Source: Antedon mediterranea
Lineage: Eukaryota; Animalia; Echinodermata
Assembly: GCF_964355755.1 (NCBI RefSeq)
Contig: NC_092679.1
Location: 4,122,201-4,186,200, forward strand
Length of the DNA stretch: 64,000 bases
Direction of reading: 5' to 3'
The notes under the pieces were generated by a model, which saw nothing but the letters and a program-made list of their open reading frames with translations, did no database searches and was not told where the DNA came from. This document shows, in pieces, positions 1-64,000 of this stretch. The translations under genes and the position numbers were made by a program. The number at the start of each line of letters is the position of its first letter. Positions within the stretch are counted from its first letter, which is position 1.

Positions 1-3000
1 ACTCAGCAAGTTCTGAAGTTGCACAACTTTGTCAAGGATATCGTCAATCTTATCTTTTACCCGTTGCGCCGAATCCTGACGACTTGCTGTTACAATATCA
101 ATAGATGATGCAGAAGTACTTTTTATTTCGAATGTTATCTTTTTGAGAAATGTTTTCTCTTGTGGATTGGACTCCTGATAGTTGATACGTTTTACTTCAG
201 GGTCATCATTACTAATGACATTTGTAATAGTATCTTCCAAAGATGCGTTTGGTGACTTGGAAAAGTCTTCTCGATAAAGGTCTATAGTTATATTGTTGGA
301 GTATTCCGGCATCGATATTTTAAGAATGTGAAGTCTAGCAGCATTTGAAAGCACTCGTCCGTGTTCGTTCCATGCTTTGCACGTATACCATCCATCGTGG
401 GTAAAATCTGGGCTTAATATCTCAATACTCGAACTATTTTGCCCTTGGATGGATTCCATATCTGATGACAACGACTTCTGAAAATACCATTGATAGTCTG
501 CTAGTGGCTGAGCTGAGGCTTCACAAGTGAAGTATGCACCTTCGATATTGCCATGTTCAATTTCAGTATCTTGAGGATGCTCGTTGATAATAGGAGCGAA
601 CTCAACTGTGACGTCACATTGTAACGACGACACTGACGTGACTTCATTGGAAGCCTGGCAGATGTAAGTGCCAGAATGAGATGCGTTTGCCTGTTTTATA
701 TTTATTGTGTTTGAATTAATTCCACTCAGTATTTGACCATTGAACACCCAAGCAAATGTTGGCAAAGGATTTCCAGTTGCTTGACATGCCAGAGAGAAAC
801 CCTCTCCTTCGACTGCTATTATTGTTGGTTCTGGATGCTGAATGATTGTAGGCGCTTCTAAGCATACATCATTGGAATCTTTGAGAAAAGCAACCTGATC
901 TAATACAGATATCGCGCTTATTTCTGCCTCATCAGCACTTGACAAATTACGGTTAATAAATGTTGATACAAATTCATCGAGTACAACAATATCTTCATAA
1001 CTTTCTCTACCTTCAGACAAATACCTTATAGCAATCAATTCAGTCGTTAAACAGTCGTAAAACCCTTGGCAGTCCGTCAGGCCACTGGAGTTATAAGTAT
1101 ACGTGTTCATTACAATTTCCCATTTAGTTACAATATCAGCCTCAAGTAATGATTTTGTGTTGTTTGCTTTCATCTTTGCAGAATCAATAACTTTTGTTAA
1201 AGCATTTTGTTCAACTCCGTCATCTTGATCGACGTCTTCTAAATCATTCATTGTCAGGTTGAAATACAGTAATGCACTGCTATTTACAACACGTGGCGAT
1301 GTTGATGATAGATTGTATAAGTAGTCATTTTGAAACTTCTCTTCATTTTCTAATGCATCAGTATTAGCAGCTTTGCTAATATTTACTATCTCTCGCAGCA
1401 TTTGGAATGAGGTTTCAATAAAACCCAGTATGTCGTTATAGTCTGCGCACCTTTCTTCATTCTGAACGACTCTTTGATCTCTCTGAAGACTGCTGGTAAT
1501 GTTGAGATCTAGTGAGTCATTGGTTAGAGTATAAGATAATGTTTGCATAGGTGGTTGTTCAATTATGATAATAGTATCGCGTTTCTTTCGAAGTCCAATG
1601 TGTCTCGTGTCTCTTCTTCTTCTAATTGATCTTGATACATCACCAAACAGTTCTTCTGTAATGAAGAGTGCAGCATTTTCAATAGTATAATTCAAATTGT
1701 TGACGTCAATGAATACTTGAATCTGTACTGGAGTGGCTGACAGCGTTAAGGAACAGACTATTGGAATGGTAGTGGTGTCTTCTTCAACTAGATCAATGTT
1801 AAATTGTAATTCTTCTAACTTTAAACTGTCTTCGAGCGATCCGTTGATTTGGTGTTGCTTTATGATCAGCCCTGCTTCAACATCGTTACGTATTTTGGTC
1901 AATGCATCTTGAGTATTGTTCAGATTTCTCTGTAGTGCCAACACTCTGTCTGATACTACCTTATGTTTGTTCAATGCATCATCAAGTTCGATTGCAGCTT
2001 CATTCAATGCTGCTTCTGCAACTGATGCAAGTAAAACAGCATTATCGAACTCTTCAATTGGTAGAGCGAGGTCAGGTGTTCCTTCTTGTATTTTACCAAA
2101 TAATTGACTTCGATATTTTCGGCATTGTTCGTTACTTTTAACACAACTTGCATTCGAAATTTGTACACTACAAGGAACTTCTTCTGTTTCAAATGTTGTT
2201 ATTTGACCCACGACCTCATTCCTGATACAAGTGCTACAAGACTGAAAAATAACTGTTATCGTAACGTCCTTTAGACACTCTCTACAACATTCACCTTTTG
2301 TATACGAAACTCGACTGCCCCTCTTTACTGAAGTTACTAAATTTATTGCCCCACTAAGATAGTTACCAGTATAAATGTTGAAAGCCGCTGTAACAATTTT
2401 GACTAAATTAAAACTGGTTTTCTTAACCGCTGTTGGGATCCAACAAATCCAGCAACAACTAGTTTTTTCTTTAACAACGGTTGATTCGTCTCTTTCACTA
2501 CAACATTTGTATGGTACCGATGCATAAACTTTTTCTGTAAAATTAACAATTTTACTTCCTGGTACACATACCCCACTGCATTCCTCAATTACACATATTT
2601 TTTTCAAGTTTTTTTCTAAATCCTTTATTGTATCATTGCGCGCATTTTCCAATGACCGACGTGCACTTTCAACTGCAATATTTGCTGCCACAACGTCTTC
2701 AACTGCAGAATCATGTTTTTGTCTTGCTTTAACAACATTATCATTTTGTACAGCTTCGTCTTCCAATGCATCATCTAATCTTTTTGTTGCTGTTTCAACA
2801 GACTTGGAAGCTTGGCTCAGCCTTTGTTCACTATCATCAACTGATTTCTCAGAAATTGAGAGAATTTTGTTTTTGAGGATTCTTCCCAATGATAATGGTC
2901 CTTCAGCAGCAATGTAACCATTTACAGATAGAACCATTGACTCGAATGAGCTCAATTCTGAAGTAGCATTTCCAACCATATCAAATAAGCCCCAAAGTTT

Positions 3001-3866
3001 ACCAGAAAAACTAAAATAGGTCTCCATCATTTTCAGTAACATAGTTGTCTCTTGTTCGATTCCAAGGAGTTCGACATACACTGGAATACTTCCTTGCCAG
3101 TAGTTGCTGCTGGATTCAAATGTTAAACTCAATTGCGATCCAGTCTTGATACGGATGAACTGATTGAGAATCTCAGTACTAAAGTACTCTCCTGATATCC
3201 AGACGGTCTGTGTGTGTTGAAACTCTTTCTTCACAGAATGCAAGACTTCTACCTCTAACGATGGAAAGCAAAGAAATGGTGACAGACAAACTTCCGAGAA
3301 AAGGCGAAAACCTGACCCAGAAGTACTTTCATAAGCGAAAACATTTTGTACTTCAATAAGAACTTGATTGCTGAGATTCTCTAATCGTCTGATCATATTT
3401 AGAACAGTGCTTGGATGGGAATTGCTAAGCAGTACATCATTGGCATTCCAGAGAGTTGTCAAAGTTAATTTAGACTGCATACGTATTTCAGCCAAAGAGT
3501 TGGCAATCAGTTTCAAATCTTGCTGTAATAACGCTGGGAAATAATTTTTAATAGTGGCACTCAAATCAGCGACTACAGATTTCAGATCATAATACAAATT
3601 ATCAAAGCCATCAACCATCAACTGCTCAGCCATTGCATTTAGTTGGGGCGATAGGTTTTGTAGATCATATATAATGTCTGTCATGCTGTTAAGATCAGTC
3701 GGAAGTTCCAACTTCGGTGACAAGTCATAGTCCACAAACACCTCTACATTTGGCTGGTCTGTCTTAAGCAACCAGGAGAAAGGTGTGTTGTCAAAAACAC
3801 CAAATGACGTCGATGATTCCATCCTTATTCCTCGATCAGATGAAAATGACCCATCTACCAAAAAAT
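1..3866 (-). CDS. Copy 1 giant exon 16 (partial): beta-rich region, coiled-coil/Cys hairpin, furin sites, two Ig domains
   Basis: Colinear with the 1330-aa ORF at 25034-29026; net offset differs by 27 nt, from a 24-nt and a 3-nt in-frame indel. It is probably missing from the ORF track because it has no stop inside the window; I spot-checked rather than translated every codon. Confidence 0.85.
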
Positions 3867-6800
3867 CTAAATAGACAACAATTAACTTTTATAAAATTAG
3901 AATTATCAATATCATTAGGCTTACAGTCTAGGTTATACAATCTCATAGATTTTTGTTGGTTGTAAATTGTTGGATCTTATGATGCAGTAAGACTCACCAC
4001 CAATACTGGAGCTCAATATCGGAAGATTTGCTTGATTTGAAATGAAATTCAATTCTACGTCTTCGCCAAGCATTTTCCAGAATAGGCTAATTTCGGAATC
4101 TCCAACTTGCTGCAACGTCCAACGTTGTACAAACAGATGACTAAACAGCTGTTGATATAAACATCGCATTTTTTACTCACAGAAAATGTTATACATCCTC
4201 CAAATTGATATATAGAAAATAGGCCTATAGGGTATGTATGTGTACTTTAGGCCTACGTATGTGTACTTTAGGCCTATGTATGTGTACTCGTATGTGTACT
4301 TTAGGCCTATGTATGTGTACCTTAGGCCTATGTATGTGTACTTTAGGCCTATGTATGTGTACTTTAGGCCTATGTATGTGTACTTTAGGCCTATGTATGT
4401 GTACTTCAGGCCTATGTATGTGTATTTTAGACCTACTTAAATACGGTATTGCATATTTAACTTACAAATTACTTCTGTTCACTCCACCCACGAAAGAAAT
4501 TTAAAAAATACAAAATACCTGTGTAACATTATCCAGGGAAACGTGGATATCCCCACTACCTTCGACTTTTGCAGACACCGTGTTGTTGATGTAGTAAGAG
4601 TATTGTAGATTGGCCAAAATGGTGACGTCATCCTCATTGTTTTTATCACTTGGATTGAGCAGAGAAGATTGAAATTGTGACTTATCAATTTTTCCTGGAT
4701 TGAGTATATCAGATTTTGAAAACGCAAGAAAATTCACAGATACTTCAAGAGAATCATCAGGATTAATATTCATGACGTAACTTAGGAGATCTCTTGAACC
4801 TTCTGGAAACACCATCATCACAGATCCAGATGTCATTTCACAAACACCCACAACAAAACAATATTTTCCTTTGAACGGCGGTACTGGCAAAGATACAAGT
4901 CTGCCACCAATTGTAAATTCTGCCTTAGAGAGTAAAAAGACAGAATACTGGCTGTCACTGGAAACGGGTGCAGATGAACACCATTCGATTGATTTTACCT
5001 CAGTGCCTCTAAGACTCAGTGTTGACAAAGATGTTTTAGCATTCAACGGATCTATATCTGCAGATATAAACGTCATCCAGTCTGGCAAAATATTTTCAAG
5101 TTGGCGGGTATAATTGCGATACAAAGAGTTAAACTGAACAAAGCTTTGAATATTAGCCAATTTTATATCTTTACTTTGACAGTTGTCACGTGGTGATGCC
5201 GTTGTCAAACTGCTTCGAAATGTCTGTCCATCAAGACTAAGCGGCAGTTCGAATGTGCGTGTTGTCAGTGATACAACTCCATTAGTAGTCTCTAAAGAAG
5301 GGCTATTGCTCTTTGTCCATTCTTTGGTAGAGGCATAGTCTAGTCCTGTAGGCCTACATGTGGAATGATCTGATAGTACAAAACATCCCGATGGCAGACG
5401 AAAGCCAGGTGTAAATCGTTCTTCAATATTTCCCTGCGTGTTGTTTTGGAATACGAATATTTCGTCGTCGCCTGGTGTAATGAAGTTTACTGCTTCTTTT
5501 CCTCTCAAGACATATGATACCTTGACAAACCCCTGACTATCCCCGCGAATAGAACATGTACGCTTAGTTATTTTTGAAGAAAACGATAACTCTTTTGGTA
5601 CAATATCCACTTTATCAGAATCTGTTACAATAGTTACATGAAGCACTTCATTTGGTTTGGCAATGAATTCCAAATTATAAACTTCTCCTACCCAAACGTC
5701 TGGCCAATCAGGTGTTGTTACGAATCCGTATGCGCATGTCTTTCCTGTATAACCAGTTCCAGAGCAGTCACATTGAAATCCACCTACCTCATTTTGCGAT
5801 GCTCGACAATCGCCATTTACACACGGAGTTGGCGTGCATACCTGAATTTCTAAAATAGAACAAGTATATTAGTTACTTTAAACACCGCGTTTTTCAAGGT
5901 TATTGTACCGTAAGTTTTGCTTCTCTATTTCATTTTGAAGAGAGAATACCCGTACTTTAGTGAATTACAATCTTACCAATACATTTTGGAAAAGTGCTAT
6001 TCCAAATGCCAGACCGCAGACATTTTGTAACAATGTTTTCTTCCAGGAAATATCCGGAATCACAACCAAAACTACATTTACTTCCCATTTGATTTTCGCA
6101 TGGAGAAAGAATGTATCCGTTGAGGGGCGATGAAATTTCAGGGCAGAGAATCTCTGTAAGATTATAAAAAAAGTATAAAAGCTGTTAATCGCCCATTGTG
6201 GAGTGGTAATTTGTGGAAAGATACTATCTATGTGACTGTTTTATTTTAAAGCTAAAGCCACTGAAAGTTGAGATGTACAGATATTCAGGATATTTGTCCA
6301 TACATGTACTAAGAAGATCCTCGTTTTTTTAAAAACAGAATTTAAGAAGGAATAACACAATTTCTTTAGGACAAACCTTCACAGCGTGTTCTACTACCAC
6401 TCCACACACCGTTTGGTAAACATTCTCGCAAGTCGGATCCTATTAAACGATAGTTCCATTCACACGAAAAGGTGCACGTTTCTCCTGTTGTAAATCCGCT
6501 ACATGTTCGATTTCCGTAAAAAGGTACACCGATTTCAACACAAGGGTTAGCTGTTAAAAAACACGGTGATTGTAATTGAATTAAAATTGACCATTTTTTT
6601 GTACAAAGTAACGTAGTAATAATTCAATTTTTGTATTGCCTTTTCCCTAAATTAAACAAAATCCACAATATTTATGATAGTGCTTGCGCATGAAATTATG
6701 GAGAGCCTTTGATATATCTTACCATTCAATAAATTTATGGTTACAATGAAAAGTGAAAAGGATAAGTTTAAGCAAAAATTCACTAGTCACCCGTGCAGTT

Positions 6801-9800
6801 TTTCTTATCAGGATCAAGTGTCCATCCGTCATGGCAATCGCAACTGAAGCTACCGATTGAGTTGGAACATATTTGCCCACATCCGTCTATACCAACGCTA
6901 CATTCATTAACATCTGATACCAGAAGACAAAAATACATTACTATTATCCCGCTGACTATAATAAAGCGAATGTAGAAATATCTAGTTTAAAGAAACGTCA
7001 GTAGATGTACAGTAAAAATAATGTGTTGTTGTAAGAAAGAAGTTGTATGTATTGTAGCGAGAGAACGAATCAACAACAAAATAGTTGCAGTGAAATAGAA
7101 GTATGGATATTGGAACACCTTATGTGGGCTCTGGAACCACCTACCCTTGAACATTAAACACACATCATTAATCGAGTCACTTTAAGTCACTACTCAAAAC
7201 TCACCTTTTCTGATTTTTTTCTACAGCGCCATGAGCAATGAATGTTGGAATGGCGCTATATAAATCGAACGATTGATTGATTGATTGATATGTTACTTTG
7301 ATGATTTGAGCTTTCCTTACCTTCACAGTTGTATGAATCGTAGGCTTCATATCCTGTGTGACAAAGGCACTCAAAACTACCTTGTGAATTTGTACAAATG
7401 TGACAGCTTGCGAAAGAGCATTCATTGATATCTGAAGAAAACAAATTATTACAAGATAATTGTTTTTTTTGTGATTTTGTTAAACCAAATTATTTGGAAG
7501 CTACGCTTTTGAAAAAGTGGCACACTTCTTGAGTAAAGGTGGTGCGTCCAGAGTGACGGTTCATAAGTGTTTTTTGTTCTCTTGGCTTTCTTCCTGCGAT
7601 ATGTTCACTTGTAATAGACGCTTCTTAGTTTATTATCTTCTTCTTCTTCTTCGTATTAGGAGCCAACTTCATATGTGAAGACTCTGCTCCTCCAACTCTG
7701 TTTTGCTAGCTCTACTGTATTTGGTTGAGTGGTATTATTCTATTTATTTATCTTTTACAGAGAGAAACTGACTCCCTTATTTATTTATATTAATTATTAT
7801 TATAATTATTATTATTATTGTTATTATTAGTGTTATTATTATTATTATTATCATTATTGTTATTTTTTTTCGCCTCTTTTTTTCCCCTTACTGTACTTCT
7901 CCTTTCACTTTTCTTTCTCTCTTTTCTTCTTTTCTTCCCTTTCCCTTTTCTCTTATCTATTGTTTTCGTTGTAGGCTAAAATTGATAGAGTATTTCTTAT
8001 TTATGACGTGTTTGAATACCTGTACAGTTAGTTGTTCCAGAATATCCTTCTGAACAATAACATCTAAAAGTTCCATGAAGGTTTTCACAGTAATGTTCGC
8101 ACCCGGCATTGTAGAGTTCGCATTCATTTACATCTATTTTTTTAAAAGAGTATATTTAAAATGCATATAATATAATTTTCTATTAAATGAAATATCTGTA
8201 TAATTCACTGTTTTTTTTTTACAAGACAACATTTATGACCATTCCATCACACACACGCACTATAACAGAGCATTTCACAGAAGACAAACACATTTGTTTC
8301 CTATATTTCACTTTGTCTATTAACTAAATCAAAATAAGTTGTTCTATATTTACCATGTTGACATCTACTTCCGTCATATCCTTCAGGGCAGTCGCAGTTG
8401 TTAGGTCCTGTGCACTGGCCGTTGTTCTGGCACTGAGGCTGACAAACGGCTGTAAAAAATTGTACGTAGTTTATCGGAACCGTAAAAAAAGAGAAAAGTT
8501 CAGACAACGTGATTGTTAGAGTAAGTGCGATTAATAACGCTCCACGTGACTAAACCAGGAATACTCAAGTGCTGGTGATGAGACCAATAGATAACAGTCA
8601 ATTCGGACTAAAAAAATTCGGATATAAAGCTTTGTTTACACTATCAAATTAGTTTAATAAAAGAAAGTGTGATGTGCCCAAATATGGTAGTAATATGACA
8701 TCATCGTGTCTATATAATAATTATGTACATTTTAAACGTTTGATAGTATTCACAGAGCTTTAATAATATCATAAACGTCAAAACATATATATCTTCAATA
8801 ATGATACCATGTATCATGGTATATTTTTATTTATTTGTGCTTGGACTAAAATTAACTATGGGATCTGAAATTTATGTATATAATAGACAAAATTTAGTAT
8901 CTTACGCAAACATTCGGTAAGCATTGAGAGTTCATATCCAGAGAGGCAACTACATTCAAATCCACCGTAGTTGTTAGTACATATATGAGCACATCCATCA
9001 GTGTTCTCCCAACATTCATCACCTAAAATGCAAAATTATGGCAACATAACTCATTAATTTAATTAGTCGTCATAATAAGATGGAACTTTTAACAAATATT
9101 GCAATGTGAAAAGGGTAACTATTACGTTTGTATAAATGTAAGATTTAAACGTAACGCAACGTAAGTGATTTGACCAATCACAAGCGATGGATTATTCGAA
9201 CAATTGATTGAGTTTCGTCTCTAGTGGAAAAAGAACCAAATGCCATTTCGTCATTGACGTATAAGTGTTATACTTACGATCGTCACAAGCATCTCCGACG
9301 TAGAAGTCTTCGCATTCACAATAATCTGGAGCCGTGCACTCTCCGTTAGCACATGGTGGAGTACAAGTAGCTAGAAGTATGAGTTAAATTGTTAATGTCG
9401 AAAATCGATTTAATAATTGATAAACAATATAATAATACTCAAATATTTTACTGGTCTCCACTGCAAATTTTGAAAAAAAATTTGAATTTGAAAACAAAGT
9501 TCGCCAGTTTAGACTAGTTTTAATTAGAAACCATGTTGTTGACAGCCTATTTGTATGTTGTAATTTGTAGATTAGATTGAAAATGATACATTATTTATTT
9601 CCATTCACTCAGGATATAATGATAGTATACGTACCTTCGCAGTCACGCCCATTTGCTTTCAACACATATCCCGTGTTGCATTCACAATAGTAACTTCCGG
9701 CTGTGTTCCTACAATGGTGTTCACATCCACCGTTGTTATCCGCACATTCGTCAATATCTTTAAAAACGTTTAATATTTAATTGTTATTGGTTAAAAAAAC

Positions 9801-12800
9801 CCATTGAAACACCCGCATTGCCTGGAGTGTAGACAGTATTAAAAATGTAGTACAGTATTGAAATAAAAAAGATGCTTAATATCACTTAATGCATATTAAT
9901 ATCATTTAATGCTCATTGTCAAGATTTGAACCTCATTCTCATCTAATTCCTCGTTTATTATAGTAAACTAAAGTATATATTTCATTGTTCCAAAACTTTT
10001 TACTAATTGTGGTAATATTTAATAATCTAATACGTAGAAAATGAATTTTTCTGATGTTATTACCGTAATAACAAAATTGGTAATTAATTATGTGTAACTT
10101 ACCAGAACACTGTGTTCCTTGATATCCACTGTAGCACTCACAAGTGTCAGGATCCACGCAAGTTCCACCAACACCACAGTCATCGGGTAGGCATATTGCT
10201 AAAGATCGTTATGATATAAAATACACCATAAAAGCAAATCAAAGGGTTACTAATGTACATTGGAGTAGAACAACTGTAGTAGAATGCTTTATTAAAAAGT
10301 ACAGAATGTTGTCTATGGTATTCATCATTATTAACTGGTAGGCCTTGCTGTGATACATTAGTCCCCTTTTGGGGAGCTGTCCACTTGCTGATTATCATCC
10401 ATATAACGAAACCATTATCATGTGGGCACATTATTTTATTTCGTAATATAATTCCCCATGATTACACAGAGCAAAATGAAATCCAGTTTTTTAAACGTTG
10501 TGTTATTTCTCGGCAACTTTATATATTTATCTTACTTTCAGCCAAATTGAATTTACTTGAAAATCATATCCTTTCTTGAAAGCATAAATATTTCTTCAAA
10601 ATTAAGATACTATAAAAGGCTCAAAAACAATTTCGGAGTAGATGGATACTTACTACAGACCCTTGATACTAGATATAAGCGAGCTTTAAGTCAACTAAGA
10701 CTGGGCACACTTCAACTAGAGGTAGAAAGGAGAAGATGGAAAAGAATAGAGCGCAGCAGTAGGTTATGTAAAATATGTAATATAAATGAAGTTGAAGATG
10801 AATATCATTTTGTTACAGTTTGCTCTCGTTACAAGGAAATCAGAAAAAAATTTATATCTTCTTTATTTTTTGAAAATCCAAATACTTTTAAATTCTGCCG
10901 TTTAATGTCATCACAGGATCCAATAATTATTGATAATCTATCTAAATATATTTATCATGCTTATAAGTTAAGATATATCTTTTGCTTAGAGAACGAAATT
11001 AATTAATTCATTTATCTTGTGATCATAAATTGCTTTATTTTTCAATGTAATTATTATTTTGTTAATTACTAGGGGCTAGAGGCCTAAAGTAAATAAAGTC
11101 AGGCGATAAGCCTGAATGAATGAATGAATATCGAGTAAATATGAACTCACGAATCGTACAGCCTCCTAATCCATCTTCAGCCCAGCCGCCACAGCAATAG
11201 TAGTTTGTCGAGTACACGCTCCAATACTGAAGGCGGTATGATCGGGTATATCGACGACTTAAAGAAAATAGTATTTACACATAATCACAACAGTAATGGA
11301 AATAACAAAAATGATGTAAAGAATTAATCAATTAAAAAAGGTATAACAACGCAGTTCTAAAAGAATATACTTTAGTTTTAATTCTTTCTAAAATGCCAAA
11401 ACACTATGAATTAAGCAATACTGTAAGTAGAAAAAAAAGATATGCTAACGGGCCAAAAACATTCAAGGATAGAGAAACTTACTTGGTCTTATTAAAAAAA
11501 ATGTTTTGCAGTTGAAAAATTGAATTTTCAACTTTTAATAAAAAGATTGCTGCTGCCAAATTATTTCGGAAATAATGGCTACTCCTCTGAAAGTTTCACA
11601 TTTAGGGTGGCTGAGAATGAGTTTTCTTCTACGCTGCCTTTTTGTTGAAGTTGTGAACACACAAAACAACACAACTTGAAATCGACGACTTAAAAAAGGT
11701 ATAATACAGTTCTATAATATACTGTAGTATAAATTCTTTCTAAAAATGCTAAGACGCTATGAATTAAGCAATACTGTAACTAGAACACAAAGATGTGCTG
11801 ACTGGCCAAAAATATTCCAAGATAGAGAAGAAAACATACGGGTCTTATTTTAAAAACAACACAACTTGAAATGTGAAAAAAAAACAGAAGTCGACGTCTA
11901 TGTGGTCATTCCGGGTAAATATCAAAATTCACTCTATAAAATAGTCACTCATTAATAAGCCTGACATACATGTTTTTTATTTTTTTTTATTTACTTACCC
12001 ATATGTGTTGCAGCGGCTCCAGCCAAAAGTACCACAACTCGTGGAACCTGTAGTTTGATGAGAGACTGAGTAGGACACTGTACTTGAATGTAGAACAGAT
12101 ACTTGCCTACTGCAGACATTTTCTCTAAAAAAGGTCAATTTTTTGCTTTATTTTTGAAATTTGTAAACGTTTATGATGAACAAAAATTTAACTTTAAAAC
12201 TATTATGTATCGATGCTTGTACTTTTAACATTTGTTTGTTTCAACAATATTTTACGAGGGCGGTCAATCCAGCCGAACTGAACATAACATGCAACAATTA
12301 ACAATCAAAATAAATAGATTTTATAAAAATTAACAAAATAAAATAATGCATACAATAATTAGAAAACAATAAATTAAATTGAGAGAACTGACTGCAAGCT
12401 AGCAGGCGAGAAAGAAACCCTCATCGTTTTGTTGTCGCCTCCCATTGCGGCGGCGAGCAAATTATCAGGTGAATGTGCAGCGTATACTACTTGTGGCAGG
12501 AACATACACTGAGTAATAATAATATGCATAACGTGACAACGTCTAACAAAATGAAGCAAGTATTAATTCATAAAAATGAATAAATTATTAATTCATAAAA
12601 ATTAATTACAGTACTGTTTTATTACTAATACCAAATGCCTACATCAGCTTCTATGGAAGCACAGGAGGCAAACACATTCGCTTTACAGAAAGCATACAGC
12701 CCTAGTCCTAGGTGTTTTTATGCATTGACAAAAATGTAAGGCCTAACATTTCAGAATCAAATCAAATCAAATCAAATCTTTAGAGAAGTGATATAATGAA

Positions 12801-15800
12801 TGCAAAATTTGAAACTTCACTTAAATAAACAAGAAAAGCTATTATTACTGTATTGACAAATATTCAGGTACCTGGTAATCATCTAACAGAACTGTATGTT
12901 CCCCGGGTCAATGAACAAATCTGAGTGGATTAGAAAGCTTTAACAAACTAAGAGATTTAAGAGTAGCAGTCTTAGATGACTCCGTTGTCAAGGCCACAAG
13001 TGCCAAATCCCTTTGTATTGATGATATGTTAAAAGCAAAAGAATAAAGAAGGCTCCAGACTACAAGCTACAATTTTATTCGATTTCTGTGGCCCTTTTGG
13101 GCTTTGTCAATAAGAACTCTCAAACCAGACAAATTTCTCATTTGTAATGACCTAAAAAAGGTTAATGACAGAGCCAAAGCTTGAGGGACCAAAATTTTGA
13201 CTTGCCAGAACAATAACCTCAAGTGAGGAGGGCCGGGCCGCGATTTTTTTTTTCGTACATAAGTTAGGGACCCCCTCATGAAACGTCACAAAATAAACAT
13301 GAATAATTCATCAGTTAAATTTTCTTGCTCCGTCCGTGTGCACCCAAGCGCATAGCAACAAGAACAACTACGATACGATTCTAGGCCTAGGCGATTCTCC
13401 ACTGTGTTTGCGGCGTGCGATTTCATAAAAGAATAGCGGCGTTTTGTGTGGATTGTCGAAATAATCTGTCTTCAGTTTTTGGTTTTTTTTTAAATAATTA
13501 TTTATTACTAAAGAATTACGTGATAAAATTATAGTTTCTATTAATACTATTAGGCCTAATTATTAGTCTCTATAAAGCTCGTGTCTATTCTAGTAGTCTG
13601 TGTGTGTGTGTGTGTGTGTGTTAGGTGCTCCGAGTAATAAGTCAGCAAAATTAAACAAATACATTACACAAAATTTATTCTCGTGTTCATACGCGTATTT
13701 TTAAAGTTCCTTTGAGTACATGCATATTGTTTGATAATAAAATAACAGAATTAAAAAATTACAGTACACAAAATTATACACATTCTTTATTCTCGTGTGT
13801 CTAAACTTTCTTTGGGCTATGACCAATACTACTAATACTTAGTTGAATGTGTCTTGCCTAGCTGTCGACACATTTTGCATAGTGGTAGTGTGTGTGTGTG
13901 TGTGTGAAGAGTGCGCCAAGGCAATCACGTGAATCCTAGCCTAGGAAGAATCGTATCGCAGTTGTAATAATCACGCGTTGTTGCGATTATTTTTTCGTAC
14001 ATAAGTTAGGGACCCCTCATGAAACGTCACAAAATAAACATGAATAATTCATCAGTTAAATGTTCTTGTTCCGTGTGCACCCAAGCGTATAGCAACAAGA
14101 AGTGATTACACAAGTGCGGGGTACGACTAGGCCTATCTCCGCTGTTGTTGCGGCGTGCGATTTCATAGAAGAATAGCGGCGTTTTGTGTGGATTGTCGAA
14201 ATAATCAGCCTTTTTTAGTTTATTGTGTTTTTAATATAATAAAGAATTACGTGTTAAAATTATAGTTTCTATTAATACTAGTATTAGGCCTAATTATTAG
14301 TCTCTAAACCCATGTCTATTCTAGTAGTAGCTGTGTGGGTGTGTGTGACGTGTGTGTGTTAGGTATGACCAAAGATAGTTACACTGACTTTGGTATGACA
14401 CAATCCGAGTAATAAGTCAGCAAAATTAAACAATAAACATTACACAAAAATACATTTTTTATTCTCGTGGGTCAAATCTTCCCATCTCATGTGTTCATAT
14501 ACGCGCATTTTTAAAGTTCCTTTGAGTACATGCATATTGTTTGATAATAAAATAGCAGAATTAAAAAAATACAGTACACAAATTATACACATTCTTTATT
14601 CTTGTGGGTCTAAGCTTTCTTTGGGCTATGTCCAATGAATTACTACTTAGTTTAATGTCTTGCCTAGCTGTCGATTAGCATCGACTCGACACATTTTGTG
14701 TGAAGAAGAGTGCGCGAAGGCAATCACGTGAATTGACTTAGAATCCTAGGCCTACTGTAGAAAGTATCGTATCGCAGTTGTGTAATCACTTCTTGTTGCT
14801 ATACGCTTGGGTGCACACGGAACAACAAATTTAACTGATGAATTCTTCATGTTTATTTTGTGACATTTCATGAGGGGTCCCCAACTTATGTACGGAAAAA
14901 AAATCGCGGCCGGACCGGATTTATCAAACTTGAGCAAAAAAATCGTCTTAACTTTTCCTTAAATCCTTGATTTTGTCAGAAGTCAGATTTATTAATATAT
15001 CTAAGCAAAAACATTTGCTTAATTTGGTCTTAAATCTAAGACGATGAAAAATGTCGTCTTATCTCATTTCTGCAACAAAAACATTCGTTTTTGACAACGC
15101 GAGCGCGCTAGGCCGGAACATTGAACATTTGGAAAGGCTACGCTACTATGCGTTTTCAGCTGTACTACGGACGCTAAAATAATGATATTGATCTTCATAA
15201 AAATGGCCTAGAAATTGGAACGAGCAAAAGTAATATTTTCGGGATAGATACGACCCACTTGACTAGCTTTTAGAAAATTGTTAACTGCCAAGGGTCGCTG
15301 TCAAAATAAATGAATGTTGATCTGATTTAAGTTTAGAGCGAATGATTTTCGTATGTATTTCCGACTGTTGTGCTCTTTCTCTATTTCAAGTAATAAAAAC
15401 AATAGCAGCCAGAATGCGCCCTCTTTTGTTGGGAGTGAAAATACGGAGATAAAATGTTATAGCGCTGCCATCGCTAAGAGAAAAAAGCTAATGCGCACGC
15501 GTAAGCAAGGATTTTTTGTCTTAAGACATAATTTGCTGCCCCCTAGAGTTTAATGCTGCGCATGTGCAAAGTAAAATTTACCTAAGACAATTTTTCTAAG
15601 ACGGTTTGATAAATAAGATTAAGTTGTTTGCTTAAGCACTTAAATATTTCAGCTTTTTAAGCAAAAATATAAGCAAATATTAATAAATGCCAACCCTGAC
15701 TTTACGCGACGCAGTTAGCTCCAATAGGGTATTCAACCCCCAAACATATCGACCTCAAAGTTCTCACAATCAGTTCCAAGTACCAGCCAGGGTAGGCCTA

Positions 15801-18015
15801 CAGTCTGGCAGTATCGGTGCAGGGGAGTCATAAAGTTCAGGAAATGTTGTCGATAGATTCAAAAGTATGTATACTAAACTAAAACTTTTATACTTAAACC
15901 ATTGAAACAAATTTTTTACAATATCATTTTAAATTCAGTGAGGGAATAATAATAGAATAGAAGTCGACCGGTACCAAAACTGAACCGAACTGAACCGAAC
16001 TGAACCTAACTGAACCGAACTGAACCTAACTGAACCGGAAAAATTGTATTCCACAAAAAAACACTTATCCAAATATGTTATGTAAAGTGTTCACCACTGC
16101 CTAGAGAATAATATCACTATGATACTCTCGGTCCCAAAAAAACGGATAATAGATAAATAATTAAACCAATACATTGAGTATACACATTTTTAAATGGATA
16201 CCATCAACACTGCATTGTATAGTTGGGAATACACAAAGATTCACAGAAATATTTTAAAATCTCGCTACTATGGAGAGATTTATAAATACACGGCATTATA
16301 ACCTGAAATCTGTTTTTGTACCTACTAAGCAGATCACCTTTGTAGGTTCTAACATTAATTCAAATACTATGAGAATAACTTTGATCGGGTCCAAACATAT
16401 AGGTGTTTTTCACAAACGGTTTTACATTATATAAACACATATACAAATAAACTTTATTACTGACAGTTGCTTTTCAACGCTTGTATTAATTATTACTGTA
16501 ATTACAAAAAATATAAATATCGTTACATGTAGGCCTACTTTACTATTTCAATCGACTATTTGTGTAAATTTGAATTATTTTGGGCTCATTTTGTTGAAGT
16601 AATTCCACAATTTCAACAAAGTTTTAAATCGCAATGTTTTACTGTGTTTAGTGGTATATTATTTGTAAAACATGAAAACAATTTTAATTGTTTTGTAACG
16701 AAATATTAAAATATTTCGTTACTGAATGGATAAAGAACGTATTTAAAAATTGTTCCTTTTTGCACCCATTCTTTTCTCCATCCCTCCAACCCTAATGTTA
16801 CATACAAAACACAAATTGTGTTTTTTTAAATTTGACTCAAACATTTGGACTCATTTTGTAACTTTCTCTTTCGAAAGTAATTCACAGGGTGCTAATTTTA
16901 GTTGAGTACATAAATCACTGTGTCTATTTATCGTTCCTGTAAACGACATGTATTATTGTACATTTGAAATCGCTATTTTTTTTTACGCTGAAATTATACT
17001 ATGTATTCGAGAACAATTCTGGACACGACCTAATAAATTGTAATTATATGAGTTATTAGTTAGGAGTGGAGGAGTTGTACGCCCTCCCTATTACGGAGAT
17101 ACGGTTACCCAACCCAAACTCCTTCACTCAATATTCTGCTCTTAATACTGGTTGACACATGCGCGGTACTGCCTCCCGTACAACTACTCCACTCCTAACT
17201 AATAATTCATATAATACAATTAAATTTCAACTTACAGGTAAGTATCGTTTAATTTTTAATTAAACAAGGAGGAGATGAGTTCTTGAGCAGAAGAAATTTG
17301 AAGGAAGAGTAAGATGAAGCAAGTCGGATGTCTAAAGATACTTCACTATGTCTAGCAATGGTGAAGTTAAAAGAATGAGTGGTAGGAGGAAGATGGAGAA
17401 GGATACAAATAGCTTTGTTTTGGATTGTTTAAGTTTTAATGCTTTACAGGAGTCCCAGACAAAGCAACAATAGTCAAGTCTGGAGATAATAATAAAGAAT
17501 TATACAAGAGGTGAAGAGAGGAACTATAAGTAAATTTGGAGGTAGGTCTACGTGCAAGTGTGTAATTGAGTTTAGTTTTGTACAGAGCGACGATATATGT
17601 GATTTCCAGGCAAGAGTATTATGATGATAATGCCAAGGTGTGAGAAGTAACGGATTTGATAGGAGAGTTATTAAGACTGAGGTAAATTGACTGAGTTGTT
17701 GGCTTTTAGCTTAGGAGAAGTACATGACATTAATAAGCGCGTATCTCTGTGTAAACAAAAAATACTTTCTCACTTGATTTTATCACATCTTTTTAAAACT
17801 CAAACTAATTGACAGTTTTCCCCACTCAATCAACTAATGTTTTACGTTTAAACGTACAAATCTATGTAATGTAAGAAAATGATTTTTGTTTTCCAATCTC
17901 TTAATACCGGATTTAAAGTAGTAAAAACCAAACAAAATTCAACTTACCGTCCTGGGCTGGGCACAGAAATTATAATGTTAACCAATGAAAGAAATATAAA
18001 CAACGAAAACATCAT
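1..18015 (-). CDS. Receptor copy 1 (3' part runs off the left edge): EMI-NIM/cbEGF-Sushi-EGF-coiled-coil/Cys hairpin-Ig multi-exon type-I membrane protein
   Basis: GT-AG exons, all phase-compatible: 18015-17948 (signal [22 protein letters not shown]), 12124-11999 and 11257-11151 (EMI, NVC...CCGGW), 10198-10103 (NIM), 9757-9635 (cbEGF), 9370-9278 (NIM), 9022-8906, 8449-8354, 8133-8020, 7431-7321, 6913-6791, 6550-6377 and 6153-5977 (Sushi), 5849-4519, 4148-3998, 3866-<1. Exon lengths match copy 2, and the indels found in the large exon are in frame. Confidence 0.85.
4231..4435. repeat. 21-bp minisatellite (tatgtatgtgtactttaggcc), about 9-10 units, intronic
   Basis: Tandem repeat visible directly; only ~2 units at the paralogous site 29375-29420. 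Confidence 0.95.
4519..5849 (-). CDS. Copy 1 exon 14: EGF domain plus ~400-aa unknown beta-rich domain
   Basis: Acceptor at 5850, donor at 4518, 1331 nt; starts [15 protein letters not shown]...[13 protein letters not shown] and continues as the 390-aa ORF; paralogue at 29506-30836. Confidence 0.88.
7221..7289 (+). mobile_element. L2-type LINE/SINE 3' tail remnant
   Basis: gcgcc-tgagca...ggcgctatataaat followed by (gatt)n; similar tails at 52170-52237, 38620-38690 and, inverted, 38290-38352. Confidence 0.55.
8627..8760. mobile_element. ~130-bp palindromic MITE-like dispersed repeat
   Basis: acactatcaaa...gtgatgtgcccaaatatggtag...tttgatagt..acagagct; related copies at 24857-25000, 35265-35390 and 54497-54602. 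Confidence 0.6.
10571..11127 (+). mobile_element. 5'-truncated non-LTR retrotransposon 3' end with C-terminal CCHC zinc finger (RTE-X-like), specific to copy 1
   Basis: ORF motif [24 protein letters not shown]; (tgaa)n tail; atatc target-site duplication at 10566-10570 and 11128-11132; empty site in copy 3 near 56424. Confidence 0.8.
13228..14918. mobile_element. Non-autonomous TIR element with an internal tandem duplication, in copy 1 intron 1
   Basis: ~160-bp inverted termini (13231 ggccgcgattttt..cgtacataagtt..gacccctcatgaaa, reverse-complemented at ~14760-14915); internal ~740-bp unit present twice (~13243-13985 and ~13985-14750). Confidence 0.75.
15979..16038. repeat. 10-bp tandem repeat (ctgaaccgaa), about 6 units
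   Basis: Directly visible. Confidence 0.9.
17036..17221. mobile_element. Small palindromic MITE
   Basis: aattgtaattatatgagttattagttaggagtg..gttgtacg is inverted at 17178-17221. Confidence 0.7.
17260..17735 (-). mobile_element. Degenerate CR1/L2-group LINE ORF2 fragment
   Basis: Minus-strand reading gives [12 protein letters not shown] and HLGII, typical of the post-RT region of CR1/L2 elements; frame is broken. Confidence 0.6.
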
Positions 18016-18135
18016 TAAATCGTGTATGCAATCAATGCATTTAATTGTCTGGTGTAACTGCCTTAAAAAAAAATCGAAATGTGCTTTTAGAAGCGGCAAT
18101 GTACCCCGATGTGACGTTTAATATGTTGTTCTCGG

Positions 18136-18213
18136 CTTATATACAAACATGAAACAAAAAATACGTCAGATCACGTGATGTTTCAAATATTTTATTTTAA
18201 CACTACTTCCTGT
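18136..18213 (-). promoter_or_regulatory. Putative core promoter of copy 1: TATA (18136-18143), E-box TCACGTGA (18171-18178), ETS site ACAGGAAGT (18205-18213)
   Basis: Motifs lie ~120-200 bp upstream of the ATG and recur in the same order in copy 2 (39125-39199); homology between copies is lost further upstream. Confidence 0.6.
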
Positions 18214-20989
18214 TACGCTTGTTTCTATATATAAATTATGGTTAATTCTGACATAGGCGAGCAGAATGGAAAAATTTCGGTACAAATCTCTGCCTTGGAT
18301 ACCTACCTGATCTATTTTAGATGTACCGTAAAATGTAAATTTGATACCATTAGTTTTCACTATTACGATATTTTCCATATTTCTATCTTAGGAAGATATT
18401 ATAAAGAGTTTTTAAATAAAATTTCATGATTTCATTGGTAGATTTTCAAATCAGTTTCAATTGTACGTACGCGTTCAAAGTAATTTCCGGGTTCACGATG
18501 AGTTCACCTTGCAACAACCTGGTTTCAACTAAGTTGGCCGTTAGTGGCCATAGTTTTTTGTTTATTTTCGGAACGGACCGCGCGTGTGAAGGTACAGTAG
18601 TTAAAAAATAAACATTATACTGCAAATTAATAAAGATCAAATTAAATATACGCCATAAAGCATCGGAATATATTGTGGGGAATAGTATTATAAAATTACA
18701 TAGGGAGATCTGATAAGACATTTTGTTTAAAATCGAGTGAAATCCCGATGGACGAGTTTTATTGAGTAAGCTGGCAGGAATAACTGTAGGCTATCCGTAT
18801 TCCATTAGGACCGGAATGTCTGCCTATGTTGCAAGTCGTCTAAAACGTCTTCTTTCTTGGACTGAAACGGTCCACTCTGTCGCGGAAGTTAATTTCAAAA
18901 GATGTTTAAATTAAATAATGTATTAATTATTAGGATGGTATTTATTTGAATAAACGCCTCCCCAATAAAACATCACTTTGAATAATAACCCCCCCCCCCC
19001 CGCCAACCCAACTATCTAATAAACGCCCATCCAAATTTATACACACAATATTGTAATATATTTATAATAACACAATTATACTATTTGTAGTAGAATTCAT
19101 CGTACTGTTGTCTACAAGCATTACCTAGCATTTGTTATTCTTTTTTACCATTTTCATATATATTAGAGGATTTCATTTGATTATAAATGTTACCATATTA
19201 TTAAAACTAAAAAATAAACATATCCCTTGAATAAGCACTTCCCACAAATGAACTCCACCTCCCCACTTCCGCCCTATAAGGGCCCTACCAAACAGTAAAC
19301 ACTATACTTTAAAATTTTATTAATCATCTAAGACACTGTCAAACAGAGTAGGTTTAGTTTTACTAATGTCAAGCATTTTCAGTAATGGTAACCGACAAAG
19401 GAGAACGTCCTTCTAAAACCTTTTTACCCGAGTCATTATTATTCCGAGAACCATCGTCTACACTTCCTAGAGGGGGAGCGAGCGAAGCGAGCTCACCCTC
19501 TAGTGATTTTAAATTTCATCATATTATAACATCATCATAAACATAATATTAGTAGTAATACTACTACTACTAATAATAATAATTAGACTAGTGTAATCTT
19601 TTATGACATTTATTGAAGTGTGAAAACCTGAATCTAGATTATATTGCATGCTAACGTCATTAGTTTTTTAATTAATCTCTTGCGTTATTGTTGAATTTAA
19701 ATGATTTCTATCTCTGAAAATTTCCGGCTAGCAAAACTACAAAATCATTGCAAAAGCATCCGTTCAGTTTTTTGTCGTATGATGAAAATACGTTAAACTT
19801 GAAGGTTTAAGTGTCTTCAGTTAACTCAGTCCAGCTCATTGATCAATATACCTGCAATTGAATAGGCCTCTAAACATAATATTGGTATCTCTAAATCAAT
19901 GTTTATTACCCTGATAGTAATTTATGGGTATTGCCCAAATCAATGTTTACCCTGTTAGTCATTTTATGGGATAGGCCTACACAGTCAGGGGAAAATAGCG
20001 AAAGTTTTCTTTTATCAGATCGAGAATCTATATTGTTTTGACAACTCTTGTAACATGACCACATTGCTGATTTTGCCATATTTCATCTACTGTACAGTGT
20101 TCATGATACTAATCGAAATAACAATATTTATTTTTTCCCCACAAATATTCTAAATATATTTTATGAGTTGCTTATTCGAAGGCTAAAAAGGTAATTATCG
20201 TAAAATTCCTTAGTTTTCTTGATGTATGTAGAAGAGCTAATTGTAAATAATTTAGGTAATTTAGTTTCAAAATACTGGAATTATTATTTAACATTTGTAT
20301 TAATAGTCGTACCTTAAATTAACAGTTTCCACGGTTTTTGTTTGGTAACGGTATGTTCTGGTTGACTAAAAAAATTCCTTTTTGATATCTCAAACTGACA
20401 CCTTTTGTTCCTATTTTATGAAGCTTCTGTGAAAATAATCCAGCTTGGCTGGTTGCTGGTTATTTAGATAATAGACTGGAATGGCTGCTTTTCAGAGATT
20501 CGTGCAGCCATGGCAACCCCAAACTGTTATGACAGACAGAATCGCGATCAAAAAACAATGGCCTTCGTGGGCTTCGCGATCAAAAGACGATACATCGTAG
20601 GTAATGCCCCACGTGGGCTGTGAAGGGTTACGCGTGGGAACGAAGCAGTAATTATTAACTGTACTGTAACATAACAATCAAGCAAGCTTGCTAGTCCTGT
20701 TTACAATTTAACTACACAATATAATTACCTTGTTTGCAATTCCGAGCTTGCCACTACTTGGAGAGGTTTTGTACTGGAGACTGTGCATCTAAACACCACG
20801 CGATCACAACCACAGTAAGCCATGATTTCGATTCTCAAATTGATAGTCGCCATGGAGCCCAACCTTCTCCAAAAAAAAAAAAGTAAAAAAATCGGAATAA
20901 TCACCGGCATAAAATATTCGAATTTAAAACCACCACAATTCCTTTTTTAAAACTATTTGATCAATGCTGTTTTTCAAGTTTTCTTGTTA

Positions 20990-21710
20990 TAATAAATAAT
21001 AATAAATAATATATTTATACAGGATAAAACAATCAGATAACAGTGTATCTGTTTTACATTGTGGTCCTGTCTTAATCAAAATATACAAAAGAGAAACTTA
21101 ATTAAATATAATACAGTGTTTATGAAAAGAATGAGATTTGTATCTAGCCTTAAAGGACGTAATTGTTGGTGCCGATTTAATATTAATTGGTAAACTGTTC
21201 CATATTTTTGCGCCTGCAACTTTAAAGGACGAATTCATTTTACTAAGGGTGTATTTAGGTATTGTTACATTCAAATTTTCTACTCCACGTGTTAAGTGGG
21301 TGTGAATATCACGAATCAATTCAATTTCATTTACTAATCTAATTGGTGCTAGGCCGTAAACACATTTATACATTAGACATGCTAGGGAGAAATCTCGTTT
21401 CTCTTCAAGAGTTTGCCACGACAGGTTCTGGATGATGTTGTCACCCCTTACATTAATATAATCAAAGTTGTTTGTTACAATTCGAGCAGCTCTTTTTTGA
21501 TGTCGCTTTAAAATATTTTTGTTTAACTCTGTCGTATTTCCCCAGACTGTTATAGCATAGTCACTACAAGGCTGAATTGTACTTATATATAGAGTTTCGA
21601 GTAACGGTTTACTTAAACTACTAGCCATTTTACCTAGCATTGTTATTTTATATCCAATATTTTTACTAATACATTGGGTATTTTGTTTCCAAGTTAAAAT
21701 GTCATTGTGG
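20990..21710 (-). mobile_element. 5'-truncated CR1-group (Crack/Daphne/L2-like) LINE 3' end
   Basis: 180-aa ORF with IQPCSDYAITVWG, QKRAARIV and SFKVAGAKIWNSLP motifs, plus a (tat)n tail near 20990-21010. Confidence 0.8.
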
Positions 21711-21902
21711 GCGGTTTCTCACTAAAACAAAATCAAAATTTAATATAGGCATATTCTCTGTAATTATATATGTCTACCTATTTATACCGAGAAATTCAGA
21801 ATTATGACTTAAAAATTGTAGGTGCTATCGTCCTAACAAAGCAAGTTCTGTACTTGGCAAAATTATATTTTGCCAAGTAATAATGGCAATGAAGCCGAGG
21901 GC

Positions 21903-22175
21903 GCTATACGTTAGGGCATCAATAGGGCATATATATGGTTGTTGTTATTGTCATGATAGTTACCTGAATGATGCTATACGTTAGGGCATCAATAGGACTT
22001 TTATATAATTGTTGTTATTGTCATGATAGTTACCTGAATGATGCTATACGTTAGGGCATCAATAGGGCATTTATATCATTTTTGTTATTGTCATGATAGT
22101 TACCTGAATGATTATTTACTTCAATTGTTGTCTTCTCCGATGTTATGCTTTCTAAGCGGTTTTCGCACATGCAGT
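21903..22175 (-). pseudogene. Unit 1 remnant of the Ig-gene exon 4 3' end, with a triplicated splice-donor block
   Basis: CMCENRLESITSEKTTIEVNNHS|gtaact at ~22103-22175 matches 59910-59980; a ~69-bp block containing the donor occurs three times over 21903-22110. Confidence 0.75.
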
Positions 22176-23118
22176 ACTATTAAACGATCGTTTAAAAGTA
22201 CTTTTTTTCGTGTACGAAAACAAAAATCTTTTTGCGTTTGGAAAATATTTTGTTATACTATTGCTTTTAAAATACAACAGCGCCACCTATTTTGTAATTT
22301 TTCCGCAAATGTTATTGTTGCGATTGGTTTAGCAAGAAAAGTACATTTTTGGAGATACATGTTTCGCATGGAAACGAAGTATTGAGGGCGCCGTCCAAAA
22401 TATGACTGCGGTAAATTTGAGCGAAGCGCAGGTACGTGTTCCATTGCTGCATAGGCCTAGCGTAACAACAAAGCGAGTGAGGACTTGGCGGACTGAAGAT
22501 AAAACTGTTATTTATCAAAATTGATAATTTTCAAACAAAGGTTGAAGTCAACAGGGTCGACGTGGTTTCCAGTAGCACTTGGCTTAGCAACTTAATCAAA
22601 ACTGCACATAAGTAAGTAATTTCATCTTACACAAGAGTGAGTATATTTTGCTCTTCTATTAAAACATTTATTTATTAAAAATCATTAAAATTAAACATTT
22701 TATATTTGGATTTCTATGATTTACCAGACCAAAAGCACGACGAAGAAATGGCGTTGTGATTCATTGATCACATTCGGGAATTAACATTTGTCGACGATTA
22801 GTGAAAATTTACTTAAAAGAATGCGCTGTTTAAGCGCTCTAATGTCATTAAAATGTCTAAAATCATTGTCTATAGCTATATCGCTCATTCAAAACTAACT
22901 GTAACTATTAGAATTATCAACACAATATTATATATTCTAAATACAAAAATAGACAACAAGGTACTATCTATTATGCCAATATTATGTAAATGTGAATCAA
23001 TATTTGTGTACTCTCATAACTATGTATATACATCTAAAAGTTCATAATTATATTTGGTTTATTATGTGTTATATGCTATTCAAGGCAGAGGAACGAAAGA
23101 TATTATCAATACATTTAT

Positions 23119-26100
23119 TTAAATTTCTGAAGTTGTATACACATTTTCATTTGATGACTGGATATTGTCAATGCCTTCTAGAGTTTCTTTATCTTCATCT
23201 TCTTCTTCCACGCACTTTGTTTCCAAACGATCCATCATCTTATCGAGGTCATTCTTATCGTCTCTCTTCTTGTTAACTATGGAAAAAACATGGCAGAATA
23301 ATGCCAACATTGTCCGATTTAGTTTTCAGTAGTAGAAGTATATTCTGTTTTATTATTTTCAACAAATATATATTTGTTGTCTGGTCAGTCATTTCTTTCT
23401 CTTTGGTGGGTGCGTCACACATCTATTCTTTAAAAACATACATAGAATATATGTAACATTTTCATTAATATATTTTTATCTATTTTCTTATATGAACATG
23501 ATTATAATTTTCCTATGTTATATTTCTATAACTTAGTAGAATTACTTACCTCTATACATCTTCACTTTTCTTTGTAAGATATATATTACGAATACCAAGA
23601 TCAGTACAACACATCCTCCACAAACACCTCCGATGATGTAGGCCAAATTACTTTCGTCCTTTAAAAAATTGTTTAAGTGAATACTTGAATTGTTATGCAT
23701 GGTACAAGCAATACTTTGATGCCAACACGTTAAAAATTATTTGTTTAATATAGGCCTATATGTGTGTGTCCTACTTATGTGTTAACATAAGTCTGTAAAA
23801 CTATTAATTTTTGGAAAAACTGTATTTTAATTTGCATCGTATTTATAATTCTGTAATTCTCAGTTGACATTTTTATTTGTGCTATTGATTGCTAAACAAC
23901 AAACAATGATAACGTTAATACAATTGTTACGGTACAGTATATATACTAAATAAATTCTATAATGTTTACCTCTCCTGGGTTCTCTTTCGATTGTGGTGTA
24001 CTAGAAGAAACTAAAAGAAACAGATAGAAAGACAATAATTAATATACATATGCATTTTAAAGTTGATTGGATACACTTTGGTATAACAAAGTTGAAAATC
24101 GTGTTGGCATGTTCTACAAACAATTATTGTTTGAACAACGTTAACATTTCATTGTTATTTTTGCATTCTGAATAGTACAACCAATGTCACAAACCATCCT
24201 GTTTTCTATGAAATTTTCTAAATTGAGATTATAGAGTACGTACATATGACATTTTTTATATATAGATTGAAACGAGTATATACCTGCTATTAGACAAATA
24301 TACTTCTGTTACAAGCCTATCATGAATTAATTTTGTTATTTTTGGACTTACAAGGAATGTCACTGCAAATCCTTGATCCAATATCAGCTTCGGTATAGCC
24401 ATCACACTTCAGACATTCCGTCTGTCCTCTCTCAGGTTGGTAAAATCCTTGTGGACATTGCTCACACACTGCATCCTTTCCGCGATACGATCCAGGAGGA
24501 CAGTTTACTAAAGAAAATATACGCACAATATGTGTCAACTAAAGATAATAACAGTGAAATGTGATTGATCAAACAGACGTAGAGATAATACAGTACAATA
24601 CGCCATAGTGTATATTGATTTAGGCGAAACTTACGGCAAGTTCTTGATCCAGCGTCAGTATTAATGTAACCGTCACATTTCAGGCATTCCGTCTGTCCTT
24701 CTTTGGGCTGGTAAAAACCTACTGGACATTGCTGACAGACGGCAGGCAAGTTATTATTTCCACGATACGATCCGGGAGGACAGTTCACTAAAATAAACAA
24801 CAAAGGAAATGGTGTTTTCCCCTTTTCAATATTATTTCAATATCAAAATCAGAAATACACTATCAAATTTTATGTGACAAAAACAATGTGATGTGACCAT
24901 AATTATGGACATGATGATCATATCAGATCATATCACATATCGCTACCATATTTGGGCATATCACTACCATATTTGGTCACATCACACAGTTTGACAGAGC
25001 GTTATATGTACAGAACACAAAACAGAGGAGCGATCAGAAACATTTTGTGAACCAAAAGATAAAGAACAACTCACCACAAATATAACCGTCGGCGTGCGCG
25101 TATTGATGGTTGGGACAGATAGGACCGTTTAAACCAGAATTGAAGCCTGTCACTTCCAATACTTCATCTTGATGTTCAAATAGTTCACCTGGACTCAGCA
25201 AGTTCTGAAGTTGCACAACTTTGTCAAGGATATCGTCAATCTTATCTTTTACCCGTTGCGCCGAATCCTGACGACTTGCAGTTACGATATCAATAGAAGA
25301 TGCAGCCGTACTTTTTATTTCAAATGTTATCTGTGTAAGAAATGTTTTCCCTTGTGGATTGGACTCCTGATAGTTGAGACGTTTTACTTCAGGATCATTA
25401 TTACTAATGACATTTGTAATAGTATCTTCCAAAGATGCGTTTGATGACTTAGAAGAGTCTTCTCGATAAAGGTCTATGGTTATATTGGTTGAGTATTCCG
25501 GCATCGATATGTCAAGAATGTGAAGTCTAGCAGCATTTGAAAGCACTCGTCCGTGTTCGTTCCATGCTTCGCACGTATACCATCCATCTTGGGAAAAGTC
25601 TAGGCTTAATATCTCAATACTTGAACTATTCTGCCCTTGGATGGATTCCATATCTGATGACAGCGACTTCTGAAAATACCATTGATAGTCTGCTAGTGGC
25701 TGAGCTGAGGCTTCACAAGTGAAGTATGCGCCTTCAATGTTACCATGTTCAATTTCAGTATCTTGAGGATGCTCGCTGATAAAAGGAGCGAACTCAACTG
25801 TGACGTCACATTGTAACGACGACACCGATGTCACTTCATTGGAAGCCTGGCAGGTGTAAGTGCCAGTATGAGATGCATTTGCCTGTTTTATAGTTAGTGT
25901 GTTTGAATTTATTCCCTTTAGTATTTGACCATTGAACACCCAAGCAAATGTTGGCAAAGGATTTCCAGTTGCTTGACATGCCAGAGAGAAAACTTCTCCT
26001 TCGACTGCTATTATTTTTGGTTCTGGGTGCTGGGTGATTATAGGCGCTTCTAAGCATACATCGTTAGAATCTTTCAGAAAGGCAACCTGGTCTAGTACAG

Positions 26101-29100
26101 TTGTCGCGCTTATTTCTGCCTCATCAGCACTTGACGAATTGTTGTTAATAAAGGTTGATACAAATTCATCGAGTTCAACAACATCTTCATAACTTGCTGT
26201 ATCTTCTGAAAAATATTTTAAAGCAATCAATTCAGTCGTTAAACAGTCGTAGAACCCTTGGCAGTCCGTCAGACCACTGGAGTTATAAGTATACGTGTCC
26301 ATTACAATTTCCCATTTAGTTAGAACATCACCATCAAGTAATATTTTTGTGTTGTTTGCTTTCATCTTTGCTGAATCAATAACTTTTGTTAAAGCATTTT
26401 GTTCAACTCCGTCATATTGATCGGCATCTTCTAAATCATCCATAGTCAAGTTGAAATACAGTAATGCACTGCTATTTATAACACGTGGTGTCGTTGATGA
26501 TAGATTGTACAAATAGTCATTTTGAAACTTCTCTTCATTTTCTAACGCATCAGTATTAGCGGCTTTGCTGATATTGACAATCTCTAGCAGCGTTTGAAAT
26601 GAACGTTCAATAAAACCCAGTATGTTGTTATAGTCTACGCACCTCTCTTCATTTTGAACGACTCTTTGATCTCTCTGAAGACTGCTGGTAATGTTGAGAT
26701 CTAGTGAGTCGTTGGTTAGAGTATAAGATATTGTTTGCATAGGTGGTTGTTCAATGATGGTAGTAGTATCGCGTTTCTTTCGAAGTCCAATATGTCTCGT
26801 GTCTCTTTTTCTTCTAATTGATCTTGATATATCACCAAACAGTTCTTCCGTAATGAAGAGTGCAGCATTTTCAATAGTGTAATTCAAATTGTTGACGTCA
26901 ATGAACACTTGAATCTGTACTGGAGTGGATGACAGCGTTAAGGAACAGACTATTGGAATGGTAGTAGTGTCTTCTTCAACTAGATCAATGTTAAATTGTA
27001 ATTCTTCTAACTTTAAACTTTCTTCGAGTGATCCGTTGATTTGGTGTTGCTTTATGATCAGCCCTGCTTCAACATCGTTACGTATTTTGATCAATGCATC
27101 TTGAGTATTGTTGAGATTTCTCTGTAGTGCCAACACTCTGTCTGATACTACCTGATGTTTGTTCAATGCATCATCAAGTTCGATTACAGCTTCATTCAAT
27201 GCTGCTTCGGCAACTGATGCAAGTAAAACAGCATTATCGAACTCTTCAATTGGTACAGCGAGGTCAGGTGTTAATTCTTGTATTAAACCAAATAATTTAC
27301 TTCGTTGTATTCGGCATTGTTCGTTACTGTTAACACAATCTCCATCCGACATTTTTACACTACAAGGAACTTCTTCTGTGTTAAATGTTGTTATCTGACC
27401 CACGAACTCATTCCTGATACAAGTGCTACAAGACTGAAACATAACTGTTATCTCAACTGGTTTTAGACACTCTTCACAGCATTCACCTTTTGTATACGAA
27501 ACTCGACTGCTCCTCTTTACTGAAGTTACTAAATTTATTGCCCCACCAAGATAGTTACCAGTATAAAAGTCGAAAGCCGCTTTAACAATTTTGACTAGAT
27601 TAAGACCAAATTTCTTAACCGCCGTTGGGATCCAACAAATCCAGCAACAACTTGTTCTCTCATTGACAACGGTTGATTCATCTCGATCACTACAACATTC
27701 ATATGGTACAGACGCATAAACATCTTCTTTATCAGTAACAATTTTACTTCCTGGTACACATACTCCACTGCATTCCTCAATTACACATACGTTGTTCAAG
27801 TTTTCTTCTAACTCCTTTGTATCGTTGCGTGCATTTTTCAAAGACTGGCGTGCACTTTCAACTGCAATGTTTGCTGCCACAACGTCTTCAACTGCAGAAT
27901 CATGTTTTTGTCTTGCTTTAACAACATTAGCATTTTGTACAGCTACCTCTTCCAAAGCATCATCTAATCTTGTTGTTGCTGTTTCAACAGACTTGGAAGC
28001 TTGGCTCAGCCTTTGTTCACTATCGTCAACTGATTTCTGAGAAATCGAAATAATTTTATTTTTGAGGATTCTTCCCAATGATAATGGTCCTTCAGCAGCA
28101 ATGTTACCATTTACAGATAGAACCATTGACTCGAATGAGCTCAATTCTGAAGTAGCATTTCCAACCATATCAAATAAGCCCCAAAGTTTACCAGAAAAAC
28201 TAAAATAGGTCTCCATCATTTTCAGTAACATAGTTGTCTCTTGTTCGATTCCAAGGAGCTCGACATACACTGGAATACTTCCTTGCCAGTAGTTGTTGCT
28301 GGATTCAAATGTTAAACTCAATTGCGATCCAGTCTTGATACGGATGAACTTATTGAGAATCTTAGTACTAAAGTACTCTCCTGATATCCAGACGTTCTGT
28401 GTGTACAAAACTTCTACCTCTAACGATGGAAAGCAAAGAAATGATGACAGACAAACTTCGGAGAACAGGCGAAAACCTGACCCAGAAGTGCTTTCATAAG
28501 CGAAAACATGTTGTACTTCAATAAGAACTTGATTGCTGAGATTCTCTAATCGTCTGATCATATTTAGAACATCGCTTGGATGGGAATTGCTAAGCAGTAC
28601 ATCATTGACATTCCAGAGAGTTGTTAAAGTTAGTTTAGACTGCATACGTATTTCAGCCAAAGAGTTGGAAATTAGTTTCAAATCTTGCTGAGATAACGAT
28701 GGGAAATAATTTTTAATACTGGCACTCAAATCAGCGACTACAGATTTAAGATCATAATACAAATTATCATAGCCATCAACCATCAACTGCTCAGCCATTG
28801 CATTTAGTTGGGGTGGTAGGTTTTGTAGATCATATATAATGTCTGTCATGTTGTTAAGATCAGTCGGAAGTTCAAGCTTCGGTGACAAGTTGTAGTCCAC
28901 AAACACCTCTACATTAGACTGGTCTGTCTTAAGCAACCAGGAGAAAGGTGTGTTGTCAAAAACACCAAATGACGTCGATGATGCCATCCTTATTCCTCGA
29001 TCAGATGAAAATGACCCATCTACCAAAAAATCTAAATAGATAACAATTAACTTGATAAGATTAGAATTATTAATATTATTAGGTTATAAAATCAGATTTT

Positions 29101-32100
29101 TGTTGTAAGTCGTAGGATTTTATGATGCAGTAAAAACTCACCACCAATGCTGGAGCTCAATATCGGAAGATTCGCTTGATTTGAAATGAAGTTCAATTCT
29201 ACGTTTTCGCCAAGCATTCTCCAGAATAGGCTAATTTCTGAATCTCCAAATTGCTGCAACTTCCAACGTTGTACAAATAGATGACTAAACAGCTGATGAG
29301 ATAAATCACCTTTTTTTACGCACAGAAAATGTTATACATCTTCCAAATTGATAAAAAAGAAATAGGCCTATAGGGTATGCGTGTGTACTTTAGGCCTACG
29401 TATGTGTACTTTAGGCCTACTTATATACGATATTGCATATTTAAATTACAAATTGCTTATGTTCACTCCACCCATGAATAAAAAAATGTAAAAAATACAA
29501 AATACCTGTGTAATATTATCGAGCGAAACGTGGATATCCCCACTACCTTCGACTTTTGCAGACACTGTGTTGTTGATATAGTAAGAGTATTGTAGATTGG
29601 CCAAAATGTTGACGTCGTCCTCATTGTTTTTATCACTTGGATCGAACAGAGAAGACTGAAATTGTGAATTATCAATTTTCCCTGGATTGAGTATATCAGA
29701 TTTTGAAAACGCAAAGAAATTCACCGATACTTCAAGAGAATCATCAGGATTAATATCCATGACGTAACGTAGAATATCTCGTGAACCTTCTGGAAACACC
29801 ATCATCACAGACCCAGATGTCATTTTACAAACACCCACGACAAAACAATACTTCCCTTTAAACGGCGGTACTGGCAAAGATACAAATCTGCCACCAATGT
29901 TCAACTCTGCCTTGGAGAGTAAGAAGACAGAATACTGGCTGTCACTGGTAACGGGTGCAGATGAACACCATTCGATTGATTTTACCTCAGTACCACTAAG
30001 ACTCAGTGTTGACAAAGACGTTTTAGCATTCAACGGATTTATATCAGCAGATATAAACGTCATCCAGTCTGGCAAAATGTTTTCAAGTTGGCGGGTATAA
30101 TTGCGATACAAAGAGTTAAACTGAACAAAGCTTTGAATATTAGCCAATGTTATATCTTTACTTTGACAGTTGTCACGTGGTGATGCCGTTGTAAAACTGC
30201 TTCGAATAGTCTGTCCGTCAAGACTAAGCGGCAGTTCGAATGTGCGTGTTGCCAGTGATACAACTCCATTAGTAGTCTCCAAAGAAGGGCTATTGCTCTT
30301 TGTCCATTCCTCGGTAGAGGCATAGTCTAGTCCTGTAGGCCTACATGTGGAATGATCCGAGAGTACAAAACATCCCGATGGCAGACGAAAGCCAGGTGTA
30401 AATCGGTCGTCAACTCTTCCCTGCGTGTTGTTCTGTAACACGAATATTTCGTCGTCGCCTGGTGTAATGAAATCGGCTGCTTCTTTTCCTCTCAAAACAT
30501 ATGATATCTTGACAAACCCCTGACTATCCCCGCGAATAGAACATGTACGCTTAGTTATTTTTGAAGAAAACGATAACTCATTTGGTACAATTTCCACTTT
30601 ATCAGAATCTGTTACAATAGTTAAATCAAGCACTTCATTTGGTTTGGCAATGAATTCCAAATTATAAACTTCTCCTACCCAAACGTCTGGCCAATCAGGT
30701 GTTGTTACGAATCCGTCTGAGCATGTCTTTCCTGTATAACCAGTTCCAGAGCAGTCACATTGAAATCCACCTACCTCATTTTGCGATGCTCGACAATCGC
30801 CATTTACACACGGAGTTGGCGTGCATACCTGAATTTCTAAAATAGAACAAGTATATTATTTACTTTAAACACAACGTTTTTCAAGGTTATTGACCGTACG
30901 TTTTGAAACAATGTTGCTTACATTTATTGAATTACAATGTGTGCATGTACAACCAAAATCTTACCAATACATTTGGGAAAAGTGCTATTCCAAATGCCAG
31001 ACAGCAGACATTCTGTAACAATATTTTCTTCAAGGAAATATCCGGAATCACAACCAAAGCTACATTCACTTCCTAATAGATTCTCGCATGGAGAAAGAAT
31101 GTATCCGTTGAGGGGCGATTGAATTTCAGCACAGAGAATCTCTGTAAGATATTATAAAAGCAAGTATAACAGCTGTTTATCGCCCATTGTGGTAAATTGT
31201 TGTAATTTGTGGAAAGATACTATCTATGTGACTGTTTTATTTAAACCCAAAGCCACTGAAAGTTGGGGTGTACAGATATTCAGGGTATCTTGTCCATACA
31301 TATACTAAGAAGGTTATCGTTTATTTTTCAGAATTTAAGAATCAATAATTCAATGTCTTATGACAAACCTTCGCAGCGTGTTGTACTACCACTCCACACA
31401 CCGTTTGGTAAACATTCTCGCAAGTCGGAACCTATTAAACGATAGTTCCATTCACACGAAAAGGTGCACGTTTCTCCTGTTGTAAATCCGCTACATGTTC
31501 GATTTCCATAAAAAGGTACACCGATTTCAACGCAAGGGTTAGCTGTTGAAAAACATTATGATTGGAATTGAATAAAAATTGATCATTTTTTGTATAAGGT
31601 AACGTACTGTAGTAATATTTCTAAATTTGTTATGCCTTTTACGTAAAGTATGCCTGTACATCAAATTAGTGAAGAGCCTTTGATACATCTTACAATTATT
31701 TATTTAATTATTATGGTTACAATAAAAAGTGAAAAGGATAAGTTTAAGCAACAAATTTACTAGTTACCCGTGCAGTTTTTATTATCAGGATCAAGTGTCC
31801 ATCCATCTTTGCAATCGCAGCTGAAGCTACCGATTGAGTTGGAACAGATTTGCCCACAACCGTCTATACCAACGCTACATTCATTAATATCTGGTAAACA
31901 TAAATAAAGAGAAAATAAAATTATTGTTATTAGACTATTTTGAAAGGAAATGGAGATATTATTTAATTTGAAAGCAGAAATTGTGTGTTACTGATGCAAA
32001 AAATGTTATTACTTGTTGCAAGAGAACCAGTAACCCTCAATAGTATCTGTGAAATTGTCTGTGATTTTAGTTCTTACCTTCACAGTTGTATGAATCGTAG

Positions 32101-35100
32101 GCTTCATATCCTGTGTGACAAAGGCACTCAAAACTACCTTGTGAATTTGTACAAAAGTGACAGCTTGCGAAAGAGCATTCATTGATATCTGAAAAAAAAA
32201 ACAGTTATTAGAATATAATTTTGTGTGTGTTGTTGAACCAATACCAATACGTTCTTTAATTTTCATAAAATGTGTTCTTTATTTTTCTTTTCTCTTTGCT
32301 TTCTTCCTACGATATGTAATAGACGCTTTTAATTTTGTTATTTAGTTCTAATTTGAAGTTTTACTTCATGTGTTTTTATACCTGTGCAGTTAGTTGTCCC
32401 AGAATATCCATCTGAACAATAACATCTAAAGCTTCCAGGAAGGTTTTCACAAAAATGTTCGCACCCGGCATTGTAGAGTTCGCATTCATCCACATCTATT
32501 TAAAATAAGGAAGTATACTTAAATGTAAATAATATAATTTCGTAATGAAAGTTTAATCAAATATCTGTGAAATGCACTGTTTTTATTGCAAGACAACATT
32601 TATGAACATGTTACTGTATTCCATTCACAATACACGAACATTTCACAGAAAACAAACTGTTTTACTTTGTTTATAAACAATGCTTTTAAGGACAGTTCGG
32701 ACATTAACATGTACTGAATCCGTTATTTCATATATTAAATTCTGCCAGGACATATGTGATAAAGACGTAGTTAAGATATATCCAAATCAAAACCCATGGT
32801 TTAATAAGTCTATTTAGGATTTGATACGAAATAGAGATAGGGCTTTCAGATCAAATGATAAGGATCTATTTAGAAAATCAAAATACGAGTTAAGAAAGGG
32901 AATAAATAAAGCCAAGAGAAAATACGGCCATACTGCGTTGAAACACCGGTTCTCGTCAGATCACCGAAGTTAAGCAACGTTGGGCCCGGTTGCGTTCTGG
33001 ATGGGAGACCGTCTAGAAATCGTGGCGGGTGCTGTATATACTGGAGAGTGATGGTGTAATGGTAATATTGGACTAGCATGTGATAGGCATGGTTCGAGGT
33101 TATCTGTACCATACTAATTGCATCCTTAGGCAAGATGCTTTACTCTCATTGCCTAATCTGGTAGGCGCTGCACTGCTGGCTGCCGTGGGTCCGTGGAGGG
33201 CCTAATCCGAATTTCCTCACTGAGGACAAATATTAATACAAAATACAAAAAAATACAAAAAAATATAAAAACGGGTTAGAGGAAGATATATCTTCCGGCG
33301 ATTCCAGAGAGATATGGAAAAGATTAAATAAAATAACAAACTACAAACCAAAATCTGATAAAATTAACTCAAATGATGACCTACCCCAACGACTGAATGA
33401 TTTCTTCAGTCGTTTTGACACTTCCCCTCTCCATCAAGACACTAATTATGAAAATGGTAATGATGTCCCGTTAGTTGTTCTTGAAGAGGATACTTGTAAT
33501 GAGTTTAGTAGATGTAAGTCAAATAAATCAGCTGGTCCAGAAGGTATATCCCCTATGCTTGTTAAACATTGTTGCAAACAGATTGCCCATATTTTTACAT
33601 ACATTTTCAATTTCTCTCTTATATCTCAAATTATTCCGCGATGTTTTAAAGATTCTGTAATAATTCCGATTCCGAAACGTTCCCCAATCGAAACCCTGAA
33701 TGATTACCGACATATAACATTAACGTCGGTTCTGATGAAATGCTTTGAACATAATAGTCCTTAATTACCTGAAGGCCAAATGTCCAATATCAGTTCGCCT
33801 ATAGACCAAACCGGTCTACTGAAGATGCTGTATCGATCACTTTGCATAGGATCTTAGAGCATCTCGAACGTGATAAAAGATATGCTAGGATTTTATATAT
33901 AGATTTTAGTTCAGCATTTAATACGATTGTACCGTATAAGTTACACACTAAGATGGTTGAAATCGGTTTCGATATTTCTATATGTAACTGGGTGTTAAAC
34001 TTTTTAACTGATCGACCCCAACGTACTAAAGTGGGTACCATTATATCGGATAAGCGTATTATAAGTACAGGTGTACCACAGGGCTGTGTTCTGTCGCCCT
34101 TTCTTTTTACTTTATTTACATATGACTGTGTTACCTACTACAGTAACTGTCATATCGCTAAATTCGCGGATGATACTACCATTGTAGGTCTAATCAATGA
34201 TGACAGTGATGAGTCTGATTATCGCAACCAAGTTAAACGAGTTGAAGACTGGTGTAACGAAAACAATCTGTTCTTGAATGTATCTAAGACCAAAGAAATG
34301 GTTGTAGACTTCCGTAAATCATATATCCAATATTTATTAATGGTATATCAGTTGAGTTTGTAGAAGAATTTAAATTCTTGGGATTTTTTATTTCAAATGA
34401 TCTGAAGTGGCATATTAACACACGTAACATTATTAGAAAGGCCCAAAGAAGAATCTACTTCCTACGTAGACTTAGATCATTTGGTATAAACTCTGAAATA
34501 ATGTCTTCCTTCTATAGGTCAGTTATAGAGAGTGTCATATCGTATTCTTTAACGGTATGGTTCGGTAGCGCTACCGAAGATCAAAAGCGTGACCTAAATA
34601 GAATAGTCAAGACCGCATCGCGTATAATTGGATCTGCACAATTGCCTTTGGAGAACATATTTTCGGATCGTCGGACCAAAGATGATCAATTTCATCCGGC
34701 CTCTAGTATGTTTCAGTTGATGCGCAGCGGTCGGCGATTTCGTTCTATTAAAGCCGATAAGGCACGATTTACAAATAGTTTCTTTCCAGGAGCTATTAGA
34801 GCCTTAAACATATTATGTAGACACTTTTTTTGTAATTTTTTTGTTTTTGAGTTCGTGTTGTGTCCGTTGGATATTGTGCTCCGCCAACAGAGCAAACAGA
34901 ATTTCTATGTTTTTTCTTAAAACAAATGATAATAAATGATACTTGACTTGACTTGACTTGAAACTAAATCAAAATGAATAGTTTTTTAGTTCTATTTACC
35001 ATTTTGACATCTACTTCCGTCATATCCTTCGGGGCAGTCGCAGTTGTTAGGTCCTGTACACTGGCCGTTGTTCTGGCACTGAGGCTGACAAACGGCTGTA

Positions 35101-38100
35101 AAAAAATGGTTTTACGTAGTTTACCGGAACCGTAAAAAAAGAGAGAAAGTTCAGACAACGTGATTGTTAGAGTAAGTGCGATTACTAACGCTCACGTGAC
35201 TATACCAGGAAAACACCAATCGTAACGATAACGGTAAATTCGGACTTAACAATTTCGGATATAAAGCTATGTCACTATCAAACTAGTTTGACAAAAAAGT
35301 GTGATTTGTCCAAATATGGTAGTAATATTACATCATTATGGGCACATCACATTTTTTGTGACATGAAGTTTGACAGTGTAGACAGAGCTTTAAAATATCA
35401 TATATATGAAAACATTTATAATGGTGTACCATGTATCATGGTACATTTTTTTGTTAAAAAAAGAAGTTAACTGAAATATCGTGTGCCATTATAACAAAAT
35501 TAAGATCTTACGTATGCATTCGGTAAGCATTGAGAGTTCATATCCAGGAAGGCAACTGCATTCAAATCCACCGTAGTTGTTAGTACATATATGAGCACAT
35601 CCATCAGTGTTCTCCCAACATTCATCACCTAAAATCCAAAATTATGGCATCATAACTCATTTCTTCTTTTATATAGTCATCATTAATAATAAGATGGACC
35701 TTTTAACAATGTGAAAATGGTATAACGTTTGTTTAAACGTAGGATTTTGTACGTAACGCAACGTAAGTGATAGATTATTCGAACAATCGCGTCTGATTAG
35801 TAAACTTCATTGCGTTGCCTCTCTAGTGGAAAAATAACCAAATGCCATTTTCTCATTGACGTATAGTATTATACTTACGATCATCACAAGCATCTCCTAC
35901 ATAAAAATCTTGACATTCACAATGATCTGGAGCCGTGCACTCTCCTTTAGCACACAGTGGAGTACAAGTAACTAGAATTATGAATTACATTGTTAATGTC
36001 GAAAATCGATTATGAACAATATAATGATATTTTATTGGTTTTCATGACTGCAAACTTTGGAAAACTTGGCATTTTCTCGAGTTTGGAAACAAAAGTTCGC
36101 CAGTTTACACTATAGTTTTAATTCACGGGAAACCATGTTGTTGACAGTCAGTATAATGATAGTTTACTACGTACCTTCACAGTCACGCCCATTTGGTGTC
36201 AACACATATCCCGTGTTACATTGACAATAGTAACTTCCAGCTGTGTTCCTGCAATGGTGCTCACATCCACCATTGTTATCCGCACATTCGTTGATATCTT
36301 TAAAAAAGTAAAAATATTATAGGGTTTAACACATTTTTTTTTCTTGGACACACCTCATTGAATGTACACAGTAATACAAGTCTAATACAGTATTAAAATA
36401 AAAAGTGTAGTACAGTATTAAAATAAAAAGTGTAGTACAGTATTAAAATAAAAAGTGTAGTACAGTATTAAAATAAAAAGTGTAGTACAGTATTAAAATA
36501 AAAAGTGTAGTACAGTATTAAAATAAAAAGTGTAGTACAGTATTAAAATAAAAAGTGTAGTACAGTATTAAAATAAAAAGTGTAGTACAGTATTAAAATA
36601 AAAAGTGTAGTACAGTATTAAAATAAAAAGTGTAGTACAGTATTAAAATAAAAAGATGCTTAATGTTAATGTTCTCTGTCAAGATTTGACCTCATTTTCA
36701 TCTCATTCCTGATTTATTATACTAAACTAAAGTACTAAAGTGTATATTGCATTGTTTCAACACCTTTTAACAATCACTAATTGTGGTAATATTCAGTAAT
36801 CTATACATAGAAAATAAATTGGTAAAATTGTTTATTGTTATGCGTAACTTACCAGAACACCGTGTTCCTTGAAATCCACTGTTGCACTCACAAGTGTCAG
36901 GATCCTCGCAAGTTCCACCAACGCCACAATCATCGGGTGGGCATAGTGCTATAGTAAAGATCGTTATTTAGATAAAATAAACCACAATAGCTACTCAAAA
37001 GGTTACTGATACTGTATACATTTTACATGTGTTAGAGTAAAACAACTGTAGTAGAATGCTTTATTAAAGCCAGCCAAATTAAATTCACTTATACAATTAT
37101 ATCAAGTATTATAATTATAAACTCACGAATTGTACAGCCTCCTAATCCATCTTCAGCCCAACCACTACAGCAATAGTAGTTTGTCGAGTACACGTTCCAA
37201 TACTGGGTGCGGTATGATCGGGTATATCCACGACTTAAAGAAAATAGTATTTACACATAATCACAACAGTAATGGAAATAACAAAAAAAATGAAGAATTA
37301 ATCAATTAAAAAAAAGTATAATAACACAGTTGTTAAATAATATTATACTGTAGTTTAATTCTTTCTAAATTGCCAAAACACTATAGGCCTATATTAAGCA
37401 ATACAAACAAAAGAGTGCTAACGTGCCAAAAACATTCGATGATAGAGAAACATAGGCTTACTCGCAGCTTGGTCTTATTAAAAAAACGTCAAGTAGAGTC
37501 ACCCATTGTATTTAATAAAAAAATTGCTGCTGCCAAATTATTTCAGAAATAATGGCTACTCATCTGACAAATTTCACATTTAGGGTTGCTGAGAATGACT
37601 TTCCTTTTACGCTGCCTTTTTGTTGAAGTTGTGAACACACAAAACACAACTCGAAATGTTAGAAACTTCAGAGGTCTATTTAGTCAATCCAGGTCAATAT
37701 CAAATAATCACTATAAAATAGTCACTCATTAAAGACATACTTAATGTGTTTATTTCTTTAATTTACTTACCCATATGTTGTGCAGCGGAACAAGCCGAGA
37801 AAGCCACAACTCGTGGAACCTGTAGTTTGATGAGAGACTGAGTAGGAGACTGCACGTGAATGTCGAACAGATTCTTGCCTACTGCAGACATTGGCACTAA
37901 AATAATGTAATTTTGTTACTCAAGTGACGTTTTTTTTTTTTTTATTTGAAAACTTTAGTACAGATACCGTATTATCGGATTGAATTATATCCGTTTCCCT
38001 TTGGACACTCCAAGGAATAGAAGGATATGCATCGATGGTGACATCAAACGATTTTTCAAAGCATAGGGTACTACTATTTACACACAATTTGTATTAAATA

Positions 38101-38998
38101 TTGTAATTACATTTATTAATAATCTAATCTAATATTTCTAAGAGATCGTTTAATTCGAATTCAGAAAAGTTAGAATTAAATTCGTCGCATAAAGTTTTGT
38201 TCGTCGCCATAGGATCTAGCGCTAAACATATGAAATACTAATCATGACACTAAGACCGCGAAATTTATCCAACAATAGTAAAGGTTGTAATATAATATAA
38301 TAATAATATAACAATTTATATAGCGCACATATCCACTAAAAGTGCTCAAGGTTATTGCGCGCATGTGCAGTAAACAATATATTAGGCACGCGACCGTTTC
38401 GTTGTTGCGACGGTACTGTGTTTTTTTTTTAAACATTTTTCCGCGCTCTGTCGGTTAGAGTTATAGAAGCTTTGATCTCAAACGGATGCATATCCTTCTA
38501 TTCCTTAATTTATTGACACACTCACAGCCGTAACAAAAGATATATGATACAACAACATGTTATATTGTGGTTTACAGTATTGGGCTAATTGTTATGAATA
38601 CGAACACTAAGTCCACCACTGCTCCTTGAGCACTGAGAATAAGACGCTATATAAATATCAATCATCATCACCACCACCATCATCATCACTTTCAATACAA
38701 TGTGTATCGATTAAGCAAAACAGGTTGTACTTTTAAACAATTATATTATAGTGAATGATGACATGAGCGCGTTTCTCTGTATACAACAAAATACTTCCTA
38801 ACTTTATTTTCGCACAATCTCCTTAAACTAAAACTAATTGGTAGTTTGTCCCACTCAATTAACGTTTTTGATAACTACTTTTGCTTGCCAAACACTTAAT
38901 ATCGAATTTAAAGAAAAAAAGTTAACTTACCGCCCTGGGCTCGGCACAGAAATGATAATATTTACTAATGAAAAACATATCAACAACGAAAACATCAT
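23119..38998 (-). CDS. Receptor copy 2, complete: 21 exons, 2526 aa, SP-EMI-NIM/cbEGF x8-Sushi x2-EGF-unknown-coiled-coil/Cys hairpin-furin-Ig x2-SEA-like-GCC2/GCC3 x2-TM-cytoplasmic tail
   Basis: Exons 38998-38931, 37896-37771, 37233-37127, 36948-36853, 36297-36175, 35971-35879, 35628-35512, 35095-35000, 32495-32382, 32188-32078, 31890-31768, 31542-31369, 31141-30965, 30836-29506, 29292-29142, 29031-25075, 24787-24635, 24507-24352, 24010-23970, 23658-23550 ([26 protein letters not shown]), 23276-23119. All GT-AG; total 7581 nt, divisible by 3, ends in TAA. Confidence 0.88.
24352..24787 (-). CDS. Two GCC2/GCC3 (ephrin-receptor-like) Cys-rich repeat exons
   Basis: NCPPGSYRG...[21 protein letters not shown] and NCPPGSYRG...[21 protein letters not shown]. 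Confidence 0.9.
25075..29031 (-). CDS. Copy 2 giant exon 16 (3957 nt)
   Basis: 1330-aa ORF with two I-set Ig domains ([15 protein letters not shown]...GTYTCQASN; [15 protein letters not shown]...[10 protein letters not shown]), heptad helices and RRKR/RKKR sites. Confidence 0.93.
29506..30836 (-). CDS. Copy 2 exon 14: EGF domain plus unknown ~400-aa domain
   Basis: 404-aa ORF extended 5' to the acceptor at 30837; same length (1331 nt) as in copy 1. Confidence 0.9.
32922..33037 (+). pseudogene. 5S rRNA-derived sequence (SINE head, not a canonical 5S gene)
   Basis: tacggccatac...gaagttaagc...ggatgggagaccg...gggtgctgta; diverged, with no oligo-T terminator after it. Confidence 0.8.
32922..33260 (+). 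mobile_element. Composite SINE with 5S rRNA-derived head, tRNA-like segment, core and A-rich tail, nested in the LINE
   Basis: 32922-33037 aligns by eye to 5S rRNA. It is followed by tggtgtaatggt...ggttcgagg A/B boxes, catccttaggcaagatgcttt and an (aaatacaaaa)n tail. Empty site in the copy 3 LINE near 51340. Confidence 0.8.
36386..36655. repeat. 25-bp minisatellite (tacagtattaaaataaaaagtgtag), about 10-11 identical units
   Basis: Directly visible; ~1.5 units at the paralogous site ~9832-9870. Confidence 0.95.
38011..38506. mobile_element. MITE with ~22-bp TIRs
   Basis: aaggaatagaaggatatgcatc ... gatgcatatccttctattcctt. Confidence 0.65.
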
Positions 38999-39124
38999 TA
39001 CATCGTGTATGCAATCAATACATTTAATTGTCTGGTGTAGGCCTAACTGCCTTTTAAAAATCGAAATTTGCTTATTTATAAGCGGCAATGTACCCCGATG
39101 TGACGTTTAATATGTTGTTCTCAG

Positions 39125-39199
39125 CTTATATACAAACATAAAACAAACAAATCACGTGATGTTTACAATAATATATTGTATTTTAACACTACTTCCTGT
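39125..39199 (-). promoter_or_regulatory. Putative core promoter of copy 2 (TATA, TCACGTGA, ETS)
   Basis: Same motifs and order as at 18136-18213. Confidence 0.6.
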
Positions 39200-39519
39200 T
39201 ACGCTTGGTTATAGGCCTATGTTTGATTTATACATTAATAAACCTATTTTTTATTTTTAGACTAAGTGTAATCTTCTTTTATTAACTTTAATCATGTGTA
39301 AACACCTGATTGTATATTGCATGCTCACCACCACAAAACGTGAAGTGAATTTGCTAGAATGGATCAAGGTTTGAATTCCATCAACATCTTCAATATATTA
39401 TATTTTAGAGAGTGCTTCAGTTATATAGGAATCATGCTGTTCTTTTTATATAAGGTTTATTTGATGTTATCAATATATATATTAAAAAAAAAGGCTGTGT
39501 TTATATATATATATATAAC

Positions 39520-39672
39520 TCCGAGTTCGAGTCTCGGTTGGGCGACTTTTTCTCATTCTCACAGATTTCCTCTATAGATATACTGAAATTTAATTAATTA
39601 ATTTGAAACGATAAAGATGAGGAAATCTGTGAGAATGAGAAAAAGTCGCCCCATCCGAGACTCGAACTCGGA
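39520..39672. repeat. 53-bp inverted repeat with tRNA T-arm-like sequence
   Basis: tccgagttcgagtctcgg..gggcgactttttctcattctcacagatttcctc, with its reverse complement at 39619-39672; absent at the corresponding site in copy 3. Confidence 0.8.
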
Positions 39673-42313
39673 CCGCACCAGTTGTACGCACGCGCACCAG
39701 AGATCAAATTGATACGCCCTCATCTTACAGTATTTTTATTCAATTAATGTTTTTTGCCTGATTTGTTTATATATATATTCATATGTATATTTAGGAAATG
39801 TATTATTTAAAACTCGTACTTTCTTTTTAATACCTTTTTCATTTGTTTTATTGTTACTGATTGAAAGAAAGAAAATAAATGTTTACGTTGAATTGAATCA
39901 ATCTCATGCATTATTCATGATTTCTTTCTTTCAAAACTACGAAATCATTGAAAAAGCATGACTCCTGTTTTCTTTCGTATGATAAAAATACGTGAACTTT
40001 ATGGAGTTTGTCTTCATTTAACTCAGTCCAGCTCATGGAATTAATCTACCTGAAACTGAATAGGCCTAATCAATGTTTATTACCCCGATAGTCACTTATA
40101 GGGTACTTGCAGAAACCAATGTTTATCCTAATATTTGTTAGTCGGAAACTTGCACTAATCAATGTTTACCCTAATAGTCATTTATGGGGTAGAGCTACAA
40201 TGTACATGATACTACTCGAAAAATTCCCCCACAGATATTGTAACATTTGATGAGTTGCTCATTCAAATGTAAAAAAAGGTAATTATTGTAAAATTCCAAT
40301 TGTACTTCTTTTCCTAAAAAAATATATATATATTTTAATTTGATGATGGACATTTTGTAGAGGTGCTAAGTGCAAATAATTTAGGTAATTTCCCCATCTA
40401 GTTTTATCGTTCAAATTATTGTTTATTCTTTTCAAAATACTGGACTGATTATTTCAAATTTGTATAGTCGTAAACATAACATCCCGCGGTTTTTGTTTGG
40501 TAACGGAATGTTAAAACGTACCTTGTTGAAATCACCAACTGACACCTTTTATTCTTATTTTATGAAGCTTCTGTCAATAATCCAGATTGGCTGTTTGCCA
40601 GACTATTTCAACATTGTATTACAATTAATGTTGTTGTTTAGATAATAGACTGGAATTGAATGATTTGTATGAAATTCCCCCAACTGTTATAATGACAGGT
40701 CCTATAAGCATATTATTTATACACCACTATAACAATCAAGCAAGCTTGCTACAGTAACAGCCCTGTTTACAATGTAACTGCACGATATACCGTAATAGAC
40801 ATAAAGTAGGCCTACATTATATACTTTATGTAGGCCTTGGTGCTCTCAGAATGTAATCGTAATGCCTATAGTCTACACTAACAAACTTTTGTTTGAAAAC
40901 TCCGATCTTGTCACTGCTTGACATTGTATTGTATTTTTGTGTATGTGCACGGACGGCCAGAGAAGAACAACCATGTGTTGATCTGGGCCTCCGTGGTTAA
41001 ATAAAGTTGAATTGAATTTAGTGAGAAGGTTTTGTATACTCCGGAGACTGTGCATCTAAACAACACGAGATCACCACAATACCAAGCCATGATTGCGATC
41101 CTCAATTGGACAGCCGCCAAAGGAAGACCACCTTTTCCTAAAAGTAACAAACTCGGAATAGTCAGGAAAGAGTATAATTTCACTCTTCCTTGGAATAATC
41201 ATTGGCACAAAAGATTCAAATTTAAAACCAGCACAATTCCGGCGGTCACATTTATTATTTAATTAATTTCAAACATTATTTATACAGGATAAATAATGTT
41301 GTTGTTTTGATTGTTGTGGGCAGTATTCCTTCATGTTCCTCACTAAAATATTTCTAAAAAAACAAAAATCTAAATTTAAATGTAGGTTTAAAAATTAATG
41401 AAACTATACGTAGACCATAATTTAATTATTTCGATTTAGCCCAGGATTGCCCAGCTGTTTAACCTAAATGGAATAATACAATAACACAATGCTGTAATTT
41501 TTAGACCATACCTTTGTACACGACACGCATAAGAAACTACAGATCATTCCAAAAATGAACCCTGCAAAACTGCCGGCTGCTTCCAACGCAAAGACATCTT
41601 AAAGAGAAAATTTATAATTATTATCGATCGAAAAACGTATTGAAGTATTAGGACAGAGTACTCAAATGGTCTATTACACTATCACATTTTAAAGTCGTGC
41701 AAAAGATGAGATGGGATTGATTTTTCCATATTTTTCATGACATTGTGAATGTAGGGCAATTGATTCCCGAGAAAGATTGGCCGGAGAGATGATCCTTTTA
41801 GATTAAAATGAGTAGATTAAAAAAATGATTATACTGCAGTACGTATAACTACATTTTGTTTGATCTTAAACCATGTTTAGTGTTGTTAAAAAATCATATG
41901 GTATTGCAGTAAAAACAAGGAGTTACTGCAGCAGCTGCAGTAGAATAATTTGGACATGTTTCATTATAAAATGAATAGATGAATGAAAGCACTCGGAAAC
42001 TGAGTGAAGTACTTTACAAAATATTGCCACAGAGGGCGCATGTTAAAAGAATACACATTTTCCTTTTTTTTTGTTATTTGTGAAGTTAATAATGAACAGA
42101 TTTTCTTAAATTTCAATAAGCATGTTCTGTGAGTATATAACTATCTACACCGACAAATTCAGAATGATAACTTGAAAATTGTAGGTGCTATCGTGCTAAC
42201 AAAATACATACAAAGCAAGTAAAAATTGTATTTTTCCAAGCAATAATTGCACTCAAGACAAGGGCGCTATACGTTAGGGCATTTATATTATTGTTTCTGT
42301 CTCATGATAGTTA

Positions 42314-42508
42314 CCTGAATGATCATTAACTTCAATTGTTGTCTTCGCCGATGTGATGTTTTCTAAGCGGTTTTCGCACATACAATGGTACCTTCCTCCC
42401 GGATATTACGAAAACTAACCCATTTGTTCGTTCCATTTGAAAGCAATTGTTCATTTCGGTACCACGTGACAGAGGGCCGGGCGCATAACCATTGCATATG
42501 CAGATTAA
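42314..42508 (-). pseudogene. Unit 2 frameshifted, 5'-truncated copy of Ig-gene exon 4
   Basis: Matches 59910-60110 with a 10-nt deletion and a 2-nt insertion; upstream exons are absent. Confidence 0.85.
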
Positions 42509-42622
42509 ACTTTTATTTGAAATTTAATTATTATAGTGTGAAAAACTGTAAACCTTTATATAGATGTGTCATTCAGACAAAGTTTTCCTCAATTGGAAAT
42601 ATACGCAATTTTAGTTTGATAT

Positions 42623-44550
42623 TTCAGGAGGGATGCAGTCATCTACAAAGCTTTTTCGATTCTTTATGGACTTTTTGGCTTTCTGGTACTCCTATTTATC
42701 AAACTCATCACACCTTATTGGGAGCTCTTCAAAGATTGGTGGTATTTCTTCATATTCTTTTGTCACCATTGGTGGATTTCCTAACAATTTATTAAAGTGC
42801 CATTTTTTCTTCGCTGGTCTTTCCTTTTAGTTGTCCTCCTTTTGACCTTTTTCTCCCACAGACTTTATTTATTAGTTTCCACGTTATTTCATATTGTTGG
42901 TTTAGGGTTGCATTTTCAACTTCTCTGTGTATTGGTTTCCTATTAATCTTTGTGTAGTTGCTATTTGCGTTCCTCAAATTCAAGGGCTGATTCCTTGTTG
43001 TCTCTGAGGATGTGACTTTTATAAGCAGCTTTTAGTGTTTTTGCATTCTCAATTTTGTCTCTGAAAGTGCCTTTTGTCTTTTCTTCTGTATTTTTGGGAG
43101 CAATTTTTCAGCAGTTGCTTTGCTAGCTGTTATCAGGTTTCCATATTTGGCAGTGGAGCTATTGTCCTCACACATATCATTGAGAATGGTGTATTTATTC
43201 TTTACTTCTATGGTGTACTTTTCCTGCATTTTGGGGTCTTGTTGTATCATCATCAATCATACTTGACTTTCTTTGGTGGGGTCTTACCACTGGCACGTAA
43301 GCTTAGTCTAACTCTGATGTTCACAATCCTGTGATCAGATCCAGTAGACGCAAACGAGTTATAAGCTTGTGAGTCCATCACGCTATTCAGCCACTTTCTC
43401 CTGGTCAAGATGTAGTCAAGTTGCACCTTATACCCACTCGGCAGTATGCAGGTCCAACTCTTACACTCATCCTTCTGAAATCTGGTATTGGTTACAAAGA
43501 GACTGTTTCCACAGCAAAGTCATAAAGTAGTTTACCATTTCTATTTGTCATTTCGTGGTATGTGTAAGCAGCAATATCTTTCCCGATCTCGCATTAAAGT
43601 CTCTTATTGTGAGGAGGACAGACTTTGTTGCAGTATTAAGTTCATTGTAAAATTGTTCTACTTATTCATCGTCAGATGTATTTGTAGGAGAGTATGCAGT
43701 GATGACAATACTTCCCACTAAATGTTGCTTTGATTATTCTTGTACTTTCACAGGTTATGGAGGTCAGACTCCGTTTCTTGCAGCTGATGCTGTGATGAGT
43801 TGAAATCCTTCAATGAGATTTTCATACCTTAGCTGTTCATCCGTATGCACTATCCTATGTTCATGGATGGCAAGCACATCAATGTTATACTTCTGTGCAA
43901 GAGTACACGGCTCTAGTTGCTTGTTTAGGCTTCTAATAGTTTTGGTATTTAATGTTGCAAAGTTCATGCACAGTCTTCTTACATTTTAGAAGACTTGGTT
44001 TCCTGATGCGTCCTCCTCTATCAGTTACTACCCGTCCATCTGGCTTTAAGGCACTAACGTCATAATTTTCACAATGAAGTGAGGGGGTATCAGCACCAGG
44101 TAGATTATCATGGACTTTAACCCTGGTGTAATTATTTGTAGCCATCATAATTGTTTTCAGTTGCTATATCTACTGGGGTCGCAAGTTCTACCAGTAGCTA
44201 TCCACTGACCGTTGTGATGTGTGTCAATCCTCCTTCGCCCATTATCTAGCCGTTGGGATATGTTATCAATCCTCATCCGCTCTTTAGCCAAGGTGACAGA
44301 AAAACAAGGGTAGTGGACTACCCTTAAGCAAATTGCTAGCCAGCACTAACAATGTTTTCCCCCAGAGCCCCGTCAGTTAATCCAGCTGCGTGGCACACGG
44401 CTGAGCTATGCTACTACTGCACTACATCTCAACCTTCTAGGACGTAGGGTTGGGTACTGTACGATAGGCGATTAGGGACAGATAGGCTGATGGAATTGCC
44501 AACTGTAGCTACTACATAAGTTGAAGTTGTGCTTCATACAGCAATTTACC
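42623..44550 (-). mobile_element. RTE-like LINE, inverted 5' half (5' UTR, AP endonuclease and linker)
   Basis: MNFATLNTKTIRS...DVLAIHEHR, QLDYILTR and GSDHRIV endonuclease motifs on the minus strand; frameshifted. Confidence 0.8.
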
Positions 44551-45908
44551 ACAGATGATTGCATCCCTCTTAAACTTCTTACCAAATGTGACATTGATGA
44601 CATCATCCTTGAGTTTTGCAATAGGGCACTAATAGAGAGCCAGAAACCTGACCAGTAGTCTGTGCTAAATCTAATCCCTGTACCAAAATCAGGAGACCTA
44701 AGTCAGGCTGGCAACTATAGAGGCAAATTCTGTTGTTGCAAAGACATACAACAGGATGATCTTGAACAGGCTTAGACCACACATTGACAATCTATTAAGA
44801 ACAAATCAAAATGGATTCAGGAAGGGCAGATCAACTGTATCACATATTCTAGCCCTTCGACGGATCATTGAAGAAATTACTTCTAATAATCTCAGTGCTG
44901 TTATTACCTTCATAGACTTCAAGAAGGCATTCGATACCATACACTGAGGAAAGATGCTGAAAATACTCGCAGCCTATGGAATCCCAAAAATCATCATTGA
45001 TGCCATTGAAGATACCTACTGCAACACACAAGCCAAAGTCATTACCCCTGATGGCGAGACCAAGCTTTTCGAAGTCATTGCTGGTGTACTACAGGGAGAT
45101 ACTCTTGCTCCGTATTTATTTAAATAAGCTTGGACTACTGCATTAGGACAGCCACCTGTGGTAGGGAGGAAGAACTGGGTTTTACTACCTCGACAAACCC
45201 GTAGAATTGGGCCAAAGGTAGTACCAGACCTTGACTTCGCGGATGATATTGGACTTACCTCAAACACCATTAGACCAAGCACAGAAACTCCTGATCGAAG
45301 TCGAGGAAGCTACACATGAATGCTAGCAAAACAAAGTGCATTCTCTTCAACCAAGACCAGGATGCTGAATTATTCACCATTGACGACAGTAAACTTGAAT
45401 CTGTGACCGACTTTAAATATCTCGGGTCATGGATTGGTAGTACCGAGCATGATATCAGTGTACGCAAGGCACTTGCCTGGAAATCGTCCAATGCCCTTTC
45501 CAAAATATGGAAGTCAAATCTCCTAAGGAAGATCAAACAACGCTTGTTCAAAGCTACAGTTGAAAGTGTACTCCTTATGGAGCAGAAAGCTGGACAATTA
45601 CCAAACAAATCAGAAAATCACTTGATGGTTGCTACACCAGGATGTTGAGATCTGCTTTCAATATCAGCTGGAAAGACAGGTTGACCAAGAGTTGGTGATC
45701 TCCCTCCCATCTCAAAGAAAATCAAAGAGAGACGATTGAGATTTGCTGGGCACTGTTTCCGGAGCAGAGATGAAATCATCTCAAACCTCATTCTATGGAG
45801 ACCACAACATGGACATCGGAATCCAGGGCTTCCTACAGCCTCCTACCACCCGGAGAGCCATCATAGGAGTCCGACCGAGGTCGCCGTAAGTAAGTAAGTA
45901 AGTAAGTA
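44551..45908 (+). mobile_element. RTE-like LINE, 3' half (reverse transcriptase) with (taag)n tail
   Basis: NQNGFRKGRST, FIDFKKAFDTIH, GVLQGDTLAPYLF, DLDFADDI and FKYLGSWI motifs; stops and frameshifts present. Confidence 0.88.
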
Positions 45909-46666
45909 TACTATCTGTACTCACATAATAGTACGCTAATTTCCCACACATACACATTGTGCTGGTTATTGTAAAGCTAATAGTAAATTGCCTATTTATA
46001 ATGTTCAAAACGCAGCGTTTGTTGAAGCAATAAACCGTGAAGACAATCCTTCCTCCGTCGTCTGAAAACAACTTCCTTATGTAGCATTTATGTCTATTAA
46101 ACGCTTTAGGGTAAACTTTTCGAACTTTGCTTGCCATAGTAAACACTCGCATGTCTTCTTGTGTGTTATTTTCTCCTTTCCTTAACCTATTCTAATCAAA
46201 CCGTCTGCCCTCTTAAACCGCAAAATAAAAATATGTCATATTTTTAAGGTTATTAACGAACAATATTATTTTTCTCTAATGGTCACATATTTCAACATTT
46301 GTCATTGCATGTTAAACTATAGATTCATATTATAGTTTTTTTTATAACGACCTTACAAGTTCAATATATTAAATCTCGATACGTAGGACATGTTAACAGA
46401 AATTAACAATTTTTATATTCATAGTCTCGTGATGTAATCTCGACCAATCATTTTATCGTATTTAATACAACACTTTGCGAATTTCTTGCGTTTCTATCAT
46501 CTAAGAACTCGCGCGCGCAATTTAAAAAACTGCCATAAGTCTAAAGTAGTCTAAATGTATCATTTGCGCTGTAGGCAATTCAGTTTCAAATGAATCATGA
46601 ATGTATACAGAATGTTGAGAACATGTCAATGATCGTCATCCACCTACCTTGATTTTTGTCTAAAAC

Positions 46667-46988
46667 CAAAGAACTTATAACACAAGAATCTCCTGTTCTT
46701 CAATTTGCATTCAAAACACAGTATCGGAAGTACAGGGTTAAAAGGTCAAACTGGGCGACGCCATTTCACAGCATGGAGCAGCGCCCCCTCCACACTAGGA
46801 AGTCAATTACTCTACCCCCTAGAGTATTAGCAGATCCCCTTTATGATTTTGACTTTCTAATTTGATGCGGGCGCCCTACTCCATGGCTCACAATGGCGCC
46901 AACCATAGCTCTATTCTATCCCACAATGCCTTTCGAAATTGTTACGCGCTTCGGACGAACAGGAGATTCTTGTGTTATAAGTTCTTTG
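46667..46988. mobile_element. 322-bp MITE with 32-bp TIRs (CAAAG...CTTTG) and 7-bp TSD ctaaaac; P-element-like by termini and TSD length
   Basis: caaagaacttataacacaagaatctcctgttc is perfectly inverted at 46957-46988; TSD at 46660-46666 and 46989-46995. Confidence 0.85.
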
Positions 46989-47593
46989 CTAAAACCCTAA
47001 CTTTTCCAAAACTTTAGTAAGTAAAACAGTCATTGAATGTGGTTGTTTGAAAGTCCCGTGTTTCTTCGAAATCGATGTAAGGTTTTAGTTAACCGATTTA
47101 TTGAATGTATGGTGTTATTATTTTGAGTAGTTAGCGAAGTTACCTTATTTCTATACCGATCTAAAGTAATTGTGGAAATTATATAGTGCAGGAAAAATGG
47201 ATGCCATGCGTCCAACGAATATTAGTAGGTAGTGTGATGTGAGGTAGTAAAACCATGTATAGGATCATGAACAAAACAGTATAGGCTCAATTCCTAAGAT
47301 TAAATACAAATTTTATTTCTCGTTCTGACTATTTAAAATGAAATCTTAGGAAACACACTGGGTATATTGATTACTGTAGTCTCTCATTTAGGAGGTGGTT
47401 TATATAATATATTTTTTACATCAAATATAAATAAATAAATAGGTCTATACAATACCGGCACTATTTTCCAGGTAGGCATATCATTGTTTATGCCTATATA
47501 CGTGGAAGTACAATACAGGGGGTACCTTGAATTTGATAAAAGGCAATTACTTATTCCTTACAGACTGAGATTTAATTTGCAATACTGTGACAT

Positions 47594-47824
47594 TTTTAGT
47601 CGCGTTTGCGTGCAACGCGACACTACAGCTCACTATGTCCGTCGGTTGGTAAATGAGCACGCGACTGCAGCCATGTATATGGCCTTGTTACTATCAATAC
47701 TGTTTTGATTAATGATACCAAAGATGTTGTGCCTACATGGCTGCAGTCGCGTGCTCAAGTTAGTGTTTACCGACCAACCGACCGACATAGTGAGTTGTAG
47801 AGCCGCGTTGCACGCGACTAAAAA
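47594..47824. mobile_element. Foldback MITE with ~85-bp imperfect inverted arms
   Basis: ttttagtcgcg..gcaacgcg..ctcactatgtc..gagcacgcgactgcagccatgta mirrored at 47735-47824. Confidence 0.75.
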
Positions 47825-50800
47825 AGGTTGAAGTCAACAGTGTCGATCGTGGTTTTCAGCACAACTTAGCAAAAGAATCAGAACTGTATATAAAATGAAT
47901 CTTAACCTCAATAACAAATCAATGTCAAGTAACTTCATCTTACACAAGAGTGAGGATTTTGCTTATAAGGGAAACGACAGTGAAATGTAATGTATTTTTT
48001 TACATTTTTGAAGTCGTATACACATTTTCATATAGTGATTGAATATTTGCAATTCCTTCTACAGTTTCCGTATCTTCCCTTACACACTTAGCATCCAAAT
48101 GATCCGCCGTTTCATATAGCTCATTGTCTTCGCATGTCTTCTCGTTAGCTATAGAAATGTTTTTTAAAGCATGGGTTACATACAAAGCTTGTATTTAGTA
48201 ACAATACTTTTTTTTTACTTTTACAGTGTTGGGATTTTTATTATTGGATTAAGCTTGCGTTGCGCCTACGTCGCTGTGTTGCGTGGGTTCAGTAGGCCTA
48301 CAATTGGGAACCAATATTTACATTTTCGAATAGGCAATGTTGTCAGTCAGAATCAGTTATTTAGTTTAAAAAAATACTTACCTCCTCTGTACGTCTTTGC
48401 TTTTCTTCGGATGATGAATATCAATAGCAGGATAAAAACAACACATCCTCCACAAACTCCTCCGACGAGATAGGGCAAATTACTGTTGTCCTTCGAAAAT
48501 ATAAAAATGCTCAGTACAATTATTTAACTTTTGGATAACTTTTTATAATACAAATTTGATCCTGTACTTCTATTAGGAATTTCTAAAGCAACAGTGCTTA
48601 TTACAAGCGACCAGCAGTTGCCAGCCAACAAAACTTCTAAAATTATTACTGTAGTAAGTTTACCTCTTTCGGTGACTCCTCTTTAGGTAGTTGTGTAATA
48701 GAGGAATCTTCAAATAAAATAAAGAAATGAATGAAGACATGGTCAAAATGTGCATTTTTGTTTTGATGCTTCGGTATAAGATGGCAATTGTGTTCGCATG
48801 TTCTATAACAAAAACAATTGCTATTTCAAACCGAATAAGACTCCACTTTATTTCCTCTGACATACAGAAACACTCCTTGTATGTTTGTCTGTTTGTGAAC
48901 AGTCTAGAGGTTGTTTTTATCCGAATCTTGCAAAACTTGGCCACAATAGTTTTTGACCCAAAATCGATGGTCAACTGCAAGGTCACAACGTACAACGCTA
49001 ATTAAAAAATATTTATTAAAATTTAACAAAGAACCGCCCTCAGCAGGATTTGAATCAGGGTTTTTAACCATGAAAAGCTAGAGCATACCTATTACACCAA
49101 ACTCACAGAATAGTTGTTATTGTTTCCTTATAGCACAGCCATGAAAGAGGTATTCGTACTCCCACTCCCTATGAAATGTTATAGATTACAGTATAGGCAT
49201 TTGTATTGTTTGGATCAGTGGACATCAGAGGAAAGTATTCTGCATCAAGCGTAATTATAAAAAAAAAGGCTAAACTTTAGTCTTATTACCAGAGAAAGAG
49301 TAGAACGGGAAAAAAGGAAACTGTATCTTAAATTTAAAAAGATTGGAAATTCTTGTTATTAGACTGCTGTGGTTAGTAAGAAAAGCCTGTAACACTTACC
49401 AATACATTTTGGAAAAGTGCTCTTCCAAATGCCAGACAGCAGACATTTTGTAACAATATTTTCTTCCAGGAAATATCCGGAATCACAACCAAAGCTACAT
49501 TCACTTCCTACTTGATTCCCGCATGGAGAAAGAATGTATCCGTTGAGGGGCGATGGAATTTCAGCACAGAGAATCTCTGTAAGATTATAAAAGCAAGTAT
49601 AAAAGCTGTTTATTGCCCATTGTGGTAATTTGTGGAAAGATACTATCTATATGACTTTTTTATTTAAAGCCAAAGCCGACTGGAAGTTGGGGTGTACAGA
49701 TATTCAGGATATCTTGTCAATACATATACTAAGGAGATTATCGTTTATTTTTCAGAATTTAAGAATCAATAATTCAATGTCTTATGACAAACCTTCGCAG
49801 CGTGTTGTACTACCACTCCACACACCGTTTGGTAAACATTCTCGCAAGTCGGAACCTATTAAACGATAGTTCCATTCACACGAAAAGGTGAACGTTTCTC
49901 CTGTTGTAAATCCGCTACATGTTCGATTTCCATAAAAAGGTACACCGATTTCAACGCAAGGGTTAGCTGTTGAAAAACATTATGATTGGAATTGAATAAA
50001 AATTGATCATTTTTTGTATAAGGTAACGTAGTAATATTTCTAAATTTGTTATGCCTTTTACGTAAAGTATGCCTGTACATCAAATTAGTGAAGAGCCTTT
50101 GATATATCTTACAATTATTTATTTAATTATTATGGTTACAATAAAAAGTGAAAAGGAAAAGTTTAAGCAACAAATTTACTAGTTACCCGTGCAGTTTTTA
50201 TTATCAGGATCAAGTGTCCATCCATCTTTGCAATCGCAGCTGAAGCTACCGATTGAGTTGGAACAGATTTGCCCACATCCGTCTATACCAACGCTACATT
50301 CATTAATATCTGGTAAACATAAATAAAGAGAAAATAAAATTATTGTTATTAGACTATTTTGAAAGGAAATGGAGATATTATTTAATTTGAAAGCAGAAAT
50401 TGTGTGTTACTGATGCAAAAAATGTTATTACTTGTTGCAAGAGAACCAGTAACCCTCAATAGTATCTGTGAAATTGTCTGTGATTTTAGTTCTTACCTTC
50501 ACAGTTGTATGAATCGTAGGCTTCATATCCTGTGTGACAAAGGCACTCAAAACTACCTTGTGAATTTGTACAAAAGTGACAGCTTGCGAAAGAGCATTCA
50601 TTGATATCTGAAGAAAAAAACAATTATTAGAATATAATTTTGTGTGTGTTGTTGAACCAATACCAATACGTTCTTTAATTTTCATAAAATGTGTTCTTTG
50701 TTTTCCTTTTCTCTTTGCTTTCTTCCTACGATATGTAATAGACGCTTTTAATTTTGTTATTTAGTTCTAATTTGAAGTTTTACTTCATGTGTTTTATACC

Positions 50801-51922
50801 TGTGCAGTTAGTTGTCCCAGAATATCCATCTGAACAATAACATCTAAAGCTTCCAGGAAGGTTTTCACAAAAATGTTCGCACCCGGCATTGTAGAGTTCG
50901 CATTCATCCACATCTATTTAAAATAAGGAAGTATACTTAAATGTAAATAATATAATTTCGTAATGAAAGTTTAATCAAATATCTGTGTAATGCACTGTTT
51001 TTATTGCAAGACAACATTTATGAACATGTTAATGTATTCCATTCACAATACACGAACATTTCACAGAAAACAAACTGTTTTACTTTGTTTATAAACAATG
51101 CTTTTAAGGACAGTTCGGACATTAACTTATGTACTGAATCCGTTATTTCATATATTAAATTCTGCCAGGACATATGTGATAAAGACGTAGTTAAGATATA
51201 TCCAAATCAAAACCCATGGTTTAATAAGTCTATTAAGGATCTGATACGAAATAGAGATAGGGCTTTCAGATCAAATGATAAGGATCTATTTAGGAAATCA
51301 AAATACGAGTTAAGAAAGGGAATAAATAAAGCCAAGAGAGAATATAAAAACGGGTTAGAGGAAGATATATCTTCCGGCGATTCCAGAGAGATATGGAAAA
51401 GCTTAAATAAAATAACAAACTACAAACCAAAATCTGATAAAATTAACTCAAATGATGACCTACCCCAACGACTGAATGATTTCTTCAGTCGTTTTGACAC
51501 TTCCCCTCTCCATCAAGACACTAATTATGAAAATGGTAATGATGTCCCGTTAGTTGTTCTTGAAGAGGATACTTGTAATGAGTTTAGTAGATGTAAGTCA
51601 AATAAATCAGCTGGTCCAGAAGGTATATCCCCTATGCTTGTTAAACATTGTTGCAAACAGATTGCCCATATTTTTAAATACATTTTCAATTTCTCTCTTA
51701 TATCTCAAATTATTCCGCGATGTTTTAAAGATTCTATAATAATTCCGATTCCGAAATGTTCCCCAATCGAAACCCTGAATGATTACCGACCTATAACATT
51801 AACGTCCGTTCTGATGAAATGCTTTGAACATATAGTCCTTATAATTACCTGAAGGCCAAGTGTCCAATATCAGTTCGCCTATAGACCAAACCGGTCTACT
51901 GAAGATGCTGTATCGATCACTT

Positions 51923-52237
51923 GCGTGTGGCGCAGTGTGTTGGACGTTGGACTACCGATCGTCAGACCTAGGTTCGAATCCAACTCTCGCCGCATTGCTT
52001 GTATCCGTAGGCAAGATACTTTATTTACGTTGCCTCTCTCCACCCAGGTGTATAAATGGGTACCCAGTTAGATCTAGACACAACTTTGCGCTGGTTACCG
52101 GCTGCATTATGGGAGTATGTTTCCATACGTGTTTGATCCCAAAAAATACTGGGGTAATAATCCTTGTAAAGCGCCTTTGAGCATGATTACTCATGAAAAG
52201 GGCGCTATATAAATGTGGTATTATTATTATTATTATT
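51923..52237 (+). mobile_element. tRNA-derived SINE with conserved core and L2-type tail
   Basis: A box tggcgcagtgtg, B box ggttcgaatcc, core cctctctccacccaggtgtataaatgggtacc, ggcgctatataaat plus (tat)n tail; 7-bp TSD atcactt at 51916-51922 and 52238-52244. Confidence 0.9.
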
Positions 52238-52441
52238 ATCACTTTGCATAGGATCTTAGAGCATCTCGAACGTGATAAAAGATATGCTAGGATTTTATAT
52301 ATAGATTTTAGTTCAGCATTTAATACGATTGTACCGTATAAGTTACACACTAAGATGGTTGAAATCGGTTTCGATATTTCTATATGTAACTGGGTGTTAA
52401 ACTTTTTAACTGATCGACCCCAACGTACTAAAGTGGGCACC

Positions 52442-53249
52442 TGTTGAACCCACAAATGTGAAAACGCATCACCCACAAATGTAATAAAACAGCGCCCACA
52501 AATGTGAAAACGACCATCGCCCACAAATGTAAAAAAAAAATCAAATCAAATTTAGTGCTAGACTCAAACAAGTTTGATCAAGTTAATACATTATAATAAT
52601 CATGTGTATTGAGTTGTTTCAATAATTGTGTGTTCACGATACGTCTGTTAGGGTCGTCATTAACGCGTTGGAATATTACCATGTTCGATGTTTTTTGCAT
52701 CGACTTGGAACTATACGTACATACTAGTAAGTCAACCAGTTAACAACTACACAACTACAAGCAACAATGATATAACATGGCCTTGATCTGGAAGGAAGTA
52801 TCGTGCATTCGCGCAGCAAATATCGTCTTGAACTATACCACCAACGAGTTAACATGCAAATATCGCGCGCACGAGCAGTAAATTGTAATAATCCAACGCG
52901 TTAACGACGACCCTAACAGACGTATTGTGAACACACAATTATTGAAACAACTCAATACAATGTATATACATTAACATTAACTCGATCAAAATTGTTTGGG
53001 TCTAGCACTAAATTTGATTTGGATTCTTTTTTACATTAATTTGTGGGCGACAAGATCTCTCTTTTTTTCACATTTGTGGGCGCTGTTTTCACATTTGTGG
53101 GTGATGCGTTTTTACAATTGTGGTTGTTTTCACATTTGTGGGTGATGCGTTTTCACATTTGTGGTTGTTTTCACATTTGTGGGTGATACGTTTTCACATT
53201 TGTGGTTGTTTTCACATTTGTGGGCGTTTTCACAGTTGTGGGTTCAACA
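52442..53249. mobile_element. 808-bp foldback DNA transposon with subterminal repeats
   Basis: Termini tgttgaacccaca...tgtgggttcaaca; TSD gcacc (or cac with CTGT..ACAG ends); arrays of ccacaaatgtgaaaa in opposite orientation; inner ~130-bp inverted arms; empty site at 34031-34040. Confidence 0.9.
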
Positions 53250-56200
53250 GCACCATTATATCGGATAAGCGTATTATAAATACAGGTGTACCACAGGGCT
53301 GTGTACTGTCGGCCTTTCTTTTTACTTTATTTACCTATGACTGTGTTACCTACTACAGTAACTGTCATATCGCTAAATTCGCGGATGATACTACCATTGT
53401 AGGTCTAATCAATGATGACAGTGATGAGTCTAATTATCGCAACCAAGTTAAACGAGTTGTGGACTGGTGTAACGAAAACAATCTGTTCTTGAATGTATCT
53501 AAGACCAAAGAAATGGTTGTAGACTTCCGTAAATCATATATCCAATATTTATTAATGGTATATCAGTTGAGTTTGTAGAAGAATTTAAATTCTTGGGATT
53601 TTTTTTTTCAAATTATCTGAAGTGGCATATTAACACACGTAACATTATTAGAAAGGCCCAAAGAAGAATCTACTTCCTACGTAGACTTAGATCATTTGGT
53701 ATAAACTCTGAAATAATGTCGTCCTTCTATAGGTCAGTTATAGAGAGTGTCATAACGTATTCTTTAACGGTATGGTTCGTTAGCGCTACCGCAAATCAAA
53801 AGCGTGACCTAAATAGATTAGTCAAGACCGCATCGCGTATAATTGGATCTGCACAATTGCCTTTGGAGAACATATTTTCGGATCGTCGGACCAAAGATGA
53901 TCAATTTCATCCGGCCTCTAGTATGTTCCAGTTGATGCGCAGCGGTCGGCGATTTCGTTCTATTAAAGCCAATAAGGCACGATTTACAAATAGTTTCTTT
54001 CCAGGAGCTATTAGAGCCTTAAACATATTATGTAGACACTTTTTTTGTAATTTTTTTGTTTTTGAGTTCGTGTTGTGTTCGTGGATATTGTGCACAGAGC
54101 AAACAGAATGTCTATGTTTTTTCTTAAAACAAATGATAATAAATGATACTTGACTTGACTTGACTTGAAACTAAATCAAAATGAATAGTTTTTTAGTTCT
54201 ATTTACCATTTTGACATCTACTTCCATCATATCCTTCGGGGCAGACGCAGTTGTTAGGTCCTGTACACTGGCCGTTGTTCTGGCACTGAGGCTGACAAAC
54301 GGCTGTAAAAAAATGGTTTTACGTAGTTTACAGGAACCGTAAAAAAGAGGGAAAATCCAGACAACGTGATTGTTAGAGTAAGTGCGATTAATATTAACGC
54401 TCCACATAACTATACCAGGAAAACACCAGTGCTGATGCTATTGAGACCAATCGTAACGATAACGGTAAATTCGGACTTAACAATTTCGGATATAAATCTA
54501 TGTTACTATCAAACTAGTTTTACAAAACAGTGTGATGTGCCCAAATATGGTAGTAATATTACATCATCGTATGGGCACATCACATTGTGTGTAAACAGAG
54601 CTTTAAAATATCATATATGTAAAAACATTTATAATGGTACCATGTATCATGATACATTTTTTGTAGCAAAATATCGTGTGCCATTATAACAAAATTAGTA
54701 TCTTACGCAGGCATTCAGTAAGCATTGAGAGTTCATATCCAGGGAGGCAACTGCATTCAAATCCACCGTAGTTGTTAGTACATATATGAGCACATCCATC
54801 AGTGTTCTCCCAACATTCATCACCTAAATAACAAATTATGGCATCATAACTAATTTCTTCTTTTAATTAGTCATCAATAATAAGATGGACCTTTTAACAA
54901 ATTGCAATGTGAAAAAGGTATAACGTTTGTTTAAACGTAAGATTTCGTACGTAACGCAACGTAAGTAGTTTGACCAATCGCAAGCGATAGATTATTCGAA
55001 CAATCGTGTGTGATTGGTCAACTTAATTGCTTTGCGTCTCTAGTGGAAACACAGCTTTAACAACAAAAAGAGACACTATACCCAAATGCCATTTCGTCAA
55101 TACTTACGATCGTCACAAGCATCTCCAACGTAGAAGTCTTCACACTCACAATAATCTGGAGCCGTGCACTCTCCATTATCACATGGTGGAGTACAAGTAA
55201 CTAGAATTATGAGTTACATTGTTAAAATCGAAAATCGATTTATGAACAATAATTTATTTGTTTCCACTGCAAACTTTGGAAAACTTCGAATTTGCTCGAG
55301 TTTGGAAACAATAGTTTGCCAGTTTTAATTCACGGGAAAACATGTTGTTGACAGGGCCTATTTTAAAGTTGTAATTTGTAGAATAGATTGAAAATGAAAT
55401 ATTTTTCAAATTTCCATTCACTCATGATAATTATTATTCTAGTTTACTACGCACCTTCACAGTCACTCCCATTTGCTTTCAACACATATCCCGTGTTGCA
55501 TTCACAATAGTAACTTCCAGCTGTGTTCCTACAATGGTGTTCACATCCACCGTTGTTACCCGCACATTCATTGATATCTTAACAAATTAAATAGTTTTTA
55601 TATTATCAATGTAAGCACTAATATAATACTAGTTACAAAACATGCATCCCATAAATTGATAGATTATTATTAACCAGCACTTGGAAGTAAAGAACATTAG
55701 AAAACTCAATTTCTGAATAACTGACCTGTTTCTGGTGTGTTATAAGTGTCACAGTATCTTTCTAATGTTTATTTTAAATGGTTTGATTAGAATATTTAGT
55801 ATTCTTTTAAACTCATACTATTGATTTGTTACGATTAATGAACGACAATTTTGTATCATCTAAATGTTCTTGGTCATCATAATTATATATTGTTTCGTTA
55901 TTACTAAGTGGTTATATTCAATAATCTACATAGACAATTAATGAATCTGACTTGCTCTAACCACCTTAATAACGACACTGGTACACTCTTTATTTGTATA
56001 TGTAACTTACCAAGACATTTTGTTCCTTGAAATCCACTGCTGCACTCACAAGTGTCAGGATCAACGCATGATCCACCAACGCCACAATCATCGGGTAGAC
56101 ATAATGCTATAATAAATATTTTGATTTAAAAAAAAGTTTCTATGGTATTAATTATTAACTGGTAAAGTCCCTTTTTTTGGAGGCTACCACTTAATGTTCA

Positions 56201-57452
56201 AACGAAAGCATTATGATTTTGGTACATTTGTTTATTTTCCTCTTATCATTACATTTTTATTACGTAATATCATTACATCATGTTGAATTCTCCATGCTTA
56301 CACAGAGCAAAATGAAATCCAGTTCGCTCTTAAAATTATTCAATCTTTTAAATGTTTTGTTCATTTCTCGGCCAATTTATATATTTATCTTACTTTCTGC
56401 CAAATTAAATTTACTTGAAAATTATATCGAGTGAATATATGAACTCACAAATTGTACAGCCTCCTAATCCATCTTCAGCCCAACCGCTACAGCAAAAGTA
56501 GTTTGTTGAGTCCACATCGTAATACTGGATTCTGTTTGCTGAAGTATATCTCCGACTTAAATAAAATCGTATTTTTAATAGATAAAAAAAATTAAAAACA
56601 AAAGAAGTAATGAATTGACAACAAAAATTAACAGTTCTAGAGTAATATACTGTAATATAAATTGTGCTAACGGGCCAAACACACCTGAGGTTGGGGGAAA
56701 CATAATTGGATCGTATTTCTTTAGAATGGCTTTAGTAAGCCTACGTCGAGAACAGATCAGTAGACCTATCATTCATAAGATGTTACTCATGCCCCATTAT
56801 GATTAGTTGTTTATTATTTACCCGTACGTTCTGCAGCGGTCCCAGTTAAATTACCTTTCCACACTACTACAAAACGTTAAGTAAATTTGCCAAAATGGAT
56901 AAATATGTTGTGTCAGCCAGTCTTGGGTTTGAATTCCATCAATATCTTCAATATATTAGATATTAGAGATTAGAGGGTGGTTCAGTTATAGGAATCATGT
57001 TGGCCATCTTAATTAATCAATCTCATACATTATTCATGATTTCTGAAAACTACAAAATCATTGAAAAAGCATGACTTCTGTGTTCTTTCGTATGATAAAA
57101 ATACGTGAACTTGATGGTTAAGTTTGTCTTCAGTTAACTCAGTCCAGCTTATGGAATTAATCTACCTCGAATTGAATAGGTCTAATCAATGTTTATTACC
57201 CCGATAGTCATTTATATGGTACTTGCAGAAACCAATGTTTATCCTAATATTTATTAGTCTGGAACTTGCACTAACCAATGTTTACCCTAATAGTCATTTA
57301 TGGGGTAGGGCTACAATGTGCATGATACTACTCGAAAAATATTGTACAATTTTATGAGTTGCTCATTCAAATGTAAAAAAAAGGTAATTATCGTAAAATT
57401 CCATTAAGTTGAAAAACTTGTTCTGATTATTTACTTGTACTTGTTTTCCCGC

Positions 57453-57483
<31 letters not shown>

Positions 57484-59909
57484 TAATTTGATAATGGACA
57501 TTTTGTAGAGGTGCTAATTGCAAATAATTTAGGTAATTTTCCCATCTAGTTTTCTCGTTCAAATTATTGTTTATTCTTTTCAAAATACTGGACTGATTAT
57601 TTCAAATTTGTATAGTCGTAAACATGACTTTACACGCCCCGTGGTTTTTGTTTGGGAACGGAATGTTAAAACGTACCTTGTTGAAATCAGCAACTGACAC
57701 CTTTTGTTCTTATTTTATGAAGCTTCTGTCAATAATCTAGATTGCCTGTTTGCCAGACTATTTCAACATTTTATTACAATTAATGTTGTTTAGATAATAG
57801 ACTGGAATTGAATCCCCCAACTGTTATAATGAGAGGTCCTATAAGCATATTATTTATACACCTACAATAACAATCAAGCAAGCTTGCCACAGTAACAGCC
57901 CTGTTTACAATGTAACTGCACAATATCATAGACATAGGCCTACATTATAAACTTTATGTAGGCCTTGGTGCTCTCAGAATGTAATTGTAATGCCTATAGT
58001 CTACACTAACAAACTTTTGTTTGCAAACTCCGATCTTGCCACTGCTTGACATTGTATTTTATTTTTGTGTATATGCACGGACGGCCAGAGAAGATCAACC
58101 ATGTGTTGATCTGGGCCTCCGTAGTTAAATAAAGTTGAATTGAATTTAGTGAGAAGGTTTTGTATACTCCGGAGACTGTGGATCTAAACAACACGCGATC
58201 ACCACAACACCAAGCCAATCCTCAATTGGACAGCCGCCAAAGGAAGACAAACTTTCTCCAAAAAGTAACAAACTCGGAATAATCAGGAAAGAGTATAATT
58301 TCACTCTTCCTTGGAATAATCATCGGCACAAAAGATTTGAATTTAAAACCAGCACAATTCTGCCGGTCACATTTACTATTTTATTAATTTCAAACATTAT
58401 TTATACAGGATAAAAACATCAGATATAGATTTTAGAACAATAAGTGAAAACATAATTTTTTTTTTTTACGTAAGTGGTTAACTTTATTAAAACTGTAAAA
58501 TTGCAAACGTCTATTTTAATGATCTTCATTTCTCATTTTTGTTTGGAGGACAAATACATCTTTAAGCCTGGTTCAGCGCAACGTATAATTTGACCAATCA
58601 CGGCGCGGTGAATTATGATCAATGTTGTTTTTCAGGTGACGTCTGTTCTGTTGTTTTGATTCTTGTTGTCGGTATTCCTTCATGTTTCTCACTAAAATTT
58701 TGTGTTGAAATATTTCTTTAAAAAAACAAAATCAAAATTTAATATAGGTTAAAAAATAAAGAAACTATACGTAGACCATAATTTTTATTATTTTGATTTC
58801 ACCCAGGATTGCTCTGCTTAACCTACTTCGTTCGTTCGTTTTTATTTCACATTGCATCACACTTGATGAATTGTTACAGATTAATTTAAAGTATTAAATA
58901 AAAGATGCAAAGCCTGGAAAAGACCATAAATTAGCTCAATATAGAGCTTTAAGTCTGGTTTCACCAGAACAAAATGAACTAATACTTGTATCAAATACAA
59001 ATAAACAATATTCTTTATATTAAATTAATTGGAATAATGCAATAACACAACACTGCAACTTTTAGCACATAGGCCTACATACCTTATATATACACGACAC
59101 ACATAAGAAACTACAGATCATTCCAAAAATGAACCCTATGGCAATACTACAGGCTACTTTCCATGCAAAGACATCTTAAGAAGAAAATTTATAATTATTA
59201 TCGATCGAAAAACGTATTGAGGTATTAAGGACAGAGTACTCAAATGGACTATTACACTATCACATTTTAAAGTCGTGCGAAAGATTAGATGGGATTGATT
59301 TTTCCATATTTTTCCTGACAGTGTGAATGTAGGGCAATTGGTTCCCGAGAAAGATTGGCCGGAGAGATGATCCTTTTAGATTAAAATGATTAGATTAAAA
59401 ATGATTATACTGTAGTACGTATAACTACGTTTAGTGTTGTTGTTTAGGAAACTTTTTTGGTAACTATACGTAGGCCTACTGTTTATTGCACTGACTGTCT
59501 CATAAACATTACAAAAAAATCATATGGTATTGCAGCAAAAAAAAGGAGTTACTGCAGCCGCTGCAGTAGAATAATTTGGACATATTTCATTATAAAATGA
59601 ATAGATGAATGAAAGCCCTCAGAAACTGATTGAAGTACAAAATATTGCCACAGAGGGCGCATGTTAAAAGAATACACATTTTCCTTTTTTGTTATTTGTG
59701 AAGTTATTAATGAACCGATTTTTTTAAAATTTCAATAAGCATGTTCTATCTACACCGACAAAGTCAGAATGATAACTTGAAAATTGTAGTAAAGCAAGTA
59801 AATTTGTATTTTGCCAAGCAATAATTGCACTGAAGACGAGGGCGCTATAGGCCTACGTTAGGGCATCAATAGGGAATTTATATTATTGTTTCTGTCTCAT
59901 GATAGTTAC

Positions 59910-61790
59910 CTGAATGATCCTTAACTTCAATTGTTGTCTTTTCCGATGTGATGTTTTCTAAGCGGTTTTCGCACATACAATGGTAACTTCCTTCATCACT
60001 TTTACTGATATTACGAAAACTAACCCATTTGTTCGTTTCATTTGAAAGCAATTGTTCATTTCGGTACCACGTGACAGAGGGGCTGGGGTAACCATTGCAT
60101 ATGCAGATCAAATCAACCATGTTACCTTGTTTTGTTGAAATTGTTCTTTTTTTAGTGTATTTTTTATTAAAATTCAAAGGAACCCGTTCTGCAATGTAAA
60201 ATGAAATGTCTAGATAGAGTCTAGCAGACTATCACAAGTCATCATAAACGAGTCTGGCTGTATTAAATACTTTTAATCATGCCAAAATCTCTATACTTAT
60301 TATTTCTTTTACAGCTCCTCGAGTAATAGGTACGCCATATGCCAAAATGTTCTTTTCAGGAATTTTAAGCAAAATCACTGTCTAGAACCTGTTTATAAAT
60401 CCCTGATGATAGAATACTATACTCACGTTTTATGCTAATGTTAATGTGTTTATTTACAGTTCTTTGTGCAATAATTGGTTCGTGAGAATATACGGCACAA
60501 GAATAAATTCCGCTGTCATGTTCTCTTGCTTTTCGTATGGTGTGACTCGCTGCAAACGACATGATGTCGTCGCTTCCACTACAACTACAATCTTTTGAAG
60601 TGTTGGTGGGGCAACCGTCGGCATTTGGACATTCATTGTCACTGTTTATGTCGCAAAACCACATTTTCATTTCATACATTTGTATGCCCTACGAAAATCA
60701 AATATGCATACACATCAGTATAATATTGAAACTAAATTAGGGAGAATATAAGGTCGGGATATAGGGCCCAGGATGCAAAGACAAAATAAACTATACCTAA
60801 CGCAAGCGTGGTTCCCACTAGCGACGCAACCCAAGGACGTTGACCAATGACAAGCAACAGGTTGAATAACTGAAGTTTAAAGTCAATAACATCCGTATTT
60901 TTTGCAACGGTGTAAGTGTTGCTGTTTATCGAAACGTTGTATAAGTGAGAGATGGGATCTGTGTACGAATCACCCCAAACATAAATGAATACAGCAAGGA
61001 ATTGTTATGAGACAACCGAACAATCATTTGCACAGCTTTGCGTAAAGTGCGGATTTGGTCTTGTTTTTGTGGAATGTGTGGTTGGAAGTGTTGGGGGGGG
61101 GGGGGGGAGTGGAGGTTGTGTTCATCGTGATGTTGAATTTGTGAAGGTAGACGACCTAGTAAATTAATCTCACCCTTTCTGGTAGTTTCTTTGTGGCATT
61201 ACATGTGATGGTTATATCTTGTCCTGGTGTAAATTCATACCCGTTAGTAGGCGAATCAATTTGAATGTATAGGTGTCCTTTATCCTCTTCGTTTGACACT
61301 AGACATTCACACACACAAAAACAGAACAAACATGTTGTGTAAATCTGATACCTTAAAATGTTTCCTTTATCTCAATAATCAATCAACTGTTTAGAGAGTA
61401 ACTTAACTGAGAATTTATAAAAAGTAAAACAGCTTTTGCATCCCAGACGTTCTAATTCAATACTTTAATATTGAAGTAGTAAATAATATAGCAATAACAT
61501 ACATCTGTAAACGAGAGTGTGTGACGGTATTGACGTGTTTTCACTGGTCAATCAGTGTATATGGGGATCAGTCAGTATTCGGTCAGAAGAAACAGAAATA
61601 AAAGTGTCGATCTATTGTCAGCTGATTAATCGATATTTAATCTGTTAAAAATTATTTTTTAAGTAAGCTAAGACTTACCTCCGTCACTTGATGTAGGCCT
61701 ATTGTTGAAGCCCGCTTGAACTAAGCTAGTAAGGAAGTAGGAAAGAACTAAGCTTACTACACCAAACACTGAACTTAATTTCATAATCAT
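59910..61790 (-). CDS. Two-Ig-domain secreted or receptor protein; four 5' exons, 3' end unresolved
   Basis: Exons 61790-61679 (signal MIMKLSSVFGVVSLVLSYFLTSLVQA), 61298-61174 (GQDITITCNA), 60688-60427 (W...DSGIYSCAV), 60188-59910 (LICICNGYPSPSVTWYRN...DEGSYHCMCEN). All GT-AG, in phase and without stops. Confidence 0.82.
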
Positions 61791-62302
61791 TGTGGATCGT
61801 TTCGTCTTGATTGTAACGTATTGACTCTCATTAACCCGAGTCCTGCCGTAAACTGTAACAAGACCATACATAGAGAGCATACATACAGGCAATAGGAAAT
61901 TATACTTTTAACGTTTCCATTGTAGATATTTTAAAATATTCTGTTGTTTCTAAAACGATGCTATGGAAAGTCCGCCATTATGTCATGAGATCGGTTTATG
62001 AAGCAATTTCCTGGTGTATAGGCCTAATATAGTATATTAAATTCGGTCAATTGAAGCGATGTGCTTCCGTCCGTAGACTTTCAGTTTGTTGAAGTCTAAT
62101 GGTCGTCTGTTGTCCCATTGAAAACATTGAAAATAATATTAATTTTTTTTGTTTTTGTTGAATATGCCATTTCAATTTCACAGAAAACAGTTGACAATTT
62201 GATCGAAACATATGTAACTTTTTTATAAACCGGTGCACAAAAAACATTTCTGTTTATCATACATTCCTATAATTATCGAGCCATTAACACACAAACATAC
62301 AG

Positions 62303-62337
62303 GGGTGAAAACATAACCTCCTTGGCGGAGGTAATAA
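62303..62337. mobile_element. Helentron/HINE-like terminal remnant
   Basis: gaaaacataacctccttggcggaggtaataa hairpin terminus; a similar gcgagcgaagcgagc...ctagt end lies at 19460-19504. Confidence 0.45.
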
Positions 62338-64000
62338 CTAGAATTTAATTCGTTACTTTGACGAATTATAGGTGCTCATTTTTATAATTTTATTGACATT
62401 CATATTTTGCACGTATGTTAACATACAATCGGAAAATGTTGATGCCATCCTATTATACGCTTAGTGTTGAGTTGTGCCTATATATGCCATATACATTATG
62501 TACAGTATATACTGTATACGGTATCTATATACAGTGTAGCACCTACTTTTTAACTCCAACTGGCCATATGATAACGTCACAGTATCTGATAGGCTTAATT
62601 TTTATATGAATACATATCTACATTGCACCAGCTCTCATAATAAGTTATAAACATCAAGGTCAACTTTAATTCAGAAGAGCTGTAAGGTATTCAAATTTAC
62701 CTTGTAAGTGAAATTACGTAACCACCGTTATTTAAATTTTAAGACGTGATGACGTTATCCAAATGAAAATCTTGGCAACTCATAAGTAACATAATTGGTT
62801 GAGGTAGAATATATTAAAAATTAAAAGAAAATTGATCACAGATAAGCGAGTTGCGCTCTGTTGAATATGGTGGTCTATGACAAAAGGGGAAAAAACCCTA
62901 TTTTAAAAATTCATGTGGCCAAATGATGACGTCATACCATTTTGTACGTCTAATGTGTATATACATTTATATCATGGAGGAAAAACCCTCCATGTTTATA
63001 TCTACAACTCATTGGCTTCCATAATAAGTTAAAAAAATTGGGGTCACCTTCCATTCTGAAGAGTTATATTCATTTTAAAAAGGCTTTATTTTTTACCATT
63101 TTTATCACTTTTGTACAATTAATGTGCGCATTTTGTCTTTTTTTTAACGTGCTCGTATAGCACTATTTTAAGTCGAAATGGACTCAAATTTGGTGACTGT
63201 ACCAAGGAAGATGAGTAGAATGCAATTTGTACAAAAAAATGTATTTTTTACGCTTTTTATGTACGCACGCGCAAAAACGTGTTTTTGCGCAGTAATTTTT
63301 TAAAACATGCAAATGCTCTAAATTTTATTTGCTAGTATTTTGACCTTGACCTGAAGTTTACCTGTAGTGAATTTCATTAATATGTGATAGGCCTAATGAA
63401 TTATGGATTTCAGGATTAAAGTGATGAGTTACGTCATTTACTCAGAACTTGCAAAGTTGGGTGAGAAGAAAAGGGCATTGCAGGAAAGGAGTGGTTCTTT
63501 CAAACCCTCGTCCGCTGGCTCCCTGGTAAGATGTTGAAAGGACATTACAAAATATCCAAAATATTGTCTTACAACATCAAGTGTTCGAATGGAGCATACA
63601 CCACGTGATAAAAATGGGAATTCCCCGTCGACGATCCAGGAAAAATAAACATAACCTTTGACATAGAGCCTGAATGAATGAATGAGCACCATGTATGTAT
63701 TTCTTTGTTTGGTTTTTGTACCGATTTAATATTCTTTCCTAAACTAAATTTTCGAGGTGATTGCTTTGAATACTGTACACTCGTGATTGATCCTGTTCGA
63801 TAGAATTTGAGCCTCTCTGTCGGGACAATTCCGTGACAAAGAAAGAGCAAGGCTTTCTGAAGCACCAACAGCTCCCTAACTAAAAGATAGGCTAGGTCTT
63901 AATAATCGACCGTCATCATTTGGCCTGCACCATTTGGCCTACATCATCGGGCCTAGCCTAGTAGACAATTTTAGGCCTACTTACTAGGTAATTTTGTACC

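Follow-up and report, generated by a model that had tools for sequence, protein, structure and literature searches.

What does a cysteine-rich segment enclosed between two long helices fold into, what kind of protein carries it, and what might its hydrophobic apex touch? The question is raised by a 64,000-nucleotide stretch of the genome of the crinoid Antedon mediterranea (here, the window), for which a sequence-only reading had proposed a disulfide-stapled rod presenting a membrane-inserting helical hairpin, by analogy with a fusion loop or the tongue of a pore-forming toxin.

A tandem gene family with a long module exon

The window consists of intron-rich animal DNA (GC 0.31 to 0.43) that carries repeated copies of one gene, all on the minus strand and delineated by tblastn with database proteins. 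Copy 2 (23122..38998) comprises about 20 exon blocks and encodes P0012 (2475 aa) and P0013 (2526 aa). Copy 1 (P0002; 1..18015) runs off the window, with its 16-Cys stem at 2122-2595. The partial copy 3 (49401-56554) consists of 11 EMI/EGF/Sushi exon blocks, with no module exon downstream within the window; its segment 49395-51344 is 97% identical to 30960-32924 of copy 2. In copy 2, an exon for the C-terminal half of an EMI-like domain (37128..37232; Pfam EMI, PF07546) is followed by EGF and Sushi exons to ∼30966, a 1331-bp exon (29506-30836) that encodes ∼440 aa without a Pfam match, and a 3957-bp exon (25075..29031) with AG/GT flanks that holds the whole module, the furin-type sites, and both Ig domains. 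The series closes with two Cys-rich, ephrin-receptor-like exons and an exon for the transmembrane (TM) helix, the latter read from sequence (23551..24797). The 1330-aa open frame originally singled out is thus real as a frame but not as a protein, being one internal exon (29031-25075) of a gene of ∼20 blocks. In run X1, for which an RNA origin is a guess, contigs depart from the window at four splice sites (25075, 29031, 29506, and 30836) and run on with other letters beyond the match (301, 154, and 1198 in three records), a hint, from one run, of spliced transcripts.

The product is a type I membrane protein of ∼2500 aa. It comprises, in order, a signal peptide (read from sequence), an EMI-like region, Ca-binding EGF repeats, Sushi domains, a span of ∼700 residues that Pfam leaves unassigned and in which a four-helix bundle is predicted, a beta-meander, the rod, the furin-type sites, a further stretch blank in Pfam, two Ig domains, ephrin-receptor-like repeats, the TM helix, and a short tail. 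The EMI assignment comes from one exon, with a score below the cut-off (E = 0.005; 18 bits against 25), and scans of the whole proteins gave no EMI match. EGF_CA, cEGF, and Sushi were found in family members, the Ig pair (25517..26044, minus strand) matches Ig_3 at E = 3.9e-29, and Ephrin_rec_like was detected in four of six scanned proteins, P0012 itself being without a match. There is nothing unusual about the EGF, Ig, and Sushi domains that flank the module. The product of the 29506-30836 exon is a second uncharacterized region of the same protein: its AlphaFold2 (AF2) model is poor past the initial 80 residues, which resemble a beta-sandwich (mean pLDDT of the base region, 42.6), and a structure search with the base region returned, from a poor model, only weak START/Bet v1-like rows (E of at least 0.004). 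Copy 2 has two annotated C termini (23122-23661, minus strand), short in P0012 and long in P0013, and the ENVY motif is found only in the long tail; EN[VI]Y motifs occur in the tails of P0013 and P0010.

Eight relatives were identified, five from Anneissia japonica and three from Antedon mediterranea, at 38 to 62% identity and all annotated as “uncharacterized”; the named relatives are all crinoid. A distant ENA protein, P0011, is ∼25% identical over the module, and its rod, furin site, and Ig pair follow one another as in the crinoid proteins. A profile search for further relatives yielded nothing new among the 7993 best candidates scored. Paralogues occur in arrays, with two full copies in the window and four Anneissia proteins whose LOC numbers are neighbors and whose contigs agree in length. 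The alignment used below, A1, covers 10 of the 11 genes (P0006 is left out), and its numbering equals that of P0001 minus 224.

The module lies outside the named domain families

The module had been described as unlike any named domain, and the searches agree as far as they reach: the stem is not covered by any sequence match in Pfam, PHROGs, NCBIfam, or the PDB. The A1 profile detected only generic coiled-coil families in Pfam, and the PHROGs and NCBIfam matches that did appear (tape measure, PgrA, and RecN) fall on the outgoing helix only and were set aside as coiled-coil noise. A sequence search of the PDB with the module gave 0 matches; profile A1 retrieved only coiled-coil rows, at E of at least 0.12, and for profile A2 the best 60 of 479 rows were all Sushi, Ig, or EGF structures. 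The stem found nothing in phages by tblastn, and no related loci were detected in metagenome contigs or prokaryote genomes. Foldseek against the PDB, a check proposed in advance, gave no match at an E value of ≤0.001. Three BFVD rows did pass that threshold but were distrusted (TM, 0.16 to 0.23; rmsd, about 60 Å). In the ESM Atlas, three Bacillota clusters scored 0.78 to 0.80, within the chance range, and P0011 gave no usable named match. The structural-alignment lists come from whole-module queries and are taken up by matches to the coiled coil or to a generic four-helix bundle, and a match to the stem fold could thereby be masked. The module may also resemble giant invertebrate lipoprotein-like proteins that combine a coiled-coil hairpin with a Cys-rich tip; none of the 11 full proteins matched Vitellogenin_N or another lipid-transfer-type Pfam family. 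No published description of the family was found in largely open-access literature, including under five LOC identifiers. As far as these searches reach, those of structure having used the whole module, it is an undescribed animal extracellular domain, new in kind.

A predicted coiled coil continued by a beta-ribbon

The AF2 monomer model of the module, built on the 10-row alignment, shows a coiled coil, two strands, and a helix-turn-helix apex (mean pLDDT, 70; pTM, 0.37; stem pLDDT, 52 to 77). In A1 numbering, the elements are a helix at 93-187, a strand at 197-251, helices at 253-264 and 268-277, a strand at 279-336, and a helix at 338-439. On the minus strand of the window, these correspond to an outgoing coiled-coil helix of 95 residues (27794..28078; P0001 aa 317-411), the 16-Cys stem (27314..27787), made up of a cap, an outgoing strand (27602-27766), and a returning strand (27347-27520) and delimited by the model and the mirror sums described below, the helix-turn-helix tip with basic residues on both flanks (27524..27598; aa 477-501), and a returning helix (27038..27343; aa 562-663) supported also by structural matches. 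A beta-meander predicted with pLDDT 67 to 83 forms the base of the rod (28097..28354; aa 225-310). Each stem strand spans ∼55 residues.

The pair of heptad helices originally seen around the cysteine segment is borne out, since both helices have a 3.5-residue hydrophobic period. Position a is large and position d small (32 to 65% A/G/S, Ala-rich in the outgoing helix), e and g are mostly polar, and a single a/d seam results; these heptad counts, like the counts of non-Cys pairs and faces given below, include P0006 and leave out P0009. Structural matches pair the two long helices antiparallel, for example with colicin E3 (Z = 13.2; rmsd, 3.3; 142 aligned) and mycobacterial RipA (Z = 13.5; rmsd, 3.3; 167 aligned), although such scores are, according to the tool, at a level common for long helices. 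Across the colicin E3/E9/Ia arms, enterococcal PrgA, and RipA (Z, 12.7 to 13.5; rmsd, 2.1 to 4.7; 132 to 179 aligned), the shared feature is a long antiparallel two-helix stalk that projects a tip; however, the match is confined to the helices, and these proteins have no cystine ladder and no sequence homology to the module. The rise per residue is 1.5 Å in a helix and about 3.3 Å in a strand; with these standard values, ∼14 nm of helix and ∼18 nm of strand give a predicted rod of about 30 nm, if straight. The predicted secondary structure, the antiparallel matches, and the paired loss and gain of cysteines described below all favor the antiparallel, disulfide-stapled rod envisaged from sequence, and the module very probably folds as two helices in an antiparallel coiled coil, extended by a two-strand beta-ribbon that carries the cysteine ladder.

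Two cysteine registers in the ladder

All 16 cysteines were found as first reported, from 27787 to 27314 on the minus strand with spacers of 20/14 and 12/18, and copy 1 keeps all of them with identical spacing. In P0001 they occupy aa 414, 419, and 423; 444 and 445; 460, 461, and 464; 516, 517, and 520; 533 and 536; and 555, 564, and 571. The mirror arrangement is closer than had been noticed. With nested pairing, the A1 index sums of the six inner pairs alternate (530, 532, 530, 532, 530, 532), and they do so by parity, even outgoing positions (220, 236, and 240) giving 532 and odd ones (199, 221, and 237) giving 530. The alternation is exact in eight of the nine crinoid rows of A1, the exception being P0009, which has indels. 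In post hoc placement tests, built after the pattern had been seen, none of 20,000 random placements fitted all six inner pairs, and 11 of 20,000 did so if the spacers alone were varied and the Cys clusters stayed intact; a looser, three-register rule was satisfied by 2 of 20,000 random placements. The pattern is unlikely to have arisen by chance.

Natural variants of the ladder point both ways. In P0009 both members of a mirror pair, C6 and C11, are missing together, and P0010 has gained a Cys pair with its outgoing member at position 243 and a sum of 530. Conversely, unpaired extra cysteines occur in P0005, P0006, and P0010 (one, in the tip), and P0006 has lost C5 while keeping C12. P0011 has 15 cysteines, three pairs of which obey the two-register rule, and its cap spacings (5-4-21 and 19-9-7) are identical. 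The disulfide pairing is predicted to be nested.

How both registers could close is a matter of strand geometry. Neighboring strand residues face opposite sides, and a regular two-strand ribbon therefore offers direct disulfide sites to one set only. Of nine crude ribbon models, three converged on a canonical form in which the shifted pairs of the opposite face were 6.7 to 9.6 Å apart (C-beta), versus 3.1 to 5.0 Å for the direct pairs; two were noncanonical, one of them with a shifted pair at 3.3 Å, and four retained high residual energy. With direct sites for one register only, the odd set would close through local distortions or link neighboring chains. A literature search on the geometry of diagonal disulfides returned nothing useful.

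The second option suggests an oligomeric needle, in which several hairpins, one of 55 residues from each chain, would form one antiparallel barrel, one Cys register would be intrahairpin and the other interchain, and the clustered tips would puncture or anchor in a membrane. The registers differ by exactly 2 and are sorted by parity, a rule that the gained pair at 243 and three pairs of P0011 obey. A two-residue shift per hairpin is the geometry of a barrel in which n equals S (10.1101/2020.10.22.346965), and the aerolysin barrel has 14 strands and a shear of 14 (PMC4947156); the 2-residue register shift of the module would fit that geometry. The distances in the three canonical models, two invariant residue pairs, Y213-G319 (sum 532) and E232-K298 (sum 530), in nine of nine rows, and the location of all four crinoid stem sequons on the odd face also fit. 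However, the non-Cys pair score is uninformative on two registers (d0, 0.108; d2, 0.015; d-1, 0.105; d3, 0.103), the two faces differ only weakly in hydropathy (P = 0.15) and conservation (P = 0.04), the sequon of P0011 lies on the even face, and a single a/d seam, with e and g positions mostly polar, runs along the coiled coil, as in a two-stranded rod. Moreover, a shifted pair came to 3.3 Å in one noncanonical model, and local bulges at the CC and CxxC motifs could close both sets within a chain. We regard the needle as unlikely, and give the same low standing to the function that would go with it, in which a needle released by furin from the animal cell surface would drive a cluster of cationic amphipathic tips into the membranes of microbes or rival cells. 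If the second register were interchain, the structure would be a natural disulfide-locked beta-needle; if the needle were true in full, animals would possess a device for membrane attack or injection that belongs to no known class.

A variable cationic tip

The tip sequences are as originally quoted. The exposed, amphipathic tip originally proposed is predicted for the crinoid members, where AF2 places it at the apex, whereas P0011 does not have a helix-pair tip: the rod is kept, and its end bears cysteines instead. The two tip helices are predicted to be 12 and 10 residues long. The first is amphipathic at P < 0.05 in six of nine crinoid rows, and the second in three of eight; P0005 has no second helix, and the P0009 tip is hydrophobic but not amphipathic (P = 0.95 and 0.75). 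The tip and its necks carry a net charge of +1 to +13 in nine of nine crinoid rows. The best 19-residue Kyte-Doolittle (KD) mean is 0.8 to 1.25 in eight of the nine rows and 1.79 in P0009. In length and hydrophobicity alike, the tip falls short of what crossing a bilayer takes, with P0009 perhaps excepted.

The tip is also the least conserved part of the module, the lowest-identity 25-aa window of 487 (0.25, versus a median of 0.52 in eight crinoid rows). Between the two full gene copies, dN is 0.109 in the stem and tip versus 0.043 elsewhere (Fisher P of about 1e-5), dS is 0.172 versus 0.134 (P = 0.52), and dN/dS is 0.63 versus 0.32 (P = 0.03). A dN/dS of 0.63 in the stem and tip fits relaxed constraint as well as positive selection, and values of >1 in subregions rest on 1 to 3.5 synonymous changes. 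Along the big exon (25075-29031 compared with 1-3867 of copy 1), dS is patchy, at 0.03 to 0.09 in the base, the tip, and the returning stem and helix and 0.16 to 0.35 in the remaining parts; gene conversion may account for this patchiness.

Furin-type sites and the proposed function

Two furin-type sites, RRKR and RKKR, were located by motif scan just past the module (26771..26815, minus strand). In 10 of 11 genes, an RX[KR]R motif follows the module and so separates the rod from the anchor; the sites lie ∼235 aa C-terminal to the tip. Cleavage there would suit a shed or heterodimeric recognition protein.

The function that we favor, tentatively and at a level slightly short of probable, is that of a stiff, cleavable antenna that presents a variable, membrane-contacting tip to microbes or dying cells. 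The predicted coiled coil and ladder ribbon would form a stiff out-and-back mast on a giant EGF/Ig membrane protein, and the fast-changing, cationic amphipathic tip, held ∼30 nm out, would grip target membranes, neither fusing nor perforating them. Cleavage by furin behind the rod would yield an N-terminal piece of ∼1740 aa (EMI-like, EGF, Sushi, and rod) that might be shed or held noncovalently on the Ig-TM stub. The tip may sit shallowly in the anionic membranes of microbes or dying cells, paralogues may differ in target, and tyrosines in the tail may signal. The predicted fold with its antiparallel helices, the paired Cys loss in P0009 and gain in P0010, the variable cationic tip, the raised dN of the stem and tip, the paralogue arrays, the EMI-like and EGF N terminus, which resembles that of the CED-1/Draper/MEGF10 engulfment receptors, and the EN[VI]Y tail motifs count for the antenna. 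Against it count the pTM of 0.37, the tip exceptions in P0011, P0009, and P0005, the unpaired cysteines, a dN/dS that relaxed constraint would explain as well, and the EMI score below cut-off; in addition, a pair of amphipathic helices may hide its hydrophobic faces by packing them together or onto a protein. Should membrane binding hold, the proteins would define a family of recognition or effector receptors new among invertebrates and offer a direct handle on crinoid immunity, with a module that is written in one exon, multiplied in tandem, and exchangeable at its tip.

The same hypervariable tip and paralogue arrays could also serve a recognition stalk that binds proteins or glycans, in adhesion, self/nonself, or gamete recognition, and not lipid. 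The different tip that P0011 carries on the same rod favors such a stalk, as do its analogues, the receptor-binding arms of colicins and PrgA. However, crinoid tips remain cationic (nine of nine), hydrophobic, and mostly amphipathic despite sequence drift, which fits a physicochemical target better than a lock-and-key one, and we consider the stalk improbable, if the closest competitor. A matrix spacer, in which the rod would space or cross-link matrix or mucus and the tip would only seal or glue rod ends, agrees with the large modular ectodomain (EMI-like, EGF, and Ig) and likely shedding, and EMI is described as a multimerization domain in echinoderm matrix proteins (PMC10381214). For a spacer, though, a hypervariable apex would be needless, as would tandem paralogues with their greatest divergence in the stem and tip, and this role is decidedly improbable.

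The original analogy with a fusion loop or pore-former tongue is weakened by the furin-type sites in 10 of 11 genes, the 10- to 12-residue helices, the poor conservation of the tip, and P0011. With cleavage sites between rod and anchor and tip helices too short for a bilayer, a fusogen or classic pore former is unlikely. A fusogen acting in cell-cell or gamete fusion, with the tip as its fusion loop, would account for the type I topology, the furin-type sites, and the two heptad helices. However, a fusion loop must stay tied to its anchor, and cleavage ∼235 aa C-terminal to the tip would part the two. No protease site lies just before the tip in the window copies, where a class I fusogen has one just N-terminal to its fusion peptide. 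The hairpin is already closed by the ladder, with no evident refolding step, and beside the single a/d seam, with its mostly polar e and g positions, there is no evident second hydrophobic seam for a six-helix bundle. The variable fusion loops of HAP2 carry amphipathic helices at their apex, and HAP2 shows that helices of this variable kind, borne on the ends of long strands, are able to enter membranes (PMC6089408 and PMC6327110). The corresponding feature of HAP2/class II proteins, an amphipathic helix atop long strands, is predicted in the module, the first tip helix being amphipathic in six of nine crinoid rows. Since the HAP2 helices insert at strand ends, the analogy is fair for the tip and unfair for the whole machine. 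No class II row appears among the structural matches listed, the module itself is predicted as a coiled coil plus one long hairpin rather than a three-domain class II fold, with the base region too poorly modeled to judge, and, unlike in HAP2/GCS1, furin-type sites lie between tip and anchor. A fusogen is thus very improbable. The helices of 12 and 10 residues are not the bilayer-crossing helices of alpha-pore-forming toxins, and the alternating faces of a beta-pore-forming toxin were not found, both being polar on average (KD, −0.06 and −0.73; P = 0.15) and the apex helical in the AF2 model. Ordered from most to least probable, the readings are the membrane-gripping antenna, the protein-binding stalk, the interchain needle, the matrix spacer, and the fusogen.

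Comparison with known systems

The whole protein can be compared with CED-1/Draper/MEGF10, EMI-EGF engulfment receptors with a cytoplasmic NPxY motif. Both are type I proteins with EGF repeats, preceded in the crinoid protein by a putative EMI-like start, and some members of the crinoid family likewise have tyrosines in a short tail. However, the crinoid protein has ∼1700 extra residues (rod, furin-type sites, two Ig domains, and ephrin-receptor-like repeats), its EGF repeats are of the Ca-binding type, its EMI match is below cut-off, and inspection by eye of six tails (P0002, P0003, P0008, P0010, P0012, and P0013) revealed no NPxY. Out-and-back long strands are shared with the T4 gp37 needle, which is oligomeric, and with the lysenin pore, the phi29 collar, and the anthrax PA pore, all of which assemble into barrels or needles; the last three were nonsignificant in Foldseek (E, 0.015 to 0.26; TM, about 0.05 to 0.08), and the module lacks the in/out membrane-spanning pattern of beta-barrel stems. 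The ladder itself recalls the theta-defensins, cystine-ladder beta-hairpins that share the antiparallel hairpin, nested disulfides, and a cationic end (PMC6327110). A theta-defensin, however, is an 18-residue peptide, compared with ∼55 residues per strand in the module, which further differs in its two registers on opposite faces, the 95-residue coiled-coil mount, and the helical cap.

Other features of the locus

Reverse-transcriptase fragments (RVT_1) with ALKBH8_N-type ORFs lie at 33842-34920 and 53120-54153 on the plus strand. Copies 2 and 3 carry them in the same intron, and they were therefore inserted before that duplication. A 21-bp tandem repeat likewise occupies the same intron in copy 1 (4236-4435; 2.5 and 7 units) and copy 2 (29382-29424; 2 units). 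Short high-copy repeats at ∼24900-24990 and 32900-33260 are covered very deeply by contigs in all four runs. Finally, a 341-bp stretch (32920-33262) is skipped by one contig in each of the four runs, possibly an insertion polymorphism.
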